Below are positions 1-64,000 of a DNA stretch of 64,000 nucleotides, piece by piece. Position numbers and translations under genes: made by a program. Numbering within the stretch: the first letter of the stretch is position 1; each line of letters opens with the position of its first letter. The stretch covers positions 11,880 to 75,879 of the forward strand of contig CAZKFF010000003.1 in NCBI GenBank assembly GCA_964552045.1, given 5' to 3'. The notes below the pieces were generated by a model that did no database searches, was not told the DNA's origin, and saw only the letters and a program-made list of their open reading frames with translations. The DNA is from an uncultured Candidatus Saccharibacteria bacterium (GTDB taxonomy: Bacteria > Patescibacteriota > Minisyncoccia > Phycocordibacterales > UBA918).

Positions 1-1010
1 TCGTCTGCTCCGGTGAATGCGGCGAAGAGCTTTATCTTCTCCCCCTCCTGATTCTCAGTAAAGACTATTTTCGGGATGCGCTGCTTGTTGTGCGCGATCA
101 CGTCGTTTGAGGCAGCGATGATGGTCTTTGTCGACCGGTAATTCTCTTCGAGGAAAATGGTCCGCGCGCCGGGAAAGTTCTTTTCAAACTGCAGTACATT
201 TTTTATGTCCGCACCGCGCCACGAATAGATGTTCTGGTCGACATCGCCGACCACGCAGATGTTCTGCTTCTCTCCGGCGAGCAATTTCGCGATCTCGAAC
301 TGTACTTTGTTCGTATCCTGATACTCGTCAATATGAATATAGGTGTACCGCTCACAGAGCACCTCGCGGACAACGGGATAGTTCTGCAGCAGACGGAGCG
401 TACGCAAGAGCAGGTCGTCGAAATCGAGCGCGTGTTCTTCCCGCATGATGCGCTCATACCGCTCCCATGTTTCCGCGGCCACTTTTTGCGGATAGCTTGT
501 TGCAGTCTCCAGGAAATCTGACCGCGAAAGCGCATCGCCTTTTGCGCGTGAGATAACGGAGAGTATCTTGCGCGGTTCAAACTGTTTCGCATCATACCCG
601 GCTTCTTCAATCGCTTTCTTTACTGCGCGGACGCTGTCGCTCCGGTCATAGATGGTGAAGTGCCGATGGAGGTCAAGTGTCTCATGGTGTTCCCGCAGGA
701 TGCGCACTCCGAGCGCATGGAAAGTAGTCACCGTCGGGCGCGAATCGAAATGTCCGAATGCTGTCTGCGGATACTTCTGAATGAGCGCGTAGACGCGTTC
801 GCGCATTTCATTGGCCGCCTTGTTGGTGAAGGTCACCGCGAGGATCTTGTGCGGAGGAACTCCTTTGCGTATGAGTTCAACAATGCGGTGCGTAATGACC
901 CGGGTCTTGCCCGAACCGGCTCCGGCGAGGACCAAAAGCGGCCCTTCAGTGTGCAGTACCGCCTCTTTCTGCGGATCGTTGAGCCCTTCGAGATGATCTG
1001 TACTCATAGT
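1..1010 (-). CDS. pcrA: UvrD/PcrA-family ATP-dependent DNA helicase, N-terminal ~336 aa; gene runs off the window start
   Basis: Minus-strand translation from ATG near 1010 reads MSTDHLEGLNDPQKEAVLHTEGPLLVLAGAGSGKTRVITHRIVELIRKG...TFTNKAANEMRERV...DEYQDTN (Walker A GAGSGKT, helicase motifs I-III). No stop before position 1, so it is absent from the ORF track. Confidence 0.85.
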
Positions 1011-1194
1011 GTTAGGAAGCATGCTACCGTATACACATATATATGTATAGGTATAACCTACTGCGAGCTCTGCCATAGAAAATGCGTCTTTTTACACAGT
1101 AATCTTCGTCCGATGTCAAGAGTTTAAAAATGCTGAAATAGAGGCCTGTAAATGAAGTTCACATGAAGGAAATGGGAAAAGTGCATTATGTCAA

Positions 1195-2463
1195 TTGACC
1201 CTCTTTTCCGCTTTAGTATCATTACTCCCATACCGTAGTGGTATCACAAGAGCGTTGACGCTCTTTTTGTTTGGAGCATTACTGTTCACGGAAGCAAAAC
1301 GGCGGCGAGTCCATAACGTCACAATTATTTTAAGCAGTACACCAGATTCTGATTCTTCTAAACGCAGCGTACAAGAACGCAAGGATCAGAAGCCATATTC
1401 AGGAAAGCATCTGCCTCACACGGCAACTTTCTTCCTCTACGAGCTTGTTCCGGCAGCTCTGCTTCTTTTGTTACCGCTTTCGGTGCATGCCGGATTTCTT
1501 TCAAAAATGATGGGTATCTTCTCTGAAGAAGTGGTTGCACAGGTTGCTTCCGAAGAGGTTGACCACTCACCGTCAAACACGCCGCTTTTAAGCGCCACAA
1601 CGAATCCAGATCCACTGCGGGCAGTGGGTGGCGGCGAAGTGTACTATGAGGACGGCGTGCTCATCTCAACGGGGCCGGTCGGAGCTGATGAGCAGGCAGC
1701 GTCATCCAAAAACAAAGGCGAGATCAGTATCTATACAGTAGGAGATGGAGGAGAATCTCTCTCCTACATAGCGCAGATGTACGGGGTGAGCGTGAACACC
1801 ATTGTGTGGGCCAATAATCTTGAAAGCGACACCGATATTCACCCAGGAGATACGCTCGTGATATTGCCTATTGCCGGTGTCCAGCACACAGTTAAAAAAG
1901 GTGAATCATTGGAGTCTATCGTCAAGAAATACAACACCGATCTTGATGAAGAAAAATTCAATGATTACATTAATGAGGTGATTGAGTATAACAATCTTGC
2001 CTCAGCAGACGACATTGTTGAAGGCGATGAATTGATCATTCCAGGTGGAGAACTGCATACTTCTAAAAAAGTGGTTTCAGGAGCAAAACCAACAAAGACC
2101 TCAGGTTCTGTCTCCTCAGGTTCAGGTTTCATACGCCCGGTACCGTCCTATGCACAGAGAACCCAGGGTATCCATGGATATAACGGTGTGGACTTGGCAG
2201 CTGCCATCGGTACCCCGATCTATGCAGCAGCCGGAGGAGAGGTCATCGTTGCGAAAAGTTCGGGCTGGAACGGAGGATATGGTAATTATATTGTCATCAG
2301 ACACAAGAATACGCAGACACTGTACGCTCACCTGAGCAAGTTGTATGTTGGTGTCGGCGACGTGGTTGCTGCCGGCGACAATATCGGCGCGATGGGATCA
2401 ACGGGTAAGTCAACGGGTTCACACTTGCACTTTGAGGTGCGCGGAGGAACCAATCCGTTCTAG
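1195..2463 (+). CDS. Secreted peptidoglycan endopeptidase with two LysM domains and a C-terminal M23 domain; true start uncertain (TTG at 1195, hydrophobic anchor near residues 85-105)
   Basis: LysM-like blocks (ISIYTVGDGGESLSYIAQMYGVSVNTIVWANNL; HTVKKGESLESIVKKYN) and M23 motifs (GIHGYNGVDLAA..., GYGNYIVIRH, GSTGKSTGSHLHFEV). Confidence 0.8.
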   Translation: MTLFSALVSLLPYRSGITRALTLFLFGALLFTEAKRRRVHNVTIILSSTPDSDSSKRSVQERKDQKPYSGKHLPHTATFFLYELVPAALLLLLPLSVHAGFLSKMMGIFSEEVVAQVASEEVDHSPSNTPLLSATTNPDPLRAVGGGEVYYEDGVLISTGPVGADEQAASSKNKGEISIYTVGDGGESLSYIAQMYGVSVNTIVWANNLESDTDIHPGDTLVILPIAGVQHTVKKGESLESIVKKYNTDLDEEKFNDYINEVIEYNNLASADDIVEGDELIIPGGELHTSKKVVSGAKPTKTSGSVSSGSGFIRPVPSYAQRTQGIHGYNGVDLAAAIGTPIYAAAGGEVIVAKSSGWNGGYGNYIVIRHKNTQTLYAHLSKLYVGVGDVVAAGDNIGAMGSTGKSTGSHLHFEVRGGTNPF

Positions 2464-2547
2464 GATTTGTAAAGGTTGGCTAGTATTTTGAGAGCAAAGC
2501 GAAACAAAATACTGACAACCTGTACAGAACGTGTAGGGTTCAAATCC
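2463..2547 (+). ncRNA. Unclassified conserved nested stem-loop element, copy A (3' UTR of the M23 peptidase gene, before its terminator)
   Basis: Outer stem ggatttg/caaatcc, middle stem aggttg/caacct, inner stem agtattttg/caaaatact. The conserved core aaaggttg...gacaacctgtac is shared with the copy at 31517-31602, with compensatory pair changes. Confidence 0.4.
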
Positions 2548-2562
2548 ATTCTAAGAATAAGC

Positions 2563-2597
2563 AAAAAGGCCGGAAGCGAAGCTTCCGGCCTTTTTGC
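2563..2597. terminator. Bidirectional Rho-independent terminator
   Basis: aaaaaggccggaagc-gaa-gcttccggccttttt: GC stem flanked by A/T runs, between convergent genes. Confidence 0.8.
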
Positions 2598-2606
2598 TTT
2601 TCCTCG

Positions 2607-2996
2607 CTATTCCATTCCGTGAAGTTTGCTCGCGCCACTTTGGACCATAGCCAAATACGTAGCAAAAGACTCGTTCGGTTCTTTCAGCCTGTCACCGATG
2701 AGGTTGAGTGTGAGCGCTTCAACATGCCCGAGGTCGCCGCTCTCCAGATTCTGCGAAGTCAGAAATCTCCTTATGGAGCGCAGGGTCTCTATATATTCCT
2801 GGTCCAGTTCCGCTCCCTCCTGTGTCATTTGTGCGGCAATATCTCCGTCTGTCAAATACTCCGCAACAGATCGGATGTTTTCGGCAAAGGCACTTTCGGG
2901 ATTCTGTTCATACATGTCCTCGAAGGTCTCTCTGCCAATATGGAGCGCACGTTCTTTGTTGCCTCCCAGATTTTCAAACATATATCTTCTATGCAA
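2607..2996 (-). CDS. Hypothetical protein (129 aa)
   Basis: ORF ends immediately at the bidirectional terminator. No recognisable motif. Confidence 0.45.
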   Translation of the reverse strand: MHRRYMFENLGGNKERALHIGRETFEDMYEQNPESAFAENIRSVAEYLTDGDIAAQMTQEGAELDQEYIETLRSIRRFLTSQNLESGDLGHVEALTLNLIGDRLKEPNESFATYLAMVQSGASKLHGME

Positions 2997-3045
2997 TTAA
3001 GTGAACAATATCTCCATTATAGCATCCAGTTCCGGGTCCAAAGTA

Positions 3046-4563
3046 CTACACCTTCACACGATACTGGAGCGCTTCAAATATGTGCTCGGGCGTTATGCGC
3101 TCCGCTTCATCCAGATCGGCTATGGTGCGCGCCACTTTGATGACCCGATGGTAGCTTCGGGGAGAAAGGTTGAGCTTCTGTGCGCTTGTCTTTAGAATGT
3201 CCTGCACCTCAGAGGAAAGTACGATGGTCTCCTCTATGTCGCGCGAAGACATTTCGGCATTGCTCGAAACGCCTCTCCTGTGCAGCCGCTCCCCCTGTAT
3301 CTGTCGAGCACGTTCTATCTGCGCTCGCGCTCGCGCAGTCTCTCCCTCCTTGGTCTGCATGCCGGTCAGCGTCTCGTAGGGTACATGCGGGACTTCAAGC
3401 CAGAGATCAATGCGGTCAAGTATCGGTCCGGATATTTTGTGCTTATACGTTTCAGTCATGGCAGCGGCGAAGTCCATGGTCCCATCCTCGCTTCCCCGGT
3501 ACGGGTTCATGGCAGCAAGCAGGATGAAGTCAGCCGGGAACAGCGCTGTTCCCTGGACCCGAGATATGGAGACCACTCGATCCTCGAGCGGCTGGCGCAG
3601 CGCATCAATGCTCCTGCGTTCGAATTCAGGAAACTCATCCAGAAAAAGCACGCCCTTATGCGCAAGGGTCACCTCTCCCGGTTTCGGATGGGTGCCGCCG
3701 CCCACCAACGAGGTATGACTTGCCGTGTGGTGCGGCGCACGAAAAGGAGGACACGACGAAACATCATTGGACAGTGCTCCGGCAACCGAGTGGATGCTGG
3801 TTACCTCAAGCGCATCTTCTCTGCTCAACGGCGGAAGCATGCCCTGAAACGCGCGCGCGAGCATGGTCTTCCCTGTTCCGGGAGGCCCTACCATGATCAC
3901 GTTGTGTCGTCCCGCTGCAGCGATGATGAGACCGCGTTTTGCGCTCTCCTGACCTTTTATGTCCTCAAGCCGCACACTGCTGTCCTTCCATGTGTGCGTT
4001 ATGTGGGTCATTGCCTCTTCAGAGAGCCGGGCATGGTCCGGCCGCTTCTGATCAATGTGCGCAATGATCTCCCGCAGATGCGAAGCTCCGTATACAGCAA
4101 TACCCTCGACAAGGGCTGCTTCCTTCGCGTTGGATTGTGGCACGATCACTTCAGCGAAGCCCTCTTTTTTTGCAGCGAGCACAACAGGAAGCACCCCGTT
4201 GACGCTGCGCACGCTGCCGTCGAGCCCCAGTTCGCCGACGAACATACGCTTTATTCCGTCTGGCACAGCTTCTTCCGCAGCATAGAGGTAGGCAATGGCC
4301 ATTGGCAGATCGAACAAAGGCCCCTCCTTCTTTAAGTCTGCCGGCGAAAGCGAGATGACGATCTTATGGTTCTTGCTCTTGGGAGACGGCAAACCGGAGT
4401 TTTTTATGGCGGCACTGACCCGATCCTTTGCCTCCTCGACCGCTTTGCCCGGCAGTCCGACGATCGTAAACGAATGCAGACCCCGCGAGAGGTCTGCTTC
4501 AATAACAACCGGTATGCCGCCCTGTACAGTTGGTTGAGCTGTGAAGACCGATGCAACTGACAT
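3046..4563 (-). CDS. comM: YifB/ComM-family Mg-chelatase-like AAA+ ATPase
   Basis: IVGLPGKAVEEAKDRV, Walker A MVGPPGTGKT, VLFLDEFPEF, and the C-terminal helical domain typical of ComM/YifB. Confidence 0.85.
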   Translation of the reverse strand: MSVASVFTAQPTVQGGIPVVIEADLSRGLHSFTIVGLPGKAVEEAKDRVSAAIKNSGLPSPKSKNHKIVISLSPADLKKEGPLFDLPMAIAYLYAAEEAVPDGIKRMFVGELGLDGSVRSVNGVLPVVLAAKKEGFAEVIVPQSNAKEAALVEGIAVYGASHLREIIAHIDQKRPDHARLSEEAMTHITHTWKDSSVRLEDIKGQESAKRGLIIAAAGRHNVIMVGPPGTGKTMLARAFQGMLPPLSREDALEVTSIHSVAGALSNDVSSCPPFRAPHHTASHTSLVGGGTHPKPGEVTLAHKGVLFLDEFPEFERRSIDALRQPLEDRVVSISRVQGTALFPADFILLAAMNPYRGSEDGTMDFAAAMTETYKHKISGPILDRIDLWLEVPHVPYETLTGMQTKEGETARARAQIERARQIQGERLHRRGVSSNAEMSSRDIEETIVLSSEVQDILKTSAQKLNLSPRSYHRVIKVARTIADLDEAERITPEHIFEALQYRVKV

Positions 4564-4574
4564 GGGACTGCGGA

Positions 4575-4952
4575 TTATGCAGGGAGGTCCTGCTCGTCGT
4601 TCATATGCGTTTTGCAGGTGCGCGCTGCAGGGTTTGCTTCAAGTCGGTCTTCCTCCAGTTCAGCGCCGCATATCTCGCAGGTGCCGAATGTGCCGTCCTT
4701 TATTTTCTGCAGTGCGCGATTGATGCCGTTGTAGCGCGTTTCAAGCGTGCCGAGTGTTGCGGTCCTTTCAAGCCACTGCTCTGCACGGTCAGCTCCCACA
4801 TTCGGATCAGCCTCCTGAACCTCGACACCTTCCGGGGTCGCTATCCAGTCCTCCTTGGCTTGCGGATTATGGATGCCGAGTTCCTTAAGGTCTTCAGTTA
4901 TTGCGCCGAGTTCCTGCTCAAGGCGGTCTTTGTATGCTGCTGTATCAATCAT
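4575..4952 (-). CDS. DksA/TraR-family C4-type zinc-finger protein
   Basis: C-terminal CEICGAELEEDRLEANPAARTCKTH zinc-finger spacing after a coiled-coil N-terminus. Confidence 0.7.
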   Translation of the reverse strand: MIDTAAYKDRLEQELGAITEDLKELGIHNPQAKEDWIATPEGVEVQEADPNVGADRAEQWLERTATLGTLETRYNGINRALQKIKDGTFGTCEICGAELEEDRLEANPAARTCKTHMNDEQDLPA

Positions 4953-4973
4953 ATGACCCTAGTATACACGATT

Positions 4974-6650
4974 TCAGCGTATAAGCGGCAGGAGTTCCTC
5001 AAGGGATTCGCGGGTGGTGGTAATGAGGATGGTGTTCTGGTCTACAAATGTGTAGATGATGCGGTCATCGCCCTTTTCATCAAGCAGCAGGCGCACATTC
5101 CTGTTGCTCGCGATCGTGTCCTTGAAGAACGCCTCGCGTACCTGGGTTGCTGTTCGCGCTGAAGGATCGAAGGTCTCCACCACCGGTTCACCGAACAATG
5201 GAGCGAGGTCTGCACTCATGGTCTTCTCCCATGCCAGCATGCCGGCGAAGGCAGTGTCGAATGTGGCAGTGTGCAGAACCATGAAAGGCGCCGTACGGCT
5301 TGATGCTCCAAAAACTATTTCGCGTATTGACCGGGTGAATGACCCCGGAGCCTGGAATGCGAGTTTTTGCAGTATATCGGAAGCAGGAGCTGGCTGCACG
5401 CCGTCTTCGTTTTCAATGGTCGGATAGATCTGCAGCGCGCCTGGCGCGTTCTGTATGAGCTGTTGCATATCCGCAAGCAGCAGACTGTGTTCCTGAAGTG
5501 TCACAGGCTGCTGGTCTGGCACGGTGATGAGTGATGGGATCGTGTACACTACCGCGATCTGCTGCGGCGCATCTTTCAGTACGAAAAAATAATAACTTGC
5601 CCCGATGCCGAGCGCTGAAGCGAGCACTACAACGCCGAGAAATGCAAGACCCAAATGCCGGGGTATAGCTTGGGGCATGGCGTATGTCCGCGCGGCAGCT
5701 GCCGGGCTGTGCACTTCCGGTTCGGGTACAGGTATATCGACTGTTGCAGGTTCGGGCGTTGTGTACTCAGCTTCCGCAGGCCCGCCTGTTTCATCGGCAG
5801 TTGGCTCGGCGCGTTCAAGTACCTCCGGTTCAATCGGGGCTTCCGACACGGGCATCTCCGGTTCTGTTTGGGCTTGTGGAACGACAGGCAGAGGTTCGTC
5901 CGGCGCATGCATCGGTCTCGCAGCAGCTCCTGTGTCCGACACAGGAATCTCCGCAGACTGCTGTCTATTTTCTTCTTCAAGGTATGTCCATGTGGGTTCT
6001 TTGACCTCGGCTTTTTTTTTGAATGTAAGGGCAGAGGTCGTGACCGTACGCTTCTTTCCTCTCATCCGCTCTGCAATCTCTTCAAAATCTTCCTTCGGAG
6101 CCTGTGCTCCGTGCTTCACCGCTTCCTCGATGACTTCTTTTCGCGCCTCTGCCTTTGTCACAGCATGATGGGGATGGCGGAATGTATCATAGGCTTTTTT
6201 CTGGTCATCCACCCACTGTGCGGCCGCTTCTGCCATTGCGGGGAAAAGACGGAACCGTTTGCGCTTTGTATCCCTGATGATTGATCCGCCCTGCTGCGGA
6301 TTGACCTCGAATGGATCATCCTTTTCGCTCAAAAGCGATTCTTTTTCGGGTTCAAGCGATTGCAGTTCCTCTGCGATGTCTAGATGCTTCGCAGAGATGT
6401 GCGAAGCTGGCGTTGGTTGCTCATGCGGTTTCTTGGGAATCGAAGTAGAAGATTTTTGTTTTGTGCGGGAAGGGATGGATGTCCGCGGCTGCTCTGCGAC
6501 AGCCGCAATCGTGCGCTGCGGTTTCGGCGGCTCTGGTTTTTCGGAAGCCGGCCCGGGCTGGTGGATCTGCGAATCACGCGAGCGCGCCAACGCAGCATCG
6601 AGCGCAAATGTTCGAATGTTTTGTATGTCCTTAGAGCCGCCTCGCGCCAT
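4974..6650 (-). CDS. Hypothetical single-pass membrane protein: about 330-aa Pro/Glu-rich acidic N-terminal region, one TM (LGLAFLGVVVLASALGIGASYYFFV), and a ~200-aa C-terminal domain
   Basis: Long ORF with a clear TM segment. Composition-biased PEPEV/PEPT repeats. No enzyme motif recognised. Confidence 0.55.
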   Translation of the reverse strand: MARGGSKDIQNIRTFALDAALARSRDSQIHQPGPASEKPEPPKPQRTIAAVAEQPRTSIPSRTKQKSSTSIPKKPHEQPTPASHISAKHLDIAEELQSLEPEKESLLSEKDDPFEVNPQQGGSIIRDTKRKRFRLFPAMAEAAAQWVDDQKKAYDTFRHPHHAVTKAEARKEVIEEAVKHGAQAPKEDFEEIAERMRGKKRTVTTSALTFKKKAEVKEPTWTYLEEENRQQSAEIPVSDTGAAARPMHAPDEPLPVVPQAQTEPEMPVSEAPIEPEVLERAEPTADETGGPAEAEYTTPEPATVDIPVPEPEVHSPAAAARTYAMPQAIPRHLGLAFLGVVVLASALGIGASYYFFVLKDAPQQIAVVYTIPSLITVPDQQPVTLQEHSLLLADMQQLIQNAPGALQIYPTIENEDGVQPAPASDILQKLAFQAPGSFTRSIREIVFGASSRTAPFMVLHTATFDTAFAGMLAWEKTMSADLAPLFGEPVVETFDPSARTATQVREAFFKDTIASNRNVRLLLDEKGDDRIIYTFVDQNTILITTTRESLEELLPLIR

Positions 6651-6734
6651 TGGTACTAGTATCGCATGTTTGCGGATACTTTGAAGTTCACACTATGAAA
6701 AACGCAGCACTGTATGCTGCGTGTGTGCACTGTG

Positions 6735-8870
6735 CTATTCCTTCTTGGGCGGATGTGCGGGAGGTCGCAACCCTTTCCGCGCCGCGAAATCAGGGTCTGC
6801 CTGTTTTATCGAGAGGCCGATCTTTCCATTTTCGATCTTAGAGATCACCGCAGGGACCGTCTCGCCTTCGTGGAAGACACCCGCAAGCGATTCCAGCCGC
6901 CACGGTGCTATTTCAGAAATATGGATGAGACCCTCATTGAGGTCGTCGATCTTTGCGAAAGCGCCGAAGTCGGCAATGCGTGTTATGGTTGCGGTTACCC
7001 GTTCACCGAGCGTATACACTTTCGTCAGTGCGGCGATCCGCGCAGCTGCTTTCTCTGCGCTGCCGTCTTTGCCGGTGATGAATACAGTACCGTCGTCTTC
7101 AATGGTGATCTCTTCTACGCCAGTATCATCCTTGATGCCGTTTATGGTCTTGCCGCCGCCGCCGATGACCAACCCGATCTGCTCAGGCAGGATCTTCAGC
7201 GTGATGATCTTCGGTGCACGCGGAGAGATGTCCGGACGGGGCGAGGCTATGGCTTCCTGCATGACCTGCAGAATCTGCAGCCGAGCAGCTTTTGCCTTCT
7301 GCAGCGCCTCACTCAGCACGGGAACCGGCACTCCGTCCACCTTCACATCCATCTGGATCGCGGTCACTCCCTGGGTGGTGCCGGCAACCTTGAAATCCAT
7401 ATCGCCGTGCTCGTCCTCAGGGCCCTGTATGTCAGTAAGGAGGACATACGCATCCTTACTCATCATGAGGCCCGATGCGATGCCGGCAACCGGCCGCTTG
7501 ATAGGAACTCCTCCATCCATGAGTGCCAAAGACGAGGCGCAGACCGACCCCATTGAGCTTGAGCCGTTGGAGGACATTGTCTCGGAGACGAGCCGTATGG
7601 TGTACGGGAATTCCTCCTGTGCGGGAATAACCGGCAGCAGCGCCTTTTCAGCGAGCGCACCGTGCCCCACCATACGCCGGTTGAATCCGCCCACACGCCC
7701 TGATTCTCCAACTGAGAACGGCGGGAAATTGTAGTGGTGCATGTATCGCTTTTTTGAACTCTGCTCGATGCTGTCGATAAGCTGTGCGGCTTCAGGACCG
7801 CCGAGGGTCAGCGCTGTGAAAATATGGGTCGCGCCGCGGTAGAATATGCCCGTCCCATGCAAGACCGGCGAGATCCCGCCTGCTTGAGCATACAGCGTAC
7901 GCAGCTCGTCGAGACCTCTGCCGTCGGCGCGCTTCTTCTCCTCAATGACGCCGCGATGGAGCTCTTTGTCCACCTCGTGCTCGAAGTAAGCATCCGCACG
8001 AGCCCCATCTACTTCCGGCAGCTCAAGCGCCTGCGCGATAAAGATATCCTTCAGTTCGTGTATATGGTCCTTTCCTGAGCGGCCGGAAAAAAGCGTCTGG
8101 CTGAGCTGCGCTTTGAACTGGCGTTCGAAGAGGTCAGAGAGTGCCTCGGGCGTTTCCGGAAGCACCAATGCACGCTTGTGCTTGCCTATGTCTGTGACGA
8201 TCTGCTTTTGGAACGCCTCCAGTTTCTGGTGGACCTGTACGCTCGCTTCAAGCACCGCCACGATATCGTCTTCGGGCACTTCATTCGCCGCGGTTTCGAT
8301 CATGTTGATCGCGCCGTTTTTGCCGCAGGCAAGCACTTCAAAAGAAAGATTCCCTGCCGCCCGGTCTGTGTATGAGGGGTTGATGATGATCTCGCCGGTA
8401 TCCTTCTTCCTCCCGATGCGCACAGCTCCTACCGGCCCGTCCCATGGAATGTCCGATACGCACAGCGCAAGTGAGGCACCGATCACGCCGAGTACATCCG
8501 GATCGTCTTCTCCCATGGCGAGCACGGTTGCGATGACCTGTATGTCGTTGCGTATCTGATGGTTGAACAACGGGCGGATCGTACGGTCAATAATGCGCGC
8601 TGAGAGCACCGCCTCGTCCGTCGGCTTTCCCTCGCGCCGCACGAAGCGGCTTCCAAGGATCTGCCCTGCGGCGTAAAACTTCTCCTCGAACTCAACCGAT
8701 AACGGAAAATATGACGAGTTTCCTGCATGTCTGTTCATAACTGCGGTCACAAGGATCACCGTTTCGCCCAATCGGAGTAGAACCGAACCGCTTGCCTGCT
8801 CGGTAAGATCGGAGAATTCCGCTACTAATTTCTTCCCTCCGAGCTCCATCTCATACGTCTTCTTCTGCAT
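6735..8870 (-). CDS. pnp: Polynucleotide phosphorylase (PNPase)
   Basis: Two RNase PH domains (GRREGKPTDEAVLSARIIDRTIRPLF; FSVGESGRVGGFNRRMVGHGALAEKAL), a KH domain (GGGGKTINGI) and an S1 domain at the C-terminus. Confidence 0.95.
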   Translation of the reverse strand: MQKKTYEMELGGKKLVAEFSDLTEQASGSVLLRLGETVILVTAVMNRHAGNSSYFPLSVEFEEKFYAAGQILGSRFVRREGKPTDEAVLSARIIDRTIRPLFNHQIRNDIQVIATVLAMGEDDPDVLGVIGASLALCVSDIPWDGPVGAVRIGRKKDTGEIIINPSYTDRAAGNLSFEVLACGKNGAINMIETAANEVPEDDIVAVLEASVQVHQKLEAFQKQIVTDIGKHKRALVLPETPEALSDLFERQFKAQLSQTLFSGRSGKDHIHELKDIFIAQALELPEVDGARADAYFEHEVDKELHRGVIEEKKRADGRGLDELRTLYAQAGGISPVLHGTGIFYRGATHIFTALTLGGPEAAQLIDSIEQSSKKRYMHHYNFPPFSVGESGRVGGFNRRMVGHGALAEKALLPVIPAQEEFPYTIRLVSETMSSNGSSSMGSVCASSLALMDGGVPIKRPVAGIASGLMMSKDAYVLLTDIQGPEDEHGDMDFKVAGTTQGVTAIQMDVKVDGVPVPVLSEALQKAKAARLQILQVMQEAIASPRPDISPRAPKIITLKILPEQIGLVIGGGGKTINGIKDDTGVEEITIEDDGTVFITGKDGSAEKAAARIAALTKVYTLGERVTATITRIADFGAFAKIDDLNEGLIHISEIAPWRLESLAGVFHEGETVPAVISKIENGKIGLSIKQADPDFAARKGLRPPAHPPKKE

Positions 8871-9130
8871 AATATATCTCGATTGGAGATCTGCAGGCTT
8901 CAGATTCCAGAGGAACGTTATTCCGCTGCAAACCTACCTGCCTGAAGACCTCGTCTGGTAATACAGAGAAGTGTAACAAACGGCAGTCCTCCACAAAAGG
9001 GTGGTTTGACTCGAATGGGCAGTTGTGTCATTCTTCTCGCCGATAAATGCTCTTCAGGAGAGGGCTCAGCAACGCTCACGGTGCATACAACCGTACACAA
9101 AAAGGCGCTCAGAGTCCTGAGCGCCTCGTA

Positions 9131-9736
9131 TTATTCCATATCGTCGGTGTCTGTTCCCACCACTTTGCGTATCTGCTTTTTCAATGGCGACGATTTTTGA
9201 CTGGTTCGTTTACGGCTATTGCTTCGGGGACGATATCCGATCAGGAATTCCTGGGGATGTTCGTCCATATCAATGAAATCATCGACTTTCTCTTTGAATT
9301 TCGCTGACGCTGAACGGCCGAAGGTGATACCCTCCACCTGGCAGCCCTGCGACTTCAAATACTCGACCAGTGGCAGGAAATCCCCGTCACCGGTAACGAG
9401 AACGATTGCGTCCACTTTTGCGGACAGCTTGATCGCATCCACAGCGAGTCCCACGTCCCAGTCCGCTTTTTTCGCTCCGCCATAGAAGATCTGCAGATCT
9501 TTGGTCTTGATCTCGATGCCGATCTTTTCCATCGCTTCAAAGAACGGAAGTTCCTCTCCGCTTTCGGTATTGACCACATAGGAGAGCGCACGGATGAGTT
9601 TGCGTCCGCCGAGCGCCGTTTTCAGCACTCCCGCAAAATTGACTTTGCATTTGTAAAGATTCTTCGCGCTGTGATACAGGTTCTGTGTATCAATGAGCAC
9701 GGCTACCCGCTGATCCGGGTGTTTAACTACTGACAT
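9131..9736 (-). CDS. NYN/LabA-like (DUF88) domain protein
   Basis: VAVLIDTQNLYHSAKNL ... VLVTGDGDFLPLVEYLKSQGCQVEGI, typical of the LabA/NYN fold. Lies between rpsO and pnp. Confidence 0.75.
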   Translation of the reverse strand: MSVVKHPDQRVAVLIDTQNLYHSAKNLYKCKVNFAGVLKTALGGRKLIRALSYVVNTESGEELPFFEAMEKIGIEIKTKDLQIFYGGAKKADWDVGLAVDAIKLSAKVDAIVLVTGDGDFLPLVEYLKSQGCQVEGITFGRSASAKFKEKVDDFIDMDEHPQEFLIGYRPRSNSRKRTSQKSSPLKKQIRKVVGTDTDDME

Positions 9737-9851
9737 AAAAATATGATGTAAATATTAAAAATATAAAGTTTCTACGTATGAAATGCGTACACCCCCTTCC
9801 AGTATACCGCGATACCAAAACATGCTCCAACGGAGCATGTTACGTGAATGG

Positions 9852-10118
9852 TTATTTCTTGAGTCCAAGCTTTTTGACAAGATTCTCGTATCCCTTCTCA
9901 TCCTTGCGGGCGAGATACTTCAGGTGCTTTCGGCGATCTGCCACCATCTGGAGCAATCCGCGTCGGGAATGAAAATCTTTCTTGTGCTTCTTAAGGTGCT
10001 TCGCGAGCTCATCAATCTGGCGAGTGAGCAGCGAAACCTGTGCTTCAGGAGATCCGGTATCGGTATCGTGACGCTTGGTATCCTTAATAGCGTTCGCTTT
10101 TTTCTGTTTGCTTAACAT
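9852..10118 (-). CDS. rpsO: 30S ribosomal protein S15 (88 aa, from the internal Met of the 118-aa track ORF)
   Basis: MLSKQKKANAIKDTKRHDTDTGSPEAQVSLLTRQIDELAKHLKKHKKDFHSRRGLLQMVADRRKHLKYLARKD is full-length S15. A terminator hairpin follows at about 9817-9841. Confidence 0.9.
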   Translation of the reverse strand: MLSKQKKANAIKDTKRHDTDTGSPEAQVSLLTRQIDELAKHLKKHKKDFHSRRGLLQMVADRRKHLKYLARKDEKGYENLVKKLGLKK

Positions 10119-10247
10119 GCTGCAAGTCTTTAATGATGCGCTGTCTTTGTGTAGATGGCACAAAACAGTGCGGATTAACCTGCGAAGGTTCATAACACTA
10201 TAGCACAAAAAAATAAATTTGCAAGGTTATGTCTACTTTTTTTACTT

Positions 10248-11216
10248 TTGTCAAAAAGCATCGCAAATGTGCCAGGATGCGTGCGTTATACTTATATATG
10301 TATGGATCTGCAGGAGCTCAAACGACAATTTTTGGAATATCTCGAAATAGAACGCGGCCGCAGCGTCAAAACCATTGAAAATTATGACCGTTATCTTGAA
10401 AAATTCCTCGCGTTTGCAAAAGTACAGTCGCCTGCAGATGTAAGCGAGGAGCTGGTGCGCACTTTCAGGCTGTACCTCAACCGCCAGCCGGGAACCAAAA
10501 GTGGCAACCGCACAGAACCGATGAAGCGGCGGACCCAGAACTATTACCTCATCGCAGTGCGTGCATTCCTGAAATATATACGGAAACGGGGCATTGCCTC
10601 CCTCTCCCCTGAGTCCATCGAGCTTGCGAAAGTACCCGAGCGATCGCTCGATCTTATTACAGAACAGGAATTGAGCCGGCTCATGGATGCTCCAAACAAA
10701 GCAAATAGACAGGGACTTCGTGACCGTGCGATCCTCGAACTGCTGTTCTCAACGGGGCTGCGTATTTCGGAGCTGTGCAACCTGTCTGTTGACGATGTCG
10801 ATCTCTCACGCGATGAGTTCTCCGTGCGGGGAAAAGGAGACAAGATCCGCGTTGTCTTTCTTTCCGACAGCGCCAAGGATGCGGTGCGGGCATACCTGCA
10901 GTCACGCAAGGACATGGATGACGCGTTGTTTGTGCAGTATGGGAAAAACGCCAAAGATGCGAAGAGTTTGCGTCTCTCCCCTCGTGCCGTACAGCGTATG
11001 CTCAAAGTTTATGCAGCAACAGCCGGCATCACGCGCAAGGTGACGCCGCACGTCATCCGCCATAGTTTTGCGACCGACCTCTTAAGCAATGGCGCAGACC
11101 TGCGCTCTGTGCAGGCGCTGTTGGGCCACGCGAACATTGGCACGACGCAGATATATACGCATGTCACCGACAAGCACCTGCGCGATGTACACAAGAAATT
11201 TCACGGCCGAAAGTAA
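10248..11216 (+). CDS. xerC: Tyrosine site-specific recombinase XerC/XerD (likely start MDLQELK near 10302)
   Basis: N-terminal core-binding region (LEYLEIERGRSVKTIENYDRYL), catalytic residues R...HVIRHSFATDLL...GHANIGTTQIYTHV with Tyr. Confidence 0.85.
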   Translation: MSKSIANVPGCVRYTYICMDLQELKRQFLEYLEIERGRSVKTIENYDRYLEKFLAFAKVQSPADVSEELVRTFRLYLNRQPGTKSGNRTEPMKRRTQNYYLIAVRAFLKYIRKRGIASLSPESIELAKVPERSLDLITEQELSRLMDAPNKANRQGLRDRAILELLFSTGLRISELCNLSVDDVDLSRDEFSVRGKGDKIRVVFLSDSAKDAVRAYLQSRKDMDDALFVQYGKNAKDAKSLRLSPRAVQRMLKVYAATAGITRKVTPHVIRHSFATDLLSNGADLRSVQALLGHANIGTTQIYTHVTDKHLRDVHKKFHGRK

Positions 11217-11243
11217 ACAGCTCCCAATCGGGAGCTGTTTACT

Positions 11244-12050
11244 TTAGAAATAACTGCTTGCACGCAGCTGTTCGCGGAGCTTTATGAGCTCAGGATACCC
11301 GTAGAGGAACCGGACCTTGTCAAAGGATACGCCCCGCTGCTCTGGTTTGTCTGCTGTCACAAAGTAGACGAATGATTCAGCCATGTCCTCTGTTGCGTTG
11401 TTGGCAGCATATTGCGTTATAAAGTCGGAACTTCGCTGCGTGCCTGTCCAAAACTCCTGTTTAAAGTCCGTTTCAATGCTCGGATTGCTGAAAAAGAAAA
11501 TATGGCCATATTCATGCAGGAGCAGCTCCACTACCGATTCGTCGTCATAGATCTCCGAGATCTTATTGCCTTCCCTGTTGAATCCCAAGATCCACGTGTG
11601 ATCTGGCTTCTCTTCGACAAAGGCGCTGATCTGGCTTCGGGTATCGCTATAGATGCGGAATTCGCTGATATCGGCTTTCGCAAACGATGCTCCGGCGATG
11701 TCTATAAGTGTATTCCAGAGAAGCTGATCGCCTGCCCGTACGCCTGCATGTGTTGACGGTATGAGCTTCTTGCCATCCACGAGATAGAGAGCTTCGTACG
11801 TGCCCGTATAAAATTTAGTCTTATAAGAAAACTCAGACGCTTTCGCTTTCTGGCCTTTTGCCTCAAGCAATGCCAGTTGCTTCTGCAGCTTTTCGACCTG
11901 TGTAACTAATATTTCAATGCGGTCGCGTATCGCTGCTTTTTGCGAAGCTGTATATGTCTGTGCGTGGGTAAATGGTGCGGCAGTGAACAAACTGATCACT
12001 ACAAAAAATACAATAAATGGTTTCACGGAATCTACTACGTTCATACCCAT
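11244..12050 (-). CDS. Putative secreted HExxH zinc-metallopeptidase-like protein
   Basis: Signal peptide (FIVFFVVISLFTAAPFTHAQ) and LLLHEYGHIFFF (HExxH). Family not identified. Confidence 0.5.
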   Translation of the reverse strand: MGMNVVDSVKPFIVFFVVISLFTAAPFTHAQTYTASQKAAIRDRIEILVTQVEKLQKQLALLEAKGQKAKASEFSYKTKFYTGTYEALYLVDGKKLIPSTHAGVRAGDQLLWNTLIDIAGASFAKADISEFRIYSDTRSQISAFVEEKPDHTWILGFNREGNKISEIYDDESVVELLLHEYGHIFFFSNPSIETDFKQEFWTGTQRSSDFITQYAANNATEDMAESFVYFVTADKPEQRGVSFDKVRFLYGYPELIKLREQLRASSYF

Positions 12051-12101
12051 ATATTATTTCATACTATCTTCACTTCGAATTTGGCTATTCCCAGGATGAG
12101 T

Positions 12102-12130
12102 TTGACATGAATAATTTATTACTGTGTAAT
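12102..12130 (+). promoter_or_regulatory. Sigma-70-like promoter (TTGACA-17 nt-TGTAAT) upstream of a small ORF
   Basis: Consensus -35 hexamer and a 5/6 -10 hexamer with 17-nt spacing in an AT-rich spacer. Confidence 0.35.
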
Positions 12131-12160
12131 GAATATGCAGATGAAGCAAAGGAGGAGTAA

Positions 12161-12295
12161 ATGAAGAAAGCCCTTCATTTATTCATCAGGTTCCTCGCAC
12201 AGATTCTTCACCCTATACCCATTGAGGACGGACTCTGTGAGTTCTCTGCCGGAGACCCGCGCATGAAGGAGATTCTCAACCCGGATCGCGGATGA
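12161..12295 (+). CDS. Candidate small protein (44 aa: MKKALHLFIRFLAQILHPIPIEDGLCEFSAGDPRMKEILNPDRG)
   Basis: Strong RBS (aaggaggag) 3-5 nt before the ATG, an upstream promoter, and a terminator-like hairpin plus T-run at about 12311-12345. Below the 60-aa track cutoff. Confidence 0.3.
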   Translation: MKKALHLFIRFLAQILHPIPIEDGLCEFSAGDPRMKEILNPDRG

Positions 12296-12370
12296 GAGAG
12301 TGTGCAACAGTAGAGCCGCCCTACAGGACGGCTTTTCTTTTTTGGTACACTATAGGAAAATCAAAAATAT

Positions 12371-13162
12371 ATGAAAATCTTTTCCTGGAACGTCAATGGT
12401 ATTCGTGCGGTCATAAAAAAGGGCGAATTTCAGTCGTTTATTAAAAAATACGAGCCCGATGTGTTGTGTCTGCAGGAGACAAAAGCCCAGGAGGGCCAGG
12501 CTGAGCTTGATGTTCCGCACTATGAAGAGTATTGGAATTCCGCAGAGAAGAAAGGATATTCAGGCACAGCCATTTTTACTAAAATACCGCCAAATGAAGC
12601 CATATATGGGATACCGAAGGTTATAACCAAGAAATTCGCACTTCTTGATGACTATGGCGACACCACAACCGAAGGGAGGGTCATAACGCTTGAGTTCGAA
12701 CAGTTGTATGTGACTTCGGTCTACACCCCCAATGCCAAGGATGACCTCTCGCGCATTCCGATGCGCCTGCAGTGGGACCCGGCTTTTCTCACGTTCATGG
12801 CAACCCTTCAAAAAAAGAAGCCAGTTGTCTTCTGCGGCGATCTCAATGTCGCCCATACAGAGATCGATCTTGCCCGCCCGAAAGAAAATGACGGTAAGAA
12901 GGGCTTCACAAAGGAAGAACGTGGGGGAATTGATGCCATGCTCCAGTCGGGTTTCGTCGACACATTCCGGATATTCAATAAGGAGGGCGGCAACTACTCC
13001 TGGTGGTCGGCCTGGGGTGGTGCGCGCGAACGGAATGTCGGCTGGAGGATCGACTACGTGATGGCCTCAGAGACACTTGTCCCGCTCATCAAAAGCGCCC
13101 GCATTCACGCCGATGTAATGGGAAGCGATCACTGTCCGGTTTCAATCGATATTGCTGTGTAA
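12371..13162 (+). CDS. xth: Exodeoxyribonuclease III (AP endonuclease)
   Basis: MKIFSWNVNGIRA...LCLQETK...WRIDYV...GSDHCPV, the full ExoIII motif set. Confidence 0.9.
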   Translation: MKIFSWNVNGIRAVIKKGEFQSFIKKYEPDVLCLQETKAQEGQAELDVPHYEEYWNSAEKKGYSGTAIFTKIPPNEAIYGIPKVITKKFALLDDYGDTTTEGRVITLEFEQLYVTSVYTPNAKDDLSRIPMRLQWDPAFLTFMATLQKKKPVVFCGDLNVAHTEIDLARPKENDGKKGFTKEERGGIDAMLQSGFVDTFRIFNKEGGNYSWWSAWGGARERNVGWRIDYVMASETLVPLIKSARIHADVMGSDHCPVSIDIAV

Positions 13163-13261
13163 CACACGTCAATGAGCGAAAAAACAATCACACGAAAGTA
13201 GATCATGTCAACTATCAGTGTTGAGCACTCAAAAATATGGCTCTACAGAGCCTCATAAACT

Positions 13262-13305
13262 AACTGCACAACGCGTGTCCTTTATAAAGGACACGCGTTG
13301 TGCAG
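13262..13305. repeat. 44-bp perfect palindrome (actgcacaacgcgtgtcctttat|aaaggacacgcgttgtgcagt) containing the TGTCCTTTATAAAGGACA core
   Basis: Read directly. A second inverted pair atgtccttta/taaaggacat lies at about 13328-13357. Confidence 0.6.
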
Positions 13306-13934
13306 TTATGCACAGTTATACACATGCATGTCCTTTACACATTATTATAAAGGACATAGTATATATGCAGGCCCAGAGAGGGCGAGCAGAGGTATCCCAA
13401 GTTCTCTTCTGAAGTTCACCGCTTCACAAAAGAACTTGGGATATTTCACTCAAAGAGTTCATTCAAAACAAAGCGAAGAGAGTAAGATCTCTTCAAGAGT
13501 TAATACCTCCAACTCTAATAGTTCATAACATCCCACCTTTTAAAGCTCACTGTTGCGATGAGTTGCAATGAGGATAAGAACAACCGTTCGCGTCCTCATA
13601 GCAGCTCATACAACAATATGTGAAAAATCTAAAGTACATAGAGCTTTAAACACAACGAGCCACAAAAGCGGAAATCTCAATAAGGAGATGACCACCTTGA
13701 GACAAAGTCTCACCAATAGGCTCATCAATAAGGCCTAGGGCAGTTGCTAGACGATACGATCGCCTACCAACTACCCTAGGTCTTTTTTTTATTTCCAAAC
13801 TTATTTCTGGAACCGGGTTTTCTGCGCATTAAGAAGACGCTCACAGACGGATGTTTATAGTTATCCCCACAATCCAGCAAAAAAGACGCAAAAACTCATG
13901 TTTTTGCGTCTTTTTGGCGGAGTGTCGGACGTTC

Positions 13935-15407
13935 TTAACCCACTCTGTGCTCGCGGGAGATGTCTTTCAGTGCTGCCGCTTCTTCTTCTTCCTGTTTGCG
14001 TTTTCCAGCCTCTGCGAGTTTTTCTAGCTCAGATTCCGGTAGCTCAATGAGCTCTAAAGCCCGCCCTTTTAGGCCATTTTCTGTATTTTTCCCCGGGTTA
14101 TCCAATACCTCTTCCAGTAGTGCGTGCAGTATATATCCCAGCTTTTTCCCCGGCTTTTCCCCAGTGATATCCATAATGGTATCCCCGTCTATTTTGAGCA
14201 TCCGGACAGAGATCGGGTCACGGAGCGCCTGGTCGACCATGGCCTTGTACTGTCTGAAACGGAACGGCTGCTCCTTAGGACGGCCGGTGCCGATGCGGTC
14301 GCAGACGCGGAGGTTGAGGAGATCATCTATATGTTCTTTCCCCACGCGTACAATCGTTCGGCGAACTGCAGAGAGTGTTATCTCTTCCGGATCGGAGAAG
14401 AACATGTGGTTGCGTACCAGTTTTTCGACGATACCTACAGTTTCACGCGGCATTTTCAGTCGCTGCAGTATTTTCTTGGCCATTCGGGCGCCCACGACCT
14501 CATGCCCGTAAAAGGTATATTCTTTGTTTTTGCCGCCGGTGCGGCGGGTTGCAGGCTTTCCTATATCGTGGAGCAGTGCGGCAAGGCGAAGTTCGGTTGA
14601 AAAACCCTTATCTGCTGCGGCCTGAAGCGTGCGCAGGATGTGCTCATAGACATCAAATGCGTGCGCGCCTCCCTGCTGACAGCCGATCCCCTCTGTGATC
14701 TCTGGAATGATGTGCTCGATGAGCCCGAGGCGCTCCAAGAGCACGATGCCCTGCATCGGGGTCGCACTATTGATGATTCGAATGAACTCCTCAGCAATGC
14801 GCTCAGAAGAAATACGGCTCAGATTATGGGCATTTCGAGTAATCGACTGCAGGGTCTCTGACTCGATGGCAAAATTGAGCTCCGCAGCAAGACGTACCGC
14901 GCGCATCATGCGCAACGCGTCTTCGCCAAAGCGCTCATCGGGTTCTCCTACGGTTTTAAGCCGTTTTTTTGCGATATCACTGACACCGTCAAACAGGTCG
15001 GTGATCTTTTCATCTCTGATGCTGAATGCGATGGCATTGACTGTGAAATCACGTCGTTGGAGGTCTTCTTCCAGCGACACGCCGAAGGTCACAGAATCGG
15101 GACGCCGCGCATCGCTGTAGCCGGATTCGCTCCGGTATGGTGTCACCTCAATAACCTTGAGGGTAGGGTCTTCCGTATCATCAATAACCACGCCGACCGT
15201 ACCGTAGTCATTGTTGCAGTATGTTTCAGGGAAGAGACCCTCAATCTCCTCGGGGTGCGCATCGGTCGTGATATCCCAGTCTTTGGGGGTCTTGCCAATA
15301 AGGATATCCCGCACGCATCCGCCGATGAGGTACGCTTCAAAACCCGCTTTGTGCAGGGTGTCGGAGACATACTGTACTTCCTTGGGGATGTCATTACGGA
15401 CGATCAT
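13935..15407 (-). CDS. cca: CCA-adding tRNA nucleotidyltransferase with HD domain
   Basis: GGCVRDILIG...DWDITT...RRDFTVNAIA (pol beta-like NTase) and an HD domain (LLHDIGK). Adjacent to a tRNA gene. Confidence 0.85.
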   Translation of the reverse strand: MIVRNDIPKEVQYVSDTLHKAGFEAYLIGGCVRDILIGKTPKDWDITTDAHPEEIEGLFPETYCNNDYGTVGVVIDDTEDPTLKVIEVTPYRSESGYSDARRPDSVTFGVSLEEDLQRRDFTVNAIAFSIRDEKITDLFDGVSDIAKKRLKTVGEPDERFGEDALRMMRAVRLAAELNFAIESETLQSITRNAHNLSRISSERIAEEFIRIINSATPMQGIVLLERLGLIEHIIPEITEGIGCQQGGAHAFDVYEHILRTLQAAADKGFSTELRLAALLHDIGKPATRRTGGKNKEYTFYGHEVVGARMAKKILQRLKMPRETVGIVEKLVRNHMFFSDPEEITLSAVRRTIVRVGKEHIDDLLNLRVCDRIGTGRPKEQPFRFRQYKAMVDQALRDPISVRMLKIDGDTIMDITGEKPGKKLGYILHALLEEVLDNPGKNTENGLKGRALELIELPESELEKLAEAGKRKQEEEEAAALKDISREHRVG

Positions 15408-15472
15408 TGCAGATAAATTGTATCAGAGATTCATTGCTTTTTATGCATCTTAGCCGTATGATGTCGCGTATT

Positions 15473-15547
15473 GCACCCGTGGTGAAATGGATATCATTAC
15501 TGACTTCGGATCAGTCGTTGGGGGTTCGAGTCCCTCCGGGTGCACCA
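15473..15547 (+). tRNA. tRNA-Arg (anticodon TCG), CCA encoded
   Basis: Manual cloverleaf: acceptor GCACCCG/CGGGTGC, D-stem GTGA/TCAT, anticodon stem ACTGA/TCAGT, loop CTTCGGA, T-arm GGGGG-TTCGAGT-CCCTC, then ACCA. Confidence 0.85.
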
Positions 15548-15589
15548 GTTTATGCATGGCATGCATACGATCGCTGCCAAAGGACAGCT

Positions 15590-16363
15590 ATGACCGACCA
15601 GGCAAAGACAGTTTTGGAATGGACCTACGATCCGAAAAGCTTCTTTGAAGAGACCGTCTCATTTCCGGTTGAGAACGGCTCTATCACAATTGCAGAGGGC
15701 AAGGTCCGAGGTGAATTTGATGAAGCTTGCTATGATTACGGAAGGCAGTTTCGTGATGAGGTCGATCTGCAGGTCCGTGCGCTATTCATGGCACAGCAGG
15801 TTCAAGTGCATTCGAGCTTCAATCTCTCTGCGGCTTTGATGTCTCGCGAGCACAGTGATGGTCGGCGTGATGTAACGCTGTTTGCAGAGCCGCTCGCGCT
15901 TAAACTCAGCGGCGGTAAGGCCTATTTCGTAATCAAGGATGCCAACGGCAACATTACGCATGACAGCAGGGCGGAAAGGCTCGCTAAGCATCACAGTTTC
16001 CGCGAAGCTGTTGCGACCCTTTTGTCGAGAGACCGCATTCTCAAGCGGCTCCTCCAGAGCTTCCATGCGGCACTTTCGGACGAGGATAATTTGCTCATTC
16101 ATCTCTATGAAGTGCGCGACGCTCTGGTGTCTGAGTTTGGGAGCCATGAGGCTGTGCGAGACGCACTAGGTATTTCGGGGACTAGTTGGAGCAAGTTTGG
16201 GAGGCTTGCAGACAACGAACCTTTCTTGGAAGGAAGGCATCGGGGCCAACACGAGGTCCTGAGGCCAGCGGCAGCCTCTGAAATAGAATGGGTTCTTACT
16301 TTCTCGCAGGGTCTGATTGAAGCTTACGTCCAGTACCGAAATGAGCACCCTTCTGGGAGCTAA
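15590..16363 (+). CDS. Hypothetical protein (258 aa, starting at MTDQAKTVLEWTY downstream of the tRNA)
   Basis: The track ORF 15407-16363 overlaps the tRNA. The internal ATG gives a clean start just after it. No motif recognised. Confidence 0.5.
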   Translation: MTDQAKTVLEWTYDPKSFFEETVSFPVENGSITIAEGKVRGEFDEACYDYGRQFRDEVDLQVRALFMAQQVQVHSSFNLSAALMSREHSDGRRDVTLFAEPLALKLSGGKAYFVIKDANGNITHDSRAERLAKHHSFREAVATLLSRDRILKRLLQSFHAALSDEDNLLIHLYEVRDALVSEFGSHEAVRDALGISGTSWSKFGRLADNEPFLEGRHRGQHEVLRPAAASEIEWVLTFSQGLIEAYVQYRNEHPSGS

Positions 16364-16584
16364 CGTTGAGCCATCGAGCTAACGCTCATCACGCCACAAA
16401 CCTTCCCCGCTCATCCCATTTCAGCGGTCTCTTCGGCTTGTTGTCGTTGCCTGGGATCGGTGGCAAATGCCTGTCGACAACCTTTGCTATTCGCTCCGTC
16501 TCCGGCAACAGTAAGAGCTCGAACAGATCCATAATGACGTTGTCTTTCATAATCTCGCTGGTTCGAGTGGTGTCCTTATCTGGG

Positions 16585-16632
16585 GCACACATGGCCGGCC
16601 GGAAATGCATCTGCATTTCCGGCCGTTGCCAT
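16585..16632. terminator. Very long near-perfect hairpin (catggccggccggaaatgca-tc-tgcatttccggccgttgccatg); a second 10-bp hairpin follows at about 16660-16692
   Basis: Read directly. About 20 bp of pairing with no strong T-run, so it may be a processing or regulatory structure rather than a simple terminator. Confidence 0.5.
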
Positions 16633-16785
16633 GTGTAAGCAAAGCTTTCTTGAACTGCACTCAGAAAACACATGTATGCGGGCATTCATGTGTTTCTTCG
16701 TTTGTTCAGGTAGCACCCGGAGGGACTCGAAATATTACAGAGTGCATCAATTTCTTCCCCATACTCCACTGATACACTAAAATAA

Positions 16786-17949
16786 GTGCACATGCGCTTT
16801 GCCCCGTACAAAAACCTTTTCATCTTTGCAGCGCTTGCGGTGCTTGCTGTAGGCTCAATGATCGTACTTTCCATTCTGTGGCAATCCGCACCGGAGCCCT
16901 CCCCTTCTGTCACTTCGGTCAAAGAGGAATACCTTCACTGCATCACTCTGCCGGAAGATGAGGATGTCGCACAGTGTCTCGATGAGGTTGCATCGATCGC
17001 CTACAACCGGTATCCGACCAGAGACATAGCCGCAGTCCTCGACAGCCTTTCCTACCAGGAAAAGAATCGCTGGTGCCACGAGATCATGCATTACATGGGG
17101 TGGGAAGCCTATGCGCAGGAAGACAGCATCGCTGACGCCTTCCTGCATTCCTCTGAACTCTGCGACAGCGGTATGTACCACGGCGTTATGGAAGCATATC
17201 TGCGATCCGAAGGGCTCGCCGGAGATATCGAGACCCTCATTCGGACCGTATGTACCGATGCGCTTGCATCGCATCCGGGCCTCAGCGAGGGCGTGCTCGC
17301 GCTGTGTTTCCATGGTCTCGGACACGGCCTTATGTACGTCACCGCTTCCGATCTTGGGCGTTCACTGGAGTACTGCGAAATACTGCAAGAAGGTGCACCT
17401 GCATGCTACGGCGGCGTATTTATGGAATTTACGACAAGTAAAGAGATCGGACCGCTCCACAACAATCGGAACCTCACGGAAAATTTTTGCGTCACGCTGA
17501 ACGAAAAGTACTGGAACATGTGCTATTACCGGATGGGGCTCAATTTTTTCTCCGCGACAAACGGCTCTGTAGGTGAAGCGATGGAGCTGTGCAGCACGGT
17601 GCCAAAGGAACACCAGGGAAACTGTTTTTTGGGCGTGGGCGGCAACAACCCTTCCCCGAGTAAGTCGCACAGCGATGCGGGCGCAGCGTGCCTGGAAGCG
17701 CTCCGTGTCTCCGAAGATGCCTATGAGGGATGCATAAGCGGCAGTTTGGGGTTCGTACTGAGCCTTGAATGGGGCGATATGCGGGGAGCAGTTGAGTTCT
17801 GCAGTGCGGTAGACGAACAGTATCAGCGTTTCTGCTACGCAGAAGCCGGCCGCGCGGCGCTCGCATGGGTGAAGCCGGAAGAAACGCTTGCAGAGAAATG
17901 CAGTGTCCTCCCCGCTTTCGAAGCGGAAGCAGCATGTATGGAGCAGTAA
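16786..17949 (+). CDS. Hypothetical membrane-anchored Cys-rich repeat protein (eight-fold C-x2-G-x2-[HY]-G-x-[ML] repeats; one HEIMH motif)
   Basis: N-terminal TM anchor. Repeats CHEIMHYMGW, CDSGMYHGVM, CFHGLGHGLM, CYGGVFMEF, CYYRMGLNF, CFLGVGGN, CISGSLGFV, CYAEAGRAAL. Confidence 0.5.
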   Translation: MHMRFAPYKNLFIFAALAVLAVGSMIVLSILWQSAPEPSPSVTSVKEEYLHCITLPEDEDVAQCLDEVASIAYNRYPTRDIAAVLDSLSYQEKNRWCHEIMHYMGWEAYAQEDSIADAFLHSSELCDSGMYHGVMEAYLRSEGLAGDIETLIRTVCTDALASHPGLSEGVLALCFHGLGHGLMYVTASDLGRSLEYCEILQEGAPACYGGVFMEFTTSKEIGPLHNNRNLTENFCVTLNEKYWNMCYYRMGLNFFSATNGSVGEAMELCSTVPKEHQGNCFLGVGGNNPSPSKSHSDAGAACLEALRVSEDAYEGCISGSLGFVLSLEWGDMRGAVEFCSAVDEQYQRFCYAEAGRAALAWVKPEETLAEKCSVLPAFEAEAACMEQ

Positions 17950-18025
17950 CTCCGTTGTTATTCTCCCCAGGACACACGCGTACCCAATAATGAACAGACG
18001 TTATGATATATAATAGACATACCCT

Positions 18026-18691
18026 ATGATACGTTTAGAGGAACAGTATGAGCAGGCACTGCAATTCCGCAGGCGGGGGTTCACTTATTCTGAGATCGCG
18101 AAGATCGTCGGTGTGTCGAAGAGTTCAGTAAGCGCGTGGGTCTCGAAGAAACCATTTTCAAAAAAGATACGGGCAGAAAACGCCGCCCGCGCTGCACGTG
18201 AAAATGTAAAACGTATCGGCCTGATCAACAAGGCCCGTGCCGCTGAACGAAAAGCGCGATATGCGGAAGCGAAGCGAAGCGCTGAAACTGAATTCACACA
18301 TTACAAAAAAGATCCGCTTTTCATCGCCGGACTCATGGCGTACGCGAGCGCGGGCGATCGTGCAGTTGATTCCCGGATCCGCCTTACTTCGCCTGACGCA
18401 TTCCTTCAGAGGACGTTCCTGCAGTTTGCTCTTGCGTATCTTGGCGCTGAAAAGAACCGGATACATTTTTGGCTGCTTTTGTATGCCGGCCACAATGAAA
18501 AGAAGTGTCTTTCATTCTGGGCAAAGACTACTCGTCTCTCGCTTGCCCAGTTCCACAAATCCCAATTTGTTTCCCAGCGGGCAAAAGCGGGAGGATTGCA
18601 ACATGGCACCGGAAATACTATAATCGGCAGCACTGTTCTGAAGCTGAGATTGCTGCGATGGATCGAACTTCTGCAGAAAGAACTTTCATAA
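18026..18691 (+). CDS. Hypothetical helix-turn-helix DNA-binding protein
   Basis: N-terminal RGFTYSEIAKIVGVSKSSVSAWV is an HTH. The rest is unassigned. Confidence 0.5.
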   Translation: MIRLEEQYEQALQFRRRGFTYSEIAKIVGVSKSSVSAWVSKKPFSKKIRAENAARAARENVKRIGLINKARAAERKARYAEAKRSAETEFTHYKKDPLFIAGLMAYASAGDRAVDSRIRLTSPDAFLQRTFLQFALAYLGAEKNRIHFWLLLYAGHNEKKCLSFWAKTTRLSLAQFHKSQFVSQRAKAGGLQHGTGNTIIGSTVLKLRLLRWIELLQKELS

Positions 18692-18693
18692 AA

Positions 18694-18764
18694 GCGGCCA
18701 TGGTTAAGTGGTATAATGAGTCCTTGCCAAGGATTAGTCGGGAGTTCGATTCTCCCTGGCCGCA
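18694..18764 (+). tRNA. tRNA-Gly (anticodon GCC), no encoded CCA
   Basis: Acceptor GCGGCCA/TGGCCGC, D-stem GTTA/TAAT, anticodon stem AGTCC/GGATT with loop TTGCCAA, T-arm GGGAG-TTCGATT-CTCCC. Confidence 0.85.
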
Positions 18765-18766
18765 CT

Positions 18767-18806
18767 ACAATGAAAAAGCCGGACTGCATGTCCGGCTTTT
18801 TCATTG
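18767..18806. terminator. Bidirectional terminator after tRNA-Gly(GCC)
   Basis: acaatgaaaaagccggac-tgca-gtccggctttttcattgt. Confidence 0.7.
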
Positions 18807-18846
18807 TGCTGGAGAATTGAAAAGGCTTTGCTCTCGGGTATTCTCC

Positions 18847-19275
18847 TCACTTCACCTCGAACAGGAGAACTTTAGGCATTATTCCTGCTGCTCTGCACAC
18901 CATAAGACGCGTATTTCCAGAAACTAAATGGTACCCCTCGGCATGTTTGTATATAATTGGCGCACTGATTGATCTCCCTGCATCAAGATCATCTTTGTAG
19001 CCTCTCCATTCCCGGTCTGCTTGGCGTGATAATGCATCAACCTTATCCCACTGCCCTGCTTCGATATCTTTTGAGTCAGTATTTTCTAGTTGATCCCATA
19101 TCGATGGGTCAAGGAGTACCATAGTGCCGCCTTCTGCTGCAAACAAGAGGTCCAGAGTTGTCATGTTGAACAATGCACCTACGCGTTCAAACTCACCATG
19201 TTCTTTTTCGAGAATTGGGTACTTGAACTGGTTACTTTTTTGTTCAAAGGACTCCATGCGATTATTATAGCTCAT
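18847..19275 (-). CDS. Hypothetical protein (about 142 aa from MSYNNRMESF; RBS ggagagg upstream)
   Basis: ORF with a reasonable RBS. No recognisable domain. Confidence 0.45.
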   Translation of the reverse strand: MSYNNRMESFEQKSNQFKYPILEKEHGEFERVGALFNMTTLDLLFAAEGGTMVLLDPSIWDQLENTDSKDIEAGQWDKVDALSRQADREWRGYKDDLDAGRSISAPIIYKHAEGYHLVSGNTRLMVCRAAGIMPKVLLFEVK

Positions 19276-19316
19276 GCCATAACCTCTCCTCACTTTAATC
19301 TGTTATCATACTCACC

Positions 19317-20471
19317 ATGTCACGAGTTGCGATTTCGGAGTACGCGGCCAAGAAGCTCATTCTTGGCGAGGCGTATACGGGTATTACGGTTACACATGAA
19401 ACCATTGATGATGCTGTTTCTCAACTGGCAGATAGCAGAAAATATATCATCAAAATTGACGTTGGTATAAAAAAACGCGGAAAACAGGGCCTTATTTGGC
19501 TCAATGTCAGCAGATCTGATGCCAAAAAAGCGATACAGGAACTTTTTGACCTTGGGCACGGCCGTTGCGTGATCGAGGAGATGGTTCCACATGAAACCAA
19601 CGATGAGCGTTATGTGAGCATTGATCTGCAGCGGGAAGGGGCTTTGGTCCTGTATTCACACAAGGGCGGCGTCGAAATTGAAGATAATGCTGCGGAAATG
19701 CAGCGTTTTTCTGCACCACGCGCAGAAGTCCTTGCCGGGGAAACGACCCTTGTTACCCCCGATGTTCCGCTCAATTTCCTTTTGCGCGCCATGCAGCAGT
19801 TCCACTTCTCCTTTCTCGAGATCAATCCTTTCGTGGCTCTCAATAAAGATTTTCTGCCACTCGATATGGCTGTAGAGATTGATGATGCGAAAGCAGGCAG
19901 ATTGCCACAGTGGGCGCAGTCGCACATCATCAAGAAAGCTGATACTCCAGAGGAAAAGGCGGTACAGGCACAGGACGAGACCACTGCGGCAGCTTTGACT
20001 TTGAAGATACTCAATATAAATGGCTCTATTCTCACTCTTTTGTCGGGCGGCGGCGCGAGTCTGGTCACGATTGATGCGCTTGTGACGGCAGGACTACAGG
20101 AAAAAATCATTAACTATAGCGAGTACAGTGGTGCCCCGACACGTGATGAGACCCATGCATATGTGCATACCCTTTTAAAGGTTTTGTTTGCTTCAGAAGC
20201 ATCAAAAAAAGTTGTGCTCATTGCAGGGGGCGTCGCTAACTTTACCGATATTATGGCCACCTTTGAGGGCATTGTTGATGCTTTTACTGAGAATCTTGCG
20301 GAACTGAAGCGTCAGCACGTCTACGTCTGTGCTCGTCGCGGCGGCCCCAATCAGGAAAAGGGCCTTTCGCATTTGCGCAATTTCCTTGCGGAAAATGGTA
20401 TAGCGCATGATATTCATGATCCCTCCCTTTCGCTGGGTGATATTGCAACACTCGTGACACCACATCTATAG
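19317..20471 (+). CDS. aclB: ATP-citrate lyase small subunit (ATP-grasp, SucC-like)
   Basis: Collinear with ACLY N-terminus: MSRVAISEYAAKKLIL; IIKIDVGIKKRGKQGLIWLN; SHKGGVEIED; FLEINPFV; LLSGGGASLV; NYSEYSGAPT; VLIAGGVANFT; ARRGGPNQEKGL. Confidence 0.85.
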   Translation: MSRVAISEYAAKKLILGEAYTGITVTHETIDDAVSQLADSRKYIIKIDVGIKKRGKQGLIWLNVSRSDAKKAIQELFDLGHGRCVIEEMVPHETNDERYVSIDLQREGALVLYSHKGGVEIEDNAAEMQRFSAPRAEVLAGETTLVTPDVPLNFLLRAMQQFHFSFLEINPFVALNKDFLPLDMAVEIDDAKAGRLPQWAQSHIIKKADTPEEKAVQAQDETTAAALTLKILNINGSILTLLSGGGASLVTIDALVTAGLQEKIINYSEYSGAPTRDETHAYVHTLLKVLFASEASKKVVLIAGGVANFTDIMATFEGIVDAFTENLAELKRQHVYVCARRGGPNQEKGLSHLRNFLAENGIAHDIHDPSLSLGDIATLVTPHL

Positions 20472-20474
20472 ACT

Positions 20475-22196
20475 ATGATCAATATAATACGTGAAAAAGA
20501 GGCTAAAATAGTGGTTGCAGGCAACCATACAAAGATCATGCAATCCATTTTGGACTTTGATTATGCCGCAGGGAAAGCTCAGCCGAGTATAGTGGGCATT
20601 ATTTCAACGGGACGGAAAACCCAAAAGCTCTTCTGGGGTGATGGTGAGGTTCTCATTCCCGTATTTGAAACAGTAGAGTCGTCAAAAAAACTCGGAATAG
20701 AGCCAGATTTTCTGCTGTGTATCACTTCAGCCTCGAGCACACCCGTTATGGTTGATGCGTTTTTCACTGCATATCCCGATGCGCTCGGTGCGCACCTCTT
20801 TGCTGAAGGCGTGGCAGAGCGTGACGCCTTGTCGATCATTGAAAAATACGGAGATAAGCTCATTGCCGGCCCCTCAGGAGTCGGTCTGTGTATACCGGGA
20901 AGCCTGAAATTAGGTGCCGTTGGCGGTATTTTGGGAGAACGGCTTGCACAATTGGGATCCACCCGTGGATCGGTTGCAGTCGTGTGCAGTTCCGGCGGCA
21001 TGGTCAATGAGCTCATGTATCAGATAGTTGCCTCAGGTTCAGCGATCAGTTTCGCTACTGCTTTCGGTGGCGACCGTTTCCCCATCACTTCTCCACTCGA
21101 GTGGATCACAGAAGCCGAACATGACCCTGAAACAAAAGCGATCGTTTATTTCGGCGAGCTCGGCGGACGCGATGAGTACGATATTGTGGCTGCAATCAAG
21201 AATAAAGAGCTTACAAAGCCTGTTTTTGCCTATATAGCGGGACGTTTTGAGTCAAAGGATGAGAAGATCCAGTTCGGTCATGCCAAGGCTCTGGCTAAGG
21301 CCGAAGATGAAACCGCACAAGCAAAGATGGAAGCGCTCCGCAACGCCGGAGTGCATGTCAGCGATACCTTCGCTGAGTTCATGGCCTCGTTCGCTTCCCT
21401 TCCGAAGGATGTTACACGTGTAACAAACGCTCGGGAGTGGACCATGCGCAGAGCTTCTGTACGCCCGACTCATTTTTCTGCTCGAAAATACACTGGGGAA
21501 CAGGCTCCCAGCTTTACCGAGGCTATTATGCAGCGAATTCTTGGGAAAGAGACGGTTTCACGAGAAACAGTCGCGTTTGTGGATACAATTTTCGCTGAAC
21601 TTATCGACCATGGGCCTGCGGTCTCTGGCGCAGTAAATACTATGATCACCGCTCGGGCTGGCAGAGATATGGGCGCGAGCATTGCTTCGGGGATCCTCAC
21701 CATCGGTGACCGGTTCGGCGGTGCGATCAACAATGCGGCAAAAGTGTGGCATGAATCTGTTTCACATGGAACTTCCCCTCTTGATCTTGTAGCAACCTAC
21801 AGTAAGAATCGAGAATATATTCCTGGGATTGGCCATAAAAAATACAGCATTTATAAACCTGATCCTCGCGTAAGAACGTTTATTGAAGCTGGGAAACAGG
21901 CTCTGCGATACGCAAAGCACATGCAATTTGCCGAAGAAGTTGCACGTGAAACATCAAAAAAGCGGGCAAATCTTATATTAAATGTAGATGGAACCATTGC
22001 GGCGCTGCTTCTTGACTACCTATCTGAAAAGGAAATGTTCGACGTGGAACAAATTGAAGCGCTGCTTGAAATTGAATTCTTTAATTCACTCTTTATTATT
22101 CCCCGAACGGTAGGGTTTGTTGGACACTATCTCGACCAAAAGCGCATAGATGAAGGATTATTCCGGCTCGGCGATGGCGATATCTACGAGTATTAG
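20475..22196 (+). CDS. aclA: ATP-citrate lyase large subunit (CoA-binding/SucD-like domain with phospho-His, plus a C-terminal citrate-synthase-like citryl-CoA lyase domain)
   Basis: SucD-like VVCSSGGMVNELMYQ...FGGDRFP...FGHAKAL (catalytic His). C-terminus DHGPAVSGAVNTMITARAGRD...GIGHKKYSIYKPDPRV...ANLILNVDG...VGFVGHYLDQKRIDEGLFR closely matches the ACLY C-terminus. Confidence 0.85.
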   Translation: MINIIREKEAKIVVAGNHTKIMQSILDFDYAAGKAQPSIVGIISTGRKTQKLFWGDGEVLIPVFETVESSKKLGIEPDFLLCITSASSTPVMVDAFFTAYPDALGAHLFAEGVAERDALSIIEKYGDKLIAGPSGVGLCIPGSLKLGAVGGILGERLAQLGSTRGSVAVVCSSGGMVNELMYQIVASGSAISFATAFGGDRFPITSPLEWITEAEHDPETKAIVYFGELGGRDEYDIVAAIKNKELTKPVFAYIAGRFESKDEKIQFGHAKALAKAEDETAQAKMEALRNAGVHVSDTFAEFMASFASLPKDVTRVTNAREWTMRRASVRPTHFSARKYTGEQAPSFTEAIMQRILGKETVSRETVAFVDTIFAELIDHGPAVSGAVNTMITARAGRDMGASIASGILTIGDRFGGAINNAAKVWHESVSHGTSPLDLVATYSKNREYIPGIGHKKYSIYKPDPRVRTFIEAGKQALRYAKHMQFAEEVARETSKKRANLILNVDGTIAALLLDYLSEKEMFDVEQIEALLEIEFFNSLFIIPRTVGFVGHYLDQKRIDEGLFRLGDGDIYEY

Positions 22197-22210
22197 AGGA
22201 AGAAAATAAG

Positions 22211-22259
22211 GCACACATGAAACCGCCGAGCTTATGGCTCGGCGGTTTCATGTGTGCCA
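22211..22259. terminator. Strong terminator after aclA (22-bp perfect stem)
   Basis: ggcacacatgaaaccgccgagc-ttatg-gctcggcggtttcatgtgtgcc. Confidence 0.85.
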
Positions 22260-22452
22260 GTACCCGAGTGTACTCTTGGGTTGGGGAAAATTGTTGATAA
22301 GTCGGTGGATATGTGTATAAAGGACAGACCTTTATGGTATACTCGTCCTATAATGCAGCCAATATTTTCTTGATATTATTAGGATTGCGTATGCATTAAT
22401 ACTCTAGTTGGATGTAATTTCAGGTTTCACGTGAAACGTCCACGAGCTTACT

Positions 22453-22857
22453 ATGACTCAGTCATACACCACAAAGGAGATTGGAATATTGGGTGAGAAG
22501 ATCACTGCATTGTTTCTCATGAAACGAGGGTTTACCATTCTGGAACGCAACTACTGGAGAAAATGGGGGGAACTTGATCTGGTTGCCTCAAAAGACGGTA
22601 TGGTACATTTTATAGAGGTAAAGACTGCTTCATATGAATCGAGAGAAAAGCTTGAGTATGCTGTTTCCCATGAAACATGGCGGCCGGAAGAACGTGTGCA
22701 TCAGTTTAAGATCCACCAGATACATAAGGCTCTTGAAACATGGACCATGGATAATGCCTTTGAAGGGGAATGGGTCATTGATGTGGCCGCTGTTCGGGTT
22801 GTGCCACGTGAAACATACGCGTCCGTACGTTTTATCGAAAATATAGTGCAGGAATGA
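22453..22857 (+). CDS. yraN: YraN/UPF0102-family endonuclease-like protein
   Basis: GILGEKITALFLMKRGFTILERNYWRKWGELDLVASKDGMVHFIEVKTAS matches the YraN family signature (G..GE..A..YL...G..IL.RN.R...GEIDLIA...FVEVK). Confidence 0.7.
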   Translation: MTQSYTTKEIGILGEKITALFLMKRGFTILERNYWRKWGELDLVASKDGMVHFIEVKTASYESREKLEYAVSHETWRPEERVHQFKIHQIHKALETWTMDNAFEGEWVIDVAAVRVVPRETYASVRFIENIVQE

Positions 22858-22866
22858 GCTGCGCAG

Positions 22867-22892
22867 CTATAAAGGACATATGTCCTTTATAG
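22867..22892. repeat. 26-bp perfect palindrome ctataaaggacatatgtcctttatag immediately after the yraN stop
   Basis: Read directly. Shares the TAAAGGACA half-site with the 13262 and 13328 palindromes and with a copy overlapping a -10-like TATAAA at about 22316-22335. Confidence 0.6.
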
Positions 22893-23888
22893 CGAGGAAG
22901 CCAACGGGGGAGTCACGATCTCTTTACCGGCGCCGATATCGTCTTCATCCTGTATCTCGTACTGAATGATCTCTTCAATGATATCTTCAAGGGTGATCAC
23001 CCCGACGCACGCATCTTCTGTGGTATATACCACCGCCAGGTGTCGTTTTTGTTTAAGCATCCGTGAAAGCACCTCATCAAGCAGCTGATGAGCCCGTACC
23101 TTGAGAAATCTTCGTTCGAACGCCGCTTCAGTATCTTTGACCGCAATATCCTCATCCTCAACAAGGAGGTCTTTGGTATACAAAATACCTATGATATTAG
23201 CTCTTCTTTTTTGATAGATAGGGTAGCGGGAGTAGCCAAGATTTGCAGCCTCCTCGATAAAAGCACGCGTAAGCCGCTGCTCACAATCAAACATGGCAAC
23301 CGCATCAAGCGGAGTCATGACCTCAGACACTTTCCGGTGGGAGAATTTCAGTGCGCCGTGCAAAATACGTTCCTCATCGGCATCTATGGGGCTGTGTTCA
23401 GATTCCTCATGTTCAGAAATAATGTGCATGAGTTCGTTCTTGCTGTACATGCGCGGCAATTCATTCCCAAGGACCATATCTAAAATATAGGAAATAGGCC
23501 ATGCAACAGGGTAGAATACGAATATTGCCAGACGCACCAGGGGAGAGGCAAGGGCGCACAACCGCATGGCGTGGCGGGAGAAGATGGCCTGCGGCGTGAT
23601 CTCTCCAAAGACGAAAATAACTGCCGTAGCAATAAATCCTGCGGCAACACTCTCAAAAAGCGTTCCAAGATAGACCGCCAGGGCGGTGTTCACGGTTACG
23701 TTCCCAAGAAGCAGCGTTGTAAGCAACAGATTTCCCCTTTGTCGCAAAGGGTAGATCTTCGCCGCCTGGGTGTCGCCAAGTTCCGCCCGGCGCTTAAGCG
23801 TGTGCGGATCGAAGGTAAAAAGCCCAAGGGTCAAGCCGGAGAAGAGGGCCGAGAGGGAAATAAGCACGAGTGCTATAAGGTAGTCCAT
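22887..23888 (-). CDS. CNNM/CorC-family transporter (DUF21 TM domain, CBS pair, CorC-HlyC domain)
   Basis: N-terminal 4-TM DUF21 region, then CBS-like segments and a C-terminal transporter-associated domain (HLAVVYTTEDACVGVITLEDIIEEI). Confidence 0.8.
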   Translation of the reverse strand: MDYLIALVLISLSALFSGLTLGLFTFDPHTLKRRAELGDTQAAKIYPLRQRGNLLLTTLLLGNVTVNTALAVYLGTLFESVAAGFIATAVIFVFGEITPQAIFSRHAMRLCALASPLVRLAIFVFYPVAWPISYILDMVLGNELPRMYSKNELMHIISEHEESEHSPIDADEERILHGALKFSHRKVSEVMTPLDAVAMFDCEQRLTRAFIEEAANLGYSRYPIYQKRRANIIGILYTKDLLVEDEDIAVKDTEAAFERRFLKVRAHQLLDEVLSRMLKQKRHLAVVYTTEDACVGVITLEDIIEEIIQYEIQDEDDIGAGKEIVTPPLASSL

Positions 23889-24071
23889 TGAGGAATATGA
23901 AGTATAGCATATTTTGGGGTTTTTGAAGGAGAGGGAGTTTCCTCAACGGGCGGAAAGGCGGGAATCTTTCTCTACGGGAACGGTATAGTCTTCACATCTC
24001 ATTTCCCAGAGGCTCGTTGCGATATGCTCAGGCTCTTCGATTCCCGGACACAAGCAAAGCAGTTTGCTTGT

Positions 24072-24129
24072 GCTCCCCGACAAATAATAAAGGCTCTCTT
24101 TCGAGAGCCTTTATTATTTGTCGGGGAGC
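24072..24129. terminator. 58-bp perfect palindrome (27-bp arms) forming the tRNA-Pro terminator; its arm includes the last 9 nt of the tRNA
   Basis: gctccccgacaaataataaaggctctc-tttc-gagagcctttattatttgtcggggagc. The right arm overlaps the tRNA-Pro 3' acceptor end. Confidence 0.6.
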
Positions 24130-24191
24130 CGGGAATCGAACCCGGACCACACGGTCCCAAACCGCGTACACTACCACTATGCTACACCCCG
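24121..24191 (-). tRNA. tRNA-Pro (anticodon TGG), no encoded CCA
   Basis: Reverse complement folds as CGGGGTG-TA-GCAT-AGTGGTA-GTGT-A-CGCGG-TTTGGGA-CCGTG-TGGT-CCGGG-TTCGATT-CCCGG-CTCCCCG-A, with one acceptor T-T mismatch. Confidence 0.8.
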
Positions 24192-24409
24192 ATGCAGCGA
24201 GAGTCGTGGCGTGCGAATGTCAAACGAAAATTATGGCTGGAAGAAAGATTACTTTCTTTTTAGCCATAATTTTCGTTTGATGCACGCTTCGCGTGCAGCA
24301 CGACATGACCGAGCAAAGAGAGGGTGCACGCTCTGCTTACACCCCGACTTTTTGCCGCAAAATCATACCACTGTAATCTAAAAAATGCGAGTATTTCGAG
24401 GCTAATTTT

Positions 24410-25030
24410 TTGTCTGCTACAATGTGTCGTGTGAATGTAACTGTCGATACATACAACAAAGCAGCCCGAGCGTATGCTGATAAATTTGATACCATTGGCT
24501 CACGTCGGACAGATATAGAGCGGGCATTCGCTTTGCGCAATAAGGGTTCAGAGTGTTCGGTTGTTGAGTGGGGTTGCGGTAACGGGCGCGATGCTCAGGT
24601 GATCTTGGAATTCACCAGTCGATTCATCGGGATCGATGCATCAGCAGCAATGATCGCGCTTGCAAAAGAGTCTTTGCCGGATGCGGATTTGAGAGTGGCA
24701 GACATACGTGCATTTGAAATACCTCAAGACACCGATATTATCATTGCTTTCGCTTCGCTACTGCACCTCAATAAAGAAGCAGTTACGGTGATATTGAGTG
24801 AGACCCATCCGCGTATGGCTCAAGAGGGGATAGTGTACATCTCCCTCAAGCGCGCTGGATACGAAGAACGTATAGTCACGGATGAACATGGGCCACGCGT
24901 CTTTTATTTCTATGAGCGTAAAGATATTGAGGAAATGATAAGGGGATTGTATGAAGTTATCTGGTACGAAGAACAATTGTTAAAAGGTGTAGAATGGCTT
25001 ACTGTCGCGTTAAGAAAAAATGACAAATGA
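24410..25030 (+). CDS. Class I SAM-dependent methyltransferase
   Basis: Motif I VVEWGCGNGRD and a post-I acidic residue (IGIDAS). Confidence 0.7.
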   Translation: MSATMCRVNVTVDTYNKAARAYADKFDTIGSRRTDIERAFALRNKGSECSVVEWGCGNGRDAQVILEFTSRFIGIDASAAMIALAKESLPDADLRVADIRAFEIPQDTDIIIAFASLLHLNKEAVTVILSETHPRMAQEGIVYISLKRAGYEERIVTDEHGPRVFYFYERKDIEEMIRGLYEVIWYEEQLLKGVEWLTVALRKNDK

Positions 25031-25950
25031 TCACCCATTATTTCAAGACAATAAAAGATACGGAACTGAAAGTACTCGACGCGGTACGCACCGGCGTATG
25101 GACGCATGTGGTTGCGCCGTCTGACGAGGAAGTAGTGCAGATCGCCCAGCAGTATGCGCTTGATGATGCAGTACTTGAGGACGCACGGGACTTTTTCGAG
25201 GTGCCTCGCCTGGAGCGTTCTGGGGGATTCACGTATTTCTTCACCAGGTATCCGTTCGATGAAAAGGATGAAGACAGCGGAACAGCGCCGCTTCTGGTAG
25301 TGATGGGCGAGTCATTCGTGCTGACTTTTGCGCTCCGCGAAGTGCCACAGTTCAGGCCATTCATTGAAGGGAAGACCGATGTGGTAACCACGCAAAAGGC
25401 AAAGTTCTTCATACAAATAATGGATAGCATCACGCGTTCGTATGAACGTGACCTCGTGAAGTTCCGCAAATCCGTGCAGAAGGACCGGGCGCGGCTGCGC
25501 AAGATCGGCTCGCGCGAGATCGAACGTCTGGTGAACTTCGAAAACGATCTCAACGATATCATCACGGCGCTTGTGCCGACCAACAGTTCGCTGCAGCAGA
25601 TAACCAATGGCAATTACATGCAGCTCTATAACGAGGATGTTGAGCTTATGCAGGATTTGATGATCGCCAACAGCCAGCTTGTGGATTCCGCGCGTTCGGT
25701 GCTCAAGACCATACAGAATATTCGCACGGCAGCGGAATCGATCCTAACGCATAAGCTCAACACGACCATCCGCACGCTGACGGTCCTCACGATCCTGCTC
25801 ACCATTCCCACGATCATCGCGTCGTTGTACGGCATGAATGTGCCGCTTCCGTTCGGCAATCACCCGTATGCATTTTTCTTTGTTATGGGGGCTATTCTTG
25901 CAGCAGTAGGAATGACGGTTCTGTTGTTCAGACATCATAAATGGCTATAG
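25027..25950 (+). CDS. corA: CorA-family Mg2+/Co2+ transporter
   Basis: Two C-terminal TM helices with the signature YGMNVPLP (GMN motif). Confidence 0.85.
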   Translation: MITHYFKTIKDTELKVLDAVRTGVWTHVVAPSDEEVVQIAQQYALDDAVLEDARDFFEVPRLERSGGFTYFFTRYPFDEKDEDSGTAPLLVVMGESFVLTFALREVPQFRPFIEGKTDVVTTQKAKFFIQIMDSITRSYERDLVKFRKSVQKDRARLRKIGSREIERLVNFENDLNDIITALVPTNSSLQQITNGNYMQLYNEDVELMQDLMIANSQLVDSARSVLKTIQNIRTAAESILTHKLNTTIRTLTVLTILLTIPTIIASLYGMNVPLPFGNHPYAFFFVMGAILAAVGMTVLLFRHHKWL

Positions 25951-26561
25951 ATACCATGCAACAAGTCATTTTCATCCATGGGGGAGAGGCGTTCAGTGAT
26001 TACGGCGTATTTTTGGAATATCTTAAGAATGAGACAATTGATCCCTATGAGAAGCCGTCAAAGCGCTGGCATAAGGCGTTGCCTGAGGATCTCGGTGACA
26101 CATATGAGGTATTTCTGCCCCAGATGCCGAACGCAGAAAATGCTCACTATGCTGAATGGAAGATCTGGTTTGAAAAGTATATTCCGGTCCTGCGCGACGG
26201 AGTGATTCTGATCGGCCATTCGCAGGGCGGATACTTTTTGGTGAAATACCTCACAGAAAACGGGTTCCCCGTCTCCATCAAAGCACTGTATCTGGTTGCT
26301 GCGCCATTTGAGGCTGATACCTTCGAAGGCGGGGAGGACGGCGGCGACTTCGCATTCGATACATCCCGTGTTCCAGAATTGCAGAATATGGCTGAAAACA
26401 TAGGCATTTTTCACTCAAAAGATGATTTCGTCGTGCCGTATGCGCATGCCCTGAAGTATGGAGAGGCGCTTCCGCAGGCCAAACTTCGCCTGTTTGAAGA
26501 CCGGGTCCACTTTTGGCAGGAGTCGTTCCCTGAGCTTATTGCGGACATCAAAGCGTTGTAG
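25941..26561 (+). CDS. Alpha/beta-hydrolase, YdeN/RBBP9-like serine hydrolase (probable start MQQVIF near 25956)
   Basis: Nucleophile elbow GHSQGG, then a later Asp and His (FHSKDD...VHFWQE). Confidence 0.7.
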   Translation: MAIDTMQQVIFIHGGEAFSDYGVFLEYLKNETIDPYEKPSKRWHKALPEDLGDTYEVFLPQMPNAENAHYAEWKIWFEKYIPVLRDGVILIGHSQGGYFLVKYLTENGFPVSIKALYLVAAPFEADTFEGGEDGGDFAFDTSRVPELQNMAENIGIFHSKDDFVVPYAHALKYGEALPQAKLRLFEDRVHFWQESFPELIADIKAL

Positions 26562-26691
26562 CTCAGCATGGCTTCTGCTTCGGGACATTATGCAAAAGAG
26601 CTTTGATTTTTGAGGTTTTTTGGCAGTTGCACACAGGATTCTCGTGTAAGAAAGGAGTATTCACCCCGTCTTCACGTATAATGGTTCACAT

Positions 26692-27276
26692 ATGCGGCGT
26701 AGCGAGAGCAAAGACAGCATAAAAGTGGGCCACGAAGAGCGTTTTTTGAAAGCTTTCGAGGAATATAGTGATGCCTTGTTCAGGCACGCATTTCTCCGTA
26801 TAAGCGATCGCGAACGGGCTATTGATGTCGTCCACGATACATACACAAAGGTGTGGTCGTATGTGCGTTCGGGACACGATATCGAGTCGTTCAGGCCTTT
26901 TTTGTATAAAGTGCTCAACAATCTCATTATTGACGAGTACCGCAAGACCAAAGAAGCCTCACTGGACGCGCTGTTCGAGATCGAGGGAGTGGATGAAGGA
27001 TCATTCGATGATCTGACCTCCGACAATGTTGAATCACTCGCTGCAACGCTGGACGGGAAACAGGCGTTTGCAATGCTCGAAGAGCTTCCAGACACCTATC
27101 GTGAAGTGCTCATTCTCAGATTTGTCGATGAACTTGGTCCAAAAGAGATCAGCAACCTCATTGAAGAATCTGAAAATGTCGTCTCGGTACGTCTGCACAG
27201 AGGACTTCGGCTACTGAGAGAGCGTATCGAAGCCCGAGAGAAAGAAATCGAAAAGGGACGCACAAAGAAAACATAA
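26692..27276 (+). CDS. ECF-subfamily RNA polymerase sigma-70 factor
   Basis: Region 2 (FLRISDRERAIDVVHDTYTKVW) and region 4 HTH (YREVLILRFVDELGPKEISNLIEESENVVSVRLHRGLRLL). Confidence 0.8.
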   Translation: MRRSESKDSIKVGHEERFLKAFEEYSDALFRHAFLRISDRERAIDVVHDTYTKVWSYVRSGHDIESFRPFLYKVLNNLIIDEYRKTKEASLDALFEIEGVDEGSFDDLTSDNVESLAATLDGKQAFAMLEELPDTYREVLILRFVDELGPKEISNLIEESENVVSVRLHRGLRLLRERIEAREKEIEKGRTKKT

Positions 27277-27283
27277 TTTTATA

Positions 27284-28777
27284 ATGAAGCGTTTTAGCGA
27301 ACAATTTAAGAAACAGTCCGATTCCATCAGCATGAAGGCGTCGGAGCGGAATGCGCTTAAGGAGCGCGTGCTCTCGTATATGGAGTATCATCCGCTTCCG
27401 CTGGAGTTGCAGCAGGCGGCAACGGCGACACGGAAGGAATACATTGCTTCCGAGCCGTTCCGTGCGCTTCACCTGAATTCCCTGTATGTCCGCAGTTTGG
27501 CGGGCGTGTTCGCCGTGGTGATGATCGTCGGCGTGCCATTTATCGCAGAACGGTCTATGCCCGGAGATGTGCTCTATCCGGTGAAAGTGCAGTTCAATGA
27601 GGAGCTTCGATCCTCTCTTTCGCTTTCACCGTATGCGAAGGTCGCGTGGGAAACCGAGCGCCTAGAGCGGCGGCTTGCTGAGGCCCGCCTGCTCGCAAGC
27701 GAAGGCAAGTTCACTCAGGAGGCTGAAGATAAGGTCGCGCAGGCGGTGAAGGATCATACCGATGCGGCACAGCGGGAGATCGCACAGATACGGCAGAATG
27801 ACAGCGACGAGGCGGCCATCGCAGAGATCACGTTTGCATCCGCTCTGGCCGTGCAGACCGAAGTGCTCGAAGGACATCTTGAGAAGGACAATACAGACAA
27901 CAACAGCGACGGTTCAGTTGCGGCAATCGCACAAGTGGTAGCAGAAGCCCGCAATACCGCAGTAGCAGCACAGAGCGACGCCCATCCTTCGTACGCGAAG
28001 CTCCTGGGGCACGTTGAAGCGGAATCAACGCATGTGTATGAACTCTTCGCGTCGGTAGAAAACGATGCTTCGCGCGAAGAGGTGGAGGACGTGAAGCGCC
28101 GTATCGCGGATATCGAGCGGAAAGTGGCGCAGGCAGCAGCCATCAAAGACGGCAAAGCCGCCGATGCGGAAGCAGTCGCACCGGCTCTTATGTCCACGAT
28201 GTCGTCTGCAGCGACAGATACGAGCACATCGACTCTCCCGGAAGAAACCGCTTCGTCTGCTTTGGATACTGCACAGGAGGAAGCTCCGATGAAAAAGGAA
28301 GCGGTGCCTGAAGAAGCGGTCTCTGAAGCCGATGCGGAAGCGGAATCCATAGCCCTGCTGCGTTCTGCGCTCACTGATATCCAGAAACTGTTGAGCTATA
28401 TGACTCATATTGATGTGCGTGAGAATGTTTCGATCGAAGAACTGGTGCCCATAACGCTGACCCCGCAGGAAGAGGCTGAAGCCTTCACAGAACTGCTCAA
28501 TAAGACCGTCGCCATACAGGAGGAGGTCGGCGCGCGCGAGGTGAAGCCGCAGCAGCTTGAAAAGATAACGGCAGGACAGCAGGAGCTCGAAATACAGATA
28601 GCGGAAGCAGTCGCCCGTATGGAAGCAGGCGATACTGAAGGGGCATATGCACAGCTTGAAGAGGCGTACGCACTCGCTTCTGATCTTGATGCGCTTACGA
28701 AACATGCTCCGCTGAAGGAGGCTCCGGTTCTGGAGGCACAGGAAGGGACATCAACTCCAGAAGAAACTCTGCAATAG
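27284..28777 (+). CDS. Putative membrane-anchored anti-sigma factor-like protein with a long acidic Ala/Glu-rich extracytoplasmic domain
   Basis: Immediately downstream of the ECF sigma. Single TM (LAGVFAVVMIVGVPFI). No conserved catalytic motif. Confidence 0.5.
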   Translation: MKRFSEQFKKQSDSISMKASERNALKERVLSYMEYHPLPLELQQAATATRKEYIASEPFRALHLNSLYVRSLAGVFAVVMIVGVPFIAERSMPGDVLYPVKVQFNEELRSSLSLSPYAKVAWETERLERRLAEARLLASEGKFTQEAEDKVAQAVKDHTDAAQREIAQIRQNDSDEAAIAEITFASALAVQTEVLEGHLEKDNTDNNSDGSVAAIAQVVAEARNTAVAAQSDAHPSYAKLLGHVEAESTHVYELFASVENDASREEVEDVKRRIADIERKVAQAAAIKDGKAADAEAVAPALMSTMSSAATDTSTSTLPEETASSALDTAQEEAPMKKEAVPEEAVSEADAEAESIALLRSALTDIQKLLSYMTHIDVRENVSIEELVPITLTPQEEAEAFTELLNKTVAIQEEVGAREVKPQQLEKITAGQQELEIQIAEAVARMEAGDTEGAYAQLEEAYALASDLDALTKHAPLKEAPVLEAQEGTSTPEETLQ

Positions 28778-29699
28778 AATCCTTTAAACAAAGCGTACAA
28801 TACGCTTTGTGTTTTATATGAAGAACGGGGACAGAAATTGTTGACAGCGTATGTGTGGGGTGTATATTCAGGGAATGGTAGATATGAGTTTAGTTAGCTT
28901 GTTTGCGTTCACCGCAGCATACCTTCTATGGAATCTAAAGGATGTCATCATCCCCGCGTTCTGTACGGTTGGCGTGCGCAAGTAAGTTTGTGAAAAATAA
29001 AACGCCGGCCTTACAGGCCGGCGTTTTATTTTTCACTTTCATTGTTCGAAGTGCCAGTTTGTTCGTGCAACATGGCGGTACTCCGAACCGTGAACCCGGT
29101 CGGTGTCGTACCTCACAAGGAGGACGGATGCGGCAAATGCAGTACACAAAGGGGAATACTATGTCTAAGGATACTCCAGGCGGGGACATACCCTCATCGG
29201 AGGGCAGCGTCTCGTTCGATCACCTGCTGACAGCGGGAGGCCTGTGCAGCGACGGGGAAGACTTCCCGCGGGGATACCCTCCTCTTTCGGGGGTATATCG
29301 GGAATCACGCGGCCGATGCTGGGATTTCGACAGCGTAGGGCGAGCGCTGACCATTGCAGGCGGGCGGAAGTGAGTTTGGGGGACGCATACGTGCGTCCCC
29401 GCTTTTGTGTCTGTCTTCATTTGACTCTTCAGCTCGGGGAAGATACAGTAGACACATGCATACCGCATACACAGCATCATATTACTTCTTTTGGTTTAGA
29501 AGCGGGGAGACCCGTGGTGCGTTTGTGAGTGCGTAAGTACAAAATCAGAAAACCGCCGCGCGTTTCCCTGAGAGGAACGCGCGGCGTTTCTTGTTTGTGT
29601 TCCGAGCAAAGCACGCACCATTTGTTTTGCTCGGTACGCAAGTATCGAAAAACCGCCGCGCTTTGCGTGGAAGGGTATGTACATCAATGGAGAACAGCT

Positions 29700-29984
29700 A
29701 TGGCCTATGCATGTGCGCTCAACGGCAATGCGCCGCTTGACCCGCCCCAAACGGATGCGGTTCAGGAGGAGTGTACACTCGAATGGTTCAAACAGCGGCT
29801 TATCGAGGCCGGTGTGAGTGGCCTCCACATCACGTGGGGCAACTACAGGGAGGAATTCCCCGAGGTTCCGAAGCACCTCATGCATGCGTATCTGCATCAT
29901 CGCAGACGTCTCCTGCACAGGCAGGCGCTTGCACTCGCAAAGGAAGGATATGCTGCGCTCGAAGAGCATCCTTTTGCTCTGTGA
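29700..29984 (+). CDS. Hypothetical small protein (94 aa from MAYACALNG; RBS ggaga 6 nt upstream)
   Basis: In-frame internal start of track ORF 29529-29984. Preceded by two GC-rich hairpins and followed by a perfect hairpin at about 29993-30015. Confidence 0.35.
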   Translation: MAYACALNGNAPLDPPQTDAVQEECTLEWFKQRLIEAGVSGLHITWGNYREEFPEVPKHLMHAYLHHRRRLLHRQALALAKEGYAALEEHPFAL

Positions 29985-30208
29985 ACGCACCAAGGCGCGC
30001 ACTCTGCGCGCCTTTATCTGTGGCTTTTGAAGCTGTACATACCAAAAAATGCGCTCACAGAAGAGACGCATTTTCGGTCCGGTTCCGTACCCCTACGGCA
30101 CCGTAGAAAAGAACAGATTTTGTCGACAAACGTGCCCCTTCGATCGGAGCACGAAGTGATATCTTAACTAATGATGAGTTCAGTGGCAAAAAATGCCTGT
30201 GCATAGCG

Positions 30209-31267
30209 CTACAGTTGCTGCTGGAGCACAAGCTGCAGGAATGGTACGAGCGTATCTTTGAACACCTGCGCACGGTAGGGGAGATCACCGCTTATGTTCT
30301 GCAACAGTGAGAATCCGGTCTCTTCCTTGATGGTGCGGTCAATATACGACAGTGAAAGCGCGCGCAGGCTTCCTTCGCCGAACTCCGCATCATCACCCTT
30401 GGTACTGATGATGCCGATGGCGTTGCCGTGCGCATCGACCACCGGGCCGCCGGAGGAGCCGTGTTCGCCGATCTGCGAGCCGCGAATGGTGAATATATCG
30501 ACGTAGTTGGATGCAAAGGTCATGAGATCACCGATGGTCGTGGTTGCCTGCTTGGGGACAAGCGGGGCAGTGATGTCATGCACAAGCGCCTGTGCAGGGT
30601 AGCCGGTGGCAAAGACCTCGGTATCGACGATATTGAGCTTGAGAAGGTCAGTGTCGAACGGAAGGGCGGCGAATTTGCCGGGCATGGGTTTGTTGTTGAG
30701 TGCAGCGGTCACATACAGAAGCGCGTAGTCGCGTTCGCCGGTACCCTTCGGAGCAGCGTCGTTTATGAGCTGTGCATGGTCACGTATCCATGCCGGTGAG
30801 ATGTACAGAAGCTCCGCCTCGTACTGCGGTGTCGCTGGATTGCCGGTACGGATGACGCACTGCGCCTGTCCCATAACGCCCTCAAGGAGCAAAAACTGGG
30901 CAACATGGGCATTGGTGAGGATGACGCCGTCAGTATCAATGAAGAATCCTGTGCCGGTGGTCGTTTTGGTATAGGTGTCGGTGCTGAATGAGCAGTAGAT
31001 ATTGACCAAGGCCTCAAGCGCTGTTGCGGGAGCGGTCTCTGGGTCGATACTTCCTACGATCGAAGCCTTCTGATACGCCGCATTCTTGATGAGTATATCG
31101 GGGATGCCTTGGAGCCTGGATTCAACCTGTGCCAGACGCTGCGTGGTCTGCGCTGTGTGCGTCTGTGGTGCTCCGGGCACGAGTGCCTGCAGCTGCGCTG
31201 CTGCGCTTCCTGACAGGGCCAGATAGCCACTGAGTATCGCCACGGCAAGATCGAGCAGGAATTGCAT
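30209..31267 (-). CDS. Secreted trypsin-like (S1/DegP-like) serine protease
   Basis: Signal peptide; catalytic His (VILTNAHV), Asp, Ser (GSSGGPVVDAHGNAIGI). Confidence 0.8.
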   Translation of the reverse strand: MQFLLDLAVAILSGYLALSGSAAAQLQALVPGAPQTHTAQTTQRLAQVESRLQGIPDILIKNAAYQKASIVGSIDPETAPATALEALVNIYCSFSTDTYTKTTTGTGFFIDTDGVILTNAHVAQFLLLEGVMGQAQCVIRTGNPATPQYEAELLYISPAWIRDHAQLINDAAPKGTGERDYALLYVTAALNNKPMPGKFAALPFDTDLLKLNIVDTEVFATGYPAQALVHDITAPLVPKQATTTIGDLMTFASNYVDIFTIRGSQIGEHGSSGGPVVDAHGNAIGIISTKGDDAEFGEGSLRALSLSYIDRTIKEETGFSLLQNISGDLPYRAQVFKDTLVPFLQLVLQQQL

Positions 31268-31356
31268 GGTTACTGCAGTATAGCAAAATAGCCTAGAAAT
31301 TCAGAAGAATAAGTGCTAGAATGGCGCGCACCAATTGCTGAATTAAGCAATCAACT

Positions 31357-31427
31357 GCGGGTGTGGTTTAGTGGTAAAACGACTGCCTTCCAAGCAGTAG
31401 TCGGGGGTTCGATTCCTCTCACCCGCA
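31357..31427 (+). tRNA. tRNA-Gly (anticodon TCC), no encoded CCA
   Basis: Acceptor GCGGGTG/CACCCGC, D-arm GTTT-AGTGGTA-AAAC, anticodon stem ACTGC/GCAGT with loop CTTCCAA, T-arm GGGGG-TTCGATT-CCTCT. Confidence 0.85.
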
Positions 31428-31490
31428 CACATATGTTCCAGAAAAAAGCCCGTCAAGGGCTTTTTTCTTTGGAACATAGTGTGCGGGTGA
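31419..31490. repeat. Inverted repeat of the tRNA-Gly 3' end (tcacccgcacacatatgttcca / tggaacatagtgtgcgggtga) enclosing a terminator hairpin at 31442-31468
   Basis: Read directly. 21-22-nt arms with one indel. A further 10-bp hairpin gtaacctgct-ggg-agcaggttac follows at 31492-31514. Confidence 0.6.
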
Positions 31491-31516
31491 AGTAACCTGC
31501 TGGGAGCAGGTTACGT

Positions 31517-31602
31517 GAGGAATCGAAAAGGTTGACTGCTATTTTGTGACGGAGGATACAAAATAGCGACAACCTGTACTGATCCTGTAAGGATCGATTC
31601 CT
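31517..31602 (+). ncRNA. Unclassified conserved nested stem-loop element, copy B (between tRNA-Gly(TCC) and the low-GC gene)
   Basis: Outer stem aggaatcga/tcgattcct, middle aggttg/caacct, inner gctattttg/caaaatagc. Same core as copy A (aaaggttg...gacaacctgtac) with compensatory changes in both outer and inner stems. Confidence 0.4.
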
Positions 31603-31621
31603 ATAAAATGAGTGATAAAAT

Positions 31622-32161
31622 GTGCTTATGAACACAGAGCCTAAGAAATATATATTTCATGTAGAGCCTGCAATTGCTGCCATAACACCATACGGGATGG
31701 CCACTATCTCCGAGGACTTATTCAAAATGGCTTCTTATTTTGAAAATGATAACAAAATATCACTTGCACAGTATTATATTTACTGTGCATCTATGGAAAT
31801 CGGATTAAAGGCGGCAATTCTTGCTAGAGATTGCACAAAAGAGAGCAAGGAAACGATTAAAAATTTTGGACACAACTTACATACTGTAAAAAATAAATTT
31901 GAAGATTTGTACGACCCAATTTGGGATAAAGATGATATAAAAGCTATTGAGAAAATTAATCCTTTTTTCAAAGATAAAGATTTAGAATACTTTAAGATTA
32001 ATGTAATGGGTGAAATGTTAAAAGGGTTAAAACAGTTCCCGTCTCTTGACTCGATAGAAAATGCTGCCCGGAAAGTAAATCAGTTTGTGAATCAAGAAAA
32101 ATTCTTTATTAACGCCAAAACGTCTCAAAAACCAGGTAAAGGATTTATAAATTTTGTATAA
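31622..32161 (+). CDS. Hypothetical protein encoded by a markedly low-GC (about 35%) gene; likely horizontally acquired cargo next to the tRNA
   Basis: The composition shift against the ~57% GC background is visible by eye. It lies just downstream of the tRNA and the inverted copy of its 3' end. No domain recognised. Confidence 0.55.
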   Translation: MLMNTEPKKYIFHVEPAIAAITPYGMATISEDLFKMASYFENDNKISLAQYYIYCASMEIGLKAAILARDCTKESKETIKNFGHNLHTVKNKFEDLYDPIWDKDDIKAIEKINPFFKDKDLEYFKINVMGEMLKGLKQFPSLDSIENAARKVNQFVNQEKFFINAKTSQKPGKGFINFV

Positions 32162-32164
32162 AAC

Positions 32165-32557
32165 ATGACCCCTCACATCTCCCTCATCACCCTCGGCGTT
32201 TCCGACCTTCCAAAATCAACCGCCTTCTACAAAGCACTCGGTTTTCCTGCTGAGGGCGACGGGGAAGGGGTGACCTTCTTCAAGCTCCAGGGCACCTGGC
32301 TCTCGCTCTTCCCAAAAGAGGAACTCTCCAAAGACGCACAGACACCAATGGGTACAATTGCGCCCACATTTTCACTTGCACATAATGTCGCAAGCAAAGA
32401 AGCGGTACACGAAGTCATTGAGCTTGCTCGGAGTATCGGAGCTGTAATCATAAAGGAACCGCAGGATACCTTCTGGGGAGGATACGCCGGGTATTTCAAA
32501 GATCCCGACGGGTATCTGTGGGAAGTTGCCTGGAATCCGTTTATGGATCTCACCTAA
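32165..32557 (+). CDS. VOC/glyoxalase-bleomycin-resistance-family protein
   Basis: Two beta-alpha-beta-beta-beta modules (ISLITLGVSDLPKSTAFYKALGF ... FKDPDGYLWEVAWNP). A terminator follows at about 32560-32590. Confidence 0.75.
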   Translation: MTPHISLITLGVSDLPKSTAFYKALGFPAEGDGEGVTFFKLQGTWLSLFPKEELSKDAQTPMGTIAPTFSLAHNVASKEAVHEVIELARSIGAVIIKEPQDTFWGGYAGYFKDPDGYLWEVAWNPFMDLT

Positions 32558-32586
32558 CATAAACCCCCGGACAAGCCGGGGGTTTT

Positions 32587-32946
32587 TCACTTGCGAAAGA
32601 TAGTTTCGCCGATCCTGACCGCATTTACGACATGCTCCGTACCGTATCGCATTAATGCGAAGGCGATGCCGATATAGCGGATGGGTCGTGACTTGAATCT
32701 GCTGTGGAGTGTGATCAGGAAGTGGAGGGCTTCCAGCTCGATCGTCCATTGGCGCAGGGTTTCCCGCACAAGTTCCGCGTCATAGATCCTCATCAGCTCA
32801 ATGAGCTGATGTATGGCCATTTCTTCGACATAGGCGAGCTTAGCTTCGTCTGAGGCACCTTCGTATTTCTCCTTCAGTTCGACGGCGGTCTTCGCTATCA
32901 TTCGTGAAAGGATGTGTTTGATAAGACCCTTGCGTGACTGGTTCAC
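32587..32946 (-). CDS. Hypothetical protein (119 aa)
   Basis: ORF only. No motif. Confidence 0.4.
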   Translation of the reverse strand: MNQSRKGLIKHILSRMIAKTAVELKEKYEGASDEAKLAYVEEMAIHQLIELMRIYDAELVRETLRQWTIELEALHFLITLHSRFKSRPIRYIGIAFALMRYGTEHVVNAVRIGETIFRK

Positions 32947-33201
32947 TTTCGTAGCTCCAAGAACGGTTTACCGTACTCAATCATAGTCCCGTCATAAAAG
33001 CAAAAAGCCCCGGCTAAGGGCTTTCTGCTTTGTGATGGGAAATAGCGGGAATTACTCCTTGTATTTCCACATAGCGTAATACCTCCGCTACGTGTGTCAG
33101 TATAGCAGATTTCAAAACGGAATGGGAAGAGTGCACATCCTGTTCATAACTCGGACACAAAAAAGCTGCGGTGTACCGCAGCTTTTTTGTGTGGGGAGTG
33201 A

Positions 33202-33474
33202 TTATTTCACCGCATCCTTCAGTGCTTTCGCAGCACGGAACTTTGGAACGCGCATTGCTGGAACTTCGATGGTTTCACCAGTGCGGGGATTTCGTGCAGT
33301 TCTCTTGTTGCGCATCTTTGCTGAGAAGATACCCAAGCCCGCGATCGATACTTCCTGTCCTGCAACAAGCGTATCAACAATGGATGAGAGTACTGTCTCT
33401 ACAGCCTTTTCAGCATCAGCTTTTGTGACGCCCAGCTCTTCATGCACTTTGTTAATGATGTCTGCCTTATTCAT
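33202..33474 (-). CDS. hup: HU-family nucleoid-associated DNA-binding protein
   Basis: MNKADIINKVHEELGVTKADAEKAV...GLGIFSAKMRNKRTARNPRTGETIEVPAMRVPKFRAAKALKDAV. A terminator follows at about 33156-33190. Confidence 0.9.
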   Translation of the reverse strand: MNKADIINKVHEELGVTKADAEKAVETVLSSIVDTLVAGQEVSIAGLGIFSAKMRNKRTARNPRTGETIEVPAMRVPKFRAAKALKDAVK

Positions 33475-33711
33475 AATTCCATTATTATTCTAAATGGCGA
33501 GTAAAGTGTGCTTTGGCTCCGGGTGATGCAGAGATGAGACTGTTCTCATTCCGTTGTTCGCCGCAGAGTACGTTTTTGCATCAGCTTGAATTCTGATACG
33601 GTGCCTTATTAAATGGCTTCAAATAATTATATAGCAAGGTTTTTTACCTGCAATGACTTGTAAACTGAACAATATGTGTTGTAGTGAACAGTTCAAAAGA
33701 CGCTGCACCGG

Positions 33712-34293
33712 TTGTGGTATGATGGCGGACATATGAAGATTGGCGTCATGGGGGCACAGGGCAGCTTTTCAGAGAAAGCAGGCGAGCAGTATATCGCACA
33801 GCAGGCGCTTAAAGACGGAGAAATCATCCCGCTTATCAGCGCCGAAGCGGTGCTCGATGCGGTTGAAAATGGGGCTTGCGATAAGGGTATTTTCCCGATT
33901 GAGAACTCAAATGGAGGTATTGTCATAGAGGCGGTCCATGCTATGGCCAGGCACAAGTTCGCCATTGAGCGCATGTTCGAGCTCGATGTCCATCATATGC
34001 TTCTGGTAAAGCCCGGTATAACCGCTGCACATATAGCAACGATCGCATCACATGATCAGGCGCTGAAGCAGTGTCGTATGTACCTTAAGCGTGTACATCC
34101 TGATGCAGAGATCGTGCCGTACGCGGATACCGCCAAAGCAGCCGCAGATCTGGCAGAGGGGGTATTGCCGGACACGACTGCGGTCATTGCCCCGCGCGGA
34201 TGCGCTTCCCTCTACGGTCTTGATATTCTCGAGGAATCAATACAGGATCTGAAGTTCAACTACACAACGTTCGTGGTTGCAGTGAAGCTATAG
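33712..34293 (+). CDS. pheA: Prephenate dehydratase (PDT domain only; probable start MKIGVMG near 33733)
   Basis: GAQGSFSE...PIENSNGGIV...TRF-like core and ASLYGL typical of PDT. No ACT domain. Confidence 0.8.
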   Translation: MWYDGGHMKIGVMGAQGSFSEKAGEQYIAQQALKDGEIIPLISAEAVLDAVENGACDKGIFPIENSNGGIVIEAVHAMARHKFAIERMFELDVHHMLLVKPGITAAHIATIASHDQALKQCRMYLKRVHPDAEIVPYADTAKAAADLAEGVLPDTTAVIAPRGCASLYGLDILEESIQDLKFNYTTFVVAVKL

Positions 34294-34355
34294 AAGGCAG
34301 GAACTGTGCAAAAAGCGGCGGAGGCTTCGCCTCCGCCGCTTTTTGTGGTGTATTT

Positions 34356-35885
34356 TTAACGTGCGTAACTGATGACGCGGGTCTCCCGTATGACGTGCAC
34401 TTTTATCTCTCCCGGATAGCGGAGCTGCGCTTCGATATTGAGCGCGATCGTGCGCGCTAGTTCGTTGCTTTCAAAGTCAGACAGCAGAGCCGGATTGACC
34501 AGGACGCGTATCTCACGCCCGGCTGCGATCGCAAATGCCTTTTCAACGCCCGCAAGACTTGTAGCGATTGATTCAAGCTCAGTAAGGCGCTTGATGTAGT
34601 TCTCAATGGAATCGCGCCGTGCGCCGGGACGTCCTCCTGAAAGCGCGTCGGCGACCTGGACGATGATTGCCTCCGGCGTCTCATATGGATACTCTTCGTG
34701 ATGCGCGCGCATAGCCAGGATGACTTTCTCATCAACGTTGTATTTCTGGAGGATGCGAATGCCGATCTCAACGTGCGTGCCTTGCACTTCGTGGCTCACA
34801 GTCTTGCCGATGTCATGCAAGAGCGCTCCGGCGCGTGCAACCGCCACATCAGCGCCGACCTCTTCGGCGATCATTGCCGCGATGTGCGACATCTCAACAG
34901 AATGAGCGAGCACGTTTTGTCCATAGCTCGTTCGGAAATGGAGACGGCCGAGAATGGTGACCAGGTCGGGGTGCAGATTCGGTACATTGGCCTCGTACGC
35001 TGCCTTCTCCCCCATTTTGCGGATGGTGGCACCCACTTCTTTGCGCGCGAGTTCGACCGTTTCCTCGATCTTCGCCGGCTGGATGCGCCCGTCTTTAAGC
35101 AGCATTTCAAGCGCCGTGCGCGCGATCTCGCGGCGGATCGGATCGAATGATGAGAGGGTGATGTAGCCGGGGGTTTCATCAATGAGCACATCAACGCCCG
35201 TAGCGCGCTCGAACGCGCGCACGTTGCGCCCCTCCTTGCCGATGACCTTTCCTTTGAGGTCGTCGCTTGGGAGTTCGACGTTCGCCGTCATGATGTTGGT
35301 CGGCATGTTGTTGCCAACCCGGTGAATGGCCGCAAGGAGGATGTTCTGCGCTTTCTGTTCGTATGCTTCGTCATTCTGCAGCGCGAGCTTCTGTATGCGC
35401 GCAGCAAGATCCTCGGAACGCTCCTCCTCCATCTTATGGACGACCAGTGCATACGCCTCATCCCGGGAAAGGCTGGCCATCTCTTCAAGCTTCGCGTCGA
35501 TCTCGTTGCGGCGTTCGTCGAGTCTTCCTTTGATCTCCTTGACCTCGTCGATCTTCGCACGGACCGCTTCCTTTTCCGAGTCGAGGGTGATCTGGCGCTC
35601 ATCAAGAAGCTCCTCTTTCTTTTCAAGGCGCTCTTCCTTCCGCTTGATGGTATCCTCCGACTCTTTGAGGATCTTTTTTGCTTCTTCCTCGATCTTCTCA
35701 GCTTTCGCTTCAGCCTTTTCGACGATCTTCAACGCTTTTTCCTCCGCCTCGAGCTCACGTTGCTTCAGCTCAAGCTCTACCGATGATTTTTTTGAAAGCG
35801 CATGCAGGTAACGCAGATAGTATCCAGAAGCTATGCCGATAAGTAGTGCTGCAGCGAGTGCTGACAGTAGTATCAAGAGTGGCAT
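34356..35885 (-). CDS. rny: Ribonuclease Y
   Basis: N-terminal TM, coiled coil, KH domain (VIGKEGRNVRAFE), HD domain (LLHDIGK...HH). Confidence 0.9.
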   Translation of the reverse strand: MPLLILLSALAAALLIGIASGYYLRYLHALSKKSSVELELKQRELEAEEKALKIVEKAEAKAEKIEEEAKKILKESEDTIKRKEERLEKKEELLDERQITLDSEKEAVRAKIDEVKEIKGRLDERRNEIDAKLEEMASLSRDEAYALVVHKMEEERSEDLAARIQKLALQNDEAYEQKAQNILLAAIHRVGNNMPTNIMTANVELPSDDLKGKVIGKEGRNVRAFERATGVDVLIDETPGYITLSSFDPIRREIARTALEMLLKDGRIQPAKIEETVELARKEVGATIRKMGEKAAYEANVPNLHPDLVTILGRLHFRTSYGQNVLAHSVEMSHIAAMIAEEVGADVAVARAGALLHDIGKTVSHEVQGTHVEIGIRILQKYNVDEKVILAMRAHHEEYPYETPEAIIVQVADALSGGRPGARRDSIENYIKRLTELESIATSLAGVEKAFAIAAGREIRVLVNPALLSDFESNELARTIALNIEAQLRYPGEIKVHVIRETRVISYAR

Positions 35886-35978
35886 ATGGTGTATCTATGG
35901 TAATAATGACAGTGGAAACCGTGACCGAAATACTGTTATGAAGAACAGTATCAGAAGAGCTCTCTTTAGGGAAGACCT

Positions 35979-36016
35979 AAAAAAGCGCGGAAGGCTGTGC
36001 CTTCCGCGCTTTTTTA
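35979..36016. terminator. Bidirectional terminator between clpP and rny
   Basis: aaaaaagcgcggaaggc-tgt-gccttccgcgctttttt. Confidence 0.8.
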
Positions 36017-36197
36017 AACCGATTTTTACGCATCCACCTCATCAACGAGGGTCTATTTGTGTACTTCGTCGATCAGCGCAGATTACTACGCTTGCTTTAC
36101 TCGCTAAGTACCTGCTGCCCTGCCTCGCGGTTCGTCGCATGGGAAGGGCTCCCCACAGCGCTCCGGACCCTCATTGATGAGGAGAATAGAAAATAAA

Positions 36198-36797
36198 TTA
36201 TTTATGTACCTCATCAATGAGGCCATATTTCTTGGCTTCCTGCGCATCCATGAAGAAGTCCCGGTCTGTATCCTTCTCGATCTGCGCAAGCGGCTTTCCT
36301 GATGCTTTTGCAAGCATTCGGTTCAGACGTTCACGTGTCTTGAGGATATGCCGTGCGGTTATTTCAATATCGCTTGCCTGTCCCTGTGCGCCACCCCACG
36401 GCTGATGGATCATGATCTCGGCGTTCTGCAGAGCAAACCGCTTGCCTGGCGCTCCCTGCGAAAGGATGATCGAGCCCATTGACGCTGCCATACCCACGCA
36501 GACCGTCGCAACATCGGGCTTGATATGGTTCATGGTGTCCACGATGCCCAAGCCCGCTGAGACGCTGCCGCCGGGCGAGTTCACGTAGAGCGAAATATCC
36601 TTCTTAGGATCCTCAGCTTCAAGGAACAAAAGCTGGGCGATGACCAGATTTGCCATATGATCGTCGATCGGTCCGGTTACAAAGATGATGCGCTCTTTCA
36701 GCAACCGTGAAAAAATGTCGAACGCGCGTTCCCCCTGCTGTGTTTTCTCGACCACCATAGGGACGAGAAAATCGTTTATGTGTGATTGTTTTTCCAT
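36198..36797 (-). CDS. clpP: ATP-dependent Clp protease proteolytic subunit
   Basis: [10 protein letters not shown]...GMAASMGS (Ser)...IMIHQP (His)...[19 protein letters not shown]. Confidence 0.9.
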
Positions 36798-36945
36798 AAT
36801 GCTTAATTAATTCTATCGTGACTGCACAGTGTGTAATGTAACAGATAGCATGGGCAAAAGGAAGACGAGCCTTCGCAACGGCTGTGTTTGTCATTTTGGA
36901 CAACTCGACTATAGTAGGAGGAGAAACGTTCCATGGGAGGTTTGT

Positions 36946-37272
36946 ATGGGAACAATGATCATTTCCGTGGTATTCATGCTTGTGTTCTGGGGAGGCCTCG
37001 TCTTTTTCCTGGGAGAGGCGATCATTCTCTCCTTCGTGAAGGGGCAGGAGCTCCTCCTCCGGCGTATGAGCGTCTTCGATCACCACGAATACTACAGGCG
37101 GAGCTTTTTCGAGAAGATCGGGTCGATCTTCATCTACAGCAATCTGCGGATGAAGATCATTCTGTGCGCGCTTGTGTGCGTGTACATTGTGCTCTCGGCG
37201 CTGGTGAGTGTCACCGACAGCGCGGTCTCGATCCTCGAGCAGCTGCAGGCATTCTCCGTCCCATATACTTAA
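36946..37272 (+). CDS. Hypothetical small membrane protein (about 108 aa, 2-3 TM)
   Basis: RBS ggagg upstream of the ATG. Hydrophobic helices. A terminator follows at about 37275-37305. Confidence 0.5.
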   Translation: MGTMIISVVFMLVFWGGLVFFLGEAIILSFVKGQELLLRRMSVFDHHEYYRRSFFEKIGSIFIYSNLRMKIILCALVCVYIVLSALVSVTDSAVSILEQLQAFSVPYT

Positions 37273-37300
37273 GAAAAACGGCGCCGCTGGCGCCGTTATC

Positions 37301-37531
37301 TTATAATTTTTCAATTTCCTTGAGGTCTTTGTCGGGAATGTAGAGGATCGCCAGGCCGATGACGACCCCCGCTGCTGCGGTGATGAGGTGTTCACCCTCA
37401 AAAAAGACGAGGTCAACTTCGTCGAGCAGATGCCAGATGCCGCGCCAGATCAATACGAGCCCGAGTACGACCGTTAGATTCTTTGTAAAATACCGCACGG
37501 TTGCCATGCGTGTCCGTTGTGATTTTCTCAT
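37301..37531 (-). CDS. Hypothetical small membrane protein
   Basis: Two predicted TM helices. No motif. Confidence 0.4.
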   Translation of the reverse strand: MRKSQRTRMATVRYFTKNLTVVLGLVLIWRGIWHLLDEVDLVFFEGEHLITAAAGVVIGLAILYIPDKDLKEIEKL

Positions 37532-37593
37532 GCATACATGATACTACAGGTGCGTTTGCGCAATAGAAAAGACCCGCACTGCGGGTCAGTTTC

Positions 37594-38775
<1,182 letters not shown>

Positions 38776-38863
38776 GTGTGGTTGATGAAATAGTACAGGG
38801 GGTAGTGTACCTATATACGAAGAAAAAGCAATAAAAAAAGCCGGGGTACATCCCCGGCTTTTT

Positions 38864-39244
38864 TTATTGCAGTATTTCAGCTTCAATGGCCGGTATCTCC
38901 TGGTTGAGGGTATCGAGCCGTGTGGCGTCGATATCTGCCTGTATCGCTTCCAATTCGTCCGATGGACTCAATGCTGCCGCTGTTTCCACATCACTCTCAG
39001 CATTGGTGCTTTCTGGTTCATTGTTCTCCTCTGCTGTCGGACGTTCAGTATCCTGCGTCGGCACGGGAGACATCTCAGTTTGCATTGATCGGCCCCAGAG
39101 GTACAGTCCGCCGAGTATAAGCATGAGTACCAATACGAGAACGCCCAGTATGACGCCTAAGTGTGACGGCTGCTCGGTCTGTGCATTCTCTCCAAACTGT
39201 TCCTCCGGCATTTTGAACCCATTTTTTGAAATTTTGTCGTTCAT
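38864..39244 (-). CDS. Hypothetical single-TM protein with an acidic C-terminal tail
   Basis: TM LGVILGVLVLVLMLILGGLYLW. A terminator follows at about 38828-38862. Confidence 0.45.
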   Translation of the reverse strand: MNDKISKNGFKMPEEQFGENAQTEQPSHLGVILGVLVLVLMLILGGLYLWGRSMQTEMSPVPTQDTERPTAEENNEPESTNAESDVETAAALSPSDELEAIQADIDATRLDTLNQEIPAIEAEILQ

Positions 39245-39265
39245 AGATAGTGTGTAGTTTAGGGA

Positions 39266-39784
39266 TTAATTGGAAGTAAGGGGATCGACAGGTCGTGTCA
39301 TTGAGGCATTATTTTCCTTCTCTCTAAGGTCGCGGGCGGTATTGGTGATCAGCTCTTGTGCGCTTTCAAGCACTGCTTTTGCTTCAAGGAAACTGTCCCG
39401 GACAGCAAACCACTGCAATACGAATTCGCGGGCATTGACGAATTCTGTGATGCGTACGTCGATATTGTTCATCTGCTCCTTAGCTGCAGTGACGTTCTTC
39501 TTCGCCTCTTCAATGTAGAAACGCTCGTCTGTTGTGGTGACGCCGGCGAGTTCGAGCTTCACCATGCGTGACTCAAGCCGCTGCAGGATATTTTCGAATC
39601 GTGCGATGACTGACTCGGTCCGGTTCGCCATGTTTGAGGATAGATTGATCACACGGGTCTTTTCTGCTTCAGTGAGAGGGGGCACGTAGTCCGCAGTCTC
39701 CTGCGCGAACGCGAATGTCGCTGCAGATAATGCAGCTAATGCCATCATTCCTATAAGTGCTAACGATATTTTTTTGCTGTGCAT
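39266..39784 (-). CDS. Hypothetical secreted protein (signal peptide)
   Basis: N-terminal ISLALIGMMALAALSAATFAFAQE. No domain recognised. Confidence 0.5.
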   Translation of the reverse strand: MHSKKISLALIGMMALAALSAATFAFAQETADYVPPLTEAEKTRVINLSSNMANRTESVIARFENILQRLESRMVKLELAGVTTTDERFYIEEAKKNVTAAKEQMNNIDVRITEFVNAREFVLQWFAVRDSFLEAKAVLESAQELITNTARDLREKENNASMTRPVDPLTSN

Positions 39785-39881
39785 ATTTTTTAAACCGGTT
39801 AAGTGCTCCGTAAAATGTACCTATAGTATAGCCCCGTAACACGTACGTGTTACGGGGCTATACACAGTATGCATGGGCGGT

Positions 39882-40400
39882 CTACTTCTTTGATTCGTAC
39901 ATGTGCCGGCTCCGTTCGAACGCTTCCTGTGCGGAAACTGCATTGTGCCACTCCCCGACAGTCACTTCCTTTTTCTGCACTTTCTTGTACGTCTCGAAGA
40001 AGTGACTCATTTCTTTAATGAAGTGCGGATTGATATCGTCGAGATCCTTCACTGTTTCGAACCGAGGATCATCAACCGGCACGGCAACTACCTTGTCATC
40101 CCGCTCGCCGCCGTCGATCATCTCCATGATAGCCACCGGCCGTGCCTTTACGAGAATGCCTGGAGCAAGCGGATACGTGGTGAGGAGCACCACATCAAGC
40201 GCGTCGCCGTCATCAAACAGCGTCTGCGGCACGAATCCATAGTCAAACGGATAGTCCTGGGCTGTGTGCATCACACGATCAAGCGCGATAATGCCCGTTT
40301 CCTTGTCGATCTCATATTTGTTCTTAGAGAACTTGGGAATCTCGATGATAACATTCATCTCCTCTTTGCTGCCTGCAGGAATGTCGTGTAATAGGTTCAT
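39882..40400 (-). CDS. ppa: Inorganic pyrophosphatase (family I)
   Basis: IEIPKFSKNKYEID...DYGFVPQTL...DGDALDVVLL...DDKVVAV. A terminator lies at about 39828-39861. Confidence 0.9.
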   Translation of the reverse strand: MNLLHDIPAGSKEEMNVIIEIPKFSKNKYEIDKETGIIALDRVMHTAQDYPFDYGFVPQTLFDDGDALDVVLLTTYPLAPGILVKARPVAIMEMIDGGERDDKVVAVPVDDPRFETVKDLDDINPHFIKEMSHFFETYKKVQKKEVTVGEWHNAVSAQEAFERSRHMYESKK

Positions 40401-40460
40401 ATATATGTGTTAATGCGATAATGACAGAGCATATCATAGACTATGATTCTGTTAAGGCAA

Positions 40461-40487
40461 AAAGCGCGGCCCGTAGGGCCGCGCTTT
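40461..40487. terminator. Terminator after nusA (gcgcggccc-gtag-gggccgcgc); a near-identical hairpin (gcgcggccc-atcg-gggccgcgc) sits in the nusA leader at about 41897-41919
   Basis: Both hairpins read directly. T-rich tracts follow on the minus (transcribed) strand. Confidence 0.7.
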
Positions 40488-40489
40488 CC

Positions 40490-41845
40490 TTATGTATTTT
40501 TTTGATCCTCCGCTTCTTCGATGGCTTCTTCAGCTTCTTCAGGAGTATCCACAGCGCTCGATTCTCCGAGGCCGAGTGCATCACGGTCGCGTGTTTCGTC
40601 GTTAAACACCTCGAGGTCAGGCTTTTCTGTGGTGCTGTCTTCGCGTTCAAGTACGTCCTGATCCTCCGTGTCTTCGGACACCGCCTCTTCAGTTCCGCCG
40701 ACCGAGACGATATCAATCTTCCAACCGGTAAGCTTTGCGGCAAGGCGGACATTCTGCCCTCCGCGGCCGATGGCAAGCGACTGCTGATCGGGTGCGACTT
40801 CCACACGCGCGTGTCCGCGTGCGTCGTCTGCGCCTTCTTTGTCGCCCGGTTCGGCCTCAATGACGACATTGAGCACCTGTGCAGGCGATAGTGCGTCTTC
40901 AATGAACGTCACCGGATCCTCAGACCACTCGATGATATCGATCTTTTCGCCGCCGAGCTCGCTCATGACCGTTGAGACGCGCACTCCGCGCTGTCCGACG
41001 AGCGATCCGACCGGATCAATATGCTCGTCATGGGCGAACACCGCGATCTTTGAACGCGCTCCCGCTTCACGAGCGACCGCTTTTATTTCTACTGCGCCGT
41101 TCTGCAGCTCGGGAGTCTCAAGCGTGAAGAGACTCCTCAGGAATTCCGGATGCGAACGCGAGAGCTTGAGGAATATCCCCCGTGGTGTTTCGTCGACGGT
41201 AATAAGCGACGCACGGATGCGTTCTCCCGGTTTGAACCGCTCGCCGGGGATCTGCTCATCATAGGGCATCACACCGGTGACGCGGCCGAGATCGACATAG
41301 AGATTGCCGCGCTCAAAGCGCTGCACATGTCCGATGACAATATCGCCCTCCTTCTGCCCGAATTCTGCAAGCGCCGATTCCTTCTCAGCTTCGCGGATCT
41401 TCTGAATGATGACCTGCTTGGCGGTCTGTGCAGCGATGCGTCCGAAATCGTCCTTGCTTTCAAGCGGGAATACGAGCTCGTCGCCGAGCTGCACGTCCTT
41501 CTTTATGAGGCGGGCGCTTTCGATCATGATGTGCTTTTCCGGATCGAACCGCACTTTCCGCTCCCCGTCAGCAACCGGGATCTCGTCCTCGGTCTCGGTG
41601 CCCTCATCTTCCTCGTCCTCTGCCTTGAGCATGGATTCATCGACGACGATCTTGATCTGGTCGAATGTCGTCGTTCCGGTTGACAGGTCAAATGCCGCAC
41701 GGACGATCTGTCCGCGCTTTCCGTACTCTTTCTTGTATGCGGTCGCAAGCGCCTGTTCGATAGCGTCCATCATCTTCTCGCGTGAGATGCCGCGCTCTTC
41801 TTCCATTTCGCTCAGAACCGAGTTGATCACTTTTAGGTCAAACAT
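40490..41845 (-). CDS. nusA: Transcription termination/antitermination factor NusA
   Basis: N-terminal RNAP-binding domain, S1 domain and two KH domains (GQRGVRV...; IGRGGQNVRLAAKLTGWKIDI), plus an acidic C-terminal tail. Confidence 0.9.
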   Translation of the reverse strand: MFDLKVINSVLSEMEEERGISREKMMDAIEQALATAYKKEYGKRGQIVRAAFDLSTGTTTFDQIKIVVDESMLKAEDEEDEGTETEDEIPVADGERKVRFDPEKHIMIESARLIKKDVQLGDELVFPLESKDDFGRIAAQTAKQVIIQKIREAEKESALAEFGQKEGDIVIGHVQRFERGNLYVDLGRVTGVMPYDEQIPGERFKPGERIRASLITVDETPRGIFLKLSRSHPEFLRSLFTLETPELQNGAVEIKAVAREAGARSKIAVFAHDEHIDPVGSLVGQRGVRVSTVMSELGGEKIDIIEWSEDPVTFIEDALSPAQVLNVVIEAEPGDKEGADDARGHARVEVAPDQQSLAIGRGGQNVRLAAKLTGWKIDIVSVGGTEEAVSEDTEDQDVLEREDSTTEKPDLEVFNDETRDRDALGLGESSAVDTPEEAEEAIEEAEDQKNT

Positions 41846-42089
41846 ATGTATGTGTACGGGGGTATGCCCCCTTAAATGCTAATTGCCTTAAAAGAGAGCG
41901 CGGCCCATCGGGCCGCGCTATCAGTAAGTAGCATCACTCTACCGCCCGGCTCATTTTTTGTCAAAAGAGGACAACGTGTGCATTTCTTTTTGCATATTGA
42001 TGCGGCGTAGTGGATAACAGATCAGTGAGCGGACCATGCTCGTGAGGTATACTAAGTTTAAGAAAAATTTTCTTGGAGGTCTTTTATCT

Positions 42090-43841
42090 ATGCGAATACA
42101 GGATGAGCAACTCAAGCGATTCATAACCGACTCAGGTTTGGTACCTAAAGCCGACCTCGCAACCGCAGAGAAGATCGCGAAGGAGGAGAAACGCACGCTT
42201 GCGGAGGCGCTCATAGCCGGTGGCCACATCACCGAAGACGACATGCGTAAGGTGGAGTCGTACGTGCTCGGCATTCCGTTCGTGTCGCTGAAAGGAACGA
42301 AGATCGATTTCGATATTCTCTCCATGATCCCCGAGCCGGTTGCGCGCAACCACAATATCATCGCGTACAAGAAGAACGCTGATTCGCTTGAGGTTGCGAT
42401 GCTCGATACTGCCGATCTGCCAGCGATCGACTTCATTAAGAAGAAAGTGGGCCTTAAGATCTATCCGCGCCTGACCGATACAGAATCCATGCGCGATTCG
42501 CTCCGCCAGTACCAAAAGACGCTCAAGGACGAGTTTGGCGACATCATCATGAAAGAGACCTCCGCGCTTAAGGTCATCGCACAGGAAACAGGCGAGGAAG
42601 CGTCTGAGGCGGATCTGAAGAAAATGGCCGAAGATCTGCCGGTTGTTCGCATTGTTGATACGCTTTTGCGGCACGCGATCATCCAAGGGGCGTCTGACAT
42701 CCATATCGAGCCCATGGAGAACGAGGTTCTGGTACGGTACCGCATCGACGGCATCCTCCACGACGCGATGACGCTTCCGAAACATGCTGCTTCAACGATC
42801 GTGGCGCGCCTGAAGGTGCTTTCCAATCTCAAGCTCGACCAGAAGCGACTGCCGCAGGACGGCCGCTTCAAGATGGAGATGGACGGTCAGAAGGTGTCGT
42901 TCCGCGTGTCAGTGCTCCCGATCTTCTTTGGAGAGAAGGTGGTTATGCGCCTGTTGCGCGAGAACCGCTCGGGCTTCACGCTTGAAGGCATGGGCTTCCA
43001 TGGTATGACGCTTGAGCGCCTTCATGACGCCATGAAGCAGACCACCGGCATCATCCTCGTGACGGGACCGACCGGGTCGGGCAAGACCACAACACTCTAT
43101 ACCGTGCTTGACCTTCTTAATACGCCCGAAGTGAACATATCGACCATTGAGGATCCAATCGAGTACCAGATGCCGCGCATCAACCAGACACAGGTCAAGC
43201 CGGATATCGGGTTCACATTTGCAAACGGACTGCGCTCGCTTATGCGCCAGGATCCGGACATCATCATGATCGGGGAGATCCGTGATCAGGAGACAGCGAA
43301 CCTCGCCATCAACGCGGCGCTTACCGGACACCTGGTCCTGGCTACCGTGCACACGAACTCTTCTTCAGGAACCATCGCCCGGCTCATGGACATGGGCGTA
43401 GAGTCGTTCCTCCTTGTATCCACACTCAAGGTTGCGGTCGGACAGCGTCTGGTGCGTCGTTTAACCGACAGCAAGGAGGCGTATACACTTTCGGCAAATG
43501 AAAAATCAGAACTGAGCAAGCACGCTGATCTCGACCATATCCTGAAGACCCTCAAAGAGGAGGGCGTAGTCAAAGAATCCGCAACATGGAACAATATTCC
43601 GTTCTATCACCCCAAGGCTTCGGGTGATCATGATGACGGGTACAAAGGCCGGGCCGGTATCCATGAAGTGCTGCCGATGTCCGCGACCATAAAGGAGATG
43701 GTCATGGCCAGCGCAACCGCAGACGATATTGAAGCGCAGGCCCGCAAAGAGGGTATGCTCACCATGCTTGAGGACGGCATCTATAAGGCTGCGCGGGGAT
43801 TAACGAGCATCGAGGAGGTGCTCCGCGTTATCAATGAGTAA
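42090..43841 (+). CDS. pilB: Type IV pilus assembly ATPase PilB/GspE family (start MRIQDEQL with RBS ggagg; the track ORF starts 18 codons earlier)
   Basis: N-terminal GSPII domain, Walker A GPTGSGKTTTLY, Asp box, Walker B IMIGEIRD, His box (ATVHTNSS). Confidence 0.9.
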   Translation: MRIQDEQLKRFITDSGLVPKADLATAEKIAKEEKRTLAEALIAGGHITEDDMRKVESYVLGIPFVSLKGTKIDFDILSMIPEPVARNHNIIAYKKNADSLEVAMLDTADLPAIDFIKKKVGLKIYPRLTDTESMRDSLRQYQKTLKDEFGDIIMKETSALKVIAQETGEEASEADLKKMAEDLPVVRIVDTLLRHAIIQGASDIHIEPMENEVLVRYRIDGILHDAMTLPKHAASTIVARLKVLSNLKLDQKRLPQDGRFKMEMDGQKVSFRVSVLPIFFGEKVVMRLLRENRSGFTLEGMGFHGMTLERLHDAMKQTTGIILVTGPTGSGKTTTLYTVLDLLNTPEVNISTIEDPIEYQMPRINQTQVKPDIGFTFANGLRSLMRQDPDIIMIGEIRDQETANLAINAALTGHLVLATVHTNSSSGTIARLMDMGVESFLLVSTLKVAVGQRLVRRLTDSKEAYTLSANEKSELSKHADLDHILKTLKEEGVVKESATWNNIPFYHPKASGDHDDGYKGRAGIHEVLPMSATIKEMVMASATADDIEAQARKEGMLTMLEDGIYKAARGLTSIEEVLRVINE

Positions 43842-43843
43842 TC

Positions 43844-45076
43844 ATGCCAAAGTTCACCTACACGGGAGAAACACAGACAGGAGAGAAAGTCGTCAACACC
43901 GTTGAGGCTACCGACCGCTTCGCCGTGTATGAGATAGCACGCACTGAGGGCCACACCGTCTCGTCCATCGCTGAAGGCAAGAATTTCTCAGTAAAGTTCA
44001 AGCAGCTGCTTGATGTCAACAAGATCAATTACTACCTGAGCCGGGTGAAGGAAGACGAGCTTGTGATGATGACGCGAAACCTCGGTTCAATGCTCAAAGC
44101 AGGATTGCCGCTGTCGCGGTCGCTTTCGGTCATTGAGCGGCAGAGCAAGAATCCGCGTCTCAAAGGCGTACTCATTGATATTCAGGAACGGATCAACAAG
44201 GGCGACCCCTTCAATGAAACACTCGCCGCATATCCGAAAGTGTTCGATGATCTCTATGTTGCCATGGTCCGCGCAGGGGAGGAAAGCGGCAGTCTTGCTG
44301 ATGCGTTGCACATTCTGAGCGTCCAGATGGAGCGGTCGTCGTCGCTTCGGAAGAAGATAAAGGGGGCAATGATCTATCCGACCATTGTGCTGTCGGTTAT
44401 GGTCATCATCGGTATCCTGATGATGATCTATGTCATGCCGTCGATCACCGGCACGTTCAAAAATCTCGGCGCGGACCTTCCGCCCACCACGCGTGCGCTT
44501 ATCGCTGCAAGTGACTTCATGAACGAGCATACGATCCTCGTTATCGGCAGCATGATCGCGGGCGTGGTCGGCTTCATGTATGCGCTCCGCACGCGCATTG
44601 GCCGAAGGGTCACTTCACTGGTTGTCGTCAAGTTGCCGGTCATCGGCAAGATCGCCAAAGAGGCGAACTCGGCCCGGACAGCGCGAACGCTCTCCTCGCT
44701 TCTGTCCTCGGGCGTGGATATGCTCCGGGCGATCGCCATCACGCAGGATGTGGTCCAGAACTTCTACTATAAGCGTATTCTTGCGGAGGCAGGCAAGCGG
44801 GTCGAAAAGGGTGTGGCACTGTCTGAGACGTTCATAGAGCGCAAGGACCTCTACCCGGTGTTGGTGGGCGAGATGATCGCCGTGGGCGAGGAGACGGGAC
44901 AAATATCCAATATGCTTGAAGAGCTTGCCTCCTTCTATGAAAACGAGGTCGAGCACAAGACCAAAGACCTCTCCACGATCATCGAACCGATCCTGATGGT
45001 GGTCATCGGCGGCACTGTCGGCTTCTTCGCACTTGCGATGATCGCGCCTATCTATTCGATCGCCGACAGCATATAA
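43844..45076 (+). CDS. pilC: Type IV pilus inner-membrane platform protein PilC/GspF family
   Basis: Two T2SF repeats and 3 TM segments. Confidence 0.9.
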   Translation: MPKFTYTGETQTGEKVVNTVEATDRFAVYEIARTEGHTVSSIAEGKNFSVKFKQLLDVNKINYYLSRVKEDELVMMTRNLGSMLKAGLPLSRSLSVIERQSKNPRLKGVLIDIQERINKGDPFNETLAAYPKVFDDLYVAMVRAGEESGSLADALHILSVQMERSSSLRKKIKGAMIYPTIVLSVMVIIGILMMIYVMPSITGTFKNLGADLPPTTRALIAASDFMNEHTILVIGSMIAGVVGFMYALRTRIGRRVTSLVVVKLPVIGKIAKEANSARTARTLSSLLSSGVDMLRAIAITQDVVQNFYYKRILAEAGKRVEKGVALSETFIERKDLYPVLVGEMIAVGEETGQISNMLEELASFYENEVEHKTKDLSTIIEPILMVVIGGTVGFFALAMIAPIYSIADSI

Positions 45077-45079
45077 TCC

Positions 45080-46837
45080 ATGCGTCAGTTTTTTAATTAC
45101 AACAAAAGCGGCATGAGCCTCATTGAGCTTTTGATCGTTATCGGTCTTGTGACGCTCGTCTTTGGCTCTCTGCTCGGTACGTTCCAGTTCATGGTCGCGC
45201 TTATAGGCTCCTCAAAGGCACAGGCAGGAGCAATTGCGCTTGCGAATGAAAAAGTGGAGTACATCCGTTCGCTTGGGTATGACGATGTTGGAACCATAGG
45301 CGGCATTCCCGAGGGAGTGATCCCGCAGTACAGCACGACAACGCTCAATGGCGTCGAATTCCACGAGCGCGTGTTCATCCAGTATATCGATGCGCCGCAG
45401 GACGGGGAGGGTGGAGATGATGAGAACGGCATCCTTGCGGACTACAAGCAGGTGAAGGTTGAATACAGCTGGGATTTCAACGGAGAGACGAAGACCATAT
45501 CGCTCATTTCCAATATCGTGCCGGAGGGGATCGAAACAACCGCCGGCGGCGGCACGCTCACGGTCAATGTGTTCGATGCCGGAGTACAGCCGGTGTCTGG
45601 CGCATCGGTGCGCGTATACAACAATACGGGCACCAGTACCATCGATGTGACCCGCAACACCAATGCCAACGGCGTCGCGATGTTCTCCGGCGCTCCGGCG
45701 CTGGCGGGCTACGAGATAACGGTGAGCAAATCCGGTTTTTCCTCCGAAGGAACCTACACTGCAAGCAGCACCAATCCTAACCCGACCACGCTCCCGGTTG
45801 CGGTGCTTGAAAGCCAGGTTTCGACAATGAACTTCCAGATAGACGAGCTGTCGGATCTTTCTGTACAGACCATCGGCGAGCCGACCACCGATACCTTTGA
45901 GGATCTGTTTGATGATGCGGTGCAGGTGGAGCACATGAACAATGTCACGGTTGCAGGAGGAGAGGCGGTCCTTGCAGGAGCTCCGGGAAGCTACAGTGCC
46001 AATGGCGAGATCGCATCGGTGGCGTTTGCTCCAGGTACCATTGATTCATGGGATACGGCGGCAGTCGCTGCGCGCACTCCTGTGAACACTTCGCTTCTGG
46101 TACATGTGTATGATGCTTCAAGCAGTACGCTGCCGGTACTTGTCTCCGATACCGATCTTCCGGGAAACAGCACGGGTTTCGCTGCAGGAGCGGTTGATCT
46201 CCGGACGCTTGACCCCGCAGCATATCCGGCGCTCTCGCTGCAGGCAGACCTTGCGACTGCGGATGCGGCGACTACGTCGGCGCTGTTGGAATGGAGTATC
46301 TCATACACTGTGTCTGCACCGGTGCTTGCGGATATCCCCTTCACGCTCACGGGAAGCAAGACCATCGGGACCAATGCCTCAGGCACGCCGATCTATAAAT
46401 ATGAGGAGTCATTTACAACCGGAGCTGCTGGCACGCAGTCCATCAGCGATCTGGAGTGGGATGTGTACGAGGTGGACATAACCGACTCAGCGTACGATGT
46501 CGCGGAAGCCTGTGAAAACATCCCGTACGCGCTTGATCCTGGAGTGGATGAGACACTTGTCCTCACGCTTGCGCCTGCTTCACCCTATTCCCTGCGTGTG
46601 CGAGTGGAGAACAGCGCAGGAGATGCGATTCCGAACGCCTCGATCACGCTTGCACGTAGCGGATTCAATGATAGCGCCGCCTCCTCTGCATGCGGAAGCG
46701 CATTCTTCAACAGCGGCGTCTCTTCTGCAAGCGACTACGCGGTTAGTATACAGGCATCGGGGTACGCCGACCAAACGATTAATAATGTCGTGATCGCAGG
46801 CAACGATGCGCTTACCATAGTAATGACAGCTCTATGA
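45080..46837 (+). CDS. Large (585 aa) type IV pilin-like protein with prepilin class III signal and carboxypeptidase-regulatory-like beta domains
   Basis: N-terminus KSG|MSLIELLIVIGLVTLVF (Gly at -1, Glu at +5). Segments such as GASVRVYNNTGTSTIDVTRNTNANGVAMF...GYEITVSKSGF. Confidence 0.65.
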   Translation: MRQFFNYNKSGMSLIELLIVIGLVTLVFGSLLGTFQFMVALIGSSKAQAGAIALANEKVEYIRSLGYDDVGTIGGIPEGVIPQYSTTTLNGVEFHERVFIQYIDAPQDGEGGDDENGILADYKQVKVEYSWDFNGETKTISLISNIVPEGIETTAGGGTLTVNVFDAGVQPVSGASVRVYNNTGTSTIDVTRNTNANGVAMFSGAPALAGYEITVSKSGFSSEGTYTASSTNPNPTTLPVAVLESQVSTMNFQIDELSDLSVQTIGEPTTDTFEDLFDDAVQVEHMNNVTVAGGEAVLAGAPGSYSANGEIASVAFAPGTIDSWDTAAVAARTPVNTSLLVHVYDASSSTLPVLVSDTDLPGNSTGFAAGAVDLRTLDPAAYPALSLQADLATADAATTSALLEWSISYTVSAPVLADIPFTLTGSKTIGTNASGTPIYKYEESFTTGAAGTQSISDLEWDVYEVDITDSAYDVAEACENIPYALDPGVDETLVLTLAPASPYSLRVRVENSAGDAIPNASITLARSGFNDSAASSACGSAFFNSGVSSASDYAVSIQASGYADQTINNVVIAGNDALTIVMTAL

Positions 46838-47451
46838 CCAGTCATTGCATACCTATGTCCAGCATACGCGCGTTTACGCTCACTGAAGCAGTGATGACCG
46901 TTGCCATATTTACGCTTGTTATGTTTGCAGTCTTCCAGAGCATCATCACGTTCTACCGGTACAATGCGTATTCCATGGCGCAGTCATACCAGGTTGCCCA
47001 GGCACGCCGGGGGATCGACCTTCTGGTCCGCGATGCACGCGAAATGACACTTGCAGACGACGGCACCTTTCCGCTTACGCGCATGGAGGAACATCTTGTC
47101 GGTTTTTACAGCGATATCGACCGGGACGACAGTGTTGAATACGTCGAGTATGAGCTTTCCACAACGACGCTTGAAAAGCGCATCTATGGGGCAACCGGCA
47201 CACCGCCGGTGTACAGCACAACTCCCGAGGAGACGCACATCATTTCACAGTTCGTGCAGAATATACCGCAGGGCACGAGCACATTCTTCTACTATGATAC
47301 GAACGGAAATCTGGCGACTGCAACCACGACGGTAACTGATATAGTATATATAGCTGTGCAGATCATCGTAAATATTGACCCGGTCCGCGATCCGGGGGAG
47401 TTCATGCTCAAAAGCAGCGCAGCGTTACGCAACCTGAAGGAGTCGCTATGA
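46834..47451 (+). CDS. Minor pilin/pseudopilin-like protein
   Basis: N-terminal RAFTLTEAVMTVAIFTLVMFAVF (prepilin methylation-site-like motif with Glu+5). Confidence 0.6.
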   Translation: MTSHCIPMSSIRAFTLTEAVMTVAIFTLVMFAVFQSIITFYRYNAYSMAQSYQVAQARRGIDLLVRDAREMTLADDGTFPLTRMEEHLVGFYSDIDRDDSVEYVEYELSTTTLEKRIYGATGTPPVYSTTPEETHIISQFVQNIPQGTSTFFYYDTNGNLATATTTVTDIVYIAVQIIVNIDPVRDPGEFMLKSSAALRNLKESL

Positions 47452-48854
47452 TGCAGCATATGCACAACAAAAGAGGATATCTGCTCGTTCTGGTCATGGT
47501 ATTCGGCGCGGTCTTTTTCACTATGTCCGTTGCGTTCGTCGGCTATCTCGTGACACAGCATCGGTCGCAGGTGTTCAGCTATAACCGCGAACGTGCGCTC
47601 GAGATCGCTGAGGCAGGACTCAACTATTACAAATGGTACCTAGCGCACAACCCGAACGACGTCACCAACGGTACCGGACTGCCCGGCCCGTATGTGGGCG
47701 TGTATGAGGATCCTGAAGACGGACCCATCGGCGAGTATTCTCTTTCAATTGCTAGCTCCACAACCTGTGGAGACATGTATGCGGTTGATATCTATTCAAC
47801 CGGCCATACCTATGAAGAGCCAGACGCGGGCCGGCAGGTGTATGCGCGCTATGCCCGACCGACCGTTGCTGAGTTCGCCTATATCCTGAATGCAAATGTG
47901 TGGGCGGGAGAGGATCGCGTCATCACCGGTCCTTACCATTCCAACGGCGGCATCCGTATGGACGGGACCAATAACTCGACGGTCAGCAGCGGACAGGAAA
48001 CATGGTCGTGTGATTCCAATTTCGGGTGCAGCCCGACCTCAGAAGAGGACGGCGTATTTACGAGCACTTCGAATTCCAATCCCGATCTGTTCTCCTTCCC
48101 GACTACGCCGATCAATTTTACCGGCATAACCATCGATCTTGCGGCTATGCAGGACAAAGCGGAGAACGCCGGAGGTGACTACTACGGCCCGTCGGGAAAA
48201 CAAGGATATCAGATCATATTCAAATCTGACGGCACGTACGACCTGCGCCGCGTCAATTCAAAAGAAAACGAACCGCACGGCTATGCGTGGGGCCGGTACA
48301 TGCATATTCTCAAGGGCAGCACATTCCTGGGCAATTATCCTATTCCGGAAGAATGCCCGGTCATTTATGTCGAGGATCAGGTGTGGGTCGAAGGGGAGGT
48401 CAACGGGAAAGTGACTATCGCAGCGGCAGACGTCGATACCACCGGCGTTGATCCATCAATTATCCTCAACGATAACATCACCTATGCCAACGATGAGTCG
48501 GGACTGCTTGCTGTTGCGGAATATGACGTGCTCATACCGCTCGTGGTTCCCGATGATATGACGCTTAACGGCATTTTCATAGCGCAAAACGGACACTTTG
48601 GAAGGAACCACTACGATACGACCATGCCCAATGCGTGGGAGGAATACATCAAGCGCAATTCGCTTACGCTCAACGGCACGATCGTCTCCAACGGACGCGA
48701 AGGTACCAAATGGGTCTCAGGCGGCGGCACGTATCTTTCCGGGTTCAATTACCGTTACAATTCCTACGACCGGGACCTTGTTGCCGATCCGCCGCCGTTA
48801 ACCCCCGAGGTCTCGGACACCTTCGAATTCATCGAATGGAGAGAAGTGAACTAG
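47448..48854 (+). CDS. Hypothetical N-terminally anchored pilus-associated protein (PilX-like?)
   Basis: Hydrophobic N-terminus RGYLLVLVMVFGAVFFTMSVAFVGY. Translationally coupled to the upstream pilin genes. Two hairpins follow (48842-48867 and 48896-48929). Confidence 0.45.
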   Translation: MMQHMHNKRGYLLVLVMVFGAVFFTMSVAFVGYLVTQHRSQVFSYNRERALEIAEAGLNYYKWYLAHNPNDVTNGTGLPGPYVGVYEDPEDGPIGEYSLSIASSTTCGDMYAVDIYSTGHTYEEPDAGRQVYARYARPTVAEFAYILNANVWAGEDRVITGPYHSNGGIRMDGTNNSTVSSGQETWSCDSNFGCSPTSEEDGVFTSTSNSNPDLFSFPTTPINFTGITIDLAAMQDKAENAGGDYYGPSGKQGYQIIFKSDGTYDLRRVNSKENEPHGYAWGRYMHILKGSTFLGNYPIPEECPVIYVEDQVWVEGEVNGKVTIAAADVDTTGVDPSIILNDNITYANDESGLLAVAEYDVLIPLVVPDDMTLNGIFIAQNGHFGRNHYDTTMPNAWEEYIKRNSLTLNGTIVSNGREGTKWVSGGGTYLSGFNYRYNSYDRDLVADPPPLTPEVSDTFEFIEWREVN

Positions 48855-48929
48855 TGTTCACTTCTCTCCATTCCGCACAGCAGCAGCCGATCTGAGGAAG
48901 AAAGAGCGGCCAGTGGCCGCTCTTTCTTC

Positions 48930-49742
48930 ATGGTACAATCGAAAATAATGAAATCAGTACGCATCGGAAAGAAACAGACGCCCCTGGTGGTGGGCAATTG
49001 GAAGATGAACCCGGCTACACTGCAGAAAGCAGTCGACCTTGCGGCCGCTATTGCAAAAACAATCCCCAAGAAGCGGACCAAGACAGACGTTGCCCTCGCT
49101 GTGCCGTTCCCGTTCTTGTCTGCCGTGGAAAAGAAACTGACCAAAACGAGGATGCGCCTCGCTGCCCAGGATGTGAGCTTCGAAGATCAGGGGGCGCACA
49201 CTGGAGAGGTCTCACTAGCCATGCTCCGCAGTGTCGGTGTCGAACTCTGTGTAATCGGTCATTCCGAGCGGCGGGCACAGGGGGAGACCGATGAAACAGT
49301 CGCGCGAAAAACGGGACAGGCGCTCAAAAGCCGCAGCAGCGCCATTGTATGCGTCGGAGAGCGGTCACGCGACAAAGAAGGAGAGTATTTCACCGTTGTG
49401 GAGTTGCAGCTGCGGTCGGTGCTGAAAGGACTGAAACTGTCCTGGCTTTCACGCCTGGTGATTGCATATGAGCCGGTATGGGCTATCGGCACCGGGAAGC
49501 ATGCGAGTGCGGATGATGTTCAGGAAATGAAGCTTTTCATACAGAAGGTCATCGCAGACGTCCACGGACGGAGCGCAGTCGGGAAAGTGCGCATACTGTA
49601 CGGAGGGTCGGTCACCAAGGACAATGCTTCAGCATTGCTCACACAAGGACATGCAGACGGTTTCCTCGTCGGAGGCGCAAGCCTGAAGGCACCTGAATTC
49701 TGTGAGATTATACGCATAGCTGACGCATATGGCACAGCATAA
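48930..49742 (+). CDS. tpiA: Triosephosphate isomerase
   Basis: VVGNWKMN...VIGHSERR...AYEPVWAIGTG...GGS. Confidence 0.9.
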   Translation: MVQSKIMKSVRIGKKQTPLVVGNWKMNPATLQKAVDLAAAIAKTIPKKRTKTDVALAVPFPFLSAVEKKLTKTRMRLAAQDVSFEDQGAHTGEVSLAMLRSVGVELCVIGHSERRAQGETDETVARKTGQALKSRSSAIVCVGERSRDKEGEYFTVVELQLRSVLKGLKLSWLSRLVIAYEPVWAIGTGKHASADDVQEMKLFIQKVIADVHGRSAVGKVRILYGGSVTKDNASALLTQGHADGFLVGGASLKAPEFCEIIRIADAYGTA

Positions 49743-50871
49743 TATCCCGAACATAGTAGATGTCACTGATCTCGAAGGCACATACGTGCTGGTGCGTGTT
49801 TCGCTCAATGTGCCAGTGGCGGACGGAAAAGTAACCAACAGCTTCCGTATTGAGAAGTGCCTGCCGACCATCAAACATCTCATGAGCAAAGGGGCGCGTG
49901 TGATCCTGTGCAGCCACATCGGACGGAAAGAAGATGAAAGCCTCGCTCCGGTCTACGAGGCTCTGCGGGAGTTTGTCCCGGTCAGGTTCTCTCCTGAAGT
50001 TGTGGGAGAGACAACGACCCGTATGTGCAATGAACTCCAGAATGGCGAGGTGCTGCTGCTTGAGAATGTGCGCAGCGATGCACGCGAGGTGCAGAATAGT
50101 CCGGCATTCGCCGCCGAGCTTGCCGAGCTTGCGGATATCTTCGTCAATGATGATTTTGCAGCTTCCCACCGCACTCATGCCTCGCTTCACGCCATCTGCG
50201 CCCTGCTGCCGTCATATGCCGGACTCAATTTCATCCATGAATACACTGAACTCTCGAAGGTCATGCACCCTGAATCGCCGTCGCTGTTCATACTCGGCGG
50301 CGCGAAGTTCGAGACGAAAATGCCGCTCGTAGAAAAATACCTTGATATTTACGACCACATCTTCATAGGCGGCGCGCTTTCCAATGATTTCTTCAAAGCG
50401 AAAGGATTCGAGGTCGGCACATCGCTGGTCTCAGAGATGAGCCTCCATGACAATCATCTCTTAAGCCATCCGAAGATACTGCTGCCGGTTGATGTCACTG
50501 CAGTAAAAAATGAGGTACCGCGTGTCACGCAGCCGAATATGGTCGGGAAAGACGAGTCAATCCTCGACGTCGGTCCGAAGACCATTGAAATGCTCACCAC
50601 ATATGTAAGGCAGGCGCGGACGGTTCTCTGGAACGGCCCAATGGGCAACTATGAGAACGGTTTCCAGCGCGAAACGCTCGCGTGCGCGAAGCTTGTGGCA
50701 GAAGCGGAGGCATATACCGTGGTCGGCGGAGGCGATACGGTCGCCGCCATTGAATCCCTGCACGTTGCGGATCGCTACAGTTTTCTCTCGACAGCAGGCG
50801 GCGCGATGCTCATGTTCCTCGAAGAGGGAACGCTTCCGGCACTTGATGCACTCTGTGCCGCAAAAAAATAA
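49729..50871 (+). CDS. pgk: Phosphoglycerate kinase
   Basis: RVDLNVP-like VRVSLNVPV, LLENVR, FVNDDFAASHR, GGGDTV. Overlaps the tpiA end by 14 nt. A terminator follows at about 50872-50905. Confidence 0.9.
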   Translation: MAQHNIPNIVDVTDLEGTYVLVRVSLNVPVADGKVTNSFRIEKCLPTIKHLMSKGARVILCSHIGRKEDESLAPVYEALREFVPVRFSPEVVGETTTRMCNELQNGEVLLLENVRSDAREVQNSPAFAAELAELADIFVNDDFAASHRTHASLHAICALLPSYAGLNFIHEYTELSKVMHPESPSLFILGGAKFETKMPLVEKYLDIYDHIFIGGALSNDFFKAKGFEVGTSLVSEMSLHDNHLLSHPKILLPVDVTAVKNEVPRVTQPNMVGKDESILDVGPKTIEMLTTYVRQARTVLWNGPMGNYENGFQRETLACAKLVAEAEAYTVVGGGDTVAAIESLHVADRYSFLSTAGGAMLMFLEEGTLPALDALCAAKK

Positions 50872-50905
50872 AACAAAAGATCGGGCGAATGCCCGATCTT
50901 TTGTT

Positions 50906-51328
50906 TTATGCCTCGTCTACGTCCTCCTCCTGGAGCGCTGCCAGTATCTGAGTTGCGACAACCGAGAGTTCATCATCGGTCGCCTCCCTCCCTTCTGCCA
51001 TGATGGCGCCGAGCGCTTTCTGCGTATCCTGCATGGGGTATATCTTTATGTGGACATGCGGGACTTCGAATCCCTCAACCGCAAGACACGTGCGCGCAGC
51101 CCCCAAAGCTCGGTCGGACGCTTTGGCGATCTTCTTGGCTATTCTAAAGAGATGGATATATGAATCGTCGTCGAGATCGAATGCATAATCGATGTCTTTC
51201 TTCGGGATGACAAGCGACTGCCCTTTGACTGCAGGGAATTTGTCCAGAATGGCGACGCAGAATTCATCTTCATAGATGAAATGTCCAGGGATCTCCCGAT
51301 TGATGATCTTGGTGAAAATTGATGTCAT
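50906..51328 (-). CDS. HIT-family (histidine triad) hydrolase (140 aa; the C-terminal part of the longer track ORF)
   Basis: IFTKIINREIP...EGFEVPHVHIKIYP (HxHxHxx). The upstream extension of the track ORF overlaps recJ and is taken as spurious. Confidence 0.8.
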   Translation of the reverse strand: MTSIFTKIINREIPGHFIYEDEFCVAILDKFPAVKGQSLVIPKKDIDYAFDLDDDSYIHLFRIAKKIAKASDRALGAARTCLAVEGFEVPHVHIKIYPMQDTQKALGAIMAEGREATDDELSVVATQILAALQEEDVDEA

Positions 51329-51367
51329 ACGTGTAGAGTACCGCTTCATGGTACCATAATCCTGTTT

Positions 51368-53077
51368 ATGGTCACCTACACTCCTCCGCGCAGCATTCCC
51401 AATGACGTCCTCAAAGAGCTTGCGGCATACAGTCCGCATCTGCAGCAATTGCTGTATGGCCGGGGCATTACTACGCAGCACGATGCGCATGCTTTCCTTC
51501 ATCCGTCGTATGAGGATCACCTTCATGATCCGTTTCTCCTCCACGATATGGACAAAGCGGTAAATCGCATCATGGAAGCGATGCGTACAGAAGAACACAT
51601 CGTGATCTACAGCGATTATGACTGCGATGGCATCCCTGGGGCGGTCGTGCTCCACGATTTTTTTCGTGCCATCGGCTATGAACGCTTCTCTAATTACATA
51701 CCGCACCGGCATTACGAAGGGTTCGGTCTGAGCGCGGCGGCTGTTGTAAAGCTCAAGGATGAGGGTGCATCGCTCGTGATCACCATTGACTGTGGCACAA
51801 GCGACGTCGAGGCTGTAGAGAAGGCCACTGAGCTCGGGATTGATGTCATTATCACGGATCATCACGAGGCAAAGGAGGTGCTGCCACAGGCGTACGCCGT
51901 AGTGAACCCGAAGGTCGGTATCACGTATCCATTCGACGGGTTGTGCGGCAGCGGCGTGGTGTACAAGCTGGTGCAGGCGCTCATCCTGAAGAACGACGCG
52001 ACGCATCAGTTCACGCTCACGCCGGGCTGGGAGAAATGGTGGCTCGATATGGTGGCACTTGCAACCATTGCGGATATGGTCCCGCTTGTAGGGGAAAACC
52101 GCGCGCTTGCCTACTATGGTTTGCAGGTGCTCCGTAAATCGCGGCGGCCCGGGCTTCAGCAGCTTGTTTCCAAACAGCGGGCGAGCATGATCCATCTCAC
52201 TGAAGACGATATCGGATTCACCATCGGCCCGCGCATCAATGCAGCCTCACGCATGGATACGCCCGAGGATGCGTTCCTGATGCTTTCGTGCAGCGATATC
52301 TCGCAAGCGGGAGCATATGTCGAGCATCTGGAGAAACTCAACAACGAACGCCGCGGGATCGTCGCCTCCATGACCAAGGAGATCAATAAGCGCATCGCGC
52401 AGCTTCCGGAACTGCCGCCGGTTATCGTGCTCGGCAATCCACTCTGGCGCCCGTCACTGGTGGGCCTGGTAGCCAATAAGCTCGCCGAAGAACACAACCG
52501 ACCGGCATTCCTGTGGGGACGCGACGGCAACGGGGTCTATAAGGGTTCATGCCGCTCGGAAGGGGTTACGAGCGTGGTCGCGCTTATGAATGAAGCAGCA
52601 CATGTGTTCGTCGAGCACGGCGGACATCATTTCTCAGGAGGATTCGGCGTGCGCGAGGATCACATCCATACATTCGGTGAAACGCTCAATGAGGCGTATC
52701 TGCGCATGGGGGAACAAGCGCATTTTGTTATGGAAGAACAAGTTGATGCTCTTTTGCAGCTTGATGACGTCACCGCCGCATTTCTCCGCGACCAGGCGCT
52801 GCTCGCACCGTTCGGCGAAGGTAATCCCAAGCCCCTGTATCTTTTCACCGGTGTGGTCCCCGCAGAGGTTGGAGTGTTTGGAAAGGCGAGAGAGCATACC
52901 AAGCTCTTCCTACAGACGCAGGGTCTTGCGCGTGAAGCCATCGCATTCTTCAGAATGCCGGAAGATTTCACAAGAGAGCCCAAGGCAGGCGAAGCGGTCG
53001 ATCTGTATGCACACGTCGAACAGTCGTACTTCATGGGACGTCTGCAGACGCGCCTGCGCATTGTTGACGTGGTATGA
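51368..53077 (+). CDS. recJ: Single-stranded-DNA-specific 5'-3' exonuclease RecJ
   Basis: DHH motifs (IYSDYDCDGI; ITDHH), DHHA1 domain (GGGH..AAG) and OB-fold C-terminus. Confidence 0.9.
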   Translation: MVTYTPPRSIPNDVLKELAAYSPHLQQLLYGRGITTQHDAHAFLHPSYEDHLHDPFLLHDMDKAVNRIMEAMRTEEHIVIYSDYDCDGIPGAVVLHDFFRAIGYERFSNYIPHRHYEGFGLSAAAVVKLKDEGASLVITIDCGTSDVEAVEKATELGIDVIITDHHEAKEVLPQAYAVVNPKVGITYPFDGLCGSGVVYKLVQALILKNDATHQFTLTPGWEKWWLDMVALATIADMVPLVGENRALAYYGLQVLRKSRRPGLQQLVSKQRASMIHLTEDDIGFTIGPRINAASRMDTPEDAFLMLSCSDISQAGAYVEHLEKLNNERRGIVASMTKEINKRIAQLPELPPVIVLGNPLWRPSLVGLVANKLAEEHNRPAFLWGRDGNGVYKGSCRSEGVTSVVALMNEAAHVFVEHGGHHFSGGFGVREDHIHTFGETLNEAYLRMGEQAHFVMEEQVDALLQLDDVTAAFLRDQALLAPFGEGNPKPLYLFTGVVPAEVGVFGKAREHTKLFLQTQGLAREAIAFFRMPEDFTREPKAGEAVDLYAHVEQSYFMGRLQTRLRIVDVV

Positions 53078-53120
53078 ATTTCAGGCACAATAGCTGCGGT
53101 TAGCACGAAAGGGGAATGCG

Positions 53121-53486
53121 GTGCATACAAAGATCGGCATAGTGACCAAAACGCCTGTTGCGATCGCCACGCACAGCGGGCAGGAGCTCGTCTGGCTCCA
53201 GTACAGCCTGCAGCATCTGCTGGGTCGACAGGTGGAACTGCTCGACCTGAAAGCGCTGCCGCCTGATACTGCGGGGTATGCGTGGATCATTCTCGACTGT
53301 TGCGGGGTCCGCATTGACCGCGCATATGTGGAGGAGCAGCTTTCGCAACTGCAGTGGCGCAAGGGCAGGGTGATCGTCCGGCTCTCTTCCATGCGGGAAT
53401 TGGAAGGAGAGATCGACGGTGTGCATGTGCTTAAAGGCCATGCGAAATCGCCGGAATTTGCGGCGATCATAGAAGAGGCTCTCTAG
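53121..53486 (+). CDS. Hypothetical protein (121 aa)
   Basis: ORF only. Confidence 0.4.
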   Translation: MHTKIGIVTKTPVAIATHSGQELVWLQYSLQHLLGRQVELLDLKALPPDTAGYAWIILDCCGVRIDRAYVEEQLSQLQWRKGRVIVRLSSMRELEGEIDGVHVLKGHAKSPEFAAIIEEAL

Positions 53487-53531
53487 GTGAGGGATACGCG
53501 TGAGGACGCCACATAGGCGTCCTTTCTTATT

Positions 53532-53972
53532 GTGGTGTATAGTACGGGTATGGAAACAATCATTGCCTATACTGACGGCGGCGCGCGGGGCAACCCCGGC
53601 CCGGCAGGCATCGGCGTACAGATACAGGACGCGGACGGGAACGTTCTGAAGGAGGTTGCCCAATTCCTGGGGAATGCCACCAATAATTTCGCCGAGTACA
53701 ATGGGGTGCTTGTCGCACTCCAGACGCTGAAGGCGATGTACGGAAAGAAGACGAGAGAGATGCATATCGAGCTGCGCATGGACAGCGAACTCATCAAGAA
53801 GCAGCTCAACGGCGAATACCAGATCAAGGAGCCGGGTCTGGTGCCGTACTTCATCGAGATCCATAATCTCCGCGTATCCAATTTCCCCAATCTGACGCTC
53901 ACACATGTCCCCCGGGCGCAGAATAAAGAGGCAGACCGCCTCTCAAATGAAGCGATGGATAAAGGTTCGTAA
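53532..53972 (+). CDS. rnhA: Ribonuclease HI (probable start METIIAYTDG near 53550)
   Basis: YTDGGARGNPGPAG, NNFAEY, ELRMDSEL, NKEADRL (the DEDD catalytic set). Confidence 0.85.
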   Translation: MVYSTGMETIIAYTDGGARGNPGPAGIGVQIQDADGNVLKEVAQFLGNATNNFAEYNGVLVALQTLKAMYGKKTREMHIELRMDSELIKKQLNGEYQIKEPGLVPYFIEIHNLRVSNFPNLTLTHVPRAQNKEADRLSNEAMDKGS

Positions 53973-54208
53973 GTACGAACCCTTATCCGTTTTACACGAG
54001 GTGTAAACATACTGTTGCGAATTTATGAGCAGGCATGAGGCGGAGGAAGGCGCACGAGTATGCGCCTTTGTCTGTTCCTGTAGGGACATACCGTTATGAG
54101 CGAAGCGAATAGGTATGAGGTGGGAGCAGGGCGCTCGTGCATAAGCCCAGTTGACCGCTACACGGCGCTGTAGTAACGTGCTATCGCTGTTGCAATAGTG
54201 CGCAGCAC

Positions 54209-54643
54209 ATGGAGGAAACTCATTTGTTCATTTTCTGCGAGGTGCCCGACGGGGCTGTTTTTTCACGGCAGATGCCAACCAAAGGCACACTGCCGAAGTC
54301 GGATATCATCGGGGGCGCGTACGCGCATTCTTTCATGCTCACGGGAGACGCGAACGTGCGCGTGACCCTGCACGCCAAGGTCGGGTCACGCAAGGAACTG
54401 CGCAGTACCCTGAAGTGGCACATGAAGAAGCTGCAGCGTGAGAGCGATCGCGTCGAATTGCTTCTGGAGCCGGCTCCGAAGAATGCCCGCGTGACCATTT
54501 GCGCCCTGAGCGCCGAGAATACTACAGACCCGAATGCAGTACGGGTCCAGTTCAAAGGTCCGGAAACGGCGAATCTGCGGGACAATCAGATGATCTCGAC
54601 CCGCCGGGTTCGTCTTGCGATGGCTCAGGCGGCTCGGATCTAG
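54209..54643 (+). CDS. Hypothetical protein (144 aa) followed by a classic terminator (cccaggc-gcgaacgt-gcctggg-ttttc) at about 54664-54690
   Basis: RBS ggagg before the ATG and a terminator after the stop. No motif. Confidence 0.4.
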   Translation: MEETHLFIFCEVPDGAVFSRQMPTKGTLPKSDIIGGAYAHSFMLTGDANVRVTLHAKVGSRKELRSTLKWHMKKLQRESDRVELLLEPAPKNARVTICALSAENTTDPNAVRVQFKGPETANLRDNQMISTRRVRLAMAQAARI

Positions 54644-55010
54644 CTTTCATCCGCATTCGAGTACCCCAGGCGCGAACGTGCCTGGGTTTTCTTTTTCAAC
54701 TATCCGTATTGACCCGGCTCGGCTTTCGGCGTATTTTTAAATAAGCACGTTCACGATCACTGGCGTGCTTTTGTTCCACTAATCCTCAGAGGAGAGAGTC
54801 TATGGGCACTGTTCGCATTCGAAGTACGCGCAGGCCACTCCTCATCTACGACAGTATGGGGGCCGCAGGCAGTTAGCGCCATGTCTCTGCTGACGACAGA
54901 GACTTCCGGCCGAACATGGCTCGTCACATTCCTCTCATGAACGCCTATGGGCGTTACGTGAGTGAGGGTTGCTCTGACCCGTAACCCAAGAACTACAGGT
55001 CAAACCCCGG

Positions 55011-56612
55011 TTGCGCATGCGCAACCGGGGCGAATTGTTTCTGCTACACTTCAGATATTGCATGCGGGATATATTCGTATATGCAGGAGTCTTCGGTTTT
55101 GTATTCGGCATCTTTTCCCGGTCGTTTCTTCCCGTCCACCTGCCGGAGATACTGCTCCTTTTGATCATCAGTCTTGCAGTATGCCTCATAGGGCGCAGAG
55201 GAGGCGCCGCTTCCTCTGCGCCCTATGTGCTCTGTGCCGGCATTTTTCTTTTTCTGTTCGCGTGCGGAGCACTGCGCATGGAGCATGCAAGCTGGAGCGA
55301 GCGCAATCCGGCGTTTGAAGCGCAGCTTGGAGAAATTCATTCGTTCAGCGGCATTGTTGTCCGAGAGGTGGAGGAGAAAGAGCGTACAGTCCGTGCATAC
55401 GTTGCGGTCGGTGATGAGCTCCTTTTGGTCACGGCCCACAAGGGTACGCAGCTCGCATATGGGGATGGAGTGGAGGTGAGAGGAACGCTCGCACTCCCTG
55501 AGAAATTTGCAACAGAGCTCGGACGCACCTTCGATTACCCGGGCTATCTGCGGGCGCGCGGCGTACACTATGTGCTTCCGTTTGCGCAGGTGAAGGTCAC
55601 GCAGAAGGATGCAGGCAATCCTGTTTTGGGAGCATTATTCCGATTCAAACAGCGCTTTCTACACAATATCGAATCTGTGGTGCAGGAACCGGAAGCAGGA
55701 TTGTCTGCTGGCTTACTGCTCGGAGTGCGACAGTCGCTTCCGCAGGAACTCGAAGCGGTGTTCCGTACCTCCGGTATCACGCACATCGTTGTGCTGTCCG
55801 GGTACAACATCATGCTCGTGGTGATATTTGTCACATACGTCCTCTCGTTTTTGCTCCCACAGAAAATGCGTCTTATATTCGGTCTGATTGCCATAGCGCT
55901 GTTTGCCTGCATGGTCGGCCTTTCAGCAACGGTTTTGCGTGCGAGCATTATGGCTGGCCTTATACTCGTTGCGCAATTTTTGGGCCGTACCTACGCCGTG
56001 TTGCGGGCGCTTGCAGTGTGTGGATGCCTCATGCTTGCTTTTAATCCCTACCTGCTGGTGTTTGATGTCGGCTTCCAGCTTTCATTTGTTGCGACGCTCG
56101 GACTGATCCTTCTTGCGCCACATCTGCACTCCTATGCGCGGTTTCTGCCCGAAGCGTTGGGGCTGCGCGAATTTTTTACTGCGACGCTTGCAACGCAGAT
56201 CTTCGTACTGCCGATACTGCTCTACCAGATAGGCCAATTTTCAGTGGTGTCCGTTATCGTAAACCTGCTAGTGCTCCCCATGGTGCCGCTTGCTATGTTC
56301 CTCACGTTCACAACGGGCATGCTCGGCTTCATAGCTGTCCCGCTTGCAGAGGCGTGCGCATATCTGGCGTATGCATCGCTCTGGTACATCATTGCCGTTG
56401 CTCGCTTCTTTGCAGGACTGCCGTTCGCCTCGTTCACCTTTCCGCCGTTCCCCTTTGTCTTTGTAGTGGCAGCGTACATCGGGCTCTGCCTGCTGTTGTA
56501 CAAGCTCAAGTCCCGCACCCGCGAAGCGTTCGACGACCTGAAGGGATGGACGATCGTCGCCGAGGTCGAGCTTGAAGAAACACGCAGGGAGACGCCCGTC
56601 TTTTTCAGATGA
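55011..56612 (+). CDS. comEC: ComEC/Rec2 DNA-internalisation channel (DUF4131 plus competence domain; no MBL domain in this ORF)
   Basis: N-terminal OB/DUF4131 region (VRGTLALPEKFATELGRTFDYPGYLRARGVHY), multi-TM competence domain (GLLLGVRQSLPQEL...SGITHIVVLSGYNI). Confidence 0.8.
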   Translation: MRMRNRGELFLLHFRYCMRDIFVYAGVFGFVFGIFSRSFLPVHLPEILLLLIISLAVCLIGRRGGAASSAPYVLCAGIFLFLFACGALRMEHASWSERNPAFEAQLGEIHSFSGIVVREVEEKERTVRAYVAVGDELLLVTAHKGTQLAYGDGVEVRGTLALPEKFATELGRTFDYPGYLRARGVHYVLPFAQVKVTQKDAGNPVLGALFRFKQRFLHNIESVVQEPEAGLSAGLLLGVRQSLPQELEAVFRTSGITHIVVLSGYNIMLVVIFVTYVLSFLLPQKMRLIFGLIAIALFACMVGLSATVLRASIMAGLILVAQFLGRTYAVLRALAVCGCLMLAFNPYLLVFDVGFQLSFVATLGLILLAPHLHSYARFLPEALGLREFFTATLATQIFVLPILLYQIGQFSVVSVIVNLLVLPMVPLAMFLTFTTGMLGFIAVPLAEACAYLAYASLWYIIAVARFFAGLPFASFTFPPFPFVFVVAAYIGLCLLLYKLKSRTREAFDDLKGWTIVAEVELEETRRETPVFFR

Positions 56613-56872
56613 GCTGTACAAAAAATGGAATGTATGGCGCAACTGTGAGTATGTGCTCTGGGCGGGGTACAATAGGCCCACTACAACGTTGGAGGTAGCA
56701 CATGAGCACCGCCGCACGGAGTACATTGCCGAAGTGGCCATTGAAGACGATTGCTGCCGTGCTGGCAACAGTCGTCTGCATGGCTATGCCATTGGCTGTC
56801 CTGCTGCAGTCGCTGTAGCAGGCGCACAAAAAAGACCGTCGGGGTTTTCTCCGGCGGTCTCTTTCTTTCACT

Positions 56873-57454
56873 TTAGTTCATGCGGTCCGCGACCGTTTCC
56901 CAGTTGAGGTTCTTGAAGAACGCGTCAATGTATTCTTTCTTTTGGCTTGGCGGATAGTCGAGCATGAATGAATGTTCCCACATATCAAGCGCGAGTACGA
57001 TCTCTGCAGTAGCGAGCTGACCCAGATGCTGCTCGTCAACCCAGCCCATCACCAGCCGCTTCGCCTCCCGGTCAAAATAGAGCATCGCCCAGCCGATGCC
57101 GCGGGTCATGGCAGTTGCCTTGAATTGGGCCATGAAAGCATCCCACGAGCCCCAGAGGTATGCGCAGCTTTTGTAGAGTTCGCTGTTCTGATCGACCTCC
57201 TTCGCTCCGCCTTCGAACTGCGCGAAGTATGCTTCGTGGTTCTTCATGCCGCCGAACTCAAACCCCAGCCGGCGCTGCACTTCAGCAAGCGCATACGCAT
57301 TTTTCTCAGAGTCCTGCTTGAGTTCATCAATCTTCTCGTGAATAAGATTCACATGTTTTACGTAGCCCGCATAGAGCTTCAGGTGCTCATCAATAGTCTG
57401 CTGCGAGATGCCCGCAAGGGCAGGAATATCAAATGTTTTAGCTTCGTATGTCAT
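56873..57454 (-). CDS. sodA: Fe/Mn superoxide dismutase
   Basis: HH..HH N-terminal helices (DEHLKLYAGYVKHVN), WEHSFMLDY, QKKEYIDAFFKNLNW. Confidence 0.9.
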   Translation of the reverse strand: MTYEAKTFDIPALAGISQQTIDEHLKLYAGYVKHVNLIHEKIDELKQDSEKNAYALAEVQRRLGFEFGGMKNHEAYFAQFEGGAKEVDQNSELYKSCAYLWGSWDAFMAQFKATAMTRGIGWAMLYFDREAKRLVMGWVDEQHLGQLATAEIVLALDMWEHSFMLDYPPSQKKEYIDAFFKNLNWETVADRMN

Positions 57455-57506
57455 AGTTTCACGCTATTCTGGTAATGGTGAAAGTGTATCATAGAGACAA
57501 TGAACT

Positions 57507-58373
57507 ATGAGTGATGCCGCCGTACGCGCCCGCATATCCTTCCTGCTTGTGTTTGGTGTATTGTCGCTTGCGACGCTGCTCTTTTCCTATACCGTATCTT
57601 CAGCACGCACGCCGTACCTGCAGGTGCATTTTCTTGACGTGGGGCAAGGGGACGCGATCTTCATCGAGACGTATGGAGGCACGCAGGTGCTCATTGACGG
57701 GGGGAGCGGCTCGCAGGTGCTCTCGGAACTTGCATCGGTGATGCCGTTCGGCGACCGGGACATTGATATGGTGGTCGGTACCCATCCGGATCTCGATCAC
57801 ATCGGCGGCCTCACCGATGTTCTGGAGCAGTATGAAGTGAAGACCATTCTCAAGACAGAGAACAAGGGAGACAGCGATACTGCGCAGCTCTATGAGGCGC
57901 TCACCCAGGCAGAAAATGCCCAGGTTGTCTTTGCACGGCGCGGACAGGAGTTCGCGCTTGATGCGTCGACGACCCTGCGCGTCTTATTTCCTGAAACGAA
58001 CCCCGTAGCGCTTGAAAGCAACACGTCGTCGATTGTGCTGCAGCTCTCCTACGGCAGTTCGACATTCCTCTTCACCGGCGATTCGCCGAAGAGCATTGAA
58101 GAGTATCTGGTGCTGACCGAGGGAGCGCAATTGCGCAGCGATGTGCTCAAGGTGGGACACCACGGCTCGCGCACCTCCACCTCGGAGCTTTTTCTCGATG
58201 AGGTGCAGCCTTCGTTCGCGGTGATATCGGCGGGGAAAGACAACAGCTACGGCCATCCGCATGTGGAAGTGACCGACTTACTATTCAACAGCAACGTGGA
58301 GACGTTCAACACCGCTCAGGAAGGGACGATCACATTCCTCGCTGATGAGACAAAAGTCTGGCGAAAAGAATAA
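57507..58373 (+). CDS. Membrane-anchored metallo-beta-lactamase-fold protein of the ComEC C-terminal-domain type
   Basis: HFLDVGQGDAIFIE, GTHPDLDHIGG, HHGS motifs typical of the ComEC MBL domain; N-terminal TM. Confidence 0.75.
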   Translation: MSDAAVRARISFLLVFGVLSLATLLFSYTVSSARTPYLQVHFLDVGQGDAIFIETYGGTQVLIDGGSGSQVLSELASVMPFGDRDIDMVVGTHPDLDHIGGLTDVLEQYEVKTILKTENKGDSDTAQLYEALTQAENAQVVFARRGQEFALDASTTLRVLFPETNPVALESNTSSIVLQLSYGSSTFLFTGDSPKSIEEYLVLTEGAQLRSDVLKVGHHGSRTSTSELFLDEVQPSFAVISAGKDNSYGHPHVEVTDLLFNSNVETFNTAQEGTITFLADETKVWRKE

Positions 58374-58430
58374 GGGATTGAAGAGCAACCTCTTTTCATG
58401 TATATGTGAAGTACTGGAAAGGAGATACCT

Positions 58431-58565
58431 ATGAATACGATCCAGCAGTTCTTCTATCGGCTGTCACCGGCATGGGTGCGCATGCAATTGTGGGGCATCA
58501 ATGACAAGCGTCTTCTGCTGCCGCAGGACAACCTGTTCCGCTTTATGCGCGACGGGACAGACTGA
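58431..58565 (+). CDS. Candidate small protein (44 aa: MNTIQQFFYRLSPAWVRMQLWGINDKRLLLPQDNLFRFMRDGTD)
   Basis: Strong RBS aaggag 7 nt upstream. A terminator follows at about 58575-58605. Below the track cutoff. Confidence 0.3.
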   Translation: MNTIQQFFYRLSPAWVRMQLWGINDKRLLLPQDNLFRFMRDGTD

Positions 58566-58609
58566 ACAAAAAAGAGCCCGGCACCTTTGGTGCCGGGCTC
58601 GATTTCTAT

Positions 58610-58852
58610 TTAGATGAGATTCGCTCCCTTGAGTGTCGCGTATGCTCCGTTCTTCGCAATGGTACGGAGTCCCTTTGTCGAAACCTTGATAGTGATGTGC
58701 TTATCAAGCTCTGCAACGTAGATGCGCCGCTTGTGGAGGTTCGGAGCGCGCTTTGTTTTACCGGAAGGGTTAAACTGCGTCGCACGTGTGCGGTTGCTGT
58801 ACTTGCCTCCAATCTGGGTCTTCTTGCCCGTGATGTCACATTGCTTTGCCAT
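58610..58852 (-). CDS. rpmB: 50S ribosomal protein L28 (start MAKQCDITGKK)
   Basis: MAKQCDITGKKTQIGGKYSNRTRATQFNPSGKTKRAPNLHKRRIYV is typical of L28. Confidence 0.85.
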   Translation of the reverse strand: MAKQCDITGKKTQIGGKYSNRTRATQFNPSGKTKRAPNLHKRRIYVAELDKHITIKVSTKGLRTIAKNGAYATLKGANLI

Positions 58853-58950
58853 ATAGTTTGTTTTTAGCCCCGCCATACTACCATGGGCTTCATATAATGC
58901 AAGCCCTTATTCCTTTTATGGAGCCGTGGTTTAGCGTACTATAGGAGCAT

Positions 58951-59586
58951 ATGGAACAGGTAATCATCATCGTTGCACTTATCATATCGATCATTCTCCA
59001 TGAAATGGCTCACGGCTATGCAGCCAATGCGCTCGGAGACCCGACCGCCCGACTGCAGGGCCGGTTGTCGCCCAATCCGCTGGTACACATTGATCCTCTG
59101 GGTTCGGTCATTATCCCGGCCTTCCTGTTTCTCACTCAGGCAGGTATCCTCTTTGGTTGGGCAAAACCGGTTCCGTACAATCCGTACAACCTCAGCAACC
59201 AGAAATGGGGGGAGGCGCTTGTGGCGGCAGCAGGGCCGGCAACCAATGTGCTCTTGGCGGTTATTTTTGCGCTCATTATCCGTTCCGCTGACGCGCTTGC
59301 GCTGTCTGAGTCGTTCCTGCAGATATCGCTCTACATCGTCTATATTAATATCCTTCTGGCGTTCTTCAATATGATACCGATCCCCCCGCTCGACGGCTCG
59401 AAGATACTCACCGCGGTTCTGCCGTTTTCAGCACAGATGCAGTATCGGAAGTTCGCGCAATGGGTAGAACGGTACGGCCTGTTCATTATGTTTGTCTTCA
59501 TCTTCGTGTTCATCACGTTCCTCTCCGACCCGTTCTTTGTCCTGGTCTCCTCTGTGGTAGAGCTTCTCACCGGCTTTTCGCTCTAG
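58951..59586 (+). CDS. Site-2-protease-family (M50) membrane zinc metalloprotease
   Basis: HEMAHGYAA (HExxH) in TM1 and NMIPIPPLDGSKIL (the LDG motif). Confidence 0.75.
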   Translation: MEQVIIIVALIISIILHEMAHGYAANALGDPTARLQGRLSPNPLVHIDPLGSVIIPAFLFLTQAGILFGWAKPVPYNPYNLSNQKWGEALVAAAGPATNVLLAVIFALIIRSADALALSESFLQISLYIVYINILLAFFNMIPIPPLDGSKILTAVLPFSAQMQYRKFAQWVERYGLFIMFVFIFVFITFLSDPFFVLVSSVVELLTGFSL

Positions 59587-59815
59587 GTATTGCATGGGAA
59601 GGACAAAGCAGGTATACTCCAGACAGTACTGGAGCATCCTCTTCTTCCCTTGCCACGGCCCCGCTGACTGAAGGAAGGGCGGGAGATGCAAACCTGGAAG
59701 TCTCGGACTTCCCGCTCCAGAGGATCTTGTTCTCCCGCCCACCTTTCGCGGCCTCGTTTGGGGCCGTTTTTTCTTGCAAAAAAAGATAAATATAGTATTG
59801 TGTGCAGGCTTATTT

Positions 59816-60229
59816 ATGGCAACAATTAATCAATTAGCACGAAAAAGTCGCGCGTCTAAGACCAACAAGTCCAAGACGGGTGCGTTGCAGCTTGGCTTCA
59901 ACTCTATCGAGAACAAGCCAAACCACTACAACTCGCCGTTCAAGCGAGGCGTATGTACGCGTGTGACCACCAAGACTCCGCGCAAGCCGAACTCTGCGAT
60001 CCGAAAGATCGCGCGTGTTCGTCTTTCGAACGGTCAGGAGATCACTGCGTACATCCCGGGTATCGGCCACTCACTGCAGGAACACTCAGTGGTGCTCGTC
60101 CGCGGAGGCCGCGTGAAGGACATCGGCGTACAGTACACGATCGTTCGTGGAAAGTACGACGCAACGGGAGTAGATGCTCGACGCATGGGACGATCACGCT
60201 ACGGCGCGAAGCGACCTAAAGGTGAGTAG
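59816..60229 (+). CDS. rpsL: 30S ribosomal protein S12
   Basis: [13 protein letters not shown]...[10 protein letters not shown]...[22 protein letters not shown]. The structured GC-rich leader at 59590-59810 ends in a hairpin plus T-run. Confidence 0.9.
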
Positions 60230-60592
60230 AGACTAAATGTCTCTACGCAAGACCTTGCCTGATATTTTCTGAGCGAGCGAAAGAAAATATCGACGAGGTG
60301 TACAGCTTCTGTAAGAAGAATAATTTCTTCATCGTACAGAACCGGCACATTACTAATAAATAGTCTATATTCGCTACAGATAACGGATGAGGTTCAAGCC
60401 AGAAATGGCTTCGGAACCGCACTATGCGAAGAATGAAATGTGGCATTGTCATATTCTCATTTGTTTGCATGTAAGTTACTCATGCGGGTTGGGGCATATT
60501 GTGGGAGTGCGTGATCTGAAAATGCATTAGGAATAGCATTTTGAGATTTACAAGTTTTCTACAATTCGCTCCGCTCATTAAGAAAACTAATA

Positions 60593-61066
60593 ATGCGACG
60601 ACCAATTAAAAAACGGAATGTTGTCGAACCGGATGTCGTGTTCGAATCAACAGAGGTCTCAAAGCTCATCAACTACGTGATGCTCCGGGGCCAGAAGGAG
60701 ACTGCACGCAAGATCGTGTATGCAGCCTTCGAGGAGATCAAGAATGCAAAAGACGGCGGCGGAGATCCGCTCGTTATCTTCGACACTGCGCTGAAGAACG
60801 CAGGTCCGCAGATGGAGGTGCGCAGTCGGCGTGTTGGTGGAGCGAACTACCAGGTGCCGCGCGAAGTCCGTCCAGAACGGCGTCATGCTTTGGCCCTGCG
60901 CTGGATCATCAGCGGCGCACGCGGACAGAAGGGGGTACCTATGCACGCAGCGCTTGCAAAGGAGATCATGCTTGCAGCCAAAGGAGAAGGAAATGCGGTC
61001 AAGAAGAAGGATGATACGCATAAGATGGCGGAGGCGAACCGAGCATTCGCGCATTTTGCCTGGTAA
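60593..61066 (+). CDS. rpsG: 30S ribosomal protein S7
   Basis: MRRPIKKRNV...LINYVMLRGQKETARKIVY...VRSRRVGGANYQVP...AKGEGNAVKKKDDTHKMAEANRAFAHF. Confidence 0.9.
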   Translation: MRRPIKKRNVVEPDVVFESTEVSKLINYVMLRGQKETARKIVYAAFEEIKNAKDGGGDPLVIFDTALKNAGPQMEVRSRRVGGANYQVPREVRPERRHALALRWIISGARGQKGVPMHAALAKEIMLAAKGEGNAVKKKDDTHKMAEANRAFAHFAW

Positions 61067-61182
61067 TATTGGAGCCGTTTAGGCGAACACTGTTCCAGTT
61101 GCAAATGCGGTGATGCCCTTGCGGGTGTGTCCACTTCGCCAGGTAAACCTCATTTTGAACGAATTACTTCGTTGAGCACGCA

Positions 61183-61228
61183 AAAAAAGCCGCTCGTCGT
61201 ACAGCAAGTACGCCTCGCGGCTTTTTTG
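61183..61228. terminator. Terminator directly after rpsG (no fusA or tuf follows)
   Basis: aaaaaaagccgc...gcggctttttt. Confidence 0.8.
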
Positions 61229-61273
61229 CTATTCGCCTCGTCCTTCATTTCAAGATTTACCCGAACCTCTTAC

Positions 61274-61495
61274 TTAAGCGTCTGATGTGCCAAGGTGTTC
61301 ATGATTTCTCCTTTTAGCCTCGGGCGACATGTGGTCGGCGTCATACTCTTCTTCAGCGAAGAGCCCGAACATGAAGCCGAGCAACAGAAAAGTGACGATC
61401 TTGTCAGTGAGTACGCCTATAATAAGACCTATAAAGAGGCCGAGCGCAACTCCTGGACCTTTGAACAGAAACTGATTTTTCATAGAGGCACTCAT
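61274..61495 (-). CDS. Candidate small membrane protein (73 aa; the C-terminal part of the longer track ORF)
   Basis: MSASMKNQFLFKGPGVALGLFIGLIIGVLTDKIVTFLLLGFMFGLF with an acidic tail. The upstream part of the track ORF overlaps a plus-strand gene. Weak RBS. Confidence 0.3.
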   Translation of the reverse strand: MSASMKNQFLFKGPGVALGLFIGLIIGVLTDKIVTFLLLGFMFGLFAEEEYDADHMSPEAKRRNHEHLGTSDA

Positions 61496-61558
61496 AGCAT
61501 CCGTACATGAACCTGCTGTGAAAATCCTTCCCGAATACGGCCATGCTAAAATAAGCGG

Positions 61559-61990
61559 ATGGAAAGCTTGGGAAATAATGAGAAGCCGCTGTCGATGGTA
61601 GAGCGCAAACGGCAGGAGGCGTTTGCCGCAGTGTGCGATGTGCTCGATGAGCGACTCAACCGTGATATCGGCCGGACATTCGAATCGCACGGGCGCGAGT
61701 ACGAGCTCACTTCGCCCGAAGACTGCATGGTCGCGTTTGCGCAGATGATGCAGCAGGAGATACGCCGTCTCTACCAGGAGATCGTCGCAAAGGAGGACTA
61801 CCGGGAGGAGCAGGCCGCAGCGAAACTTCTGGAACTGATCAATACGTACGAGCGCCTGATCGCGCTCTATGCGGAGCTGCGCAGCTACTATCCGAGCGCA
61901 GCGTCGCGCATCGAGGCGCATATCCCATCATTGCAGGAGATCGCTGCACATGGAGAGAAACTGTGGGTGGGCATGCAGGATAACGCATAG
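61559..61990 (+). CDS. Hypothetical protein (143 aa)
   Basis: ORF only; helical and charged. Confidence 0.45.
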   Translation: MESLGNNEKPLSMVERKRQEAFAAVCDVLDERLNRDIGRTFESHGREYELTSPEDCMVAFAQMMQQEIRRLYQEIVAKEDYREEQAAAKLLELINTYERLIALYAELRSYYPSAASRIEAHIPSLQEIAAHGEKLWVGMQDNA

Positions 61991-61994
61991 AAGT

Positions 61995-63047
61995 ATGGAT
62001 ACTGATCTTCAAAAAGAGATAGCGGCGCACGGTGCGCAGATACGGAAGCTCGAAAAGGCTCCGGGCATCTACACCGCTTCGGCGCATACGGTTGCAACCG
62101 GATACGACAAGGCATGGCTGCGCGATATCTATTTCATCGTCCTTTCCTTTCTTGAGACAGGGGACATCGCTACTGTGAAGCGCTCGGCCCGTGCGCTCCT
62201 CGACGTGTTCATAAAACACAAGGATAAGATCAGCTGGGCCATAGAGCACAAGCCGCATGAGACATGGCAGTACATCCACGCGCGTTTCCATCCGGAAACC
62301 TTCGAGGAGTTCTGGGAGGAATGGGGTAACCGGCAGCATGATGCAGTGGGCGAAGTCCTCAACCTCATTTGCGAGATGGAGCTTCGCGGAGAGAGTGTTG
62401 TTGCCGGCGATGAAGATAAGGACATGGTGCAGAAGATCGTCGATTATCTCATTCGCGTTGAGTATTGGAACGATCCGGACAACGGCATCTGGGAGGAGAA
62501 CTTGGAGATCCACGCCTCGTCAGTGGGATCGGTTGTGGCAGCGCTCCGCAAAGCACAAGAGATCTCATGGTTGTCTGTTCCCGACTGGGATATACAGAAA
62601 GGAGAGGAGACGCTCCGCTCGCTTCTGCCGCGTGAATCGCAGGGGAAGTTCGCCGATCTGGCGCTCATGTCGCTTATCTATCCGTTCGACGTGGTCACGC
62701 AAGAAGAAGCTGATGAGATCCTCAGCAACGTCGAGTATCACCTCACGCGCGATAAAGGAGTCATTCGCTACAAGAACGACCGCTATTACAATGCCAATGA
62801 AGACGGATACAGCGAAGAAGCGGAGTGGTGCTTCGGATTGTCGTGGCTTTCAATCATTTATGCGCTCCGCGGCGAAAAAGAAAAAGCGCTGCGGTACCTA
62901 CAGCGAGCCAGAGAGACGGTCACAAGCAGCGGGGAGGTGCCGGAACTCTACTACTCACATTCGAACAGGCCCAACGGTAATACGCCGCTTGGATGGGCGG
63001 AAAGCATGTACGTCATTGCACTTCAAAAGGTGCACGATATGAAATAA
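61995..63047 (+). CDS. Glycoside hydrolase family 15 (glucoamylase/glucodextranase/trehalase-like) catalytic domain protein (start MDTDLQK)
   Basis: (alpha/alpha)6 barrel signatures: WLRDIYF, NGIWEEN, EYSGEV-like VPELYYS, and LGWAESMYV near the C-terminus. A terminator follows at about 63049-63078. Confidence 0.7.
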   Translation: MDTDLQKEIAAHGAQIRKLEKAPGIYTASAHTVATGYDKAWLRDIYFIVLSFLETGDIATVKRSARALLDVFIKHKDKISWAIEHKPHETWQYIHARFHPETFEEFWEEWGNRQHDAVGEVLNLICEMELRGESVVAGDEDKDMVQKIVDYLIRVEYWNDPDNGIWEENLEIHASSVGSVVAALRKAQEISWLSVPDWDIQKGEETLRSLLPRESQGKFADLALMSLIYPFDVVTQEEADEILSNVEYHLTRDKGVIRYKNDRYYNANEDGYSEEAEWCFGLSWLSIIYALRGEKEKALRYLQRARETVTSSGEVPELYYSHSNRPNGNTPLGWAESMYVIALQKVHDMK

Positions 63048-63077
63048 AACAAAAGCCGGCACAAGTGCCGGCTTTTG

Positions 63078-63644
63078 TTACACCTGCAGGTACTGCGAGA
63101 TCTCCTCAAATATTTCTTCAGGGATGCGGCGGTTGGTGTCCAGATAGAGTCCTTCATGGCTGAATATCTCACGAAGCTGCTTTAGCTCATCTTCAGCACC
63201 GTTGCGCTCAAGCTCCATGAACGCATCATAACTGATCGGACGTTCGCCATGTTTTTCCAGACGGTTATTGTACCGCGCAAACCGCGTATCGACATCGGCG
63301 TCGATATACAGGAGGAGGAGGCGGTCATTCTTCTGTGCGGTGATGAGCCGCAGCGTATCAACATCCACCAAACGCCGGTTGCCCTCAATGATGATGTTGG
63401 GATAGTCCACCGCAGCAACTTTCTCCGCAAGCGCTTTGCTCAGGAAATCCTCGCCCCGCGTTTCCCGTTCTGAGAGAAAGAGGTTCTGAAGCGTTGACTT
63501 ATCCTCCGGGTCAAGCCCGCGCTCGAATGCGATGGTCGAAAGAATGTCCGAGTACTTGATGCGGAATGCATCAGTCTTCTCTGCAAGCATGTGTGCAATG
63601 GTCGTCTTGCCGCTGGCGGTTGGTCCCGCAATACCGATGATCAT
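63078..63644 (-). CDS. P-loop NTPase, putative nucleoside/nucleotide kinase (CoaE/dNK-like fold)
   Basis: Walker A GIAGPTASGKTT at the N-terminus; lid-like RRL/DR region. Exact substrate family not assignable. Confidence 0.55.
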   Translation of the reverse strand: MIIGIAGPTASGKTTIAHMLAEKTDAFRIKYSDILSTIAFERGLDPEDKSTLQNLFLSERETRGEDFLSKALAEKVAAVDYPNIIIEGNRRLVDVDTLRLITAQKNDRLLLLYIDADVDTRFARYNNRLEKHGERPISYDAFMELERNGAEDELKQLREIFSHEGLYLDTNRRIPEEIFEEISQYLQV

Positions 63645-63725
63645 AGTGTGTCCATTATAGGGAAGTTCTGCTTCCGGGCAAGAGAAAGGCGCCGCGAACG
63701 GCGCCTTTGATATGTGAAGCGGAGC

Positions 63726-64000
63726 TCAGTTTGCTGTGAAGATGTCGAGTTTCCCCTCGACGATCTCAGTGATGAGGCCGATCTCCTTGGCCTCCTGTGC
63801 GGTGAGAGAACTGTTGAAGCGCTGATCGCCGCGCTCGAGAAGTACATCGATCTTCTCTTCGGGCAGGTTGAGCTTGCGCACATAGAGCTCGGTGACCAGC
63901 CGTGCCACGGTGGTGGTCTCATTCAGCAGGTCCTCCAGGTTCTTGGGCGTCATCTTGTCCATCTTGAATTCGACGCCGCCGGTAGTGCCTGAGTGAATGA
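63726..64000 (-). CDS. Second ClpP-like protease paralog, C-terminal part only (gene runs off the window end)
   Basis: The frame continues upstream of the track Met as ...IHSGTTGGVEFK MDKMTPKNLEDLLNE...RFNSSLTAQEAKEIGLITEIV, resembling the ClpP MIHQP..GGAQG...RDRFLSAEEA..GLID C-terminal region. Confidence 0.5.
   Translation of the reverse strand, partial: IHSGTTGGVEFKMDKMTPKNLEDLLNETTTVARLVTELYVRKLNLPEEKIDVLLERGDQRFNSSLTAQEAKEIGLITEIVEGKLDIFTAN

Follow-up and report, generated by a model that had tools for sequence, protein, structure and literature searches.

The 85-nt element that stood out in this 64,000-nucleotide stretch of DNA (the window) appears to be the conserved core of small repeats that form a family across the Patescibacteria and lack any enzyme gene of their own. 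These repeats are most likely non-autonomous mobile elements that act through a folded single strand, a reading we hold with confidence only slightly better than even. A mobile DNA element is favoured because orthologous sites are found both empty and filled, because units stand in identical tandem copies, and because copies occupy the same operon spacer in opposite orientations. The first-pass annotation of the window had offered a structured RNA or cis-regulatory motif on the one hand and a DNA-level recombination site of the attC or IS200/IS605 kind on the other; it is the DNA side of this choice that we prefer, although the defining features of attC sites and of IS200/IS605 ends are both lacking.

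Copies of the element in the window

Two copies, A (2463-2547) and B (31517-31602), had been recognised beforehand, and our covariance model has matches at both places (Table 1). The claim that they share a core and a helical architecture holds for the core, the outer stem (P1) and the two-tier long hairpin (P2a/P2b), but it passed over a small third hairpin (P3), likewise present in both copies, with which the fold becomes a three-way junction. The window has two occurrences of the core, AAAGGTTG-N(25-55)-GACAACCTGTAC, which is absent from all of 100 dinucleotide shuffles, and the fold z-scores are -3.2 for copy A and -6.7 for copy B. Flanking sequence outside the element is not common to A and B, so that a recent duplication together with the flanks, which had been named as a possible cause of the similarity, is excluded. 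Nor does the window hold two copies only: there are four (A to D) and one remnant.

Table 1. Positions of the element, its helices and associated features in the window.
Feature	Position	Strand	Remarks
Copy A, whole	2461..2551	+	Covariance-model match, 81 bits, E ~1e-22; orphan, no tRNA
Copy A, helices	P1 2463-2469/2541-2547; P2a 2473-2478/2516-2521; P2b 2482-2490/2505-2513	+	
Copy A, junction and P3	GTAC 2522-2525; P3 2527-2530/2538-2541	+	
Remnant	18809..18825	+	Behind tRNA-Gly(GCC) (18694-18765)
Copy D	23957..24046	-	29 bits; degenerate
tRNA-Gly(TCC)	31357..31428	+	T-loop to 3' end = 31408-31428
Long palindrome	31419..31490	+	Read directly from sequence
P0 hairpin, long form	31492..31514	+	9-bp stem 31492-31500/31506-31514, pentaloop TGGGA
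Copy B, whole	31517..31605	+	Covariance-model match, 98 bits, E ~5e-28; tRNA-linked
Copy B, helices	P1 31518-31524/31596-31602; P2a 31529-31534/31570-31575; P2b 31537-31548/31556-31567	+	
Copy B, P3	31581-31586/31590-31595	+	GTA triloop 31587-31589
Islet	31603..33060	+	~1.45 kb; joined to the shortened direct repeat of copy B
Islet ORFs	ORF179 31622-32161; glyoxalase 32165-32557; ORF119 32587-32946		ORF179 low-GC; ORF119 on the - strand
Copy C	60239..60329	+	50.6 bits; orphan in rpsL-rpsG spacer

Copy A begins where a LysM/M23 peptidase gene (1195-2463) ends, at its TAG stop, and has a GC hairpin with a T-run 3' of it at ~2565-2597, in line with its earlier placement in the 3' UTR of a peptidoglycan hydrolase gene before the terminator; its P1 3' strand (GGTTCAAATCC) resembles a T-loop. 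Copy B, as also described, borders a low-GC islet beside a tRNA-Gly gene, 99 nt downstream of tRNA-Gly(TCC), and the module behind this gene holds one inverted and one direct copy of the tRNA segment from T-loop to 3' end. The acceptor 3' strand and trailer of the tRNA (31419-31442) pair with the inverted copy (31467-31490, with the anti-acceptor GTGCGGGTGA at 31481-31490) to form the arms of the long palindrome, which encloses a GC hairpin and T6, a terminator-like site at ~31447-31466 that a consensus terminator scan did not call. Located 3' of P0, the inverted T-loop copy GTGAGGAATCGA (31515-31526) provides the P1 5' strand of copy B, and the direct repeat of the tRNA 3' end stops short after TCGATTCCT (31594-31602).

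Immediately 5' of copy C lies an 8-bp hairpin (60227-60247), and the inserted block spans ~60230-60336 when measured against the empty sites of two relatives (L125 and L126). Copy D, ~75 nt downstream of tRNA-Pro(TGG) (24120-24191, - strand), has perfect inverted copies, TCGGGGAGC (24080-24072) and CCGGGAATCGA (24047-24037), and a decayed direct repeat (~23966-23948). The remnant consists of a terminator-like hairpin, the inverted T-loop copy GGAGAATTGA and AAAGG, in that order, after which the element is truncated.

Size and range of the family

A search for further copies by covariance model, which the first-pass annotation had suggested, yielded 162 copies in 98 sources (model R1; 97 fetched loci plus the window). 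In a genome scan the core pattern matched at least 117 genome loci, and ~100 of those listed are real copies, all of them in MAGs labelled Patescibacteria (Saccharibacteria and Paceibacteria/Kaiserbacteria/Nomurabacteria), in MAGs labelled 'bacterium' alone and in two with a different name. The element has no match in Rfam 15, whether the gathering score or the looser limit of E up to 10 is applied, which agrees with the earlier failure to assign it to a named family; only four tRNAs in the window reach the gathering score, and under the looser limit the matches around copies A and B are weak and fall mostly on adjoining terminator-like hairpins. Literature searches turned up no published description, and the family, a large one, is apparently undescribed. 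The group I introns of Patescibacteria tRNAs, which sit in the anticodon loop (PMC13011429), are unrelated, with no Intron_gpI match, and TIGR/box C-D arrays, which also occur in CPR (PMC12045711), were rejected for their different architecture.

Covariation and strandedness of the fold

Among 147 distinct copies, the proportion of pairing cells is 95.0%, as against 76.5% in shuffles (the observed value being reached by 0 of 500) and only 34-51% in slid controls, and there are 570 double-change cells compared with 138 in shuffles. Covariation is seen in all four helices and includes GC-to-CG swaps in P2a, copy C having the compensatory P2a variant ACCTTG/CGAGGT; P2 and P3 were moreover recovered without any model, by MAFFT and RNAalifold. 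That selection acts on structure and not on sequence, as had been proposed from A and B, is strongly supported by these alignments, and the compensatory changes in their inner stems prove to be real and general. Variation in the outer stem is constrained: the P1 3' strand repeats T-loop and T-stem sequence of the tRNA upstream, so that P1 differs between copies according to tRNA identity.

The fold forms on the tRNA-sense strand, which is also sense to most cargo ORFs; on this strand G·U plus U·G pairs number 134 and A·C plus C·A 36. Unpaired nucleotides are highly conserved (AAA, GA, UGUAC, the GUA triloop, and tandem G·A pairs with GNRA or GNA loops), the junction strands being (G)AAAA, UGUAC(Y)G and 0-2 nt and the consensus ends of the family ..gGanUcG-AAaAGgUU.. 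and ..cgAnucc... The 3' strands of P3 and P1 run on continuously, as in a tRNA minihelix.

The element could instead be a structured RNA serving the host, derived from tRNA read-through or forming the 3' part of an mRNA, a reading that we regard as possible but doubtful. P1 stacked on P3 would then mimic an acceptor/T-arm minihelix with P2 as a single extra arm, where the transcript might be cleaved or stabilised by enzymes of tRNA processing, namely RNase P, RNase Z and the CCA-adding enzyme, or by RNase Y, much as plant tRNA-snoRNA dicistrons are freed by RNase Z; the tRNA-end copies would be kept by the need for P1 pairing and by homogenisation of neighbouring repeats. The sense-strand fold, the conserved unpaired nucleotides and the minihelix-like 3' strands all speak for it, as do the CCA-adding-type enzyme, PNPase and RNase Y encoded in the window. 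The GNRA/GNA loops and tandem G·A pairs are equally compatible with an RNA or a DNA fold, which counts against a mobile DNA element, while ARAGORN and the Rfam tRNA and tmRNA models do not recognise the element as a tRNA or tmRNA-like gene, which counts against a host RNA.

It is highly improbable, in our view, that we are dealing with a self-cleaving ribozyme or a repeat of retroelement type, whose tandem transcript would be cut to monomers and copied back into DNA. The compact three-way junction with its invariant nucleotides would suit this idea, and so would exact tandem arrays with periods of 139-142 nt, but no Rfam ribozyme family matches and the junctions do not conserve the hammerhead core CUGANGA...GAAA. 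There is no reverse transcriptase among the best 25 of 77 Pfam families of the window and, since no protein family recurs beside the copies, no recurrent reverse transcriptase near them. A hammerhead-like UGA-stem-GAAA motif in P2 was also rejected, its C3, G5 and A6 being unconserved and its topology that of a plain hairpin.

Linkage to tRNA genes

The key feature of the family, absent from the first-pass annotation, is its link to tRNA 3' ends. A same-strand tRNA gene lies at most 130 nt upstream of 98 of the 162 copies, 16 more stand behind another copy in tandem, and the tRNAs concerned represent 18 isotypes. A complete unit shares the strand of the tRNA gene that it directly follows and is built from five parts, in this order: its own terminator-like hairpin; an inverted copy of the tRNA 3' end, split in ~30% of copies by the hairpin P0 (YGGRR loop); the junction AAA followed by the long hairpin P2; the junction (U)GUAC followed by the short hairpin P3 with its GUA triloop; and a direct copy of the tRNA from the T-loop through the discriminator base. 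P1 is thus the inverted T-loop copy paired with the direct T-loop copy of the upstream tRNA, and tRNA-linked units are bounded by direct repeats of 20-25 nt. When tails were compared with the last 16 nt of the cognate tRNA, at least 13 positions matched in 68 of the 98 linked copies (33 of them perfectly), a level reached by only 1.7% of non-cognate controls; for the inverted copy, the median exact match was 9-10 nt, compared with 5 in controls.

Several details of the units weigh against a host RNA. The inverted copy corresponds to the trailer in the genome, not to a mature CCA end, a terminator-like hairpin separates tRNA and element in at least 55 of the 98 linked copies, and a consensus promoter scan found no promoter-like site 5' of the element. 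The promoter/terminator scanner failed to call obvious sites with a GC hairpin and T-run, and our statements on terminators are therefore based on direct reading and on a crude count of hairpins followed by T4. A primer-binding site, with the inverted copy pairing to mature tRNA, was likewise rejected because the inverted copy matches the trailer and lacks a CCA end.

The arrangement also recalls an immobile attachment-site arm, left where islands or prophages with an integrase had entered the T-loop region of tRNA genes, the short units being leftovers once cargo and integrase had been deleted. A full tRNA and a partial 3' tRNA repeat do flank the units, an architecture as described for tRNA-targeting elements (bioRxiv 10.1101/2020.12.28.424599). 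We nevertheless judge this origin unlikely, given that the covariation and strand asymmetry would be unexpected for a double-stranded arm site, that orphans without a tRNA repeat are inserted elsewhere in both orientations, and that one core stands behind all these isotypes. An integrase normally targets a single tRNA isotype. Among IMG/VR viral contigs, the core pattern gave two chance matches and the P3/junction pattern none, and a phage attP origin is therefore unsupported; the lack of real viral matches also counts against a mobile element in general.

Empty and filled sites

At tRNA-Leu(TAA), one locus (L003) is empty, and at its orthologue (L059) three identical units of 142 bp stand in tandem, with tcaattcccgccccgggcac as the bounding repeat. 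Among the five close relatives with DNA available, the rpsL-rpsG spacer is occupied in only two, by independent insertions: the window has a copy on the + strand and L127 one on the - strand at another position, while L125, L126 and L128 have none and the spacer of one relative is just 51 nt. (Relatives were found by an S7 homologue search; an exact-protein look-up with S12 led to the same strain only.) Units thus multiply in tandem, decay, and also occur off tRNAs in either orientation, with decayed or truncated copies in the window too (copy D and the remnant).

These sites bear on a host RNA in both directions. Both A and C are situated within transcription units, in the sense direction, and 13 of 17 orphans are oriented like the upstream gene, which speaks for an RNA. 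The L127 copy, on the other hand, is antisense to the rpsL-rpsG operon, the spacer is filled in a minority of relatives and at differing positions, and many copies are decayed or truncated. Orthologous tRNA-Gly(TCC) copies persist where the adjoining protease is only 46% identical, and they differ by compensatory changes; this retention in distant relatives is consistent with a host RNA, and host selection for the element at that locus could account for it, which counts against mobility.

Other observations also count against a mobile element. Gain and loss look alike in a comparison of empty and filled sites, and neither MITE-type terminal inverted repeats nor short target duplications were found; P1 is an inverted repeat with one arm of tRNA sequence. 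At the one orphan insertion with definable boundaries, in the rpsL-rpsG spacer of the window, neither a target duplication nor a conserved short target was seen. As with MITEs, the element is multi-copy, non-coding and variably present among relatives.

Cargo and neighbouring genes

Patches of recently acquired genes are often found beside the copies. The islet next to copy B is absent from a syntenic relative (L084), which has a complete repeat in its place; no second copy of the tRNA-Gly 3' end was found at the far side of the window islet. Foreign genes lie between tRNA and element at some loci and beside or inside the direct repeat at others. They include a cassette array (L109), a deaminase gene inside a repeat copy (L074) and a CBASS cyclase with a 2TM effector (L087). 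The junction between cargo and direct repeat varies in position (window, L041, L069, L074, L005), which hardly suggests a single fixed crossover point and is thus a further argument against mobility. An attachment-site arm would go well with the defence cargo of L087, and with L074, where the older module has been displaced farther from the tRNA than the newer.

The 636 ORFs within 2.5 kb of elements clustered into housekeeping families only, each at no more than 10 of ~95 loci. No transposase or integrase travels with the element and no neighbouring protein family recurs, which speaks against a mobile element and, with no integrase near any of the ~95 loci, against an attachment-site arm as well. 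A phmmer search of the same ORFs with the Xer-like tyrosine recombinase of the window (10248-11216, the only one there and 8-21 kb from any copy) found no tyrosine recombinase at E up to 10. LAGLIDADG/HTH ORFs lie upstream of the tRNA at a few loci, too rarely to explain the family.

Discussion

If the repeats are mobile, their spread would involve a single-stranded intermediate, which might be DNA of the sense strand or a read-through transcript. Recognition by a trans-acting enzyme may depend on the three-way junction, the T-loop-like P1 strand would steer the element to tRNA genes, and recombination or template switching between tRNA-end copies could insert, excise and amplify units. More broadly, and tentatively, Patescibacteria might capture genes at tRNA genes by a hitherto unrecognised route, without an integrase on the incoming DNA. 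A single strand would fold so as to contain the conserved three-way junction along with a duplex replica of the tRNA T-loop/acceptor region, made from the inverted and direct repeats; this fold would be the recombination or priming site, and a host enzyme would drive the reaction, by which small cassettes, defence genes included, could be inserted, excised and stacked behind almost any tRNA gene.

Patescibacteria (CPR) have very small genomes. To our knowledge, few mobile elements have been described for them beyond group I introns and a few phages, and their gene gain and swapping are largely uncharacterised. If our interpretation is correct, model R1 would mark the edges of variable islets behind tRNA genes in at least two major classes, and the family would offer a testable, strand-specific folded element that targets tRNA 3' ends and carries no enzyme; some of the assembly and annotation trouble around tRNA clusters in MAGs would also be explained. 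Should the element instead act as an RNA, it would represent a new and widespread tRNA-linked RNA class.

Among known systems, IS200/IS605-type PATEs and REP/BIME sequences are similarly small, enzyme-less and strand-specific intergenic hairpin repeats that lack classical terminal inverted repeats and insert at gene ends. The folded repeat, however, is a three-way junction and not a simple hairpin, and its tRNA-linked copies carry 20-25-nt flanking direct repeats. IS200/IS605 ends, for which insertion 3' of a 4-5-nt target with no target duplication is diagnostic, were rejected on account of these repeats and of the lack of a match to Rfam IS605, HEARO-type or omega-RNA models; clustering of neighbouring families showed no Y1 transposase, RAYT or TnpB genes near the copies.

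Integron attC sites are recombination sites folded from single strands (PMC2727003). Like them, the repeat is an imperfect palindrome, defined by structure and variable in sequence, that closes gene cassettes on their 3' side; it is apparently read as a folded single strand, and cassette arrays are anchored at one site. Identity with attC was rejected, as the R''/R' boxes (RYYYAAC/GTTRRRY) are absent (the T-loop-derived GTTCGAA or GTTCAAG departs from GTTRRRY at the fourth position), the fold is on the cargo sense strand whereas attC folds on the bottom strand, and no IntI gene lies nearby. The centre, moreover, is conserved in the repeat and variable in attC, and the anchor is a tRNA gene, not attI.

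The tycheposons of Prochlorococcus are tRNA-targeting integrative islands (bioRxiv 10.1101/2020.12.28.424599). As in such islands, an intact tRNA gene precedes the unit, whose far end repeats part of the tRNA 3' end, arrays are stacked with the older module farther from the tRNA (one locus, L074), and variable cargo and degenerate remnants form islets beside tRNA genes. Unlike them, the repeat has no integrase or other mobility gene, its units go down to 142 bp with the same core behind 18 isotypes, and it has an extra inverted tRNA-end copy, a strand-specific covarying three-way junction and orphans off tRNAs.

Lastly, the forked hairpin of CTX-phi attP(+) is folded single-stranded DNA that mimics the chromosomal target. 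The target of the folded repeat is the tRNA 3' end and not dif, and no phage genome is attached, but here too the two inverted target copies, ~90 nt apart, could fold into a duplex of the chromosomal site.

Copies in the window and range of the family

Copies A and B of the folded repeat lie where the first-pass annotation had placed them, and the recent duplication shared with flanking sequence that it had considered does not hold, the two sequences being unrelated beyond the ~90-nt element. In the window the core, AAAGGTTG-N(25-55)-GACAACCTGTAC, is found at two places, whereas 100 dinucleotide shuffles never produced it. Each copy has three helices, namely an outer stem (P1), a two-tier hairpin (P2a and P2b) and a short hairpin (P3), with fold z-scores of -3.2 for copy A and -6.7 for copy B; P1 and P2 had been described in the first-pass annotation, from which P3 was missing. 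The absence of a named family was borne out, since Rfam 15 gave none for the element, whether at gathering score or with the limit relaxed to E = 10, where the weak matches fall mostly on adjoining terminator-like hairpins. A literature search found no description of it.

The covariance model R1, built from 89 copies, detected 162 copies in 98 sources (97 fetched genome loci and the window; 759 kb in total), often several per 8-kb locus. The proposal to search with such a model thus yielded further copies, and the initial count of two did not stand. A copy or remnant occurs at three of the four tRNA genes of the window: behind tRNA-Gly(GCC) there is a truncated remnant, and copy D is degenerate, yet its inverted copies remain perfect. 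The fourth, tRNA-Arg(TCG), has neither and is directly followed by an ORF without a Pfam family.

A pattern scan with the 20-base core, one genome per species, gave at least 117 loci, and ~100 of the pattern loci listed have the full architecture. Matches in clearly different taxa lacked the stems and were rejected as chance, and no real copy turned up in IMG/VR viral contigs, which were scanned twice. The host MAGs are labeled Saccharibacteria, Paceibacteria/Parcubacteria, Kaiserbacteria, Nomurabacteria, Taylorbacteria, Minisyncoccia or just "bacterium". The exceptions, Patiriisocius sp. (loci L004 and L089) and Acidimicrobiales (L108), carry typical copies next to tRNA clusters, and these contigs may be mis-binned. 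The family is large and, judged by these labels, appears to be confined to Patescibacteria, and the element could mark Patescibacteria contigs. The window itself is from a Kaiserbacteria-like member of Paceibacteria: its S7 shares 84% identity with a protein named Candidatus Kaiserbacteria, and its RNase Y shares 70% with the RNase Y of the syntenic Paceibacterota MAG behind locus L084.

Link to tRNA 3' ends

The first-pass annotation missed a link to tRNA 3' ends: 98 of the 162 copies follow a tRNA gene on the same strand at a distance of no more than 130 nt, and 16 more stand in tandem behind another copy. Eighteen tRNA isotypes are involved, most commonly Leu (25) and Ser (16). On the 3' side of P3 the upstream tRNA is repeated directly, from T-loop to discriminator base; in 68 of the 98 copies this repeat agrees with the last 16 nt of the cognate tRNA at 13 or more positions (33 perfectly), compared with 1.7% of non-cognate pairings, and at some loci it extends into the tRNA trailer. 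Upstream of the core the tRNA end recurs in inverted form (median longest exact match 9–10 nt vs 5 in controls), and P1 consists of the inverted T-loop copy paired with the direct one. The outer stems of copies A and B vary because P1 follows the tRNA sequence; the differences reported between them are real, but they track the upstream tRNA.

A long form, seen in about 30% of strong copies, has an additional 8–11-bp hairpin (P0) capped by a YGGRR pentaloop, which splits the inverted copy at a constant 10–12 nt before the junction and whose stem has 36 distinct sequences in 40 long-form copies. In this form the tRNA acceptor 3' strand, trailer, terminator-like hairpin and inverted copy make up one long palindrome. 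By a crude count, at least 55 of the 98 linked copies have a hairpin and T-run between tRNA and element. A consensus terminator scanner called no terminator at 31250-31700, 2350-2700 or 60150-60650 of the window; GC hairpins with T5–T6 runs are clear by eye after tRNA-Gly(TCC) and after copy A, and the scanner probably misses them because A- and T-tracts lengthen the stems at the expense of the T tail.

Features of the window and of compared loci
Feature	Source	Position	Strand	Remark
Copy A	window	2461-2551		81 bits, R1
Copy B	window	31517-31605		98 bits, R1
Copy C	window	60239-60329	+	50.6 bits, R1
Copy D	window	23957-24046	-	29 bits, R1
Long-form palindrome	window	31419-31490
Hairpin after tRNA-Gly(TCC)	window	~31447-31466
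Hairpin after copy A	window	~2565-2597
tRNA-Arg(TCG) region	window	15548-16363		257-aa ORF directly 3'
Xer-type recombinase	window	10248-11216
ORF179	window	31622-32161		179 aa, low GC
Element in rpsL-rpsG spacer	window		+	directly after S12 stop
Element in rpsL-rpsG spacer	L127		-	other side of block common to all five sequences
Inserted block vs L125, L126	window	~60230-60336
S12-S7 spacer block	window	60345-60475
Region after rpsG	window	61067-64000		fusA not directly after rpsG (also L126/L128)
Tandem orphan copies	L126	16888-16972, 17072-17164		first copy begins 15 nt after fusA stop codon
LexA-like S24 protein, CBASS oligonucleotide cyclase, 2TM effector	L087	500-3925		cyclase E=4e-32, effector E=5e-48; also two unknown ORFs
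LAGLIDADG-type ORF (Pfam)	L049	1916-3019		directly upstream of element-bearing tRNA
HTH-type ORF	L007	3168-3941	-	directly upstream of element-bearing tRNA

Structure and strand

MAFFT and RNAalifold, used with no model, recovered P2a, P2b and P3, with many pairs changed on both sides. In the R1 alignment of 147 distinct copies, which was fitted to the model and hence biased toward the structure, standard pairs fill 95.0% of cells vs 76.5% in shuffles (0/500 shuffles reach the observed value), cells with double changes number 570 vs 138, and covariation is present in all four helices. Sliding the 3' partner by 1–3 columns lowered pairing to 34–51%, and we argue that the signal is real because of these controls and the independent RNAalifold result. 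The compensatory changes first noticed between copies A and B therefore generalize. P2a was fixed by the search pattern, so variants there come from copies found by the model; GC-to-CG swaps (AGGTTG/CAACCT vs ACCTTG/CAAGGT) occur, for example, in window copy C and at locus L109.

G·U and U·G pairs outnumber A·C and C·A pairs by 134 to 36, and thus selection acts on the fold of the tRNA-sense strand rather than of the complement or of a symmetric cruciform. Conserved unpaired segments are (G)AAAA at the P1-P2 junction, a 3-nt P2 internal loop, mostly CCW, opposite GA, UGUAC(Y)G at the P2-P3 junction and an invariant GUA triloop on P3; at the P2 tip a mini-stem closed by a GNA or GNRA loop, commonly GCGAAGC, sits above tandem G·A/A·G pairs. 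Both RNA and DNA form stable GNA triloops and tandem G·A pairs, so these features cannot tell which nucleic acid folds. A retroelement repeat or ribozyme is a further reading, which we regard as highly improbable.

Occupied and empty sites

The tRNA-Leu(TAA) gene of the Nomurabacteria MAG behind locus L003 has no element, whereas behind its ortholog, in the related MAG of locus L059, stand three identical 142-bp units with the repeat tcaattcccgccccgggcac at the boundaries of each, after which the orthologous downstream flank resumes. We take as shown the fold, its strand, the tRNA-end copies and the gain or loss of the element as a unit; comparing empty with filled sites does not reveal which of the two, gain or loss, took place.

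The rpsL-rpsG spacer measures 51, 213, 255, 259, 311, 330 or 363 nt in relatives with S7 84–97% identical, and R1 with filters off detects the element in just two of five relatives, the window and L127. As these two copies differ in position and orientation, the element is not a conserved part of the operon RNA, and they appear, from this alignment of relatives, to be independent insertions. The same spacer holds a separate block, AATAGTCTATATTCGCTACAGAT ... CTATGCGAAGAATGAAATGTG with a central CTTCGG hairpin, kept in all five sequences compared (window, L125, L126, L127, L128); it has no Rfam family at gathering score and could be an S7 autoregulatory leader or other cis-RNA. In this lineage the gap between rpsG and fusA holds 0.9 kb to ~9 kb of variable genes in relatives, including glycoside hydrolase 15, ABC ATPase genes and unknown ORFs, and the classical str operon is therefore split.

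Copies without a tRNA are suggested to favor 3' ends of genes by the L126 pair and window copies A and C. Their orientation is that of the upstream gene in 13/17 cases, which is in keeping with transcription and no less with genes being co-oriented with replication. The window, L084, L074 and L099 all retain the tRNA-Gly(TCC) copy, with compensatory changes, and the neighboring protease is just 46% identical between window and L084; this pattern could come from selection acting on the locus or from other copies having replaced the original. A host-functional, tRNA-minihelix-like RNA for processing would fit such selection, and, set beside the scattered spacer insertions, we consider it a rather doubtful account. 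We lean slightly toward a non-autonomous mobile repeat that acts via a folded single strand and strongly prefers tRNA-gene 3' ends. The single strand might be the lagging-strand template or transforming ssDNA, as against a read-through transcript, and the T-loop-like strand may have a role in targeting.

Cargo and islets

At L109, tRNA-Asn is followed by a variant element and then by two cassettes, each ending in a terminator-like hairpin, inverted copy, core and 16/16 repeat. At L074 a deaminase gene lies inside a repeat copy, with an older module beyond, whose trailer, inverted copy and P0 stem are close to window copy B and whose core is a different compensated variant. The element at L087 has a tRNA-Ser-like repeat and, upstream of it, at least 4 kb that encode defense-type genes (table), all oriented as the element; the contig begins before any tRNA. 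The direct repeat of window copy B stops short after TCGATTCCT, where a ~1.45-kb islet (low-GC ORF179, glyoxalase, ORF119) is joined to it; at the syntenic L084 the repeat is complete and the islet is missing. ORF179, the first islet gene and absent from L084, has no Pfam family and a weak PADLOC match to PDC-M12B (E=0.002). LAGLIDADG- or HTH-like ORFs near element-bearing tRNAs occur at ~6 loci in total and are possibly linked to homing.

No enzyme accompanies the element among the 636 ORFs within 2.5 kb of copies: clustering gave housekeeping families only, each in at most 10 of ~95 loci, and phmmer with the single Xer-type recombinase of the window matched none. The cargo-repeat junctions, too, call for caution about mobility, as they lie at differing positions between loci, unlike a single fixed crossover. 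A passive attachment-site scar of integrase-bearing islands would account for tRNA repeats beside cargo, and we judge it improbable. That the mobile repeat provides a new way to capture genes at tRNA genes is a tentative idea.

Comparison with known systems

Neither of the kinds of hairpin site initially proposed was borne out. There is a likeness to folded single-strand sites, integron attC (PMC2727003) among them, but the element has no integrase and no R boxes and folds on the wrong strand for attC. It departs from IS200/IS605 ends because long direct repeats flank the tRNA-linked copies. Tycheposons are stackable elements flanked by partial tRNA that build islands next to tRNA genes (bioRxiv 10.1101/2020.12.28.424599). 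Although our element lacks an integrase, its likeness to these is the greatest in mode, namely in partial-tRNA flanks and stacking.

Follow-up and report, generated by a model that had tools for sequence, protein, structure and literature searches.

In Firmicutes, small RNAs (sRNAs) with C-rich loops, such as RsaE/RoxS and the hairpins of S. aureus RNAIII, pair through their C-rich motifs with Shine-Dalgarno (SD) regions and thereby block translation. The RNA described here, which would be transcribed from the gap between xth and cca in a 64-kb window (that is, the whole stretch of DNA that was analysed), shares with them conserved C-rich motifs that are presented in hairpin loops or single strands. 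However, RsaE, RoxS and RNAIII are shorter or have an unrelated fold, their Rfam models gave no match here, and the SD complementarity found in the window is of a generic kind only. Another comparison is with OLE, ROOL, GOLLD and raiA. Like these, the RNA is large, combines several covarying helices and variable expansion hairpins with conserved unpaired stretches, and is confined to one bacterial lineage, with a single copy per genome. In contrast to them, it lies in an xth/cca neighbourhood behind a promoter with DnaA-box-like sites, and their covariance models do not match it.

With respect to transcriptional control, DnaA-regulated promoters include those of dnaA, nrdAB and sda. The promoter discussed below resembles them in that candidate DnaA boxes stand directly upstream of the -35 hexamer, near what looks like an origin/parS region, but its product is a noncoding RNA (ncRNA), its boxes are bracketed by a second conserved motif, and the binding of DnaA is predicted from sequence. 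A further promoter of this kind is reported to be that of gidA within oriCII of P. aeruginosa (PMC13438810). A separate comparison is with CcnA in Caulobacter crescentus, an ncRNA whose gene lies at the replication origin (PMC8959179). Similar to CcnA, the present RNA gene would lie in or beside an origin region (a candidate one in this case), among sites for cell-cycle and initiation regulators, and its product would carry a C-rich hairpin loop (CCCC in CcnA, CCUCC here) suited to pairing with G-rich 5'-UTRs or SD sequences. Unlike in CcnA, where CtrA boxes are found, the promoter here contains DnaA-box-like 9-mers and a 9-bp motif; moreover, the RNA is far more elaborate (multi-domain, 290-570 nt), belongs to another taxon, and shows no detected homology to CcnA in sequence or structure. 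We regard the relation to CcnA as one of analogy in the proposed mechanism, not of membership.

The gap between xth and cca (~770 bp, 13163-13934) has 41% G+C against 52% in the whole window, in agreement with the original prediction of an AT-rich region. The gene order, with xth and cca facing each other across the gap (xth -> gap <- cca), is kept in 14/14 related GTDB genomes retrieved by using the cca protein as seed, with a gap length of 424-1874 bp, and the most conserved DNA in these 14 syntenic loci is the promoter block together with the start of the RNA. The pattern TGTCCTTTAC-N26-34-AGGYCCARNRAGGGC further matched at least 120 metagenome contigs, with one copy per locus; among the matches listed, 118 unique loci include 108 with xth upstream and 104 with cca downstream. 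These metagenome loci were picked by a pattern that itself demands TGTCCTTTAC and the RNA 5' end, and the unbiased evidence for these two elements comes from the 14 cca-seeded loci, in all of which, as in the window, TGTCCTTTAC is invariant. It is strongly supported that the gap is not a spacer and instead constitutes the gene for a previously undescribed, highly structured ncRNA of Kaiserbacteria-like Patescibacteria. An unrecognised ncRNA had been suggested for this region, a suggestion now borne out by a conserved promoter, a terminal hairpin, covariation, synteny and the lack of a conserved open reading frame (ORF). On comparative grounds, we count the gene, its structure, its promoter layout and their conservation as established.

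The gene occupies positions ~13369 to 13790 of the plus strand, which corresponds to ~422 nt here and to 290-570 nt in relatives. Both the transcript and its start site are predicted: the 5' end was placed at ~13369 because of the promoter geometry and the point at which conservation begins, and the 3' end at the U-run. A consensus scan identified a -35 hexamer, TTTACA (13334-13339), and, after a 17-nt spacer, a -10 hexamer, TAGTAT (13357-13362), both on the plus strand. This sigma-70-type geometry is alike in 14/14 syntenic loci, and among the matches listed TAnnnT occupies the -10 position in 119 of 121 unique promoters, with a constant distance between TGTCCTTTAC and the RNA start in 116 of the 121. 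At the other end, a long hairpin with conserved internal mismatches precedes U8 on the plus strand (13730-13790; inverted repeat 13727-13787, T8 13783-13790), which places more exactly the terminator-like hairpin and T8 run that had been noticed before, and a terminal hairpin followed by a T-run (T4-T9) is found in nearly all loci. This hairpin acts as an intrinsic terminator and is probably a structural domain as well.

The window copy of the RNA has a minimum free energy (MFE) of -157.5 kcal/mol, compared with -86.3 +/- 5.6 in shuffles (z = -12.8). Because variable hairpins shift the register, plain MAFFT alignment followed by RNAalifold recovered only fragments of a structure, and for this reason the structures of P1/P2 and of the terminal hairpin were written by hand from one row and their pairs counted on the MAFFT alignments. 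P1, the invariant 5' hairpin GCCC-AGAGA-GGGC (13371-13383, plus strand), is 100% paired and, being almost invariant, provides no evidence of covariation. P2 (13388-13447, plus strand), a long hairpin of variable length, shows compensatory changes in 22/24 pairs. Its presence had been anticipated as a 9-bp stem with a 27-nt loop; that stem exists, but it is the outer part of a hairpin with 22-nt arms that are 91% complementary (13393-13443). Over P1 and P2 together, 89.5% of the cells form pairs, a share that drops to 28-54% once the partner is slid. Doubly changed cells number 180, against 50 +/- 6.5 in shuffles, and 0/500 shuffles reach the observed values. Likewise, the terminal hairpin shows compensatory changes in 13/15 pairs, with 83.8% of cells paired (31-61% when slid) and 97 doubly changed cells (32 +/- 4.5 in shuffles). 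The occurrence of G-U pairs in the covarying helices establishes the plus strand as the transcribed one.

Downstream of P2, on the same strand, a mostly unpaired conserved stretch (13448-13470) has the consensus CCUUAAAGAGnUCnUUCnAAA in 85 unique RNAs among the matches listed, and is followed by an extra hairpin (13475-13494) that the alignment shows only in the window and its closest relatives (L017, L052, L005 and L104), as a lineage-specific insertion. The next hairpin, P3 (13496-13516), exposes UAAUACCUCC in its loop, including an anti-SD-like CCUCC at 13506-13510. Its stem falls into several classes (GAGUU/AACUC, UUAGA/UCUAA, GAAUU/AAUUC and UAGUA/UACUA). A naive shuffle control has little power for P3, as 81% of shuffles already yield a stem of 5 bp or more in a free stem search; because such a search is too permissive, cognate flanks were instead compared with non-cognate ones. 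Cognate flanks pair over a mean of 6.06 bp and non-cognate flanks over 4.80 bp, with at least 6 bp in 79% and 31%, respectively. An alignment of trimmed stems was dropped, since its columns would not have been homologous. The support for P3 is weaker than that for P2. Beyond P3 come a conserved unpaired GUUCAUAACAUCCCACC (13521-13537), seen in consensus and alignment, then a variable middle domain (13539-13650), which folds into a single long branched hairpin in the window and differs in length and shape among relatives, and finally a 3' domain with a predicted closing helix, GAGCC/GGCUC (13657-13723), with C-rich CACC(C) stretches beside its hairpins, all on the plus strand. The MFE folds of 10 members predict equivalents of this closing helix (GAGCUAU/AUAGCUC, GAAGC/GCUUC, GAGUCG/CGACUC and GAGCUU/AAGCUC).

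The palindromes of the region are built on a 9-bp half-site, TAAAGGACA, of which the two strands of the window together contain seven copies, compared with 0.33 +/- 0.55 expected from 100 dinucleotide shuffles, none of which reaches seven. When one mismatch is allowed, 16 copies are found versus 8.2 expected and the excess is gone, so that the exact 9-mer is the enriched form. The seven half-sites fall into three clusters within 10 kb of the 64-kb window, all of them at conserved orthologous positions, which disagrees with the earlier idea of a palindromic repeat family; a DNA-uptake sequence was also rejected, given only three clusters in 64 kb. Outside the promoter, 117 exact 9-mers were counted in 810 kb, against ~8 expected, many of them fused to DnaA-box clusters (among the matches listed). 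About one quarter of the copies outside the promoter lie in coding sequence, as the codons for ALKDI at the C-terminus of cca, and some others are located at the tips of terminator-like hairpins or within variable hairpins of the RNA itself, a placement that would not be expected if regulation took place at the DNA level alone.

The longest palindrome, P0, had been described as a perfect one of 44 bp at 13262-13305; it is real, but extends to 48 bp (13261-13308), with 24-nt arms, no spacer and an 18-bp core, TGTCCTTTATAAAGGACA, at 13276-13293. Among the matches listed, 64 of 115 unique loci have this core (<=3 mismatches), in most cases 52-53 nt 5' of TGTCCTTTAC, and 44% of loci lack it. The outer arms are lineage-specific: of the 23 loci in which the palindrome extends perfectly by at least 7 bp, no two share an outer-arm sequence. 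Closer to the RNA, TGTCCTTTA (that is, TAAAGGACA on the minus strand; 13329-13337) overlaps the -35 hexamer, and a plus-strand TAAAGGACA (13348-13356) lies in the promoter spacer and abuts the -10 hexamer; these are the halves of the second inverted pair of the original prediction, which was recovered at 13328-13337 and 13348-13357 with 10-nt arms and a 10-nt gap. Of 121 unique promoters among the matches listed, 77 carry the spacer half-site with no more than one mismatch and 32 lack it (>=5 mismatches). As it is missing from about one quarter of the promoters and the P0 core from 44% of loci, neither element is indispensable. The remaining palindrome, between the convergent yraN and CNNM/CBS genes, consists of everted half-sites, TAAAGGACA-TA-TGTCCTTTA, and had been reported as 26 bp long, whereas it measures 28 bp (22866-22893).

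Half-sites are found inverted with spacings of 0 and 10, everted with spacings of 2 and 11, and as direct repeats, and this heterogeneity is more easily reconciled with a 9-bp site for a monomer than with a dimer operator of the classical, fixed-spacing type. The suggestion of an operator or promoter motif consequently holds insofar as there are fixed sites over the -35 hexamer and the spacer and an 18-bp palindrome ~50 bp upstream, but not insofar as it implied a fixed half-site spacing. An extended -35 element for RNA polymerase was rejected because most other copies of the motif have no -10 hexamer at the right distance. A search of viral contigs with the 18-bp core gave 6 matches, judged to be about chance level. 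As for a candidate binder, a conserved protein encoded at 18026-18691 shows a generic N-terminal HTH only (Pfam, NCBIfam, PDB), and naming it as the motif-binding protein is a guess.

Between P0 and the promoter half-sites stand, overlooked in the original prediction, two DnaA-box-like 9-mers on the plus strand: TTATGCACA (13306-13314), which matches TTATNCACA exactly and overlaps the last 3 nt of P0, and TTATACACA (13316-13324), in tandem with the first and 10 bp apart from it. The layout in the 5' to 3' direction is therefore the 18-bp palindrome core (~-93 to -76 relative to the predicted start), the two tandem 9-mers (~-63 to -45) and the TGTCCTTTA and TAAAGGACA half-sites. In 114 loci among the matches listed, 76 boxes with at most one mismatch begin 22-24 nt 5' of TGTCCTTTAC and 76 begin 12-14 nt 5' of it, and at least one DnaA-box-like 9-mer (<=1 mismatch) is present in 107 of the 114. 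Exact TTATNCACA has three matches in the 64-kb window, all of which adjoin the motif. A third plus-strand 9-mer, TTATCCCCA (13861-13869), with one mismatch to TTATCCACA, lies between the RNA and cca, and its arrangement with the neighbouring hairpin is repeated in three other loci (L005, L017 and L087).

These observations are best explained jointly, and we hold this with moderate confidence, by a Paceibacteria ncRNA whose transcription is set by DnaA and by a protein that binds the 9-mer. According to this explanation, the RNA would be transcribed from the sigma-70-type promoter (TTTACA, 17-nt spacer, TAGTAT) as far as the long conserved hairpin and U8, and the palindromes would be cis-acting DNA sites in or just upstream of that promoter. 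DnaA and the putative protein recognising TGTCCTTTA/TAAAGGACA would together determine the rate of transcription, and the level of the RNA would thereby be tied to the state of replication initiation; the same putative protein would also mark the DnaA-box/AT-rich/parS region upstream of yraN (see below). The RNA exposes several conserved C-rich single strands, the clearest being UACCUCCAAA in the P3 loop, and would act in trans, either through base pairing with G-rich sequences of the SD type or through a bound protein with specificity for the 16S rRNA 3' end. A search of the window for an mRNA target complementary to the P3 loop gave nothing beyond chance. We infer that DnaA binds and that a motif-binding protein exists; the direction in which transcription is regulated and what the RNA does are likewise inferred.

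A different emphasis, which we consider possible though doubtful, would make the upstream block part of oriC rather than primarily a promoter, possibly in a bipartite origin with a second site upstream of yraN. In this case, the two tandem boxes and the AT-rich TGTCCTTTACACATTATTATAAAGGACATAGTATATAT would form a basal unwinding module, the RNA gene would be embedded in the origin or help to activate it, and an origin-organising protein would bind the 9-mer, a reading largely compatible with the favoured one. The tandem TTATNCACA boxes indeed point to the AT-rich stretch, which is the orientation of box R1 towards the unwinding element in E. coli and of the box pair in the basal unwinding system of B. 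subtilis. Additionally, a second box cluster, followed by DNA of 70% A+T and parS sites, is found 3-9 kb away. This Site 2 (22292-22326, plus strand) comprises three DnaA-box-like 9-mers (TGTTGATAA, GTGGATA and TGTGTATAA), the last of which is fused to TAAAGGACA. The TTGATA-N16-TATAAA element that had been proposed as promoter-like upstream of yraN is present at 22294-22321, but belongs to this run of three boxes (22292-22320) fused to the motif. Among the matches listed, the fused arrangement TGTGGATAAAGGACA recurs in 18 loci with 1-3 strict boxes (2 or 3 in 17/18) and degenerate ones besides, the 120 nt after it reach 70% A+T against 57.5% further upstream, and a parS-like site lies within 320 nt in at least 13 of the 18. 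In the window, the parS-like TTTCACGTGAAAC (22425-22437), just 5' of the yraN start codon, is one of four such sites at 21.4-22.8 kb. The DnaA-box/AT-rich/parS region upstream of yraN looks origin-proximal.

Also in line with an origin, the cumulative GC skew of the window reaches its minimum at ~14-15 kb, with a shallow left arm, and long ORFs lie mainly on the minus strand left of ~10 kb and mainly on the plus strand right of ~16 kb. However, no clear sign change of GC skew appears with 4-kb windows, and a 64-kb window is too short to show a switch of skew or orientation reliably. Moreover, the RNA promoter (Site 1) has only two strong boxes, and the near-universal promoter geometry of its AT-rich stretch (-10 hexamer in 119/121 and fixed spacing, among the matches listed) argues for a promoter. 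No dnaA was found among the Pfam-scanned ORFs of the window between 9 and 26 kb, nor a DnaA signature motif in ~120 loci among the matches listed, and inspection by eye recognised no convincing run of DnaA-trio repeats.

A third reading, which we put forward only tentatively and judge unlikely, is that the origin region of Paceibacteria has an RNA gene of its own under the control of DnaA boxes and a lineage-specific 9-bp site for an origin protein; the anti-SD-like CCUCC loop and C-rich strands of its elaborately folded product would act on translation or on the maturation of the 16S 3' end. The long perfect palindromes would then be by-products, having arisen from hairpin-templated strand switching at a conserved core. 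If true, replication initiation would be coupled to ribosome function in cells with minimal regulatory repertoires.

Less likely still is that the palindromes are transcription terminators, or hairpins acting at the RNA level at the 3' ends of xth, yraN and tRNAs, with the core as a favoured hairpin tip and not a protein site. P0 does lie downstream of xth, and the 28-bp palindrome between the convergent yraN and CNNM genes. Furthermore, two loci (L011 and L012) have, directly 3' of a tRNA gene, a hairpin bordered by A-runs and T-runs with the motif at its tip, and the outer arms of P0 keep perfect complementarity while their sequence varies across the 23 loci mentioned above (among the matches listed). 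Yet no T-run follows P0 in the window, in 39 of 64 loci (among the matches listed) the palindrome reaches no more than 3 bp past the core, and the half-sites over the -35 hexamer and spacer, as well as the copies fused to DnaA boxes, are away from the 3' ends of genes. It would also be unusual for terminator stems to preserve an 18-nt sequence from one gene or genome to another, and perfect Watson-Crick symmetry without G-U pairs points to a process at the DNA level. Other hairpins could serve the flanking genes. A small G+C-rich hairpin 3' of xth, GGCTCTACAGAGCC (13239-13252), scored as terminator-like on the minus strand, has a counterpart at the same place in several syntenic loci and may terminate xth or a minus-strand transcript. 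On the far side, an inverted-repeat search found a hairpin with 19-nt arms, 95% complementary and flanked by an A-run and a T-run (13877-13918), which is likely the terminator of cca on the minus strand and could act in both directions.

With the RNA itself in view, it is very improbable that the gene encodes a divergent housekeeping RNA (RNase P RNA, tmRNA, SRP RNA or 6S RNA) missed by Rfam models. A length of 300-570 nt overlaps the sizes of RNase P RNA and tmRNA, the gene is syntenic and single-copy, and CPR RNAs are often atypical. Against this, the proposed check for tmRNA, 6S and RNase P models came back negative: Rfam 15 yielded no family in the window, either at gathering score or, over 13000-14100, at E <= 10; the 14 syntenic loci likewise gave none, nor did 10 further members at E <= 0.5, the output consisting of tRNAs and spurious hairpin matches to miRNA models only, and ARAGORN found four tRNAs and no tmRNA in the window. 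In all four families the two ends of the RNA pair together, whereas in the MFE folds of the window copy and 10 members each end folds back locally, as P1 at the 5' side and as the terminal hairpin at the 3' side. Inspection of the consensus likewise recognised none of the hallmark sequences looked for, namely the RNase P P4/CR-I GGAAAGUCC, the SRP GGAA tetraloop helix and a tRNA-like 3' end.

The weakest alternative, that the region encodes one or more small proteins and that the conserved structure is part of an mRNA, was rejected as scarcely credible: ORFs of 40-76 aa exist on both strands, and one of 56 aa (13568-13738) stops exactly at the terminal hairpin, within the terminator stem, but three ORFs compared with Pfam gave no match, the only counterpart of the 56-aa ORF is in the closest relative (L017), the longest sense ORF has a median of 28 aa over 85 members (among the matches listed) with no common position, and the covariation of the helices is that of an RNA. 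Across the promoter, each of two overlapping frames finds matches in ~87 loci, among the matches listed, which points to conservation at the level of DNA and not of protein. The original prediction of an ORF-free region accordingly needs amending, as ORFs of up to 76 aa are present, but stands in the sense that no conserved reading frame is among them.

CPR/Patescibacteria, most of them uncultured, account for much of bacterial diversity, and their tiny genomes contain very little noncoding DNA. To our knowledge, almost nothing is known of their regulatory RNAs and replication control, and a search of the literature on the motif, on CPR origins and on CPR ncRNAs found nothing relevant. More than 100 independent assemblies carry this multi-domain, covarying RNA of 300-570 nt at a single syntenic site, which makes an important role likely. 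Its promoter offers a concrete, testable link to DnaA, and the recurrent 9-mer provides a handle for finding a new DNA-binding factor that would also mark the DnaA-box/parS region. Additionally, the locus presents a natural series of palindromes grown around a fixed core and, for the biology of these bacteria, a candidate position for the replication origin of their genomes.

The gap under study lies between xth, which encodes an ExoIII-type nuclease (12371-13162, + strand), and the convergent cca, which encodes the CCA-adding enzyme (13935-15407, - strand), and its region has a G+C content of 41% against 52% for the window. The nearest named relatives of the cca protein belong to Candidatus Kaiserbacteria and the "Patescibacteria group," and a scan in which each GTDB species was represented by one genome recovered 14 loci with a related cca from Kaiserbacteria, Paceibacterota, and Parcubacteria-type metagenome-assembled genomes (MAGs). 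All 14 keep the order xth, gap, convergent cca, with gaps of 424-1874 bp, which is large for otherwise densely packed genomes. Oriented like the window, the gaps share one layout, running from a palindrome through DnaA boxes, a -35 element, a spacer, and a -10 element to an RNA and its terminator. Specifically, a palindrome with the core TGTCCTTTATAAAGGACA is usually present at the upstream end, followed by one or two 9-mers matching the DnaA-box consensus TTATNCACA; by the invariant TGTCCTTTAC, whose final bases form a -35-like TTTACA; by a 17-nt spacer that usually carries the half-site TAAAGGACA (TGTCCTTTA on the opposite strand); by a -10 hexamer TAnnnT; and, 6-7 nt past this hexamer, by the strongly conserved CAGGYCCAGARAGGGC. 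Beyond CAGGYCCAGARAGGGC, conserved sequence blocks alternate with variable-length hairpins up to a long 3'-terminal hairpin (consensus AAAGGCCUGAGGG...CCCCCAGGCC) and a T-run. Judged by its sequence, the unit is built like an independent gene that has a promoter and an intrinsic terminator of its own, predicted at approximately 13369-13790 on the + strand of the window.

The pattern TGTCCTTTAC-N26-34-AGGYCCARNRAGGGC occurs in at least 120 metagenome stretches, with one copy per locus; the matches listed and the earlier loci together amount to at least 135 instances, at least 121 of them unique, with RNA lengths of 290-570 nt among the instances listed. Among the unique loci in the matches listed, xth lies upstream in 108/118 and cca downstream in 104/118. 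Since the pattern used for selection includes both the 5' end of the RNA and the left half-site, the unbiased conservation of these two elements comes from the 14 protein-seeded loci only. Just left of the locus, genes for a XerC/D-type tyrosine recombinase (10248-11216) and an NYN-domain protein (9131-9736) are syntenic in approximately 10 of the longer related loci. The stretch separating the RNA terminator from cca (13851-13918) contains, in the window and its closest relatives (L005, L017, L087), the conserved GTTTATAGTTATCCCCACAA, another DnaA-box-like 9-mer, followed by a hairpin (AAAAGACGCAAAAAC...GTTTTTGCGTCTTTTT).

The possibility that the gap hosts tmRNA, 6S RNA, or RNase P RNA was not borne out, as a search against Rfam 15 matched no family, whether in the window, in the 14 syntenic loci, or in ten further members, and ARAGORN found no tmRNA in the window; moreover, the 5' and 3' ends of RNase P RNA, tmRNA, SRP RNA, and 6S RNA pair together, whereas here both ends form local hairpins. 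The original prediction of an unrecognized ncRNA was correct: the unit is conserved from promoter to terminator, its helices covary, and no reading frame is conserved across the family members. The two 5' hairpins, P1 and P2, were drawn by hand and their pairs counted after 45 diverse 5' domains had been aligned with MAFFT: 89.5% of cells are paired, compared with 28-54% when the partner column is slid, and 180 cells are doubly changed, compared with 50 +/- 6.5 in shuffles. P1 (GCCC/GGGC) is invariant, and 22 of the 24 pairs of P2 show changes on both sides. Likewise, 13/15 pairs of the terminal hairpin show compensatory change among 60 such hairpins, with 83.8% of cells paired against 31-61% when slid. 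The frequency of G-U pairs indicates that the + strand is the transcribed one. The window RNA folds at -157.5 kcal/mol (shuffles, -86.3 +/- 5.6; z = -12.8), and the minimum free energy folds of ten members have one common architecture: P1; the variable P2; an unpaired stretch (CCUUAAAGAGnUC...); the P3 hairpin, whose loop carries (A/U)UACCUCCAAA; the unpaired GUUCAUAACAUCCCACC; a middle region that varies; a 3' domain with a closing helix, GAGCN/NGCUC, whose sequence varies between members; and the terminal hairpin. P3 stems fall into distinct classes (GAGUU/AACUC, UUAGA/UCUAA, GAAUU/AAUUC, and UAGUA/UACUA), and cognate flanks pair over 6.06 bp compared with 4.80 bp for non-cognate ones (6 bp being reached by 79% vs 31%); an initial shuffle control failed to discriminate, which leaves P3 less secure than P2. 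A longer subgroup, spanning approximately 500-585 nt from the start (L056, L075, L089, L116, L125, L137, L019, and L027), may be a structural subfamily or may carry a second small downstream element; in these loci the terminator finder chose a short G+C hairpin (e.g., AAAATCGCCCGATCC...GGCGATTTTTT) rather than the AAAGGCC-type terminal hairpin.

The promoter elements hold fixed positions. TAnnnT occupies the -10 position in 119/121 unique promoters, and the spacer half-site is present with at most one mismatch in 77/121. At least one DnaA-box-like 9-mer (at most one mismatch) was found in 107 of the 114 unique loci with enough upstream sequence, most frequently as TTATGCACA, TTATACACA, TTATCCCCA, or TTATCCACA, and nearly all start 23 or 13 nt upstream of TGTCCTTTAC, i.e., as a tandem pair with 10-bp phasing. 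The 18-bp palindrome core was found in 64/115 loci (at most three mismatches), starting 52-53 nt upstream of TGTCCTTTAC in most of them. Measured from the inferred start, the core spans approximately -93 to -76 and the pair of boxes -63 to -45, with one half-site covering -40 to -32 and the other -21 to -13. Bound to both half-sites, a protein would be expected to overlap RNA polymerase, and the interval from -63 to -45 is, in known promoters, the place of upstream activators or of DnaA acting as a repressor.

All the sequence features originally listed were found in the window, three of them larger than first described: the large palindrome is perfect over 48 bp (13261-13308) instead of 44, the hairpin described with a 9-bp stem has 22-nt arms (13393-13443), and the palindrome after yraN spans 28 bp (22866-22893) instead of 26. 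The second inverted pair (13328-13337/13348-13357) and the terminator-like hairpin (29-nt arms, 13727-13787, then T8) stand. Across the 64 loci with a core, the palindrome ends at most 3 bp beyond it in 39, and in 23 it is perfectly extended by 7-16 more bp, with outer arms that differ in sequence in each. Several right arms reach into DnaA box 1, the left arm being the mirror image of the box; the window's palindrome takes in the first three bases of the box at 13306-13314 and stops there. Because the symmetry of these long outer arms is perfectly Watson-Crick, without G-U pairs, and the arms have no sequence in common between loci, they fit hairpin-templated strand switching (quasi-palindrome correction) and appear unlike the product of selection for an RNA stem or protein contact. 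Four Logan contigs of the same organism (L001-L004; SRR11843815, SRR11843836, SRR11843827, and SRR11843830) with identical xth all stop 47-128 nt past its stop codon, two of them (L002 and L003) within the 48-bp palindrome at 128 nt. As short-read contigs break at the palindrome, fragmented MAGs probably under-represent the RNA gene.

Exact copies of the 9-mer TAAAGGACA are enriched: the window contains seven, where 0.33 would be expected, a count reached in 0/100 shuffles, and this excess disappears when one mismatch is allowed. Across 810 kb of unique loci, 324 exact copies lie in the promoter block and 117 outside it, where base composition predicts approximately 8. Approximately 32 of these 117 are in coding sequence. 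Many of them fall on the ...ALKDI... codons close to the C-terminus of cca, which spell cTAAAGGACAtt in many relatives and in the window a degenerate copy, AAAGACATC (13940-13990); these are a coincidence of coding. In some loci a further non-coding copy immediately follows the stop codon of cca. Of the other copies, some make up tandem 18-bp palindromes (L009, L013), some lie at the tips of terminator-like hairpins that follow a tRNA gene (L011, L012), and a few, complete or as a partial palindrome, occupy the apical part of variable hairpins within the RNA gene (L014, L072, L086, L128, L010/L013), such as the P2 tip in L014, the terminal hairpin loop in L086, and the middle domain in L010/L013. 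The intragenic copies could be extra sites that are tolerated or selected, or could have spread by local hairpin-templated copying. Half-sites occur as inverted repeats (gaps of 0 or 10), everted repeats (gaps of 2 or 11), or direct repeats, so that the 9-mer can be read as a recognition unit of monomer size, frequently though not invariably paired. The original prediction of an operator for a dimeric regulator was partly right.

Among non-coding contexts, the outside copies are most often found at a second conserved site, which lies 3-6 kb past cca. There, two to four DnaA-box-like 9-mers in TGTGNATAA orientation, the last fused to the motif (TGTGGATAAAGGACA), precede approximately 120 nt of DNA that is 70% A+T and includes an extended -10 (TGnTATACT); parS-like sites come next. 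In the window this site lies upstream of yraN, with three such 9-mers fused to the motif (22292-22326), and its description as a plain promoter missed the DnaA boxes; the 64-kb window has three exact matches to TTATNCACA, each of them touching the motif. The full arrangement (22292-22437: boxes and motif, AT-rich DNA with the extended -10 TGGTATACT and TATAAT, then parS) is kept in 18 loci, yraN follows a site of this type in 29, and the segment is a candidate oriC or DnaA-controlled yraN promoter. A 1.4-kb interval contains four parS-like sites (GTTnCACGTGnAAC; 21411-21424, 21939-21952, 22424-22437, and 22803-22816), two of them inside an ATP-citrate-lyase-like gene (20475-22196). A gene for a 221-aa protein with an N-terminal HTH (HTH_23/sigma-70 region 4-like) and an unrecognized C-terminal domain (18026-18691), directly followed by tRNA-Gly, is conserved in 35 loci approximately 3.3 kb from the RNA promoter, adjoining the yraN-type site; by its position, this protein is the sole nameable candidate, and a possible one, for binding the 9-mer. 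In the window, the HTH gene and tRNA-Gly are parted from that site by 18847-22196, which encodes a 148-aa ORF and two ATP-citrate-lyase/citryl-CoA-synthetase-like proteins (Citrate_bind, Citrate_synt, Ligase_CoA), the latter two being an unusual pair of metabolic genes for a CPR genome. The genes of this block are matched in only 1-3/118 related loci, and since it comes between the HTH gene and the yraN-type site, it looks like an insertion.

Clusters of parS are normally a sign that the origin of the chromosome is near, and the promoter block could itself be part of oriC, a reading compatible with the RNA gene. The DnaA-box clusters, AT-rich DNA, and four parS sites at 13-23 kb suggest that this interval is origin-proximal, as do the cumulative GC skew, which reaches a shallow minimum at 14-15 kb, and a change in predominant ORF orientation between approximately 10 and 16 kb; however, the skew evidence is weak, and dnaA was not found in the scanned part of the window or in any locus. 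The Caulobacter ncRNA CcnA, encoded at the origin among regulator boxes and binding GGGG in the ctrA and gcrA leaders through a CCCC loop (PMC8959179), is a precedent for an ncRNA gene at such a location.

The ncRNA gene is conserved, single-copy, and structured, and its promoter layout is conserved. This layout has perhaps an even chance of being a regulatory module to which DnaA and a putative TGTCCTTTA/TAAAGGACA-specific protein would bind, the latter also marking the DnaA-box/parS site at yraN. More speculatively, and rather improbably, the RNA might act through exposed C-rich strands, namely a CCUCC loop that mimics the anti-Shine-Dalgarno end of 16S rRNA and CCCACC and CACCCA stretches, by pairing with Shine-Dalgarno regions or titrating a factor that binds the 16S 3' end. 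No description of the RNA or the motif was found in Rfam or the literature searched. The RNA is a new family of a familiar general kind, the promoter-to-terminator bacterial ncRNA, and what sets its gene apart is the DnaA-box-bearing promoter and its location.

Follow-up and report, generated by a model that had tools for sequence, protein, structure and literature searches.

A predicted two-gene ATP-citrate lyase of a CPR bacterium, overlapped by a cluster of parS-like sites

Results

Overall organization of the locus

The window analysed is a stretch of 64,000 nucleotides of DNA from an uncultured Candidatus Saccharibacteria bacterium. The host is a CPR/Patescibacteria bacterium with a tiny genome. 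[quoted passage not shown] The overall reading that we prefer, with a probability of about 0.8, is that of a predicted functional ACL that is an old, vertically inherited resident, that uses scavenged citrate and serves envelope acetylation, and whose genes in this subclade carry a parS-like cluster that includes the hairpin following aclA. The features are itemized in Table 1.

Table 1. Features of the aclBA locus, with positions counted from the first nucleotide of the window.
Feature	Position	Strand	Remarks
221-aa HTH_23 protein	18026..18691	+	Pfam HTH_23 5.9e-07; upstream neighbour kept in syntenic subclade
tRNA-Gly(GCC)	18694..18765	+	Upstream of operon; order with tRNA-Arg and tRNA-Pro kept in relatives
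148-aa ORF	18847..19293	-	Divergent from aclB; probable start 19275; small CPR-specific protein
aclB, ACL small subunit	19317..20471	+	384 aa; compact ATP-grasp domain and citrate-binding domain (Pfam, PDB)
parS-like 14-mers in aclB	19389-19402; 19584-19597		GTTACACATGAAAC; GTTCCACATGAAAC; <=2 mismatches
aclA, ACL large subunit	20475..22196	+	573 aa (Pfam, PDB, AF2/Foldseek)
Phospho-histidine loop G268-H269-A270-K271-A272	21276..21290	+	H269 aligns with human H760
parS-like 14-mers in aclA	21411, 21555, 21759, 21939		<=2 mismatches to GTTTCACGTGAAAC
Lyase-module residues	21609..21989	+	H379 21609-21611, H454 21834-21836, D505 21987-21989 (alignment)
Perfect 22-bp hairpin	22210..22258		Arms 22210-22231 and 22237-22258; loop of 5 nt
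parS-like 14-mer, intergenic	22424		Perfect; equals GTTTCACGTGAAAC
UPF0102 (YraN-family) gene	22453..22857	+	Downstream; Pfam PF02021 6.5e-16; kept neighbour (synteny)
parS-like 14-mers in UPF0102 gene	22512, 22663, 22801		<=2 mismatches

Both open reading frames are present exactly as described in the original prediction. AclA begins with the CoA-binding and phospho-histidine part of a ligase (approximately residues 1–310), and then continues as a fused citryl-CoA-lyase module that is citrate-synthase-like (approximately residues 345–573). In our reading aclB and aclA form a tightly coupled pair, transcribed together and with coupled translation; the stop codon of aclB and the ATG of aclA are 3 nt apart in the window, and in relatives the genes overlap by 4 nt.

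Starting at the 5′ side, the first neighbour encodes an HTH_23 protein that is a possible local regulator; a 220-aa HTH_23 gene occupies the same position in the relative L011, upstream of tRNA-Gly and aclBA. The tRNA-Gly(GCC) gene lies near the operon, as had been noted, with the 148-aa ORF located between it and aclB, and is directly followed by a strong hairpin flanked by A/T (approximately 18766–18808). The 148-aa ORF is not called at the equivalent position in L011. Its product gave no match in searches of Pfam and of PDB sequences, and its 39 homologues, none of which carries a name, sit in unrelated contexts. The AF2 model has a pLDDT of 92, and the structures ranked 1–45 by Foldseek all belong to the ParB/Srx superfamily, although the matches are weak (best E = 4e-3). 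A ParB/sulfiredoxin-like fold is predicted from this model.

Assignment of the enzyme

Pfam finds in AclB the citrate-binding domain Citrate_bind (PF16114; E = 3.5e-46, 157.4 bits against a cut-off of 26.8), the ACL ATP-grasp domain (PF24948; 93.8 bits against a cut-off of 83) and ATP-grasp_2, while AclA combines Ligase_CoA, Succ_CoA_lig and Citrate_synt within one ORF. In phmmer searches of the PDB, AclA matches human ACLY (1e-95) and Methanothrix ACLY-B (1e-92), followed by Chlorobium AclA (2e-60), with citryl-CoA lyase (CCL; 1e-23) and the alpha subunit of succinyl-CoA synthetase (SCS; <=1e-22) as distant matches. The best match of AclB is Methanothrix 6hxi_A (7e-47), followed by Chlorobium (7e-32), citryl-CoA synthetase (CCS; 2.5e-15) and SCS-beta (8e-5). 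Of the solved ACL, CCS/CCL and SCS proteins compared here, Methanothrix ACLY-A/B and human ACLY are the closest relatives.

AclA aligns with human ACLY in two stretches (human 495–803 and 885–1088), and the second pairs with AclA 364–567 in an alignment free of gaps. The AF2 monomer model of AclA has a pLDDT of 86.7, with a floppy histidine loop. The leading Foldseek matches of this model are ACL large subunits, the first being 6hxi_B (3e-45), and both halves are matched; the N-terminal half superimposes on human ACLY at 1.8 Å (TM 0.87).

Related enzymes were considered and rejected. SCS (SucCD) is ruled out by the NCBIfam scores (SucD 110.9 bits against a cut-off of 336, SucC 67.6 against 375.55), and also by the additional Citrate_synt domain of AclA. 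A CCS with a separate CCL does not fit a lyase module that is fused to the ligase subunit, and the top NCBIfam CCL model reaches 91.9 bits against a cut-off of 212. None of the NCBIfam models for SCS and CCL comes near its cut-off. The assignment as a heteromeric ACL is thus upheld by the Pfam domains, the catalytic residues described below, and PDB matches far ahead of those to SCS and CCS/CCL.

Some details of the original prediction require adjustment. The proteins were called eukaryote-like, which holds in a loose sense only: among solved structures they match the human and Methanothrix enzymes best, yet their clade is a separate, CPR-associated one with its own signatures. The motifs MSRVAISE, EINP, GGGASLV, EYSGAP, GGVANFT and RRGGPN are all found, while the one given as KRRGKxGL reads KKRGKQGL. 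The C-terminal sequence VGFVGHYLDQKRIDEGLFR is present at AclA residues 546–564; it is identical to the human C-terminus at 13 of 19 positions, and not almost identical as had been claimed.

Catalytic residues and a proposed mechanism

The phospho-histidine loop of AclA is GHAKA, and its H and K are invariant in all 116 members of the clade. The K is also found in Dojkabacteria and other representatives, with G in other ACLs. The canonical loop of ACL and SCS is GHAGA, and GHAKA is a clade-specific variant; its occurrence in this clade in place of GHAGA is new here. The conserved lyase residues of the C-terminal module are all present, H379, H454 and D505 corresponding to human H900, H975 and D1026, and these are again invariant (116/116). 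E111 (20805–20807) corresponds to human E599 and is kept in 115 of the 116 homologues, among which R544 and R564 are also invariant or nearly so. According to the entry titles, substrate or citryl-CoA is trapped in the PDB entries of the human D1026A and Methanothrix D541A mutants.

In AclB the Mg-ATP residues are K46, KKRGK at 52–56 (including R54), N170 and D183, and the citrate residues are G272, N308, T310 and R341. All these ligand residues are kept in the window protein and in 11 clade partners. For human ACLY we take the citrate residues to be G309, N346, T348 and R379, and those of Mg-ATP to be K58, R66, N203 and D216 (3MWD/ACLY).

A four-step ACL mechanism is proposed because these residues are conserved and homologues have been solved. 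The ATP-grasp domain of AclB, with Mg-ATP, would phosphorylate His269 of AclA on the mobile GHAKA loop. The phosphate would then pass to citrate held by the citrate-binding domain of AclB, and citryl-CoA would be formed with CoA bound at the N-terminal domain of AclA. Finally the C-terminal lyase module (H379, H454 and D505) would cleave citryl-CoA to acetyl-CoA and oxaloacetate. The clade-wide change of G to K beside the phospho-histidine, together with three deletions in the ATP-grasp domain of AclB, could alter kinetics or specificity.

Descent of the operon

Comparison with related sequences argues that aclBA is an old, vertically inherited member of a CPR-wide ACL clade, and not a recent import. 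The locus is syntenic in relatives with AclA identities of 66–83%, and the order tRNA-Arg, tRNA-Gly, aclBA, tRNA-Pro is kept in L001, L003, L004, L006 and L011. On shared contigs the identities of PNPase and AclA are 82/75, 74/68, 75/68, 74/68, 74/72 and 73/70%, the divergence of AclA running parallel to that of PNPase. The GC3 z-scores of the two acl genes (−1.3 and −1.6) fall within the range of the window, and few genes in it have a smaller codon-usage distance. The nearest outgroups of the clade are CPR sequences labelled Dojkabacteria and Saccharibacteria, and a distance tree places the clade apart from Methanothrix.

The gene pair had been suggested to be possibly acquired horizontally. 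If recent transfer is meant, this is unsupported because of the synteny, the tRNA order, the divergence parallel to PNPase, the ordinary composition and the CPR outgroups. An island recently inserted at tRNA-Gly would account for the adjoining tRNA gene and for the somewhat lower GC3 over approximately 18.8–25 kb (0.46–0.48 against a mean of 0.59), and the distribution of ACL across prokaryotes is patchy, with lateral transfer invoked by earlier authors. Yet no integrase or repeat boundary adjoins the gene pair, and with the evidence above we consider such an island highly unlikely, although an ancient transfer into the ancestor of CPR may have taken place.

Metabolic context

No TCA or reductive TCA (rTCA) family was found among the main ORFs of the window scanned with Pfam, in agreement with the earlier observation that none lies nearby. 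No 2-oxoglutarate:ferredoxin oxidoreductase, fumarate reductase, PFOR, aconitase or IDH was found among the scanned ORFs of the window or in approximately 200 kb of flanking sequence in relatives (precomputed Pfam), and no citrate transporter was seen in the window or in these flanks. In Chlorobi, Campylobacterota, Nitrospirota and Aquificota, ACL serves as the hallmark of the rTCA cycle, which would favour a role here as the citrate-cleaving step of that cycle in CO2 fixation. However, its partner enzymes were not found over the range just given, the host has the small genome of a CPR bacterium, and the sequence is much nearer to the non-autotroph type (human and Methanothrix) than to Chlorobium. 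An rTCA role is barely credible.

Most likely the enzyme would convert citrate, presumably scavenged, to acetyl-CoA and oxaloacetate in a cell that shows no sign of a TCA cycle. The stand-alone route of the original prediction is supported, and the same reading has been published for a CPR Gracilibacterium (PMC6851277). Each citrate cleaved costs one ATP, a considerable burden on a fermentative symbiont, and this counts against such a route. The enzyme might instead be reversed, with acetyl-CoA, oxaloacetate, ADP and Pi giving citrate, CoA and ATP by substrate-level phosphorylation as in Desulfobacter postgatei, where citrate formation by ACL is recorded (PMC7699770). The reaction is reversible, a separate citrate synthase was not seen in the window, and extra ATP would be of value to a fermentative CPR cell. 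We nevertheless regard reversal as quite improbable: the window and the flanks of relatives yielded neither aconitase nor any other gene that consumes citrate, the same ATP is obtained more simply from acetyl-CoA by its conversion to acetate (through Pta-AckA or an ADP-forming synthetase), and in sister subclades aclBA has acetyl-CoA consumers as its neighbours, fitting a supplier.

These neighbours are of three context types, comprising an AT3/SGNH O-acetyltransferase, GNAT, and NeuB/CMP-sugar synthetase, and the location of aclBA next to acetyl-CoA-using envelope genes in other subclades is new here. Since they use acetyl-CoA, a supply for glycan acetylation is suggested, and acetyl-CoA from cleaved citrate would probably go mainly to the acetylation of envelope sugars. 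The link suggested is one of guilt by association, drawn from sister subclades whose arrangements are not independent because they are partly inherited; the aclBA genes of the subclade to which the window belongs have no acetyltransferase within reach.

parS-like sites and the hairpin following aclA

In the window's subclade the putative parS cluster of the chromosome would also be located here, spread over the operon and the UPF0102 gene that lies downstream. The parS palindrome has the consensus TGTTNCACGTGAAACA (PMC7022226). With the 14-mer core GTTTCACGTGAAAC and up to two mismatches, 10 sites are found in the window where 0.18 are expected, all within 19389–22814 (3.4 kb); with a 16-mer and up to three mismatches there are 9, against 0.32 expected. 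The perfect site lies 16 nt upstream of the start of the UPF0102 gene, which has three sites internally. The remaining six are inside aclB and aclA, all in a single reading frame, and the two in aclB are in frame 0 and encode V-x-H-E-T. Eight syntenic relatives have 4–13 sites each and none elsewhere in their flanks, while other CPR loci have 1 parS-like site in approximately 200 kb and the cluster is absent from other subclades. A conserved parS-like cluster overlapping aclBA is new here, and we infer that ParB would bind these candidate sites. As weak evidence for an origin, the gap at 13162–13935, near the GC-skew minimum, contains four DnaA-box-like 9-mers; its equivalent in L011 has only one.

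The arms of the hairpin are 100% complementary (−50.7 kcal/mol, z = −10.3). Both arms carry a parS-like site in the outer stem (GGCACACATGAAAC and GTTTCATGTGTGCC); the inner part of the stem is rich in GC. Hairpins occur at the same position in relatives (24 nt in L001 and L008, 20 nt in L011); in these the outer stem is conserved, and the inner stem covaries. The structure had been described as a terminator with a 22-bp stem. The inverted repeat is real, but a T-run is present on the minus strand only, the plus strand continuing as CAGTACCCGAG. With no U-tract on the operon strand an intrinsic (Rho-independent) terminator was rejected, and the hairpin, whose arms are parS-like and lie within the conserved cluster, is best read as a part of that cluster.

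In some bacteria a long stem may terminate transcription without a U-tract. A plain Rho-independent terminator would fit so stable a stem immediately 3′ of the stop codon, and if the 14-mers were a by-product of V-S-R/H-E-T peptide motifs, a reading frame common to all six intragenic sites would follow. This combination is unlikely. Besides the missing T-run, sites are present in non-coding DNA (including the perfect one), in the unrelated UPF0102 gene, and in genes of the def region in relatives. Synonymous positions within the sites are conserved (third-codon-position identity in the six intragenic sites of 0.646 against a background of 0.389; permutation p<5e-5), amino-acid changes between lineages create or lose sites, and no site occurs in the ACL genes of other subclades.

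Discussion

A stronger form of our reading can be put forward tentatively, and in its entirety is doubtful: that in a large CPR clade the compact GHAKA ACL serves as a dedicated and perhaps sole supplier of acetyl-CoA, feeding envelope-glycan acetylation, with the centromere of one subclade inside aclA and aclB. If true, host citrate would feed the N/O-acetylation of nonulosonic-acid sugars and OatA-like AT3/SGNH acetylation, and ParB loading atop the operon could couple the expression or dosage of aclBA to chromosome segregation.

The candidate sites share their palindrome, and their occurrence as clustered copies often inside coding sequence, with the chromosomal parS/ParB systems of B. subtilis, C. 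glutamicum, Streptomyces and Myxococcus. They differ in their packing (10 sites in 3.4 kb, six of them within two ACL genes in one frame) and in that two sites pair as the outer stem in a long hairpin, and ParA and ParB gave no Pfam match among the window ORFs scanned.

The ACLY-A/B of Methanothrix (Methanosaeta) soehngenii/concilii (6hxi, 6znw) is the best structural match, being alike in its two subunits, domain order and catalytic residues. The identity is only approximately 32–40%, however, and the window proteins are shorter (384 against 421 aa, and 573 against 631 aa); deletions affect the ATP-grasp domain and the linker that precedes the lyase module. They have GHAKA and not GHAGA, and the distance tree puts them in a clade of their own. 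Human ACLY (6hxh, 6poe and others) has in common with AclA the equivalents of E599, H760, H900, H975 and D1026, and with the two window proteins the citrate motifs EYSGAP, ANFT and RRGGPN and the C-terminal HYLDQKR helix. It differs as a single fused chain of 1101 aa with a regulatory linker, and its role is lipogenic, in the supply of cytosolic acetyl-CoA.

The rTCA-type AclBA of Chlorobium limicola (6hxj) has the same heteromeric architecture and chemistry as the window pair, but is a much weaker match and works in the complete reductive TCA cycle of an autotroph. The citryl-CoA synthetase and citryl-CoA lyase of Hydrogenobacter (6hxq, 6hxp) are built from homologous modules and perform the same overall two-step chemistry; their scores are far lower (1e-23, 4e-16 and 2.5e-15), and their lyase is a polypeptide on its own, whereas that of the window is fused to the CoA-ligase subunit.

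ACL in CPR bacteria has already been reported, with the same citrate-scavenging interpretation. The CPR Gracilibacterium has a two-subunit, stand-alone ACL and no TCA cycle, and is proposed to convert scavenged citrate to acetyl-CoA and oxaloacetate (Sieber et al. 2019, mBio; PMC6851277). Its ACL has a GHAGA site and archaeal best matches, read as lateral transfer (PMC6851277). Compared with that published description, the clade of the window is distinguished by GHAKA, by nearest relatives labelled as CPR, and by evident vertical descent.

Identity of the aclBA gene pair

The two genes of the ATP-citrate lyase (ACL) operon, aclB for the small subunit and aclA for the large subunit, occupy precisely the positions and have the lengths given in the original prediction, both on the plus strand. 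They are separated by ACT alone, located between the TAG stop codon of aclB and the ATG of aclA. In Pfam the aclB product matches the citrate-binding domain PF16114 with 157 bits (cut-off 26.8) and the ACL ATP-grasp domain PF24948 with 93.8 (cut-off 83), while the aclA product comprises Ligase_CoA/Succ_CoA_lig plus a Citrate_synt domain. The motifs listed in the prediction are present, except that the lysine-rich loop reads KKRGKQGL and not KRRGKxGL. The C-terminal 19-mer is also present; it is identical to the human sequence at 13 of 19 positions, so 'almost identical' was an overstatement.

Among solved structures, AclA matches human ACLY (E = 1e-95), Methanothrix ACLY-B (1e-92) and Chlorobium AclA (2e-60), and more weakly citryl-CoA lyase (CCL; 1e-23) and the alpha subunit of succinyl-CoA synthetase (SCS; 1e-22 or worse). 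AclB matches Methanothrix ACLY-A (7e-47), human ACLY (2e-44) and Chlorobium AclB (7e-32), with citryl-CoA synthetase (CCS; 2.5e-15) and SCS-beta (8e-5) again weaker. Every score against the NCBIfam SCS and CCL models is far under the curated cut-off. On alignment, E111, H269, H379, H454 and D505 of AclA correspond to human E599, H760, H900, H975 and D1026, and across 116 full-length homologues all five vary little or not at all. AclB retains its Mg-ATP and citrate residues both in the window and in 11 partners encoded at related loci. The AlphaFold model of AclA (from a 40-sequence alignment) has a pLDDT of 86.7, with disorder limited to the phospho-histidine loop and the last four residues. 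Foldseek places ACL large subunits on top (6hxi_B, 3e-45); human ACLY and the N-terminal half of the model can be overlaid at 1.8 Å, and the C-terminal part corresponds to the lyase core module. The three refuting outcomes named in the original prediction, an SCS-like enzyme, a CCS without lyase activity and a loss of the lyase residues, were each looked for, and none was found. The pair is thus identified by sequence and predicted fold as ATP-citrate lyase, and the original finding was real and correctly named.

The phospho-histidine loop of AclA is GHAKA, where other ACLs and SCS have GHAGA. Its lysine is invariant in all 116 clade members, and is common to Dojkabacteria-labelled and other neighbouring representatives.

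Coordinates of features in the window (L011 is the aclBA locus of a syntenic relative)
Feature	Position	Strand	Remarks
AT-rich non-coding gap, candidate origin	13162-13935		774 nt; GC 0.41; exonuclease III to CCA enzyme
tRNA-Gly(GCC)	18694-18765		tRNA call, agreeing with the original prediction
148-aa ORF abutting aclB	18847-19293	-	Absent as a call at the same position in L011
aclB	19317-20471	+	384-aa ORF
aclA	20475-22196	+	573-aa ORF
Phospho-histidine loop	21276-21290		AclA aa 268-272
Hairpin 3' of aclA	22210-22258		22-nt arms, perfectly complementary; 5-nt loop; -50.7 kcal/mol, z = -10.3
Perfect parS-like 14-mer	22424-22437		Spacer
Stretch without convincing ORF	28778-30208		~1.4 kb
tRNA-Gly(TCC)	31357-31428		
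179-aa ORF	31622-32161	+	
Stretch without convincing ORF	32558-33711		~1.15 kb
Trigger factor	37594-38886	-	
429-aa ORF	50906-52195	-	Overlaps recJ
HIT-domain protein	50909-51250	-	C-terminal 114 aa of the 429-aa ORF
recJ	51368-53077	+	
146-aa RNase H/RVT_3-like ORF	53532-53972	+	

Genomic neighbourhood

The window encodes RNA and DNA housekeeping functions (PNPase, ComM, a XerC-type recombinase, exonuclease III, CCA enzyme, RecJ, RNase Y, NusA and S12/S7), protein handling (trigger factor and ClpP), competence and pilus genes (ComEC and type IV pilus genes) and functions in metabolism and stress (TIM, PGK, pyrophosphatase, Fe/Mn-SOD, GH15 glucoamylase and prephenate dehydratase). No TCA or reductive TCA family was found among its Pfam-scanned ORFs, upholding the view that ACL stands alone in this neighbourhood. 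Rfam (gathering; E<=0.05) returned four tRNAs only, the remaining matches being sub-threshold and hairpin-like.

The 148-aa ORF has no sequence match in Pfam or the PDB, even at E<=10. Its AF2 model has a pLDDT of 92, and Foldseek ranks 1-45 are all of the ParB/sulfiredoxin superfamily, albeit weak (best E 4e-3). Some 39 CPR (Patescibacteria) proteins make up its family, which shares an invariant H-V-x-G-x-T-R-L-M motif and whose genes elsewhere lie in unrelated contexts.

Several other features lie further downstream. The 179-aa ORF just after tRNA-Gly(TCC) has a GC content of 0.32 against a window mean of 0.52, the most deviant codon usage of the window and no Pfam match; it looks like foreign DNA. 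Two stretches contain only ORFs of odd composition without a Pfam match, nor does Rfam match them with the limit relaxed to E<=0.05. In the trigger factor the N- and C-terminal Pfam domains are separated by an Asp-His repeat insertion (…DDHDHDHDHDHDHDHDHEEG…). The 429-aa ORF is spurious as a whole, the HIT-domain protein corresponding to its C-terminal part only. The 146-aa RNase H/RVT_3-like ORF lies in an otherwise ORF-poor stretch.

Descent of the operon

Gene order is shared between the window and L011 (a 450-kb contig with AclA 68% identical), comprising exonuclease III, CCA enzyme, an HTH_23 protein, aclB-aclA, UPF0102, CorA, a hydrolase, an ECF sigma factor and DUF5667. The order tRNA-Arg(TCG), tRNA-Gly(GCC), aclBA, tRNA-Pro(TGG) is repeated in five related loci (L001, L003, L004, L006 and L011), so the position of the operon beside a tRNA gene is a matter of inheritance and not an integration scar. 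In the six contigs that carry both genes, the identities of PNPase and AclA to those of the window are 82/75, 74/68, 75/68, 74/68, 74/72 and 73/70%; judged by these values, the divergence of the two proteins is in step. GC3 of aclB and aclA (0.48 and 0.46) is 1.3-1.6 sd under the window mean, as it is for neighbouring genes, and their codon usage is among the nearest to the window average. Horizontal acquisition had been suggested; as a recent event it is largely refuted by the synteny, the tRNA order, the parallel divergence with PNPase and the composition.

Of 1.84 billion representatives searched exhaustively with AclA, only 112 fell within E<=1e-30, among which the entire clade of the window is one representative. 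The next named representatives are Ca. Dojkabacteria (43% identity), an unclassified bacterium (40%), a second Saccharibacteria group (36%), a DPANN archaeon (36%), a fungus (38%) and Chlorobiaceae (37%). A distance tree puts the window in a radiation associated with CPR; the eukaryote/Methanothrix-like group and the Chlorobium group lie outside it. This radiation has the derived signatures GHAKA for GHAGA, GIGH[KR]KY for GIGHRVKS and DEGLFRL for QGLYRHP. The tree (neighbour-joining, Kimura-type distances, midpoint rooting) suits grouping rather than deep branching order or the dating of transfers, and an ancient transfer of ACL into an early CPR lineage is conceivable. Many metagenomic ACL homologues (P0128 and P0141-P0170) are ~920-1030 aa long, apparent AclB-AclA fusions shorter than animal ACLY; in P0128 (1003 aa) the AclA part comes first.

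Close PNPase and AclA homologues occur in metagenome bins labelled Ca. Paceibacterota (a phylum-level CPR name, Minisyncoccota in current NCBI taxonomy), Ca. Saccharibacteria, Ca. Pacebacteria and Ca. Nomurabacteria, and the host is therefore assigned to the CPR/Patescibacteria as a whole rather than to one class. The syntenic relatives of the window carry the Saccharibacteria label. A scan of genome contigs gave eight loci whose labels disagree (Saccharibacteria, 'bacterium' and Azotimanducaceae). L008 (JBLHGD010000027.1) and P0403 are from a MAG labelled Ca. Azotimanducaceae (Gammaproteobacteria) with CPR-type aclBA, the parS-like cluster described below and a CPR-type PNPase 73% identical to that of the window; this genome is probably mis-binned or mislabelled.

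A parS-like cluster overlying the operon

The inverted repeat with a 22-bp stem predicted after aclA is present, but by its sequence it does not fit the terminator it was taken for. In a terminator scan it scores on the minus strand only, and on the operon strand an A-rich stretch precedes the hairpin while CAGTACCCGAG comes after. Its position is kept in relatives (L001, 4219-4267; L008, 9532-9582; L011, 11746-11788). There the outer stem is conserved (ACAC[A/G]TGAAAC ... GTTTCA[C/T]GTGT), and the inner stem is unrelated in sequence yet perfectly complementary. The chromosomal parS palindrome, TGTTNCACGTGAAACA (PMC7022226), has this outer-stem motif as its core. Boxes for Rex, FNR/CRP, LexA and Noc were rejected because the 14-mer matches parS exactly. 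A dispersed repeat was also ruled out, since the hairpin arm is unique in the window and, among the related loci, occurs only on the organism's own short contigs. We conclude that the supposed terminator is a pair of mirrored parS-like sites around a short GC-rich hairpin. A peptide deformylase gene in convergent orientation comes after the hairpin in L003, L008 and L011 but is missing from the window.

With up to two mismatches the 14-mer GTTTCACGTGAAAC occurs at ten sites in the 64-kb window against 0.18 expected, all within 19389-22814. The aclA gene holds four and aclB two; a further three fall in the UPF0102 gene, and the spacer has the one perfect copy. The 16-mer with up to three mismatches gives nine sites against 0.32 expected, all within 21410-22815. 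Eight syntenic relatives have 4-13 parS-like sites each, all between aclB-500 and aclA+2500 and none elsewhere in their flanks, whereas 12 control loci from other CPR contexts (~200 kb in total) contain one. The six intragenic sites are all in one frame, GTT xCA CRT GAA ACx, encoding V-x-R/H-E-T, and their third codon positions are more conserved (0.646) than those in the rest of the genes (0.389; permutation p<5e-5). Single sites are gained or lost between lineages via amino-acid changes, and the cluster stays. From these patterns it is concluded that a centromere-like, putative parS cluster of this subclade overlies the aclBA-UPF0102 locus. It would show with unusual clarity how a metabolic enzyme's coding sequence can be shaped by selection acting on the DNA itself, and it would help in practice to locate the centromere, and probably also the region of the origin, in these genomes.

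No ParA or ParB gene was found among the Pfam-scanned ORFs of the window. The AT-rich gap between the exonuclease III and CCA enzyme genes contains 4 of the 12 DnaA-box-like 9-mers of the window and lies near the cumulative GC-skew minimum; over the whole window such boxes show no global enrichment (12 against 9.9 expected). A similar-sized gap in L011 has one DnaA-box-like 9-mer only. As the cluster is not reproduced there, the gap is a weak candidate for an origin region, and no origin was called.

Possible role of the enzyme

CPR bacteria are abundant, mostly uncultured and thought to depend on host metabolites, and acetyl-CoA is needed for peptidoglycan and surface-sugar synthesis. In sister subclades (L013-L020, L023 and L024; AclA 48-63% identical) aclBA lies beside genes for acetyl-CoA-using enzymes or acetylated sugars, in three arrangements. 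At 48-52% identity an Acyl_transf_3/SGNH (AT3/SGNH) O-acetyltransferase gene adjoins aclB in four of five lineages (~7 kb upstream in L016); NeuB, CMP-sugar synthetase and HAD phosphatase are encoded upstream in four of five (not L019), and a Wzy_C ligase and then MurB downstream. At 59-60% identity, L018 has a divergent CMP-sugar synthetase gene upstream and a convergent NeuB-cupin gene downstream, with a flippase and an AT3/SGNH gene nearby; the shorter contig L023 confirms the downstream half. At 63% identity (L020 and L024) a divergent GNAT acetyltransferase gene is directly upstream, and in L020 an AT3/SGNH gene lies 3 kb downstream of aclBA.

Acetyl-CoA is the substrate of GNATs and of OatA/OafA-type AT3/SGNH enzymes, and N-acetylation is a step that nonulosonic-acid pathways require. 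Since the association survives rearrangement, it suggests, through guilt by association, that ACL supplies acetyl-CoA for envelope-glycan acetylation; oxaloacetate would be available for aspartate or PEP. Searches by tblastn with queries from the other subclades found no AT3/SGNH, NeuB, GNAT, Wzy_C or MurB in the window or its syntenic relatives, so the link is not demonstrable from the neighbourhood in this genome. The proposed route would lead from host citrate to acetyl groups on the cell surface, and for CPR lineages without pyruvate oxidation ACL offers a concrete, testable source of acetyl-CoA.

Comparison with known CPR ATP-citrate lyases

Two-subunit ACL was described in a CPR Gracilibacterium by Sieber et al. 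2019 (PMC6851277), who called it rare in CPR, proposed conversion of external citrate into acetyl-CoA and oxaloacetate, and suggested that it came from archaea by lateral transfer. Enrichment of aclAB in Saccharimonadia was reported by a groundwater study in 2025, and a 2022 preprint placed CPR and DPANN sequences among the citrate-cleaving enzymes. As ACL in CPR was thus already published, the basic picture is unchanged. What is new here is a clade-wide view of vertical descent for a separate CPR ACL lineage marked by the GHAKA loop, the recurrent link of aclBA to acetyl-CoA-using envelope genes, and a putative parS cluster embedded in the ACL-coding DNA.
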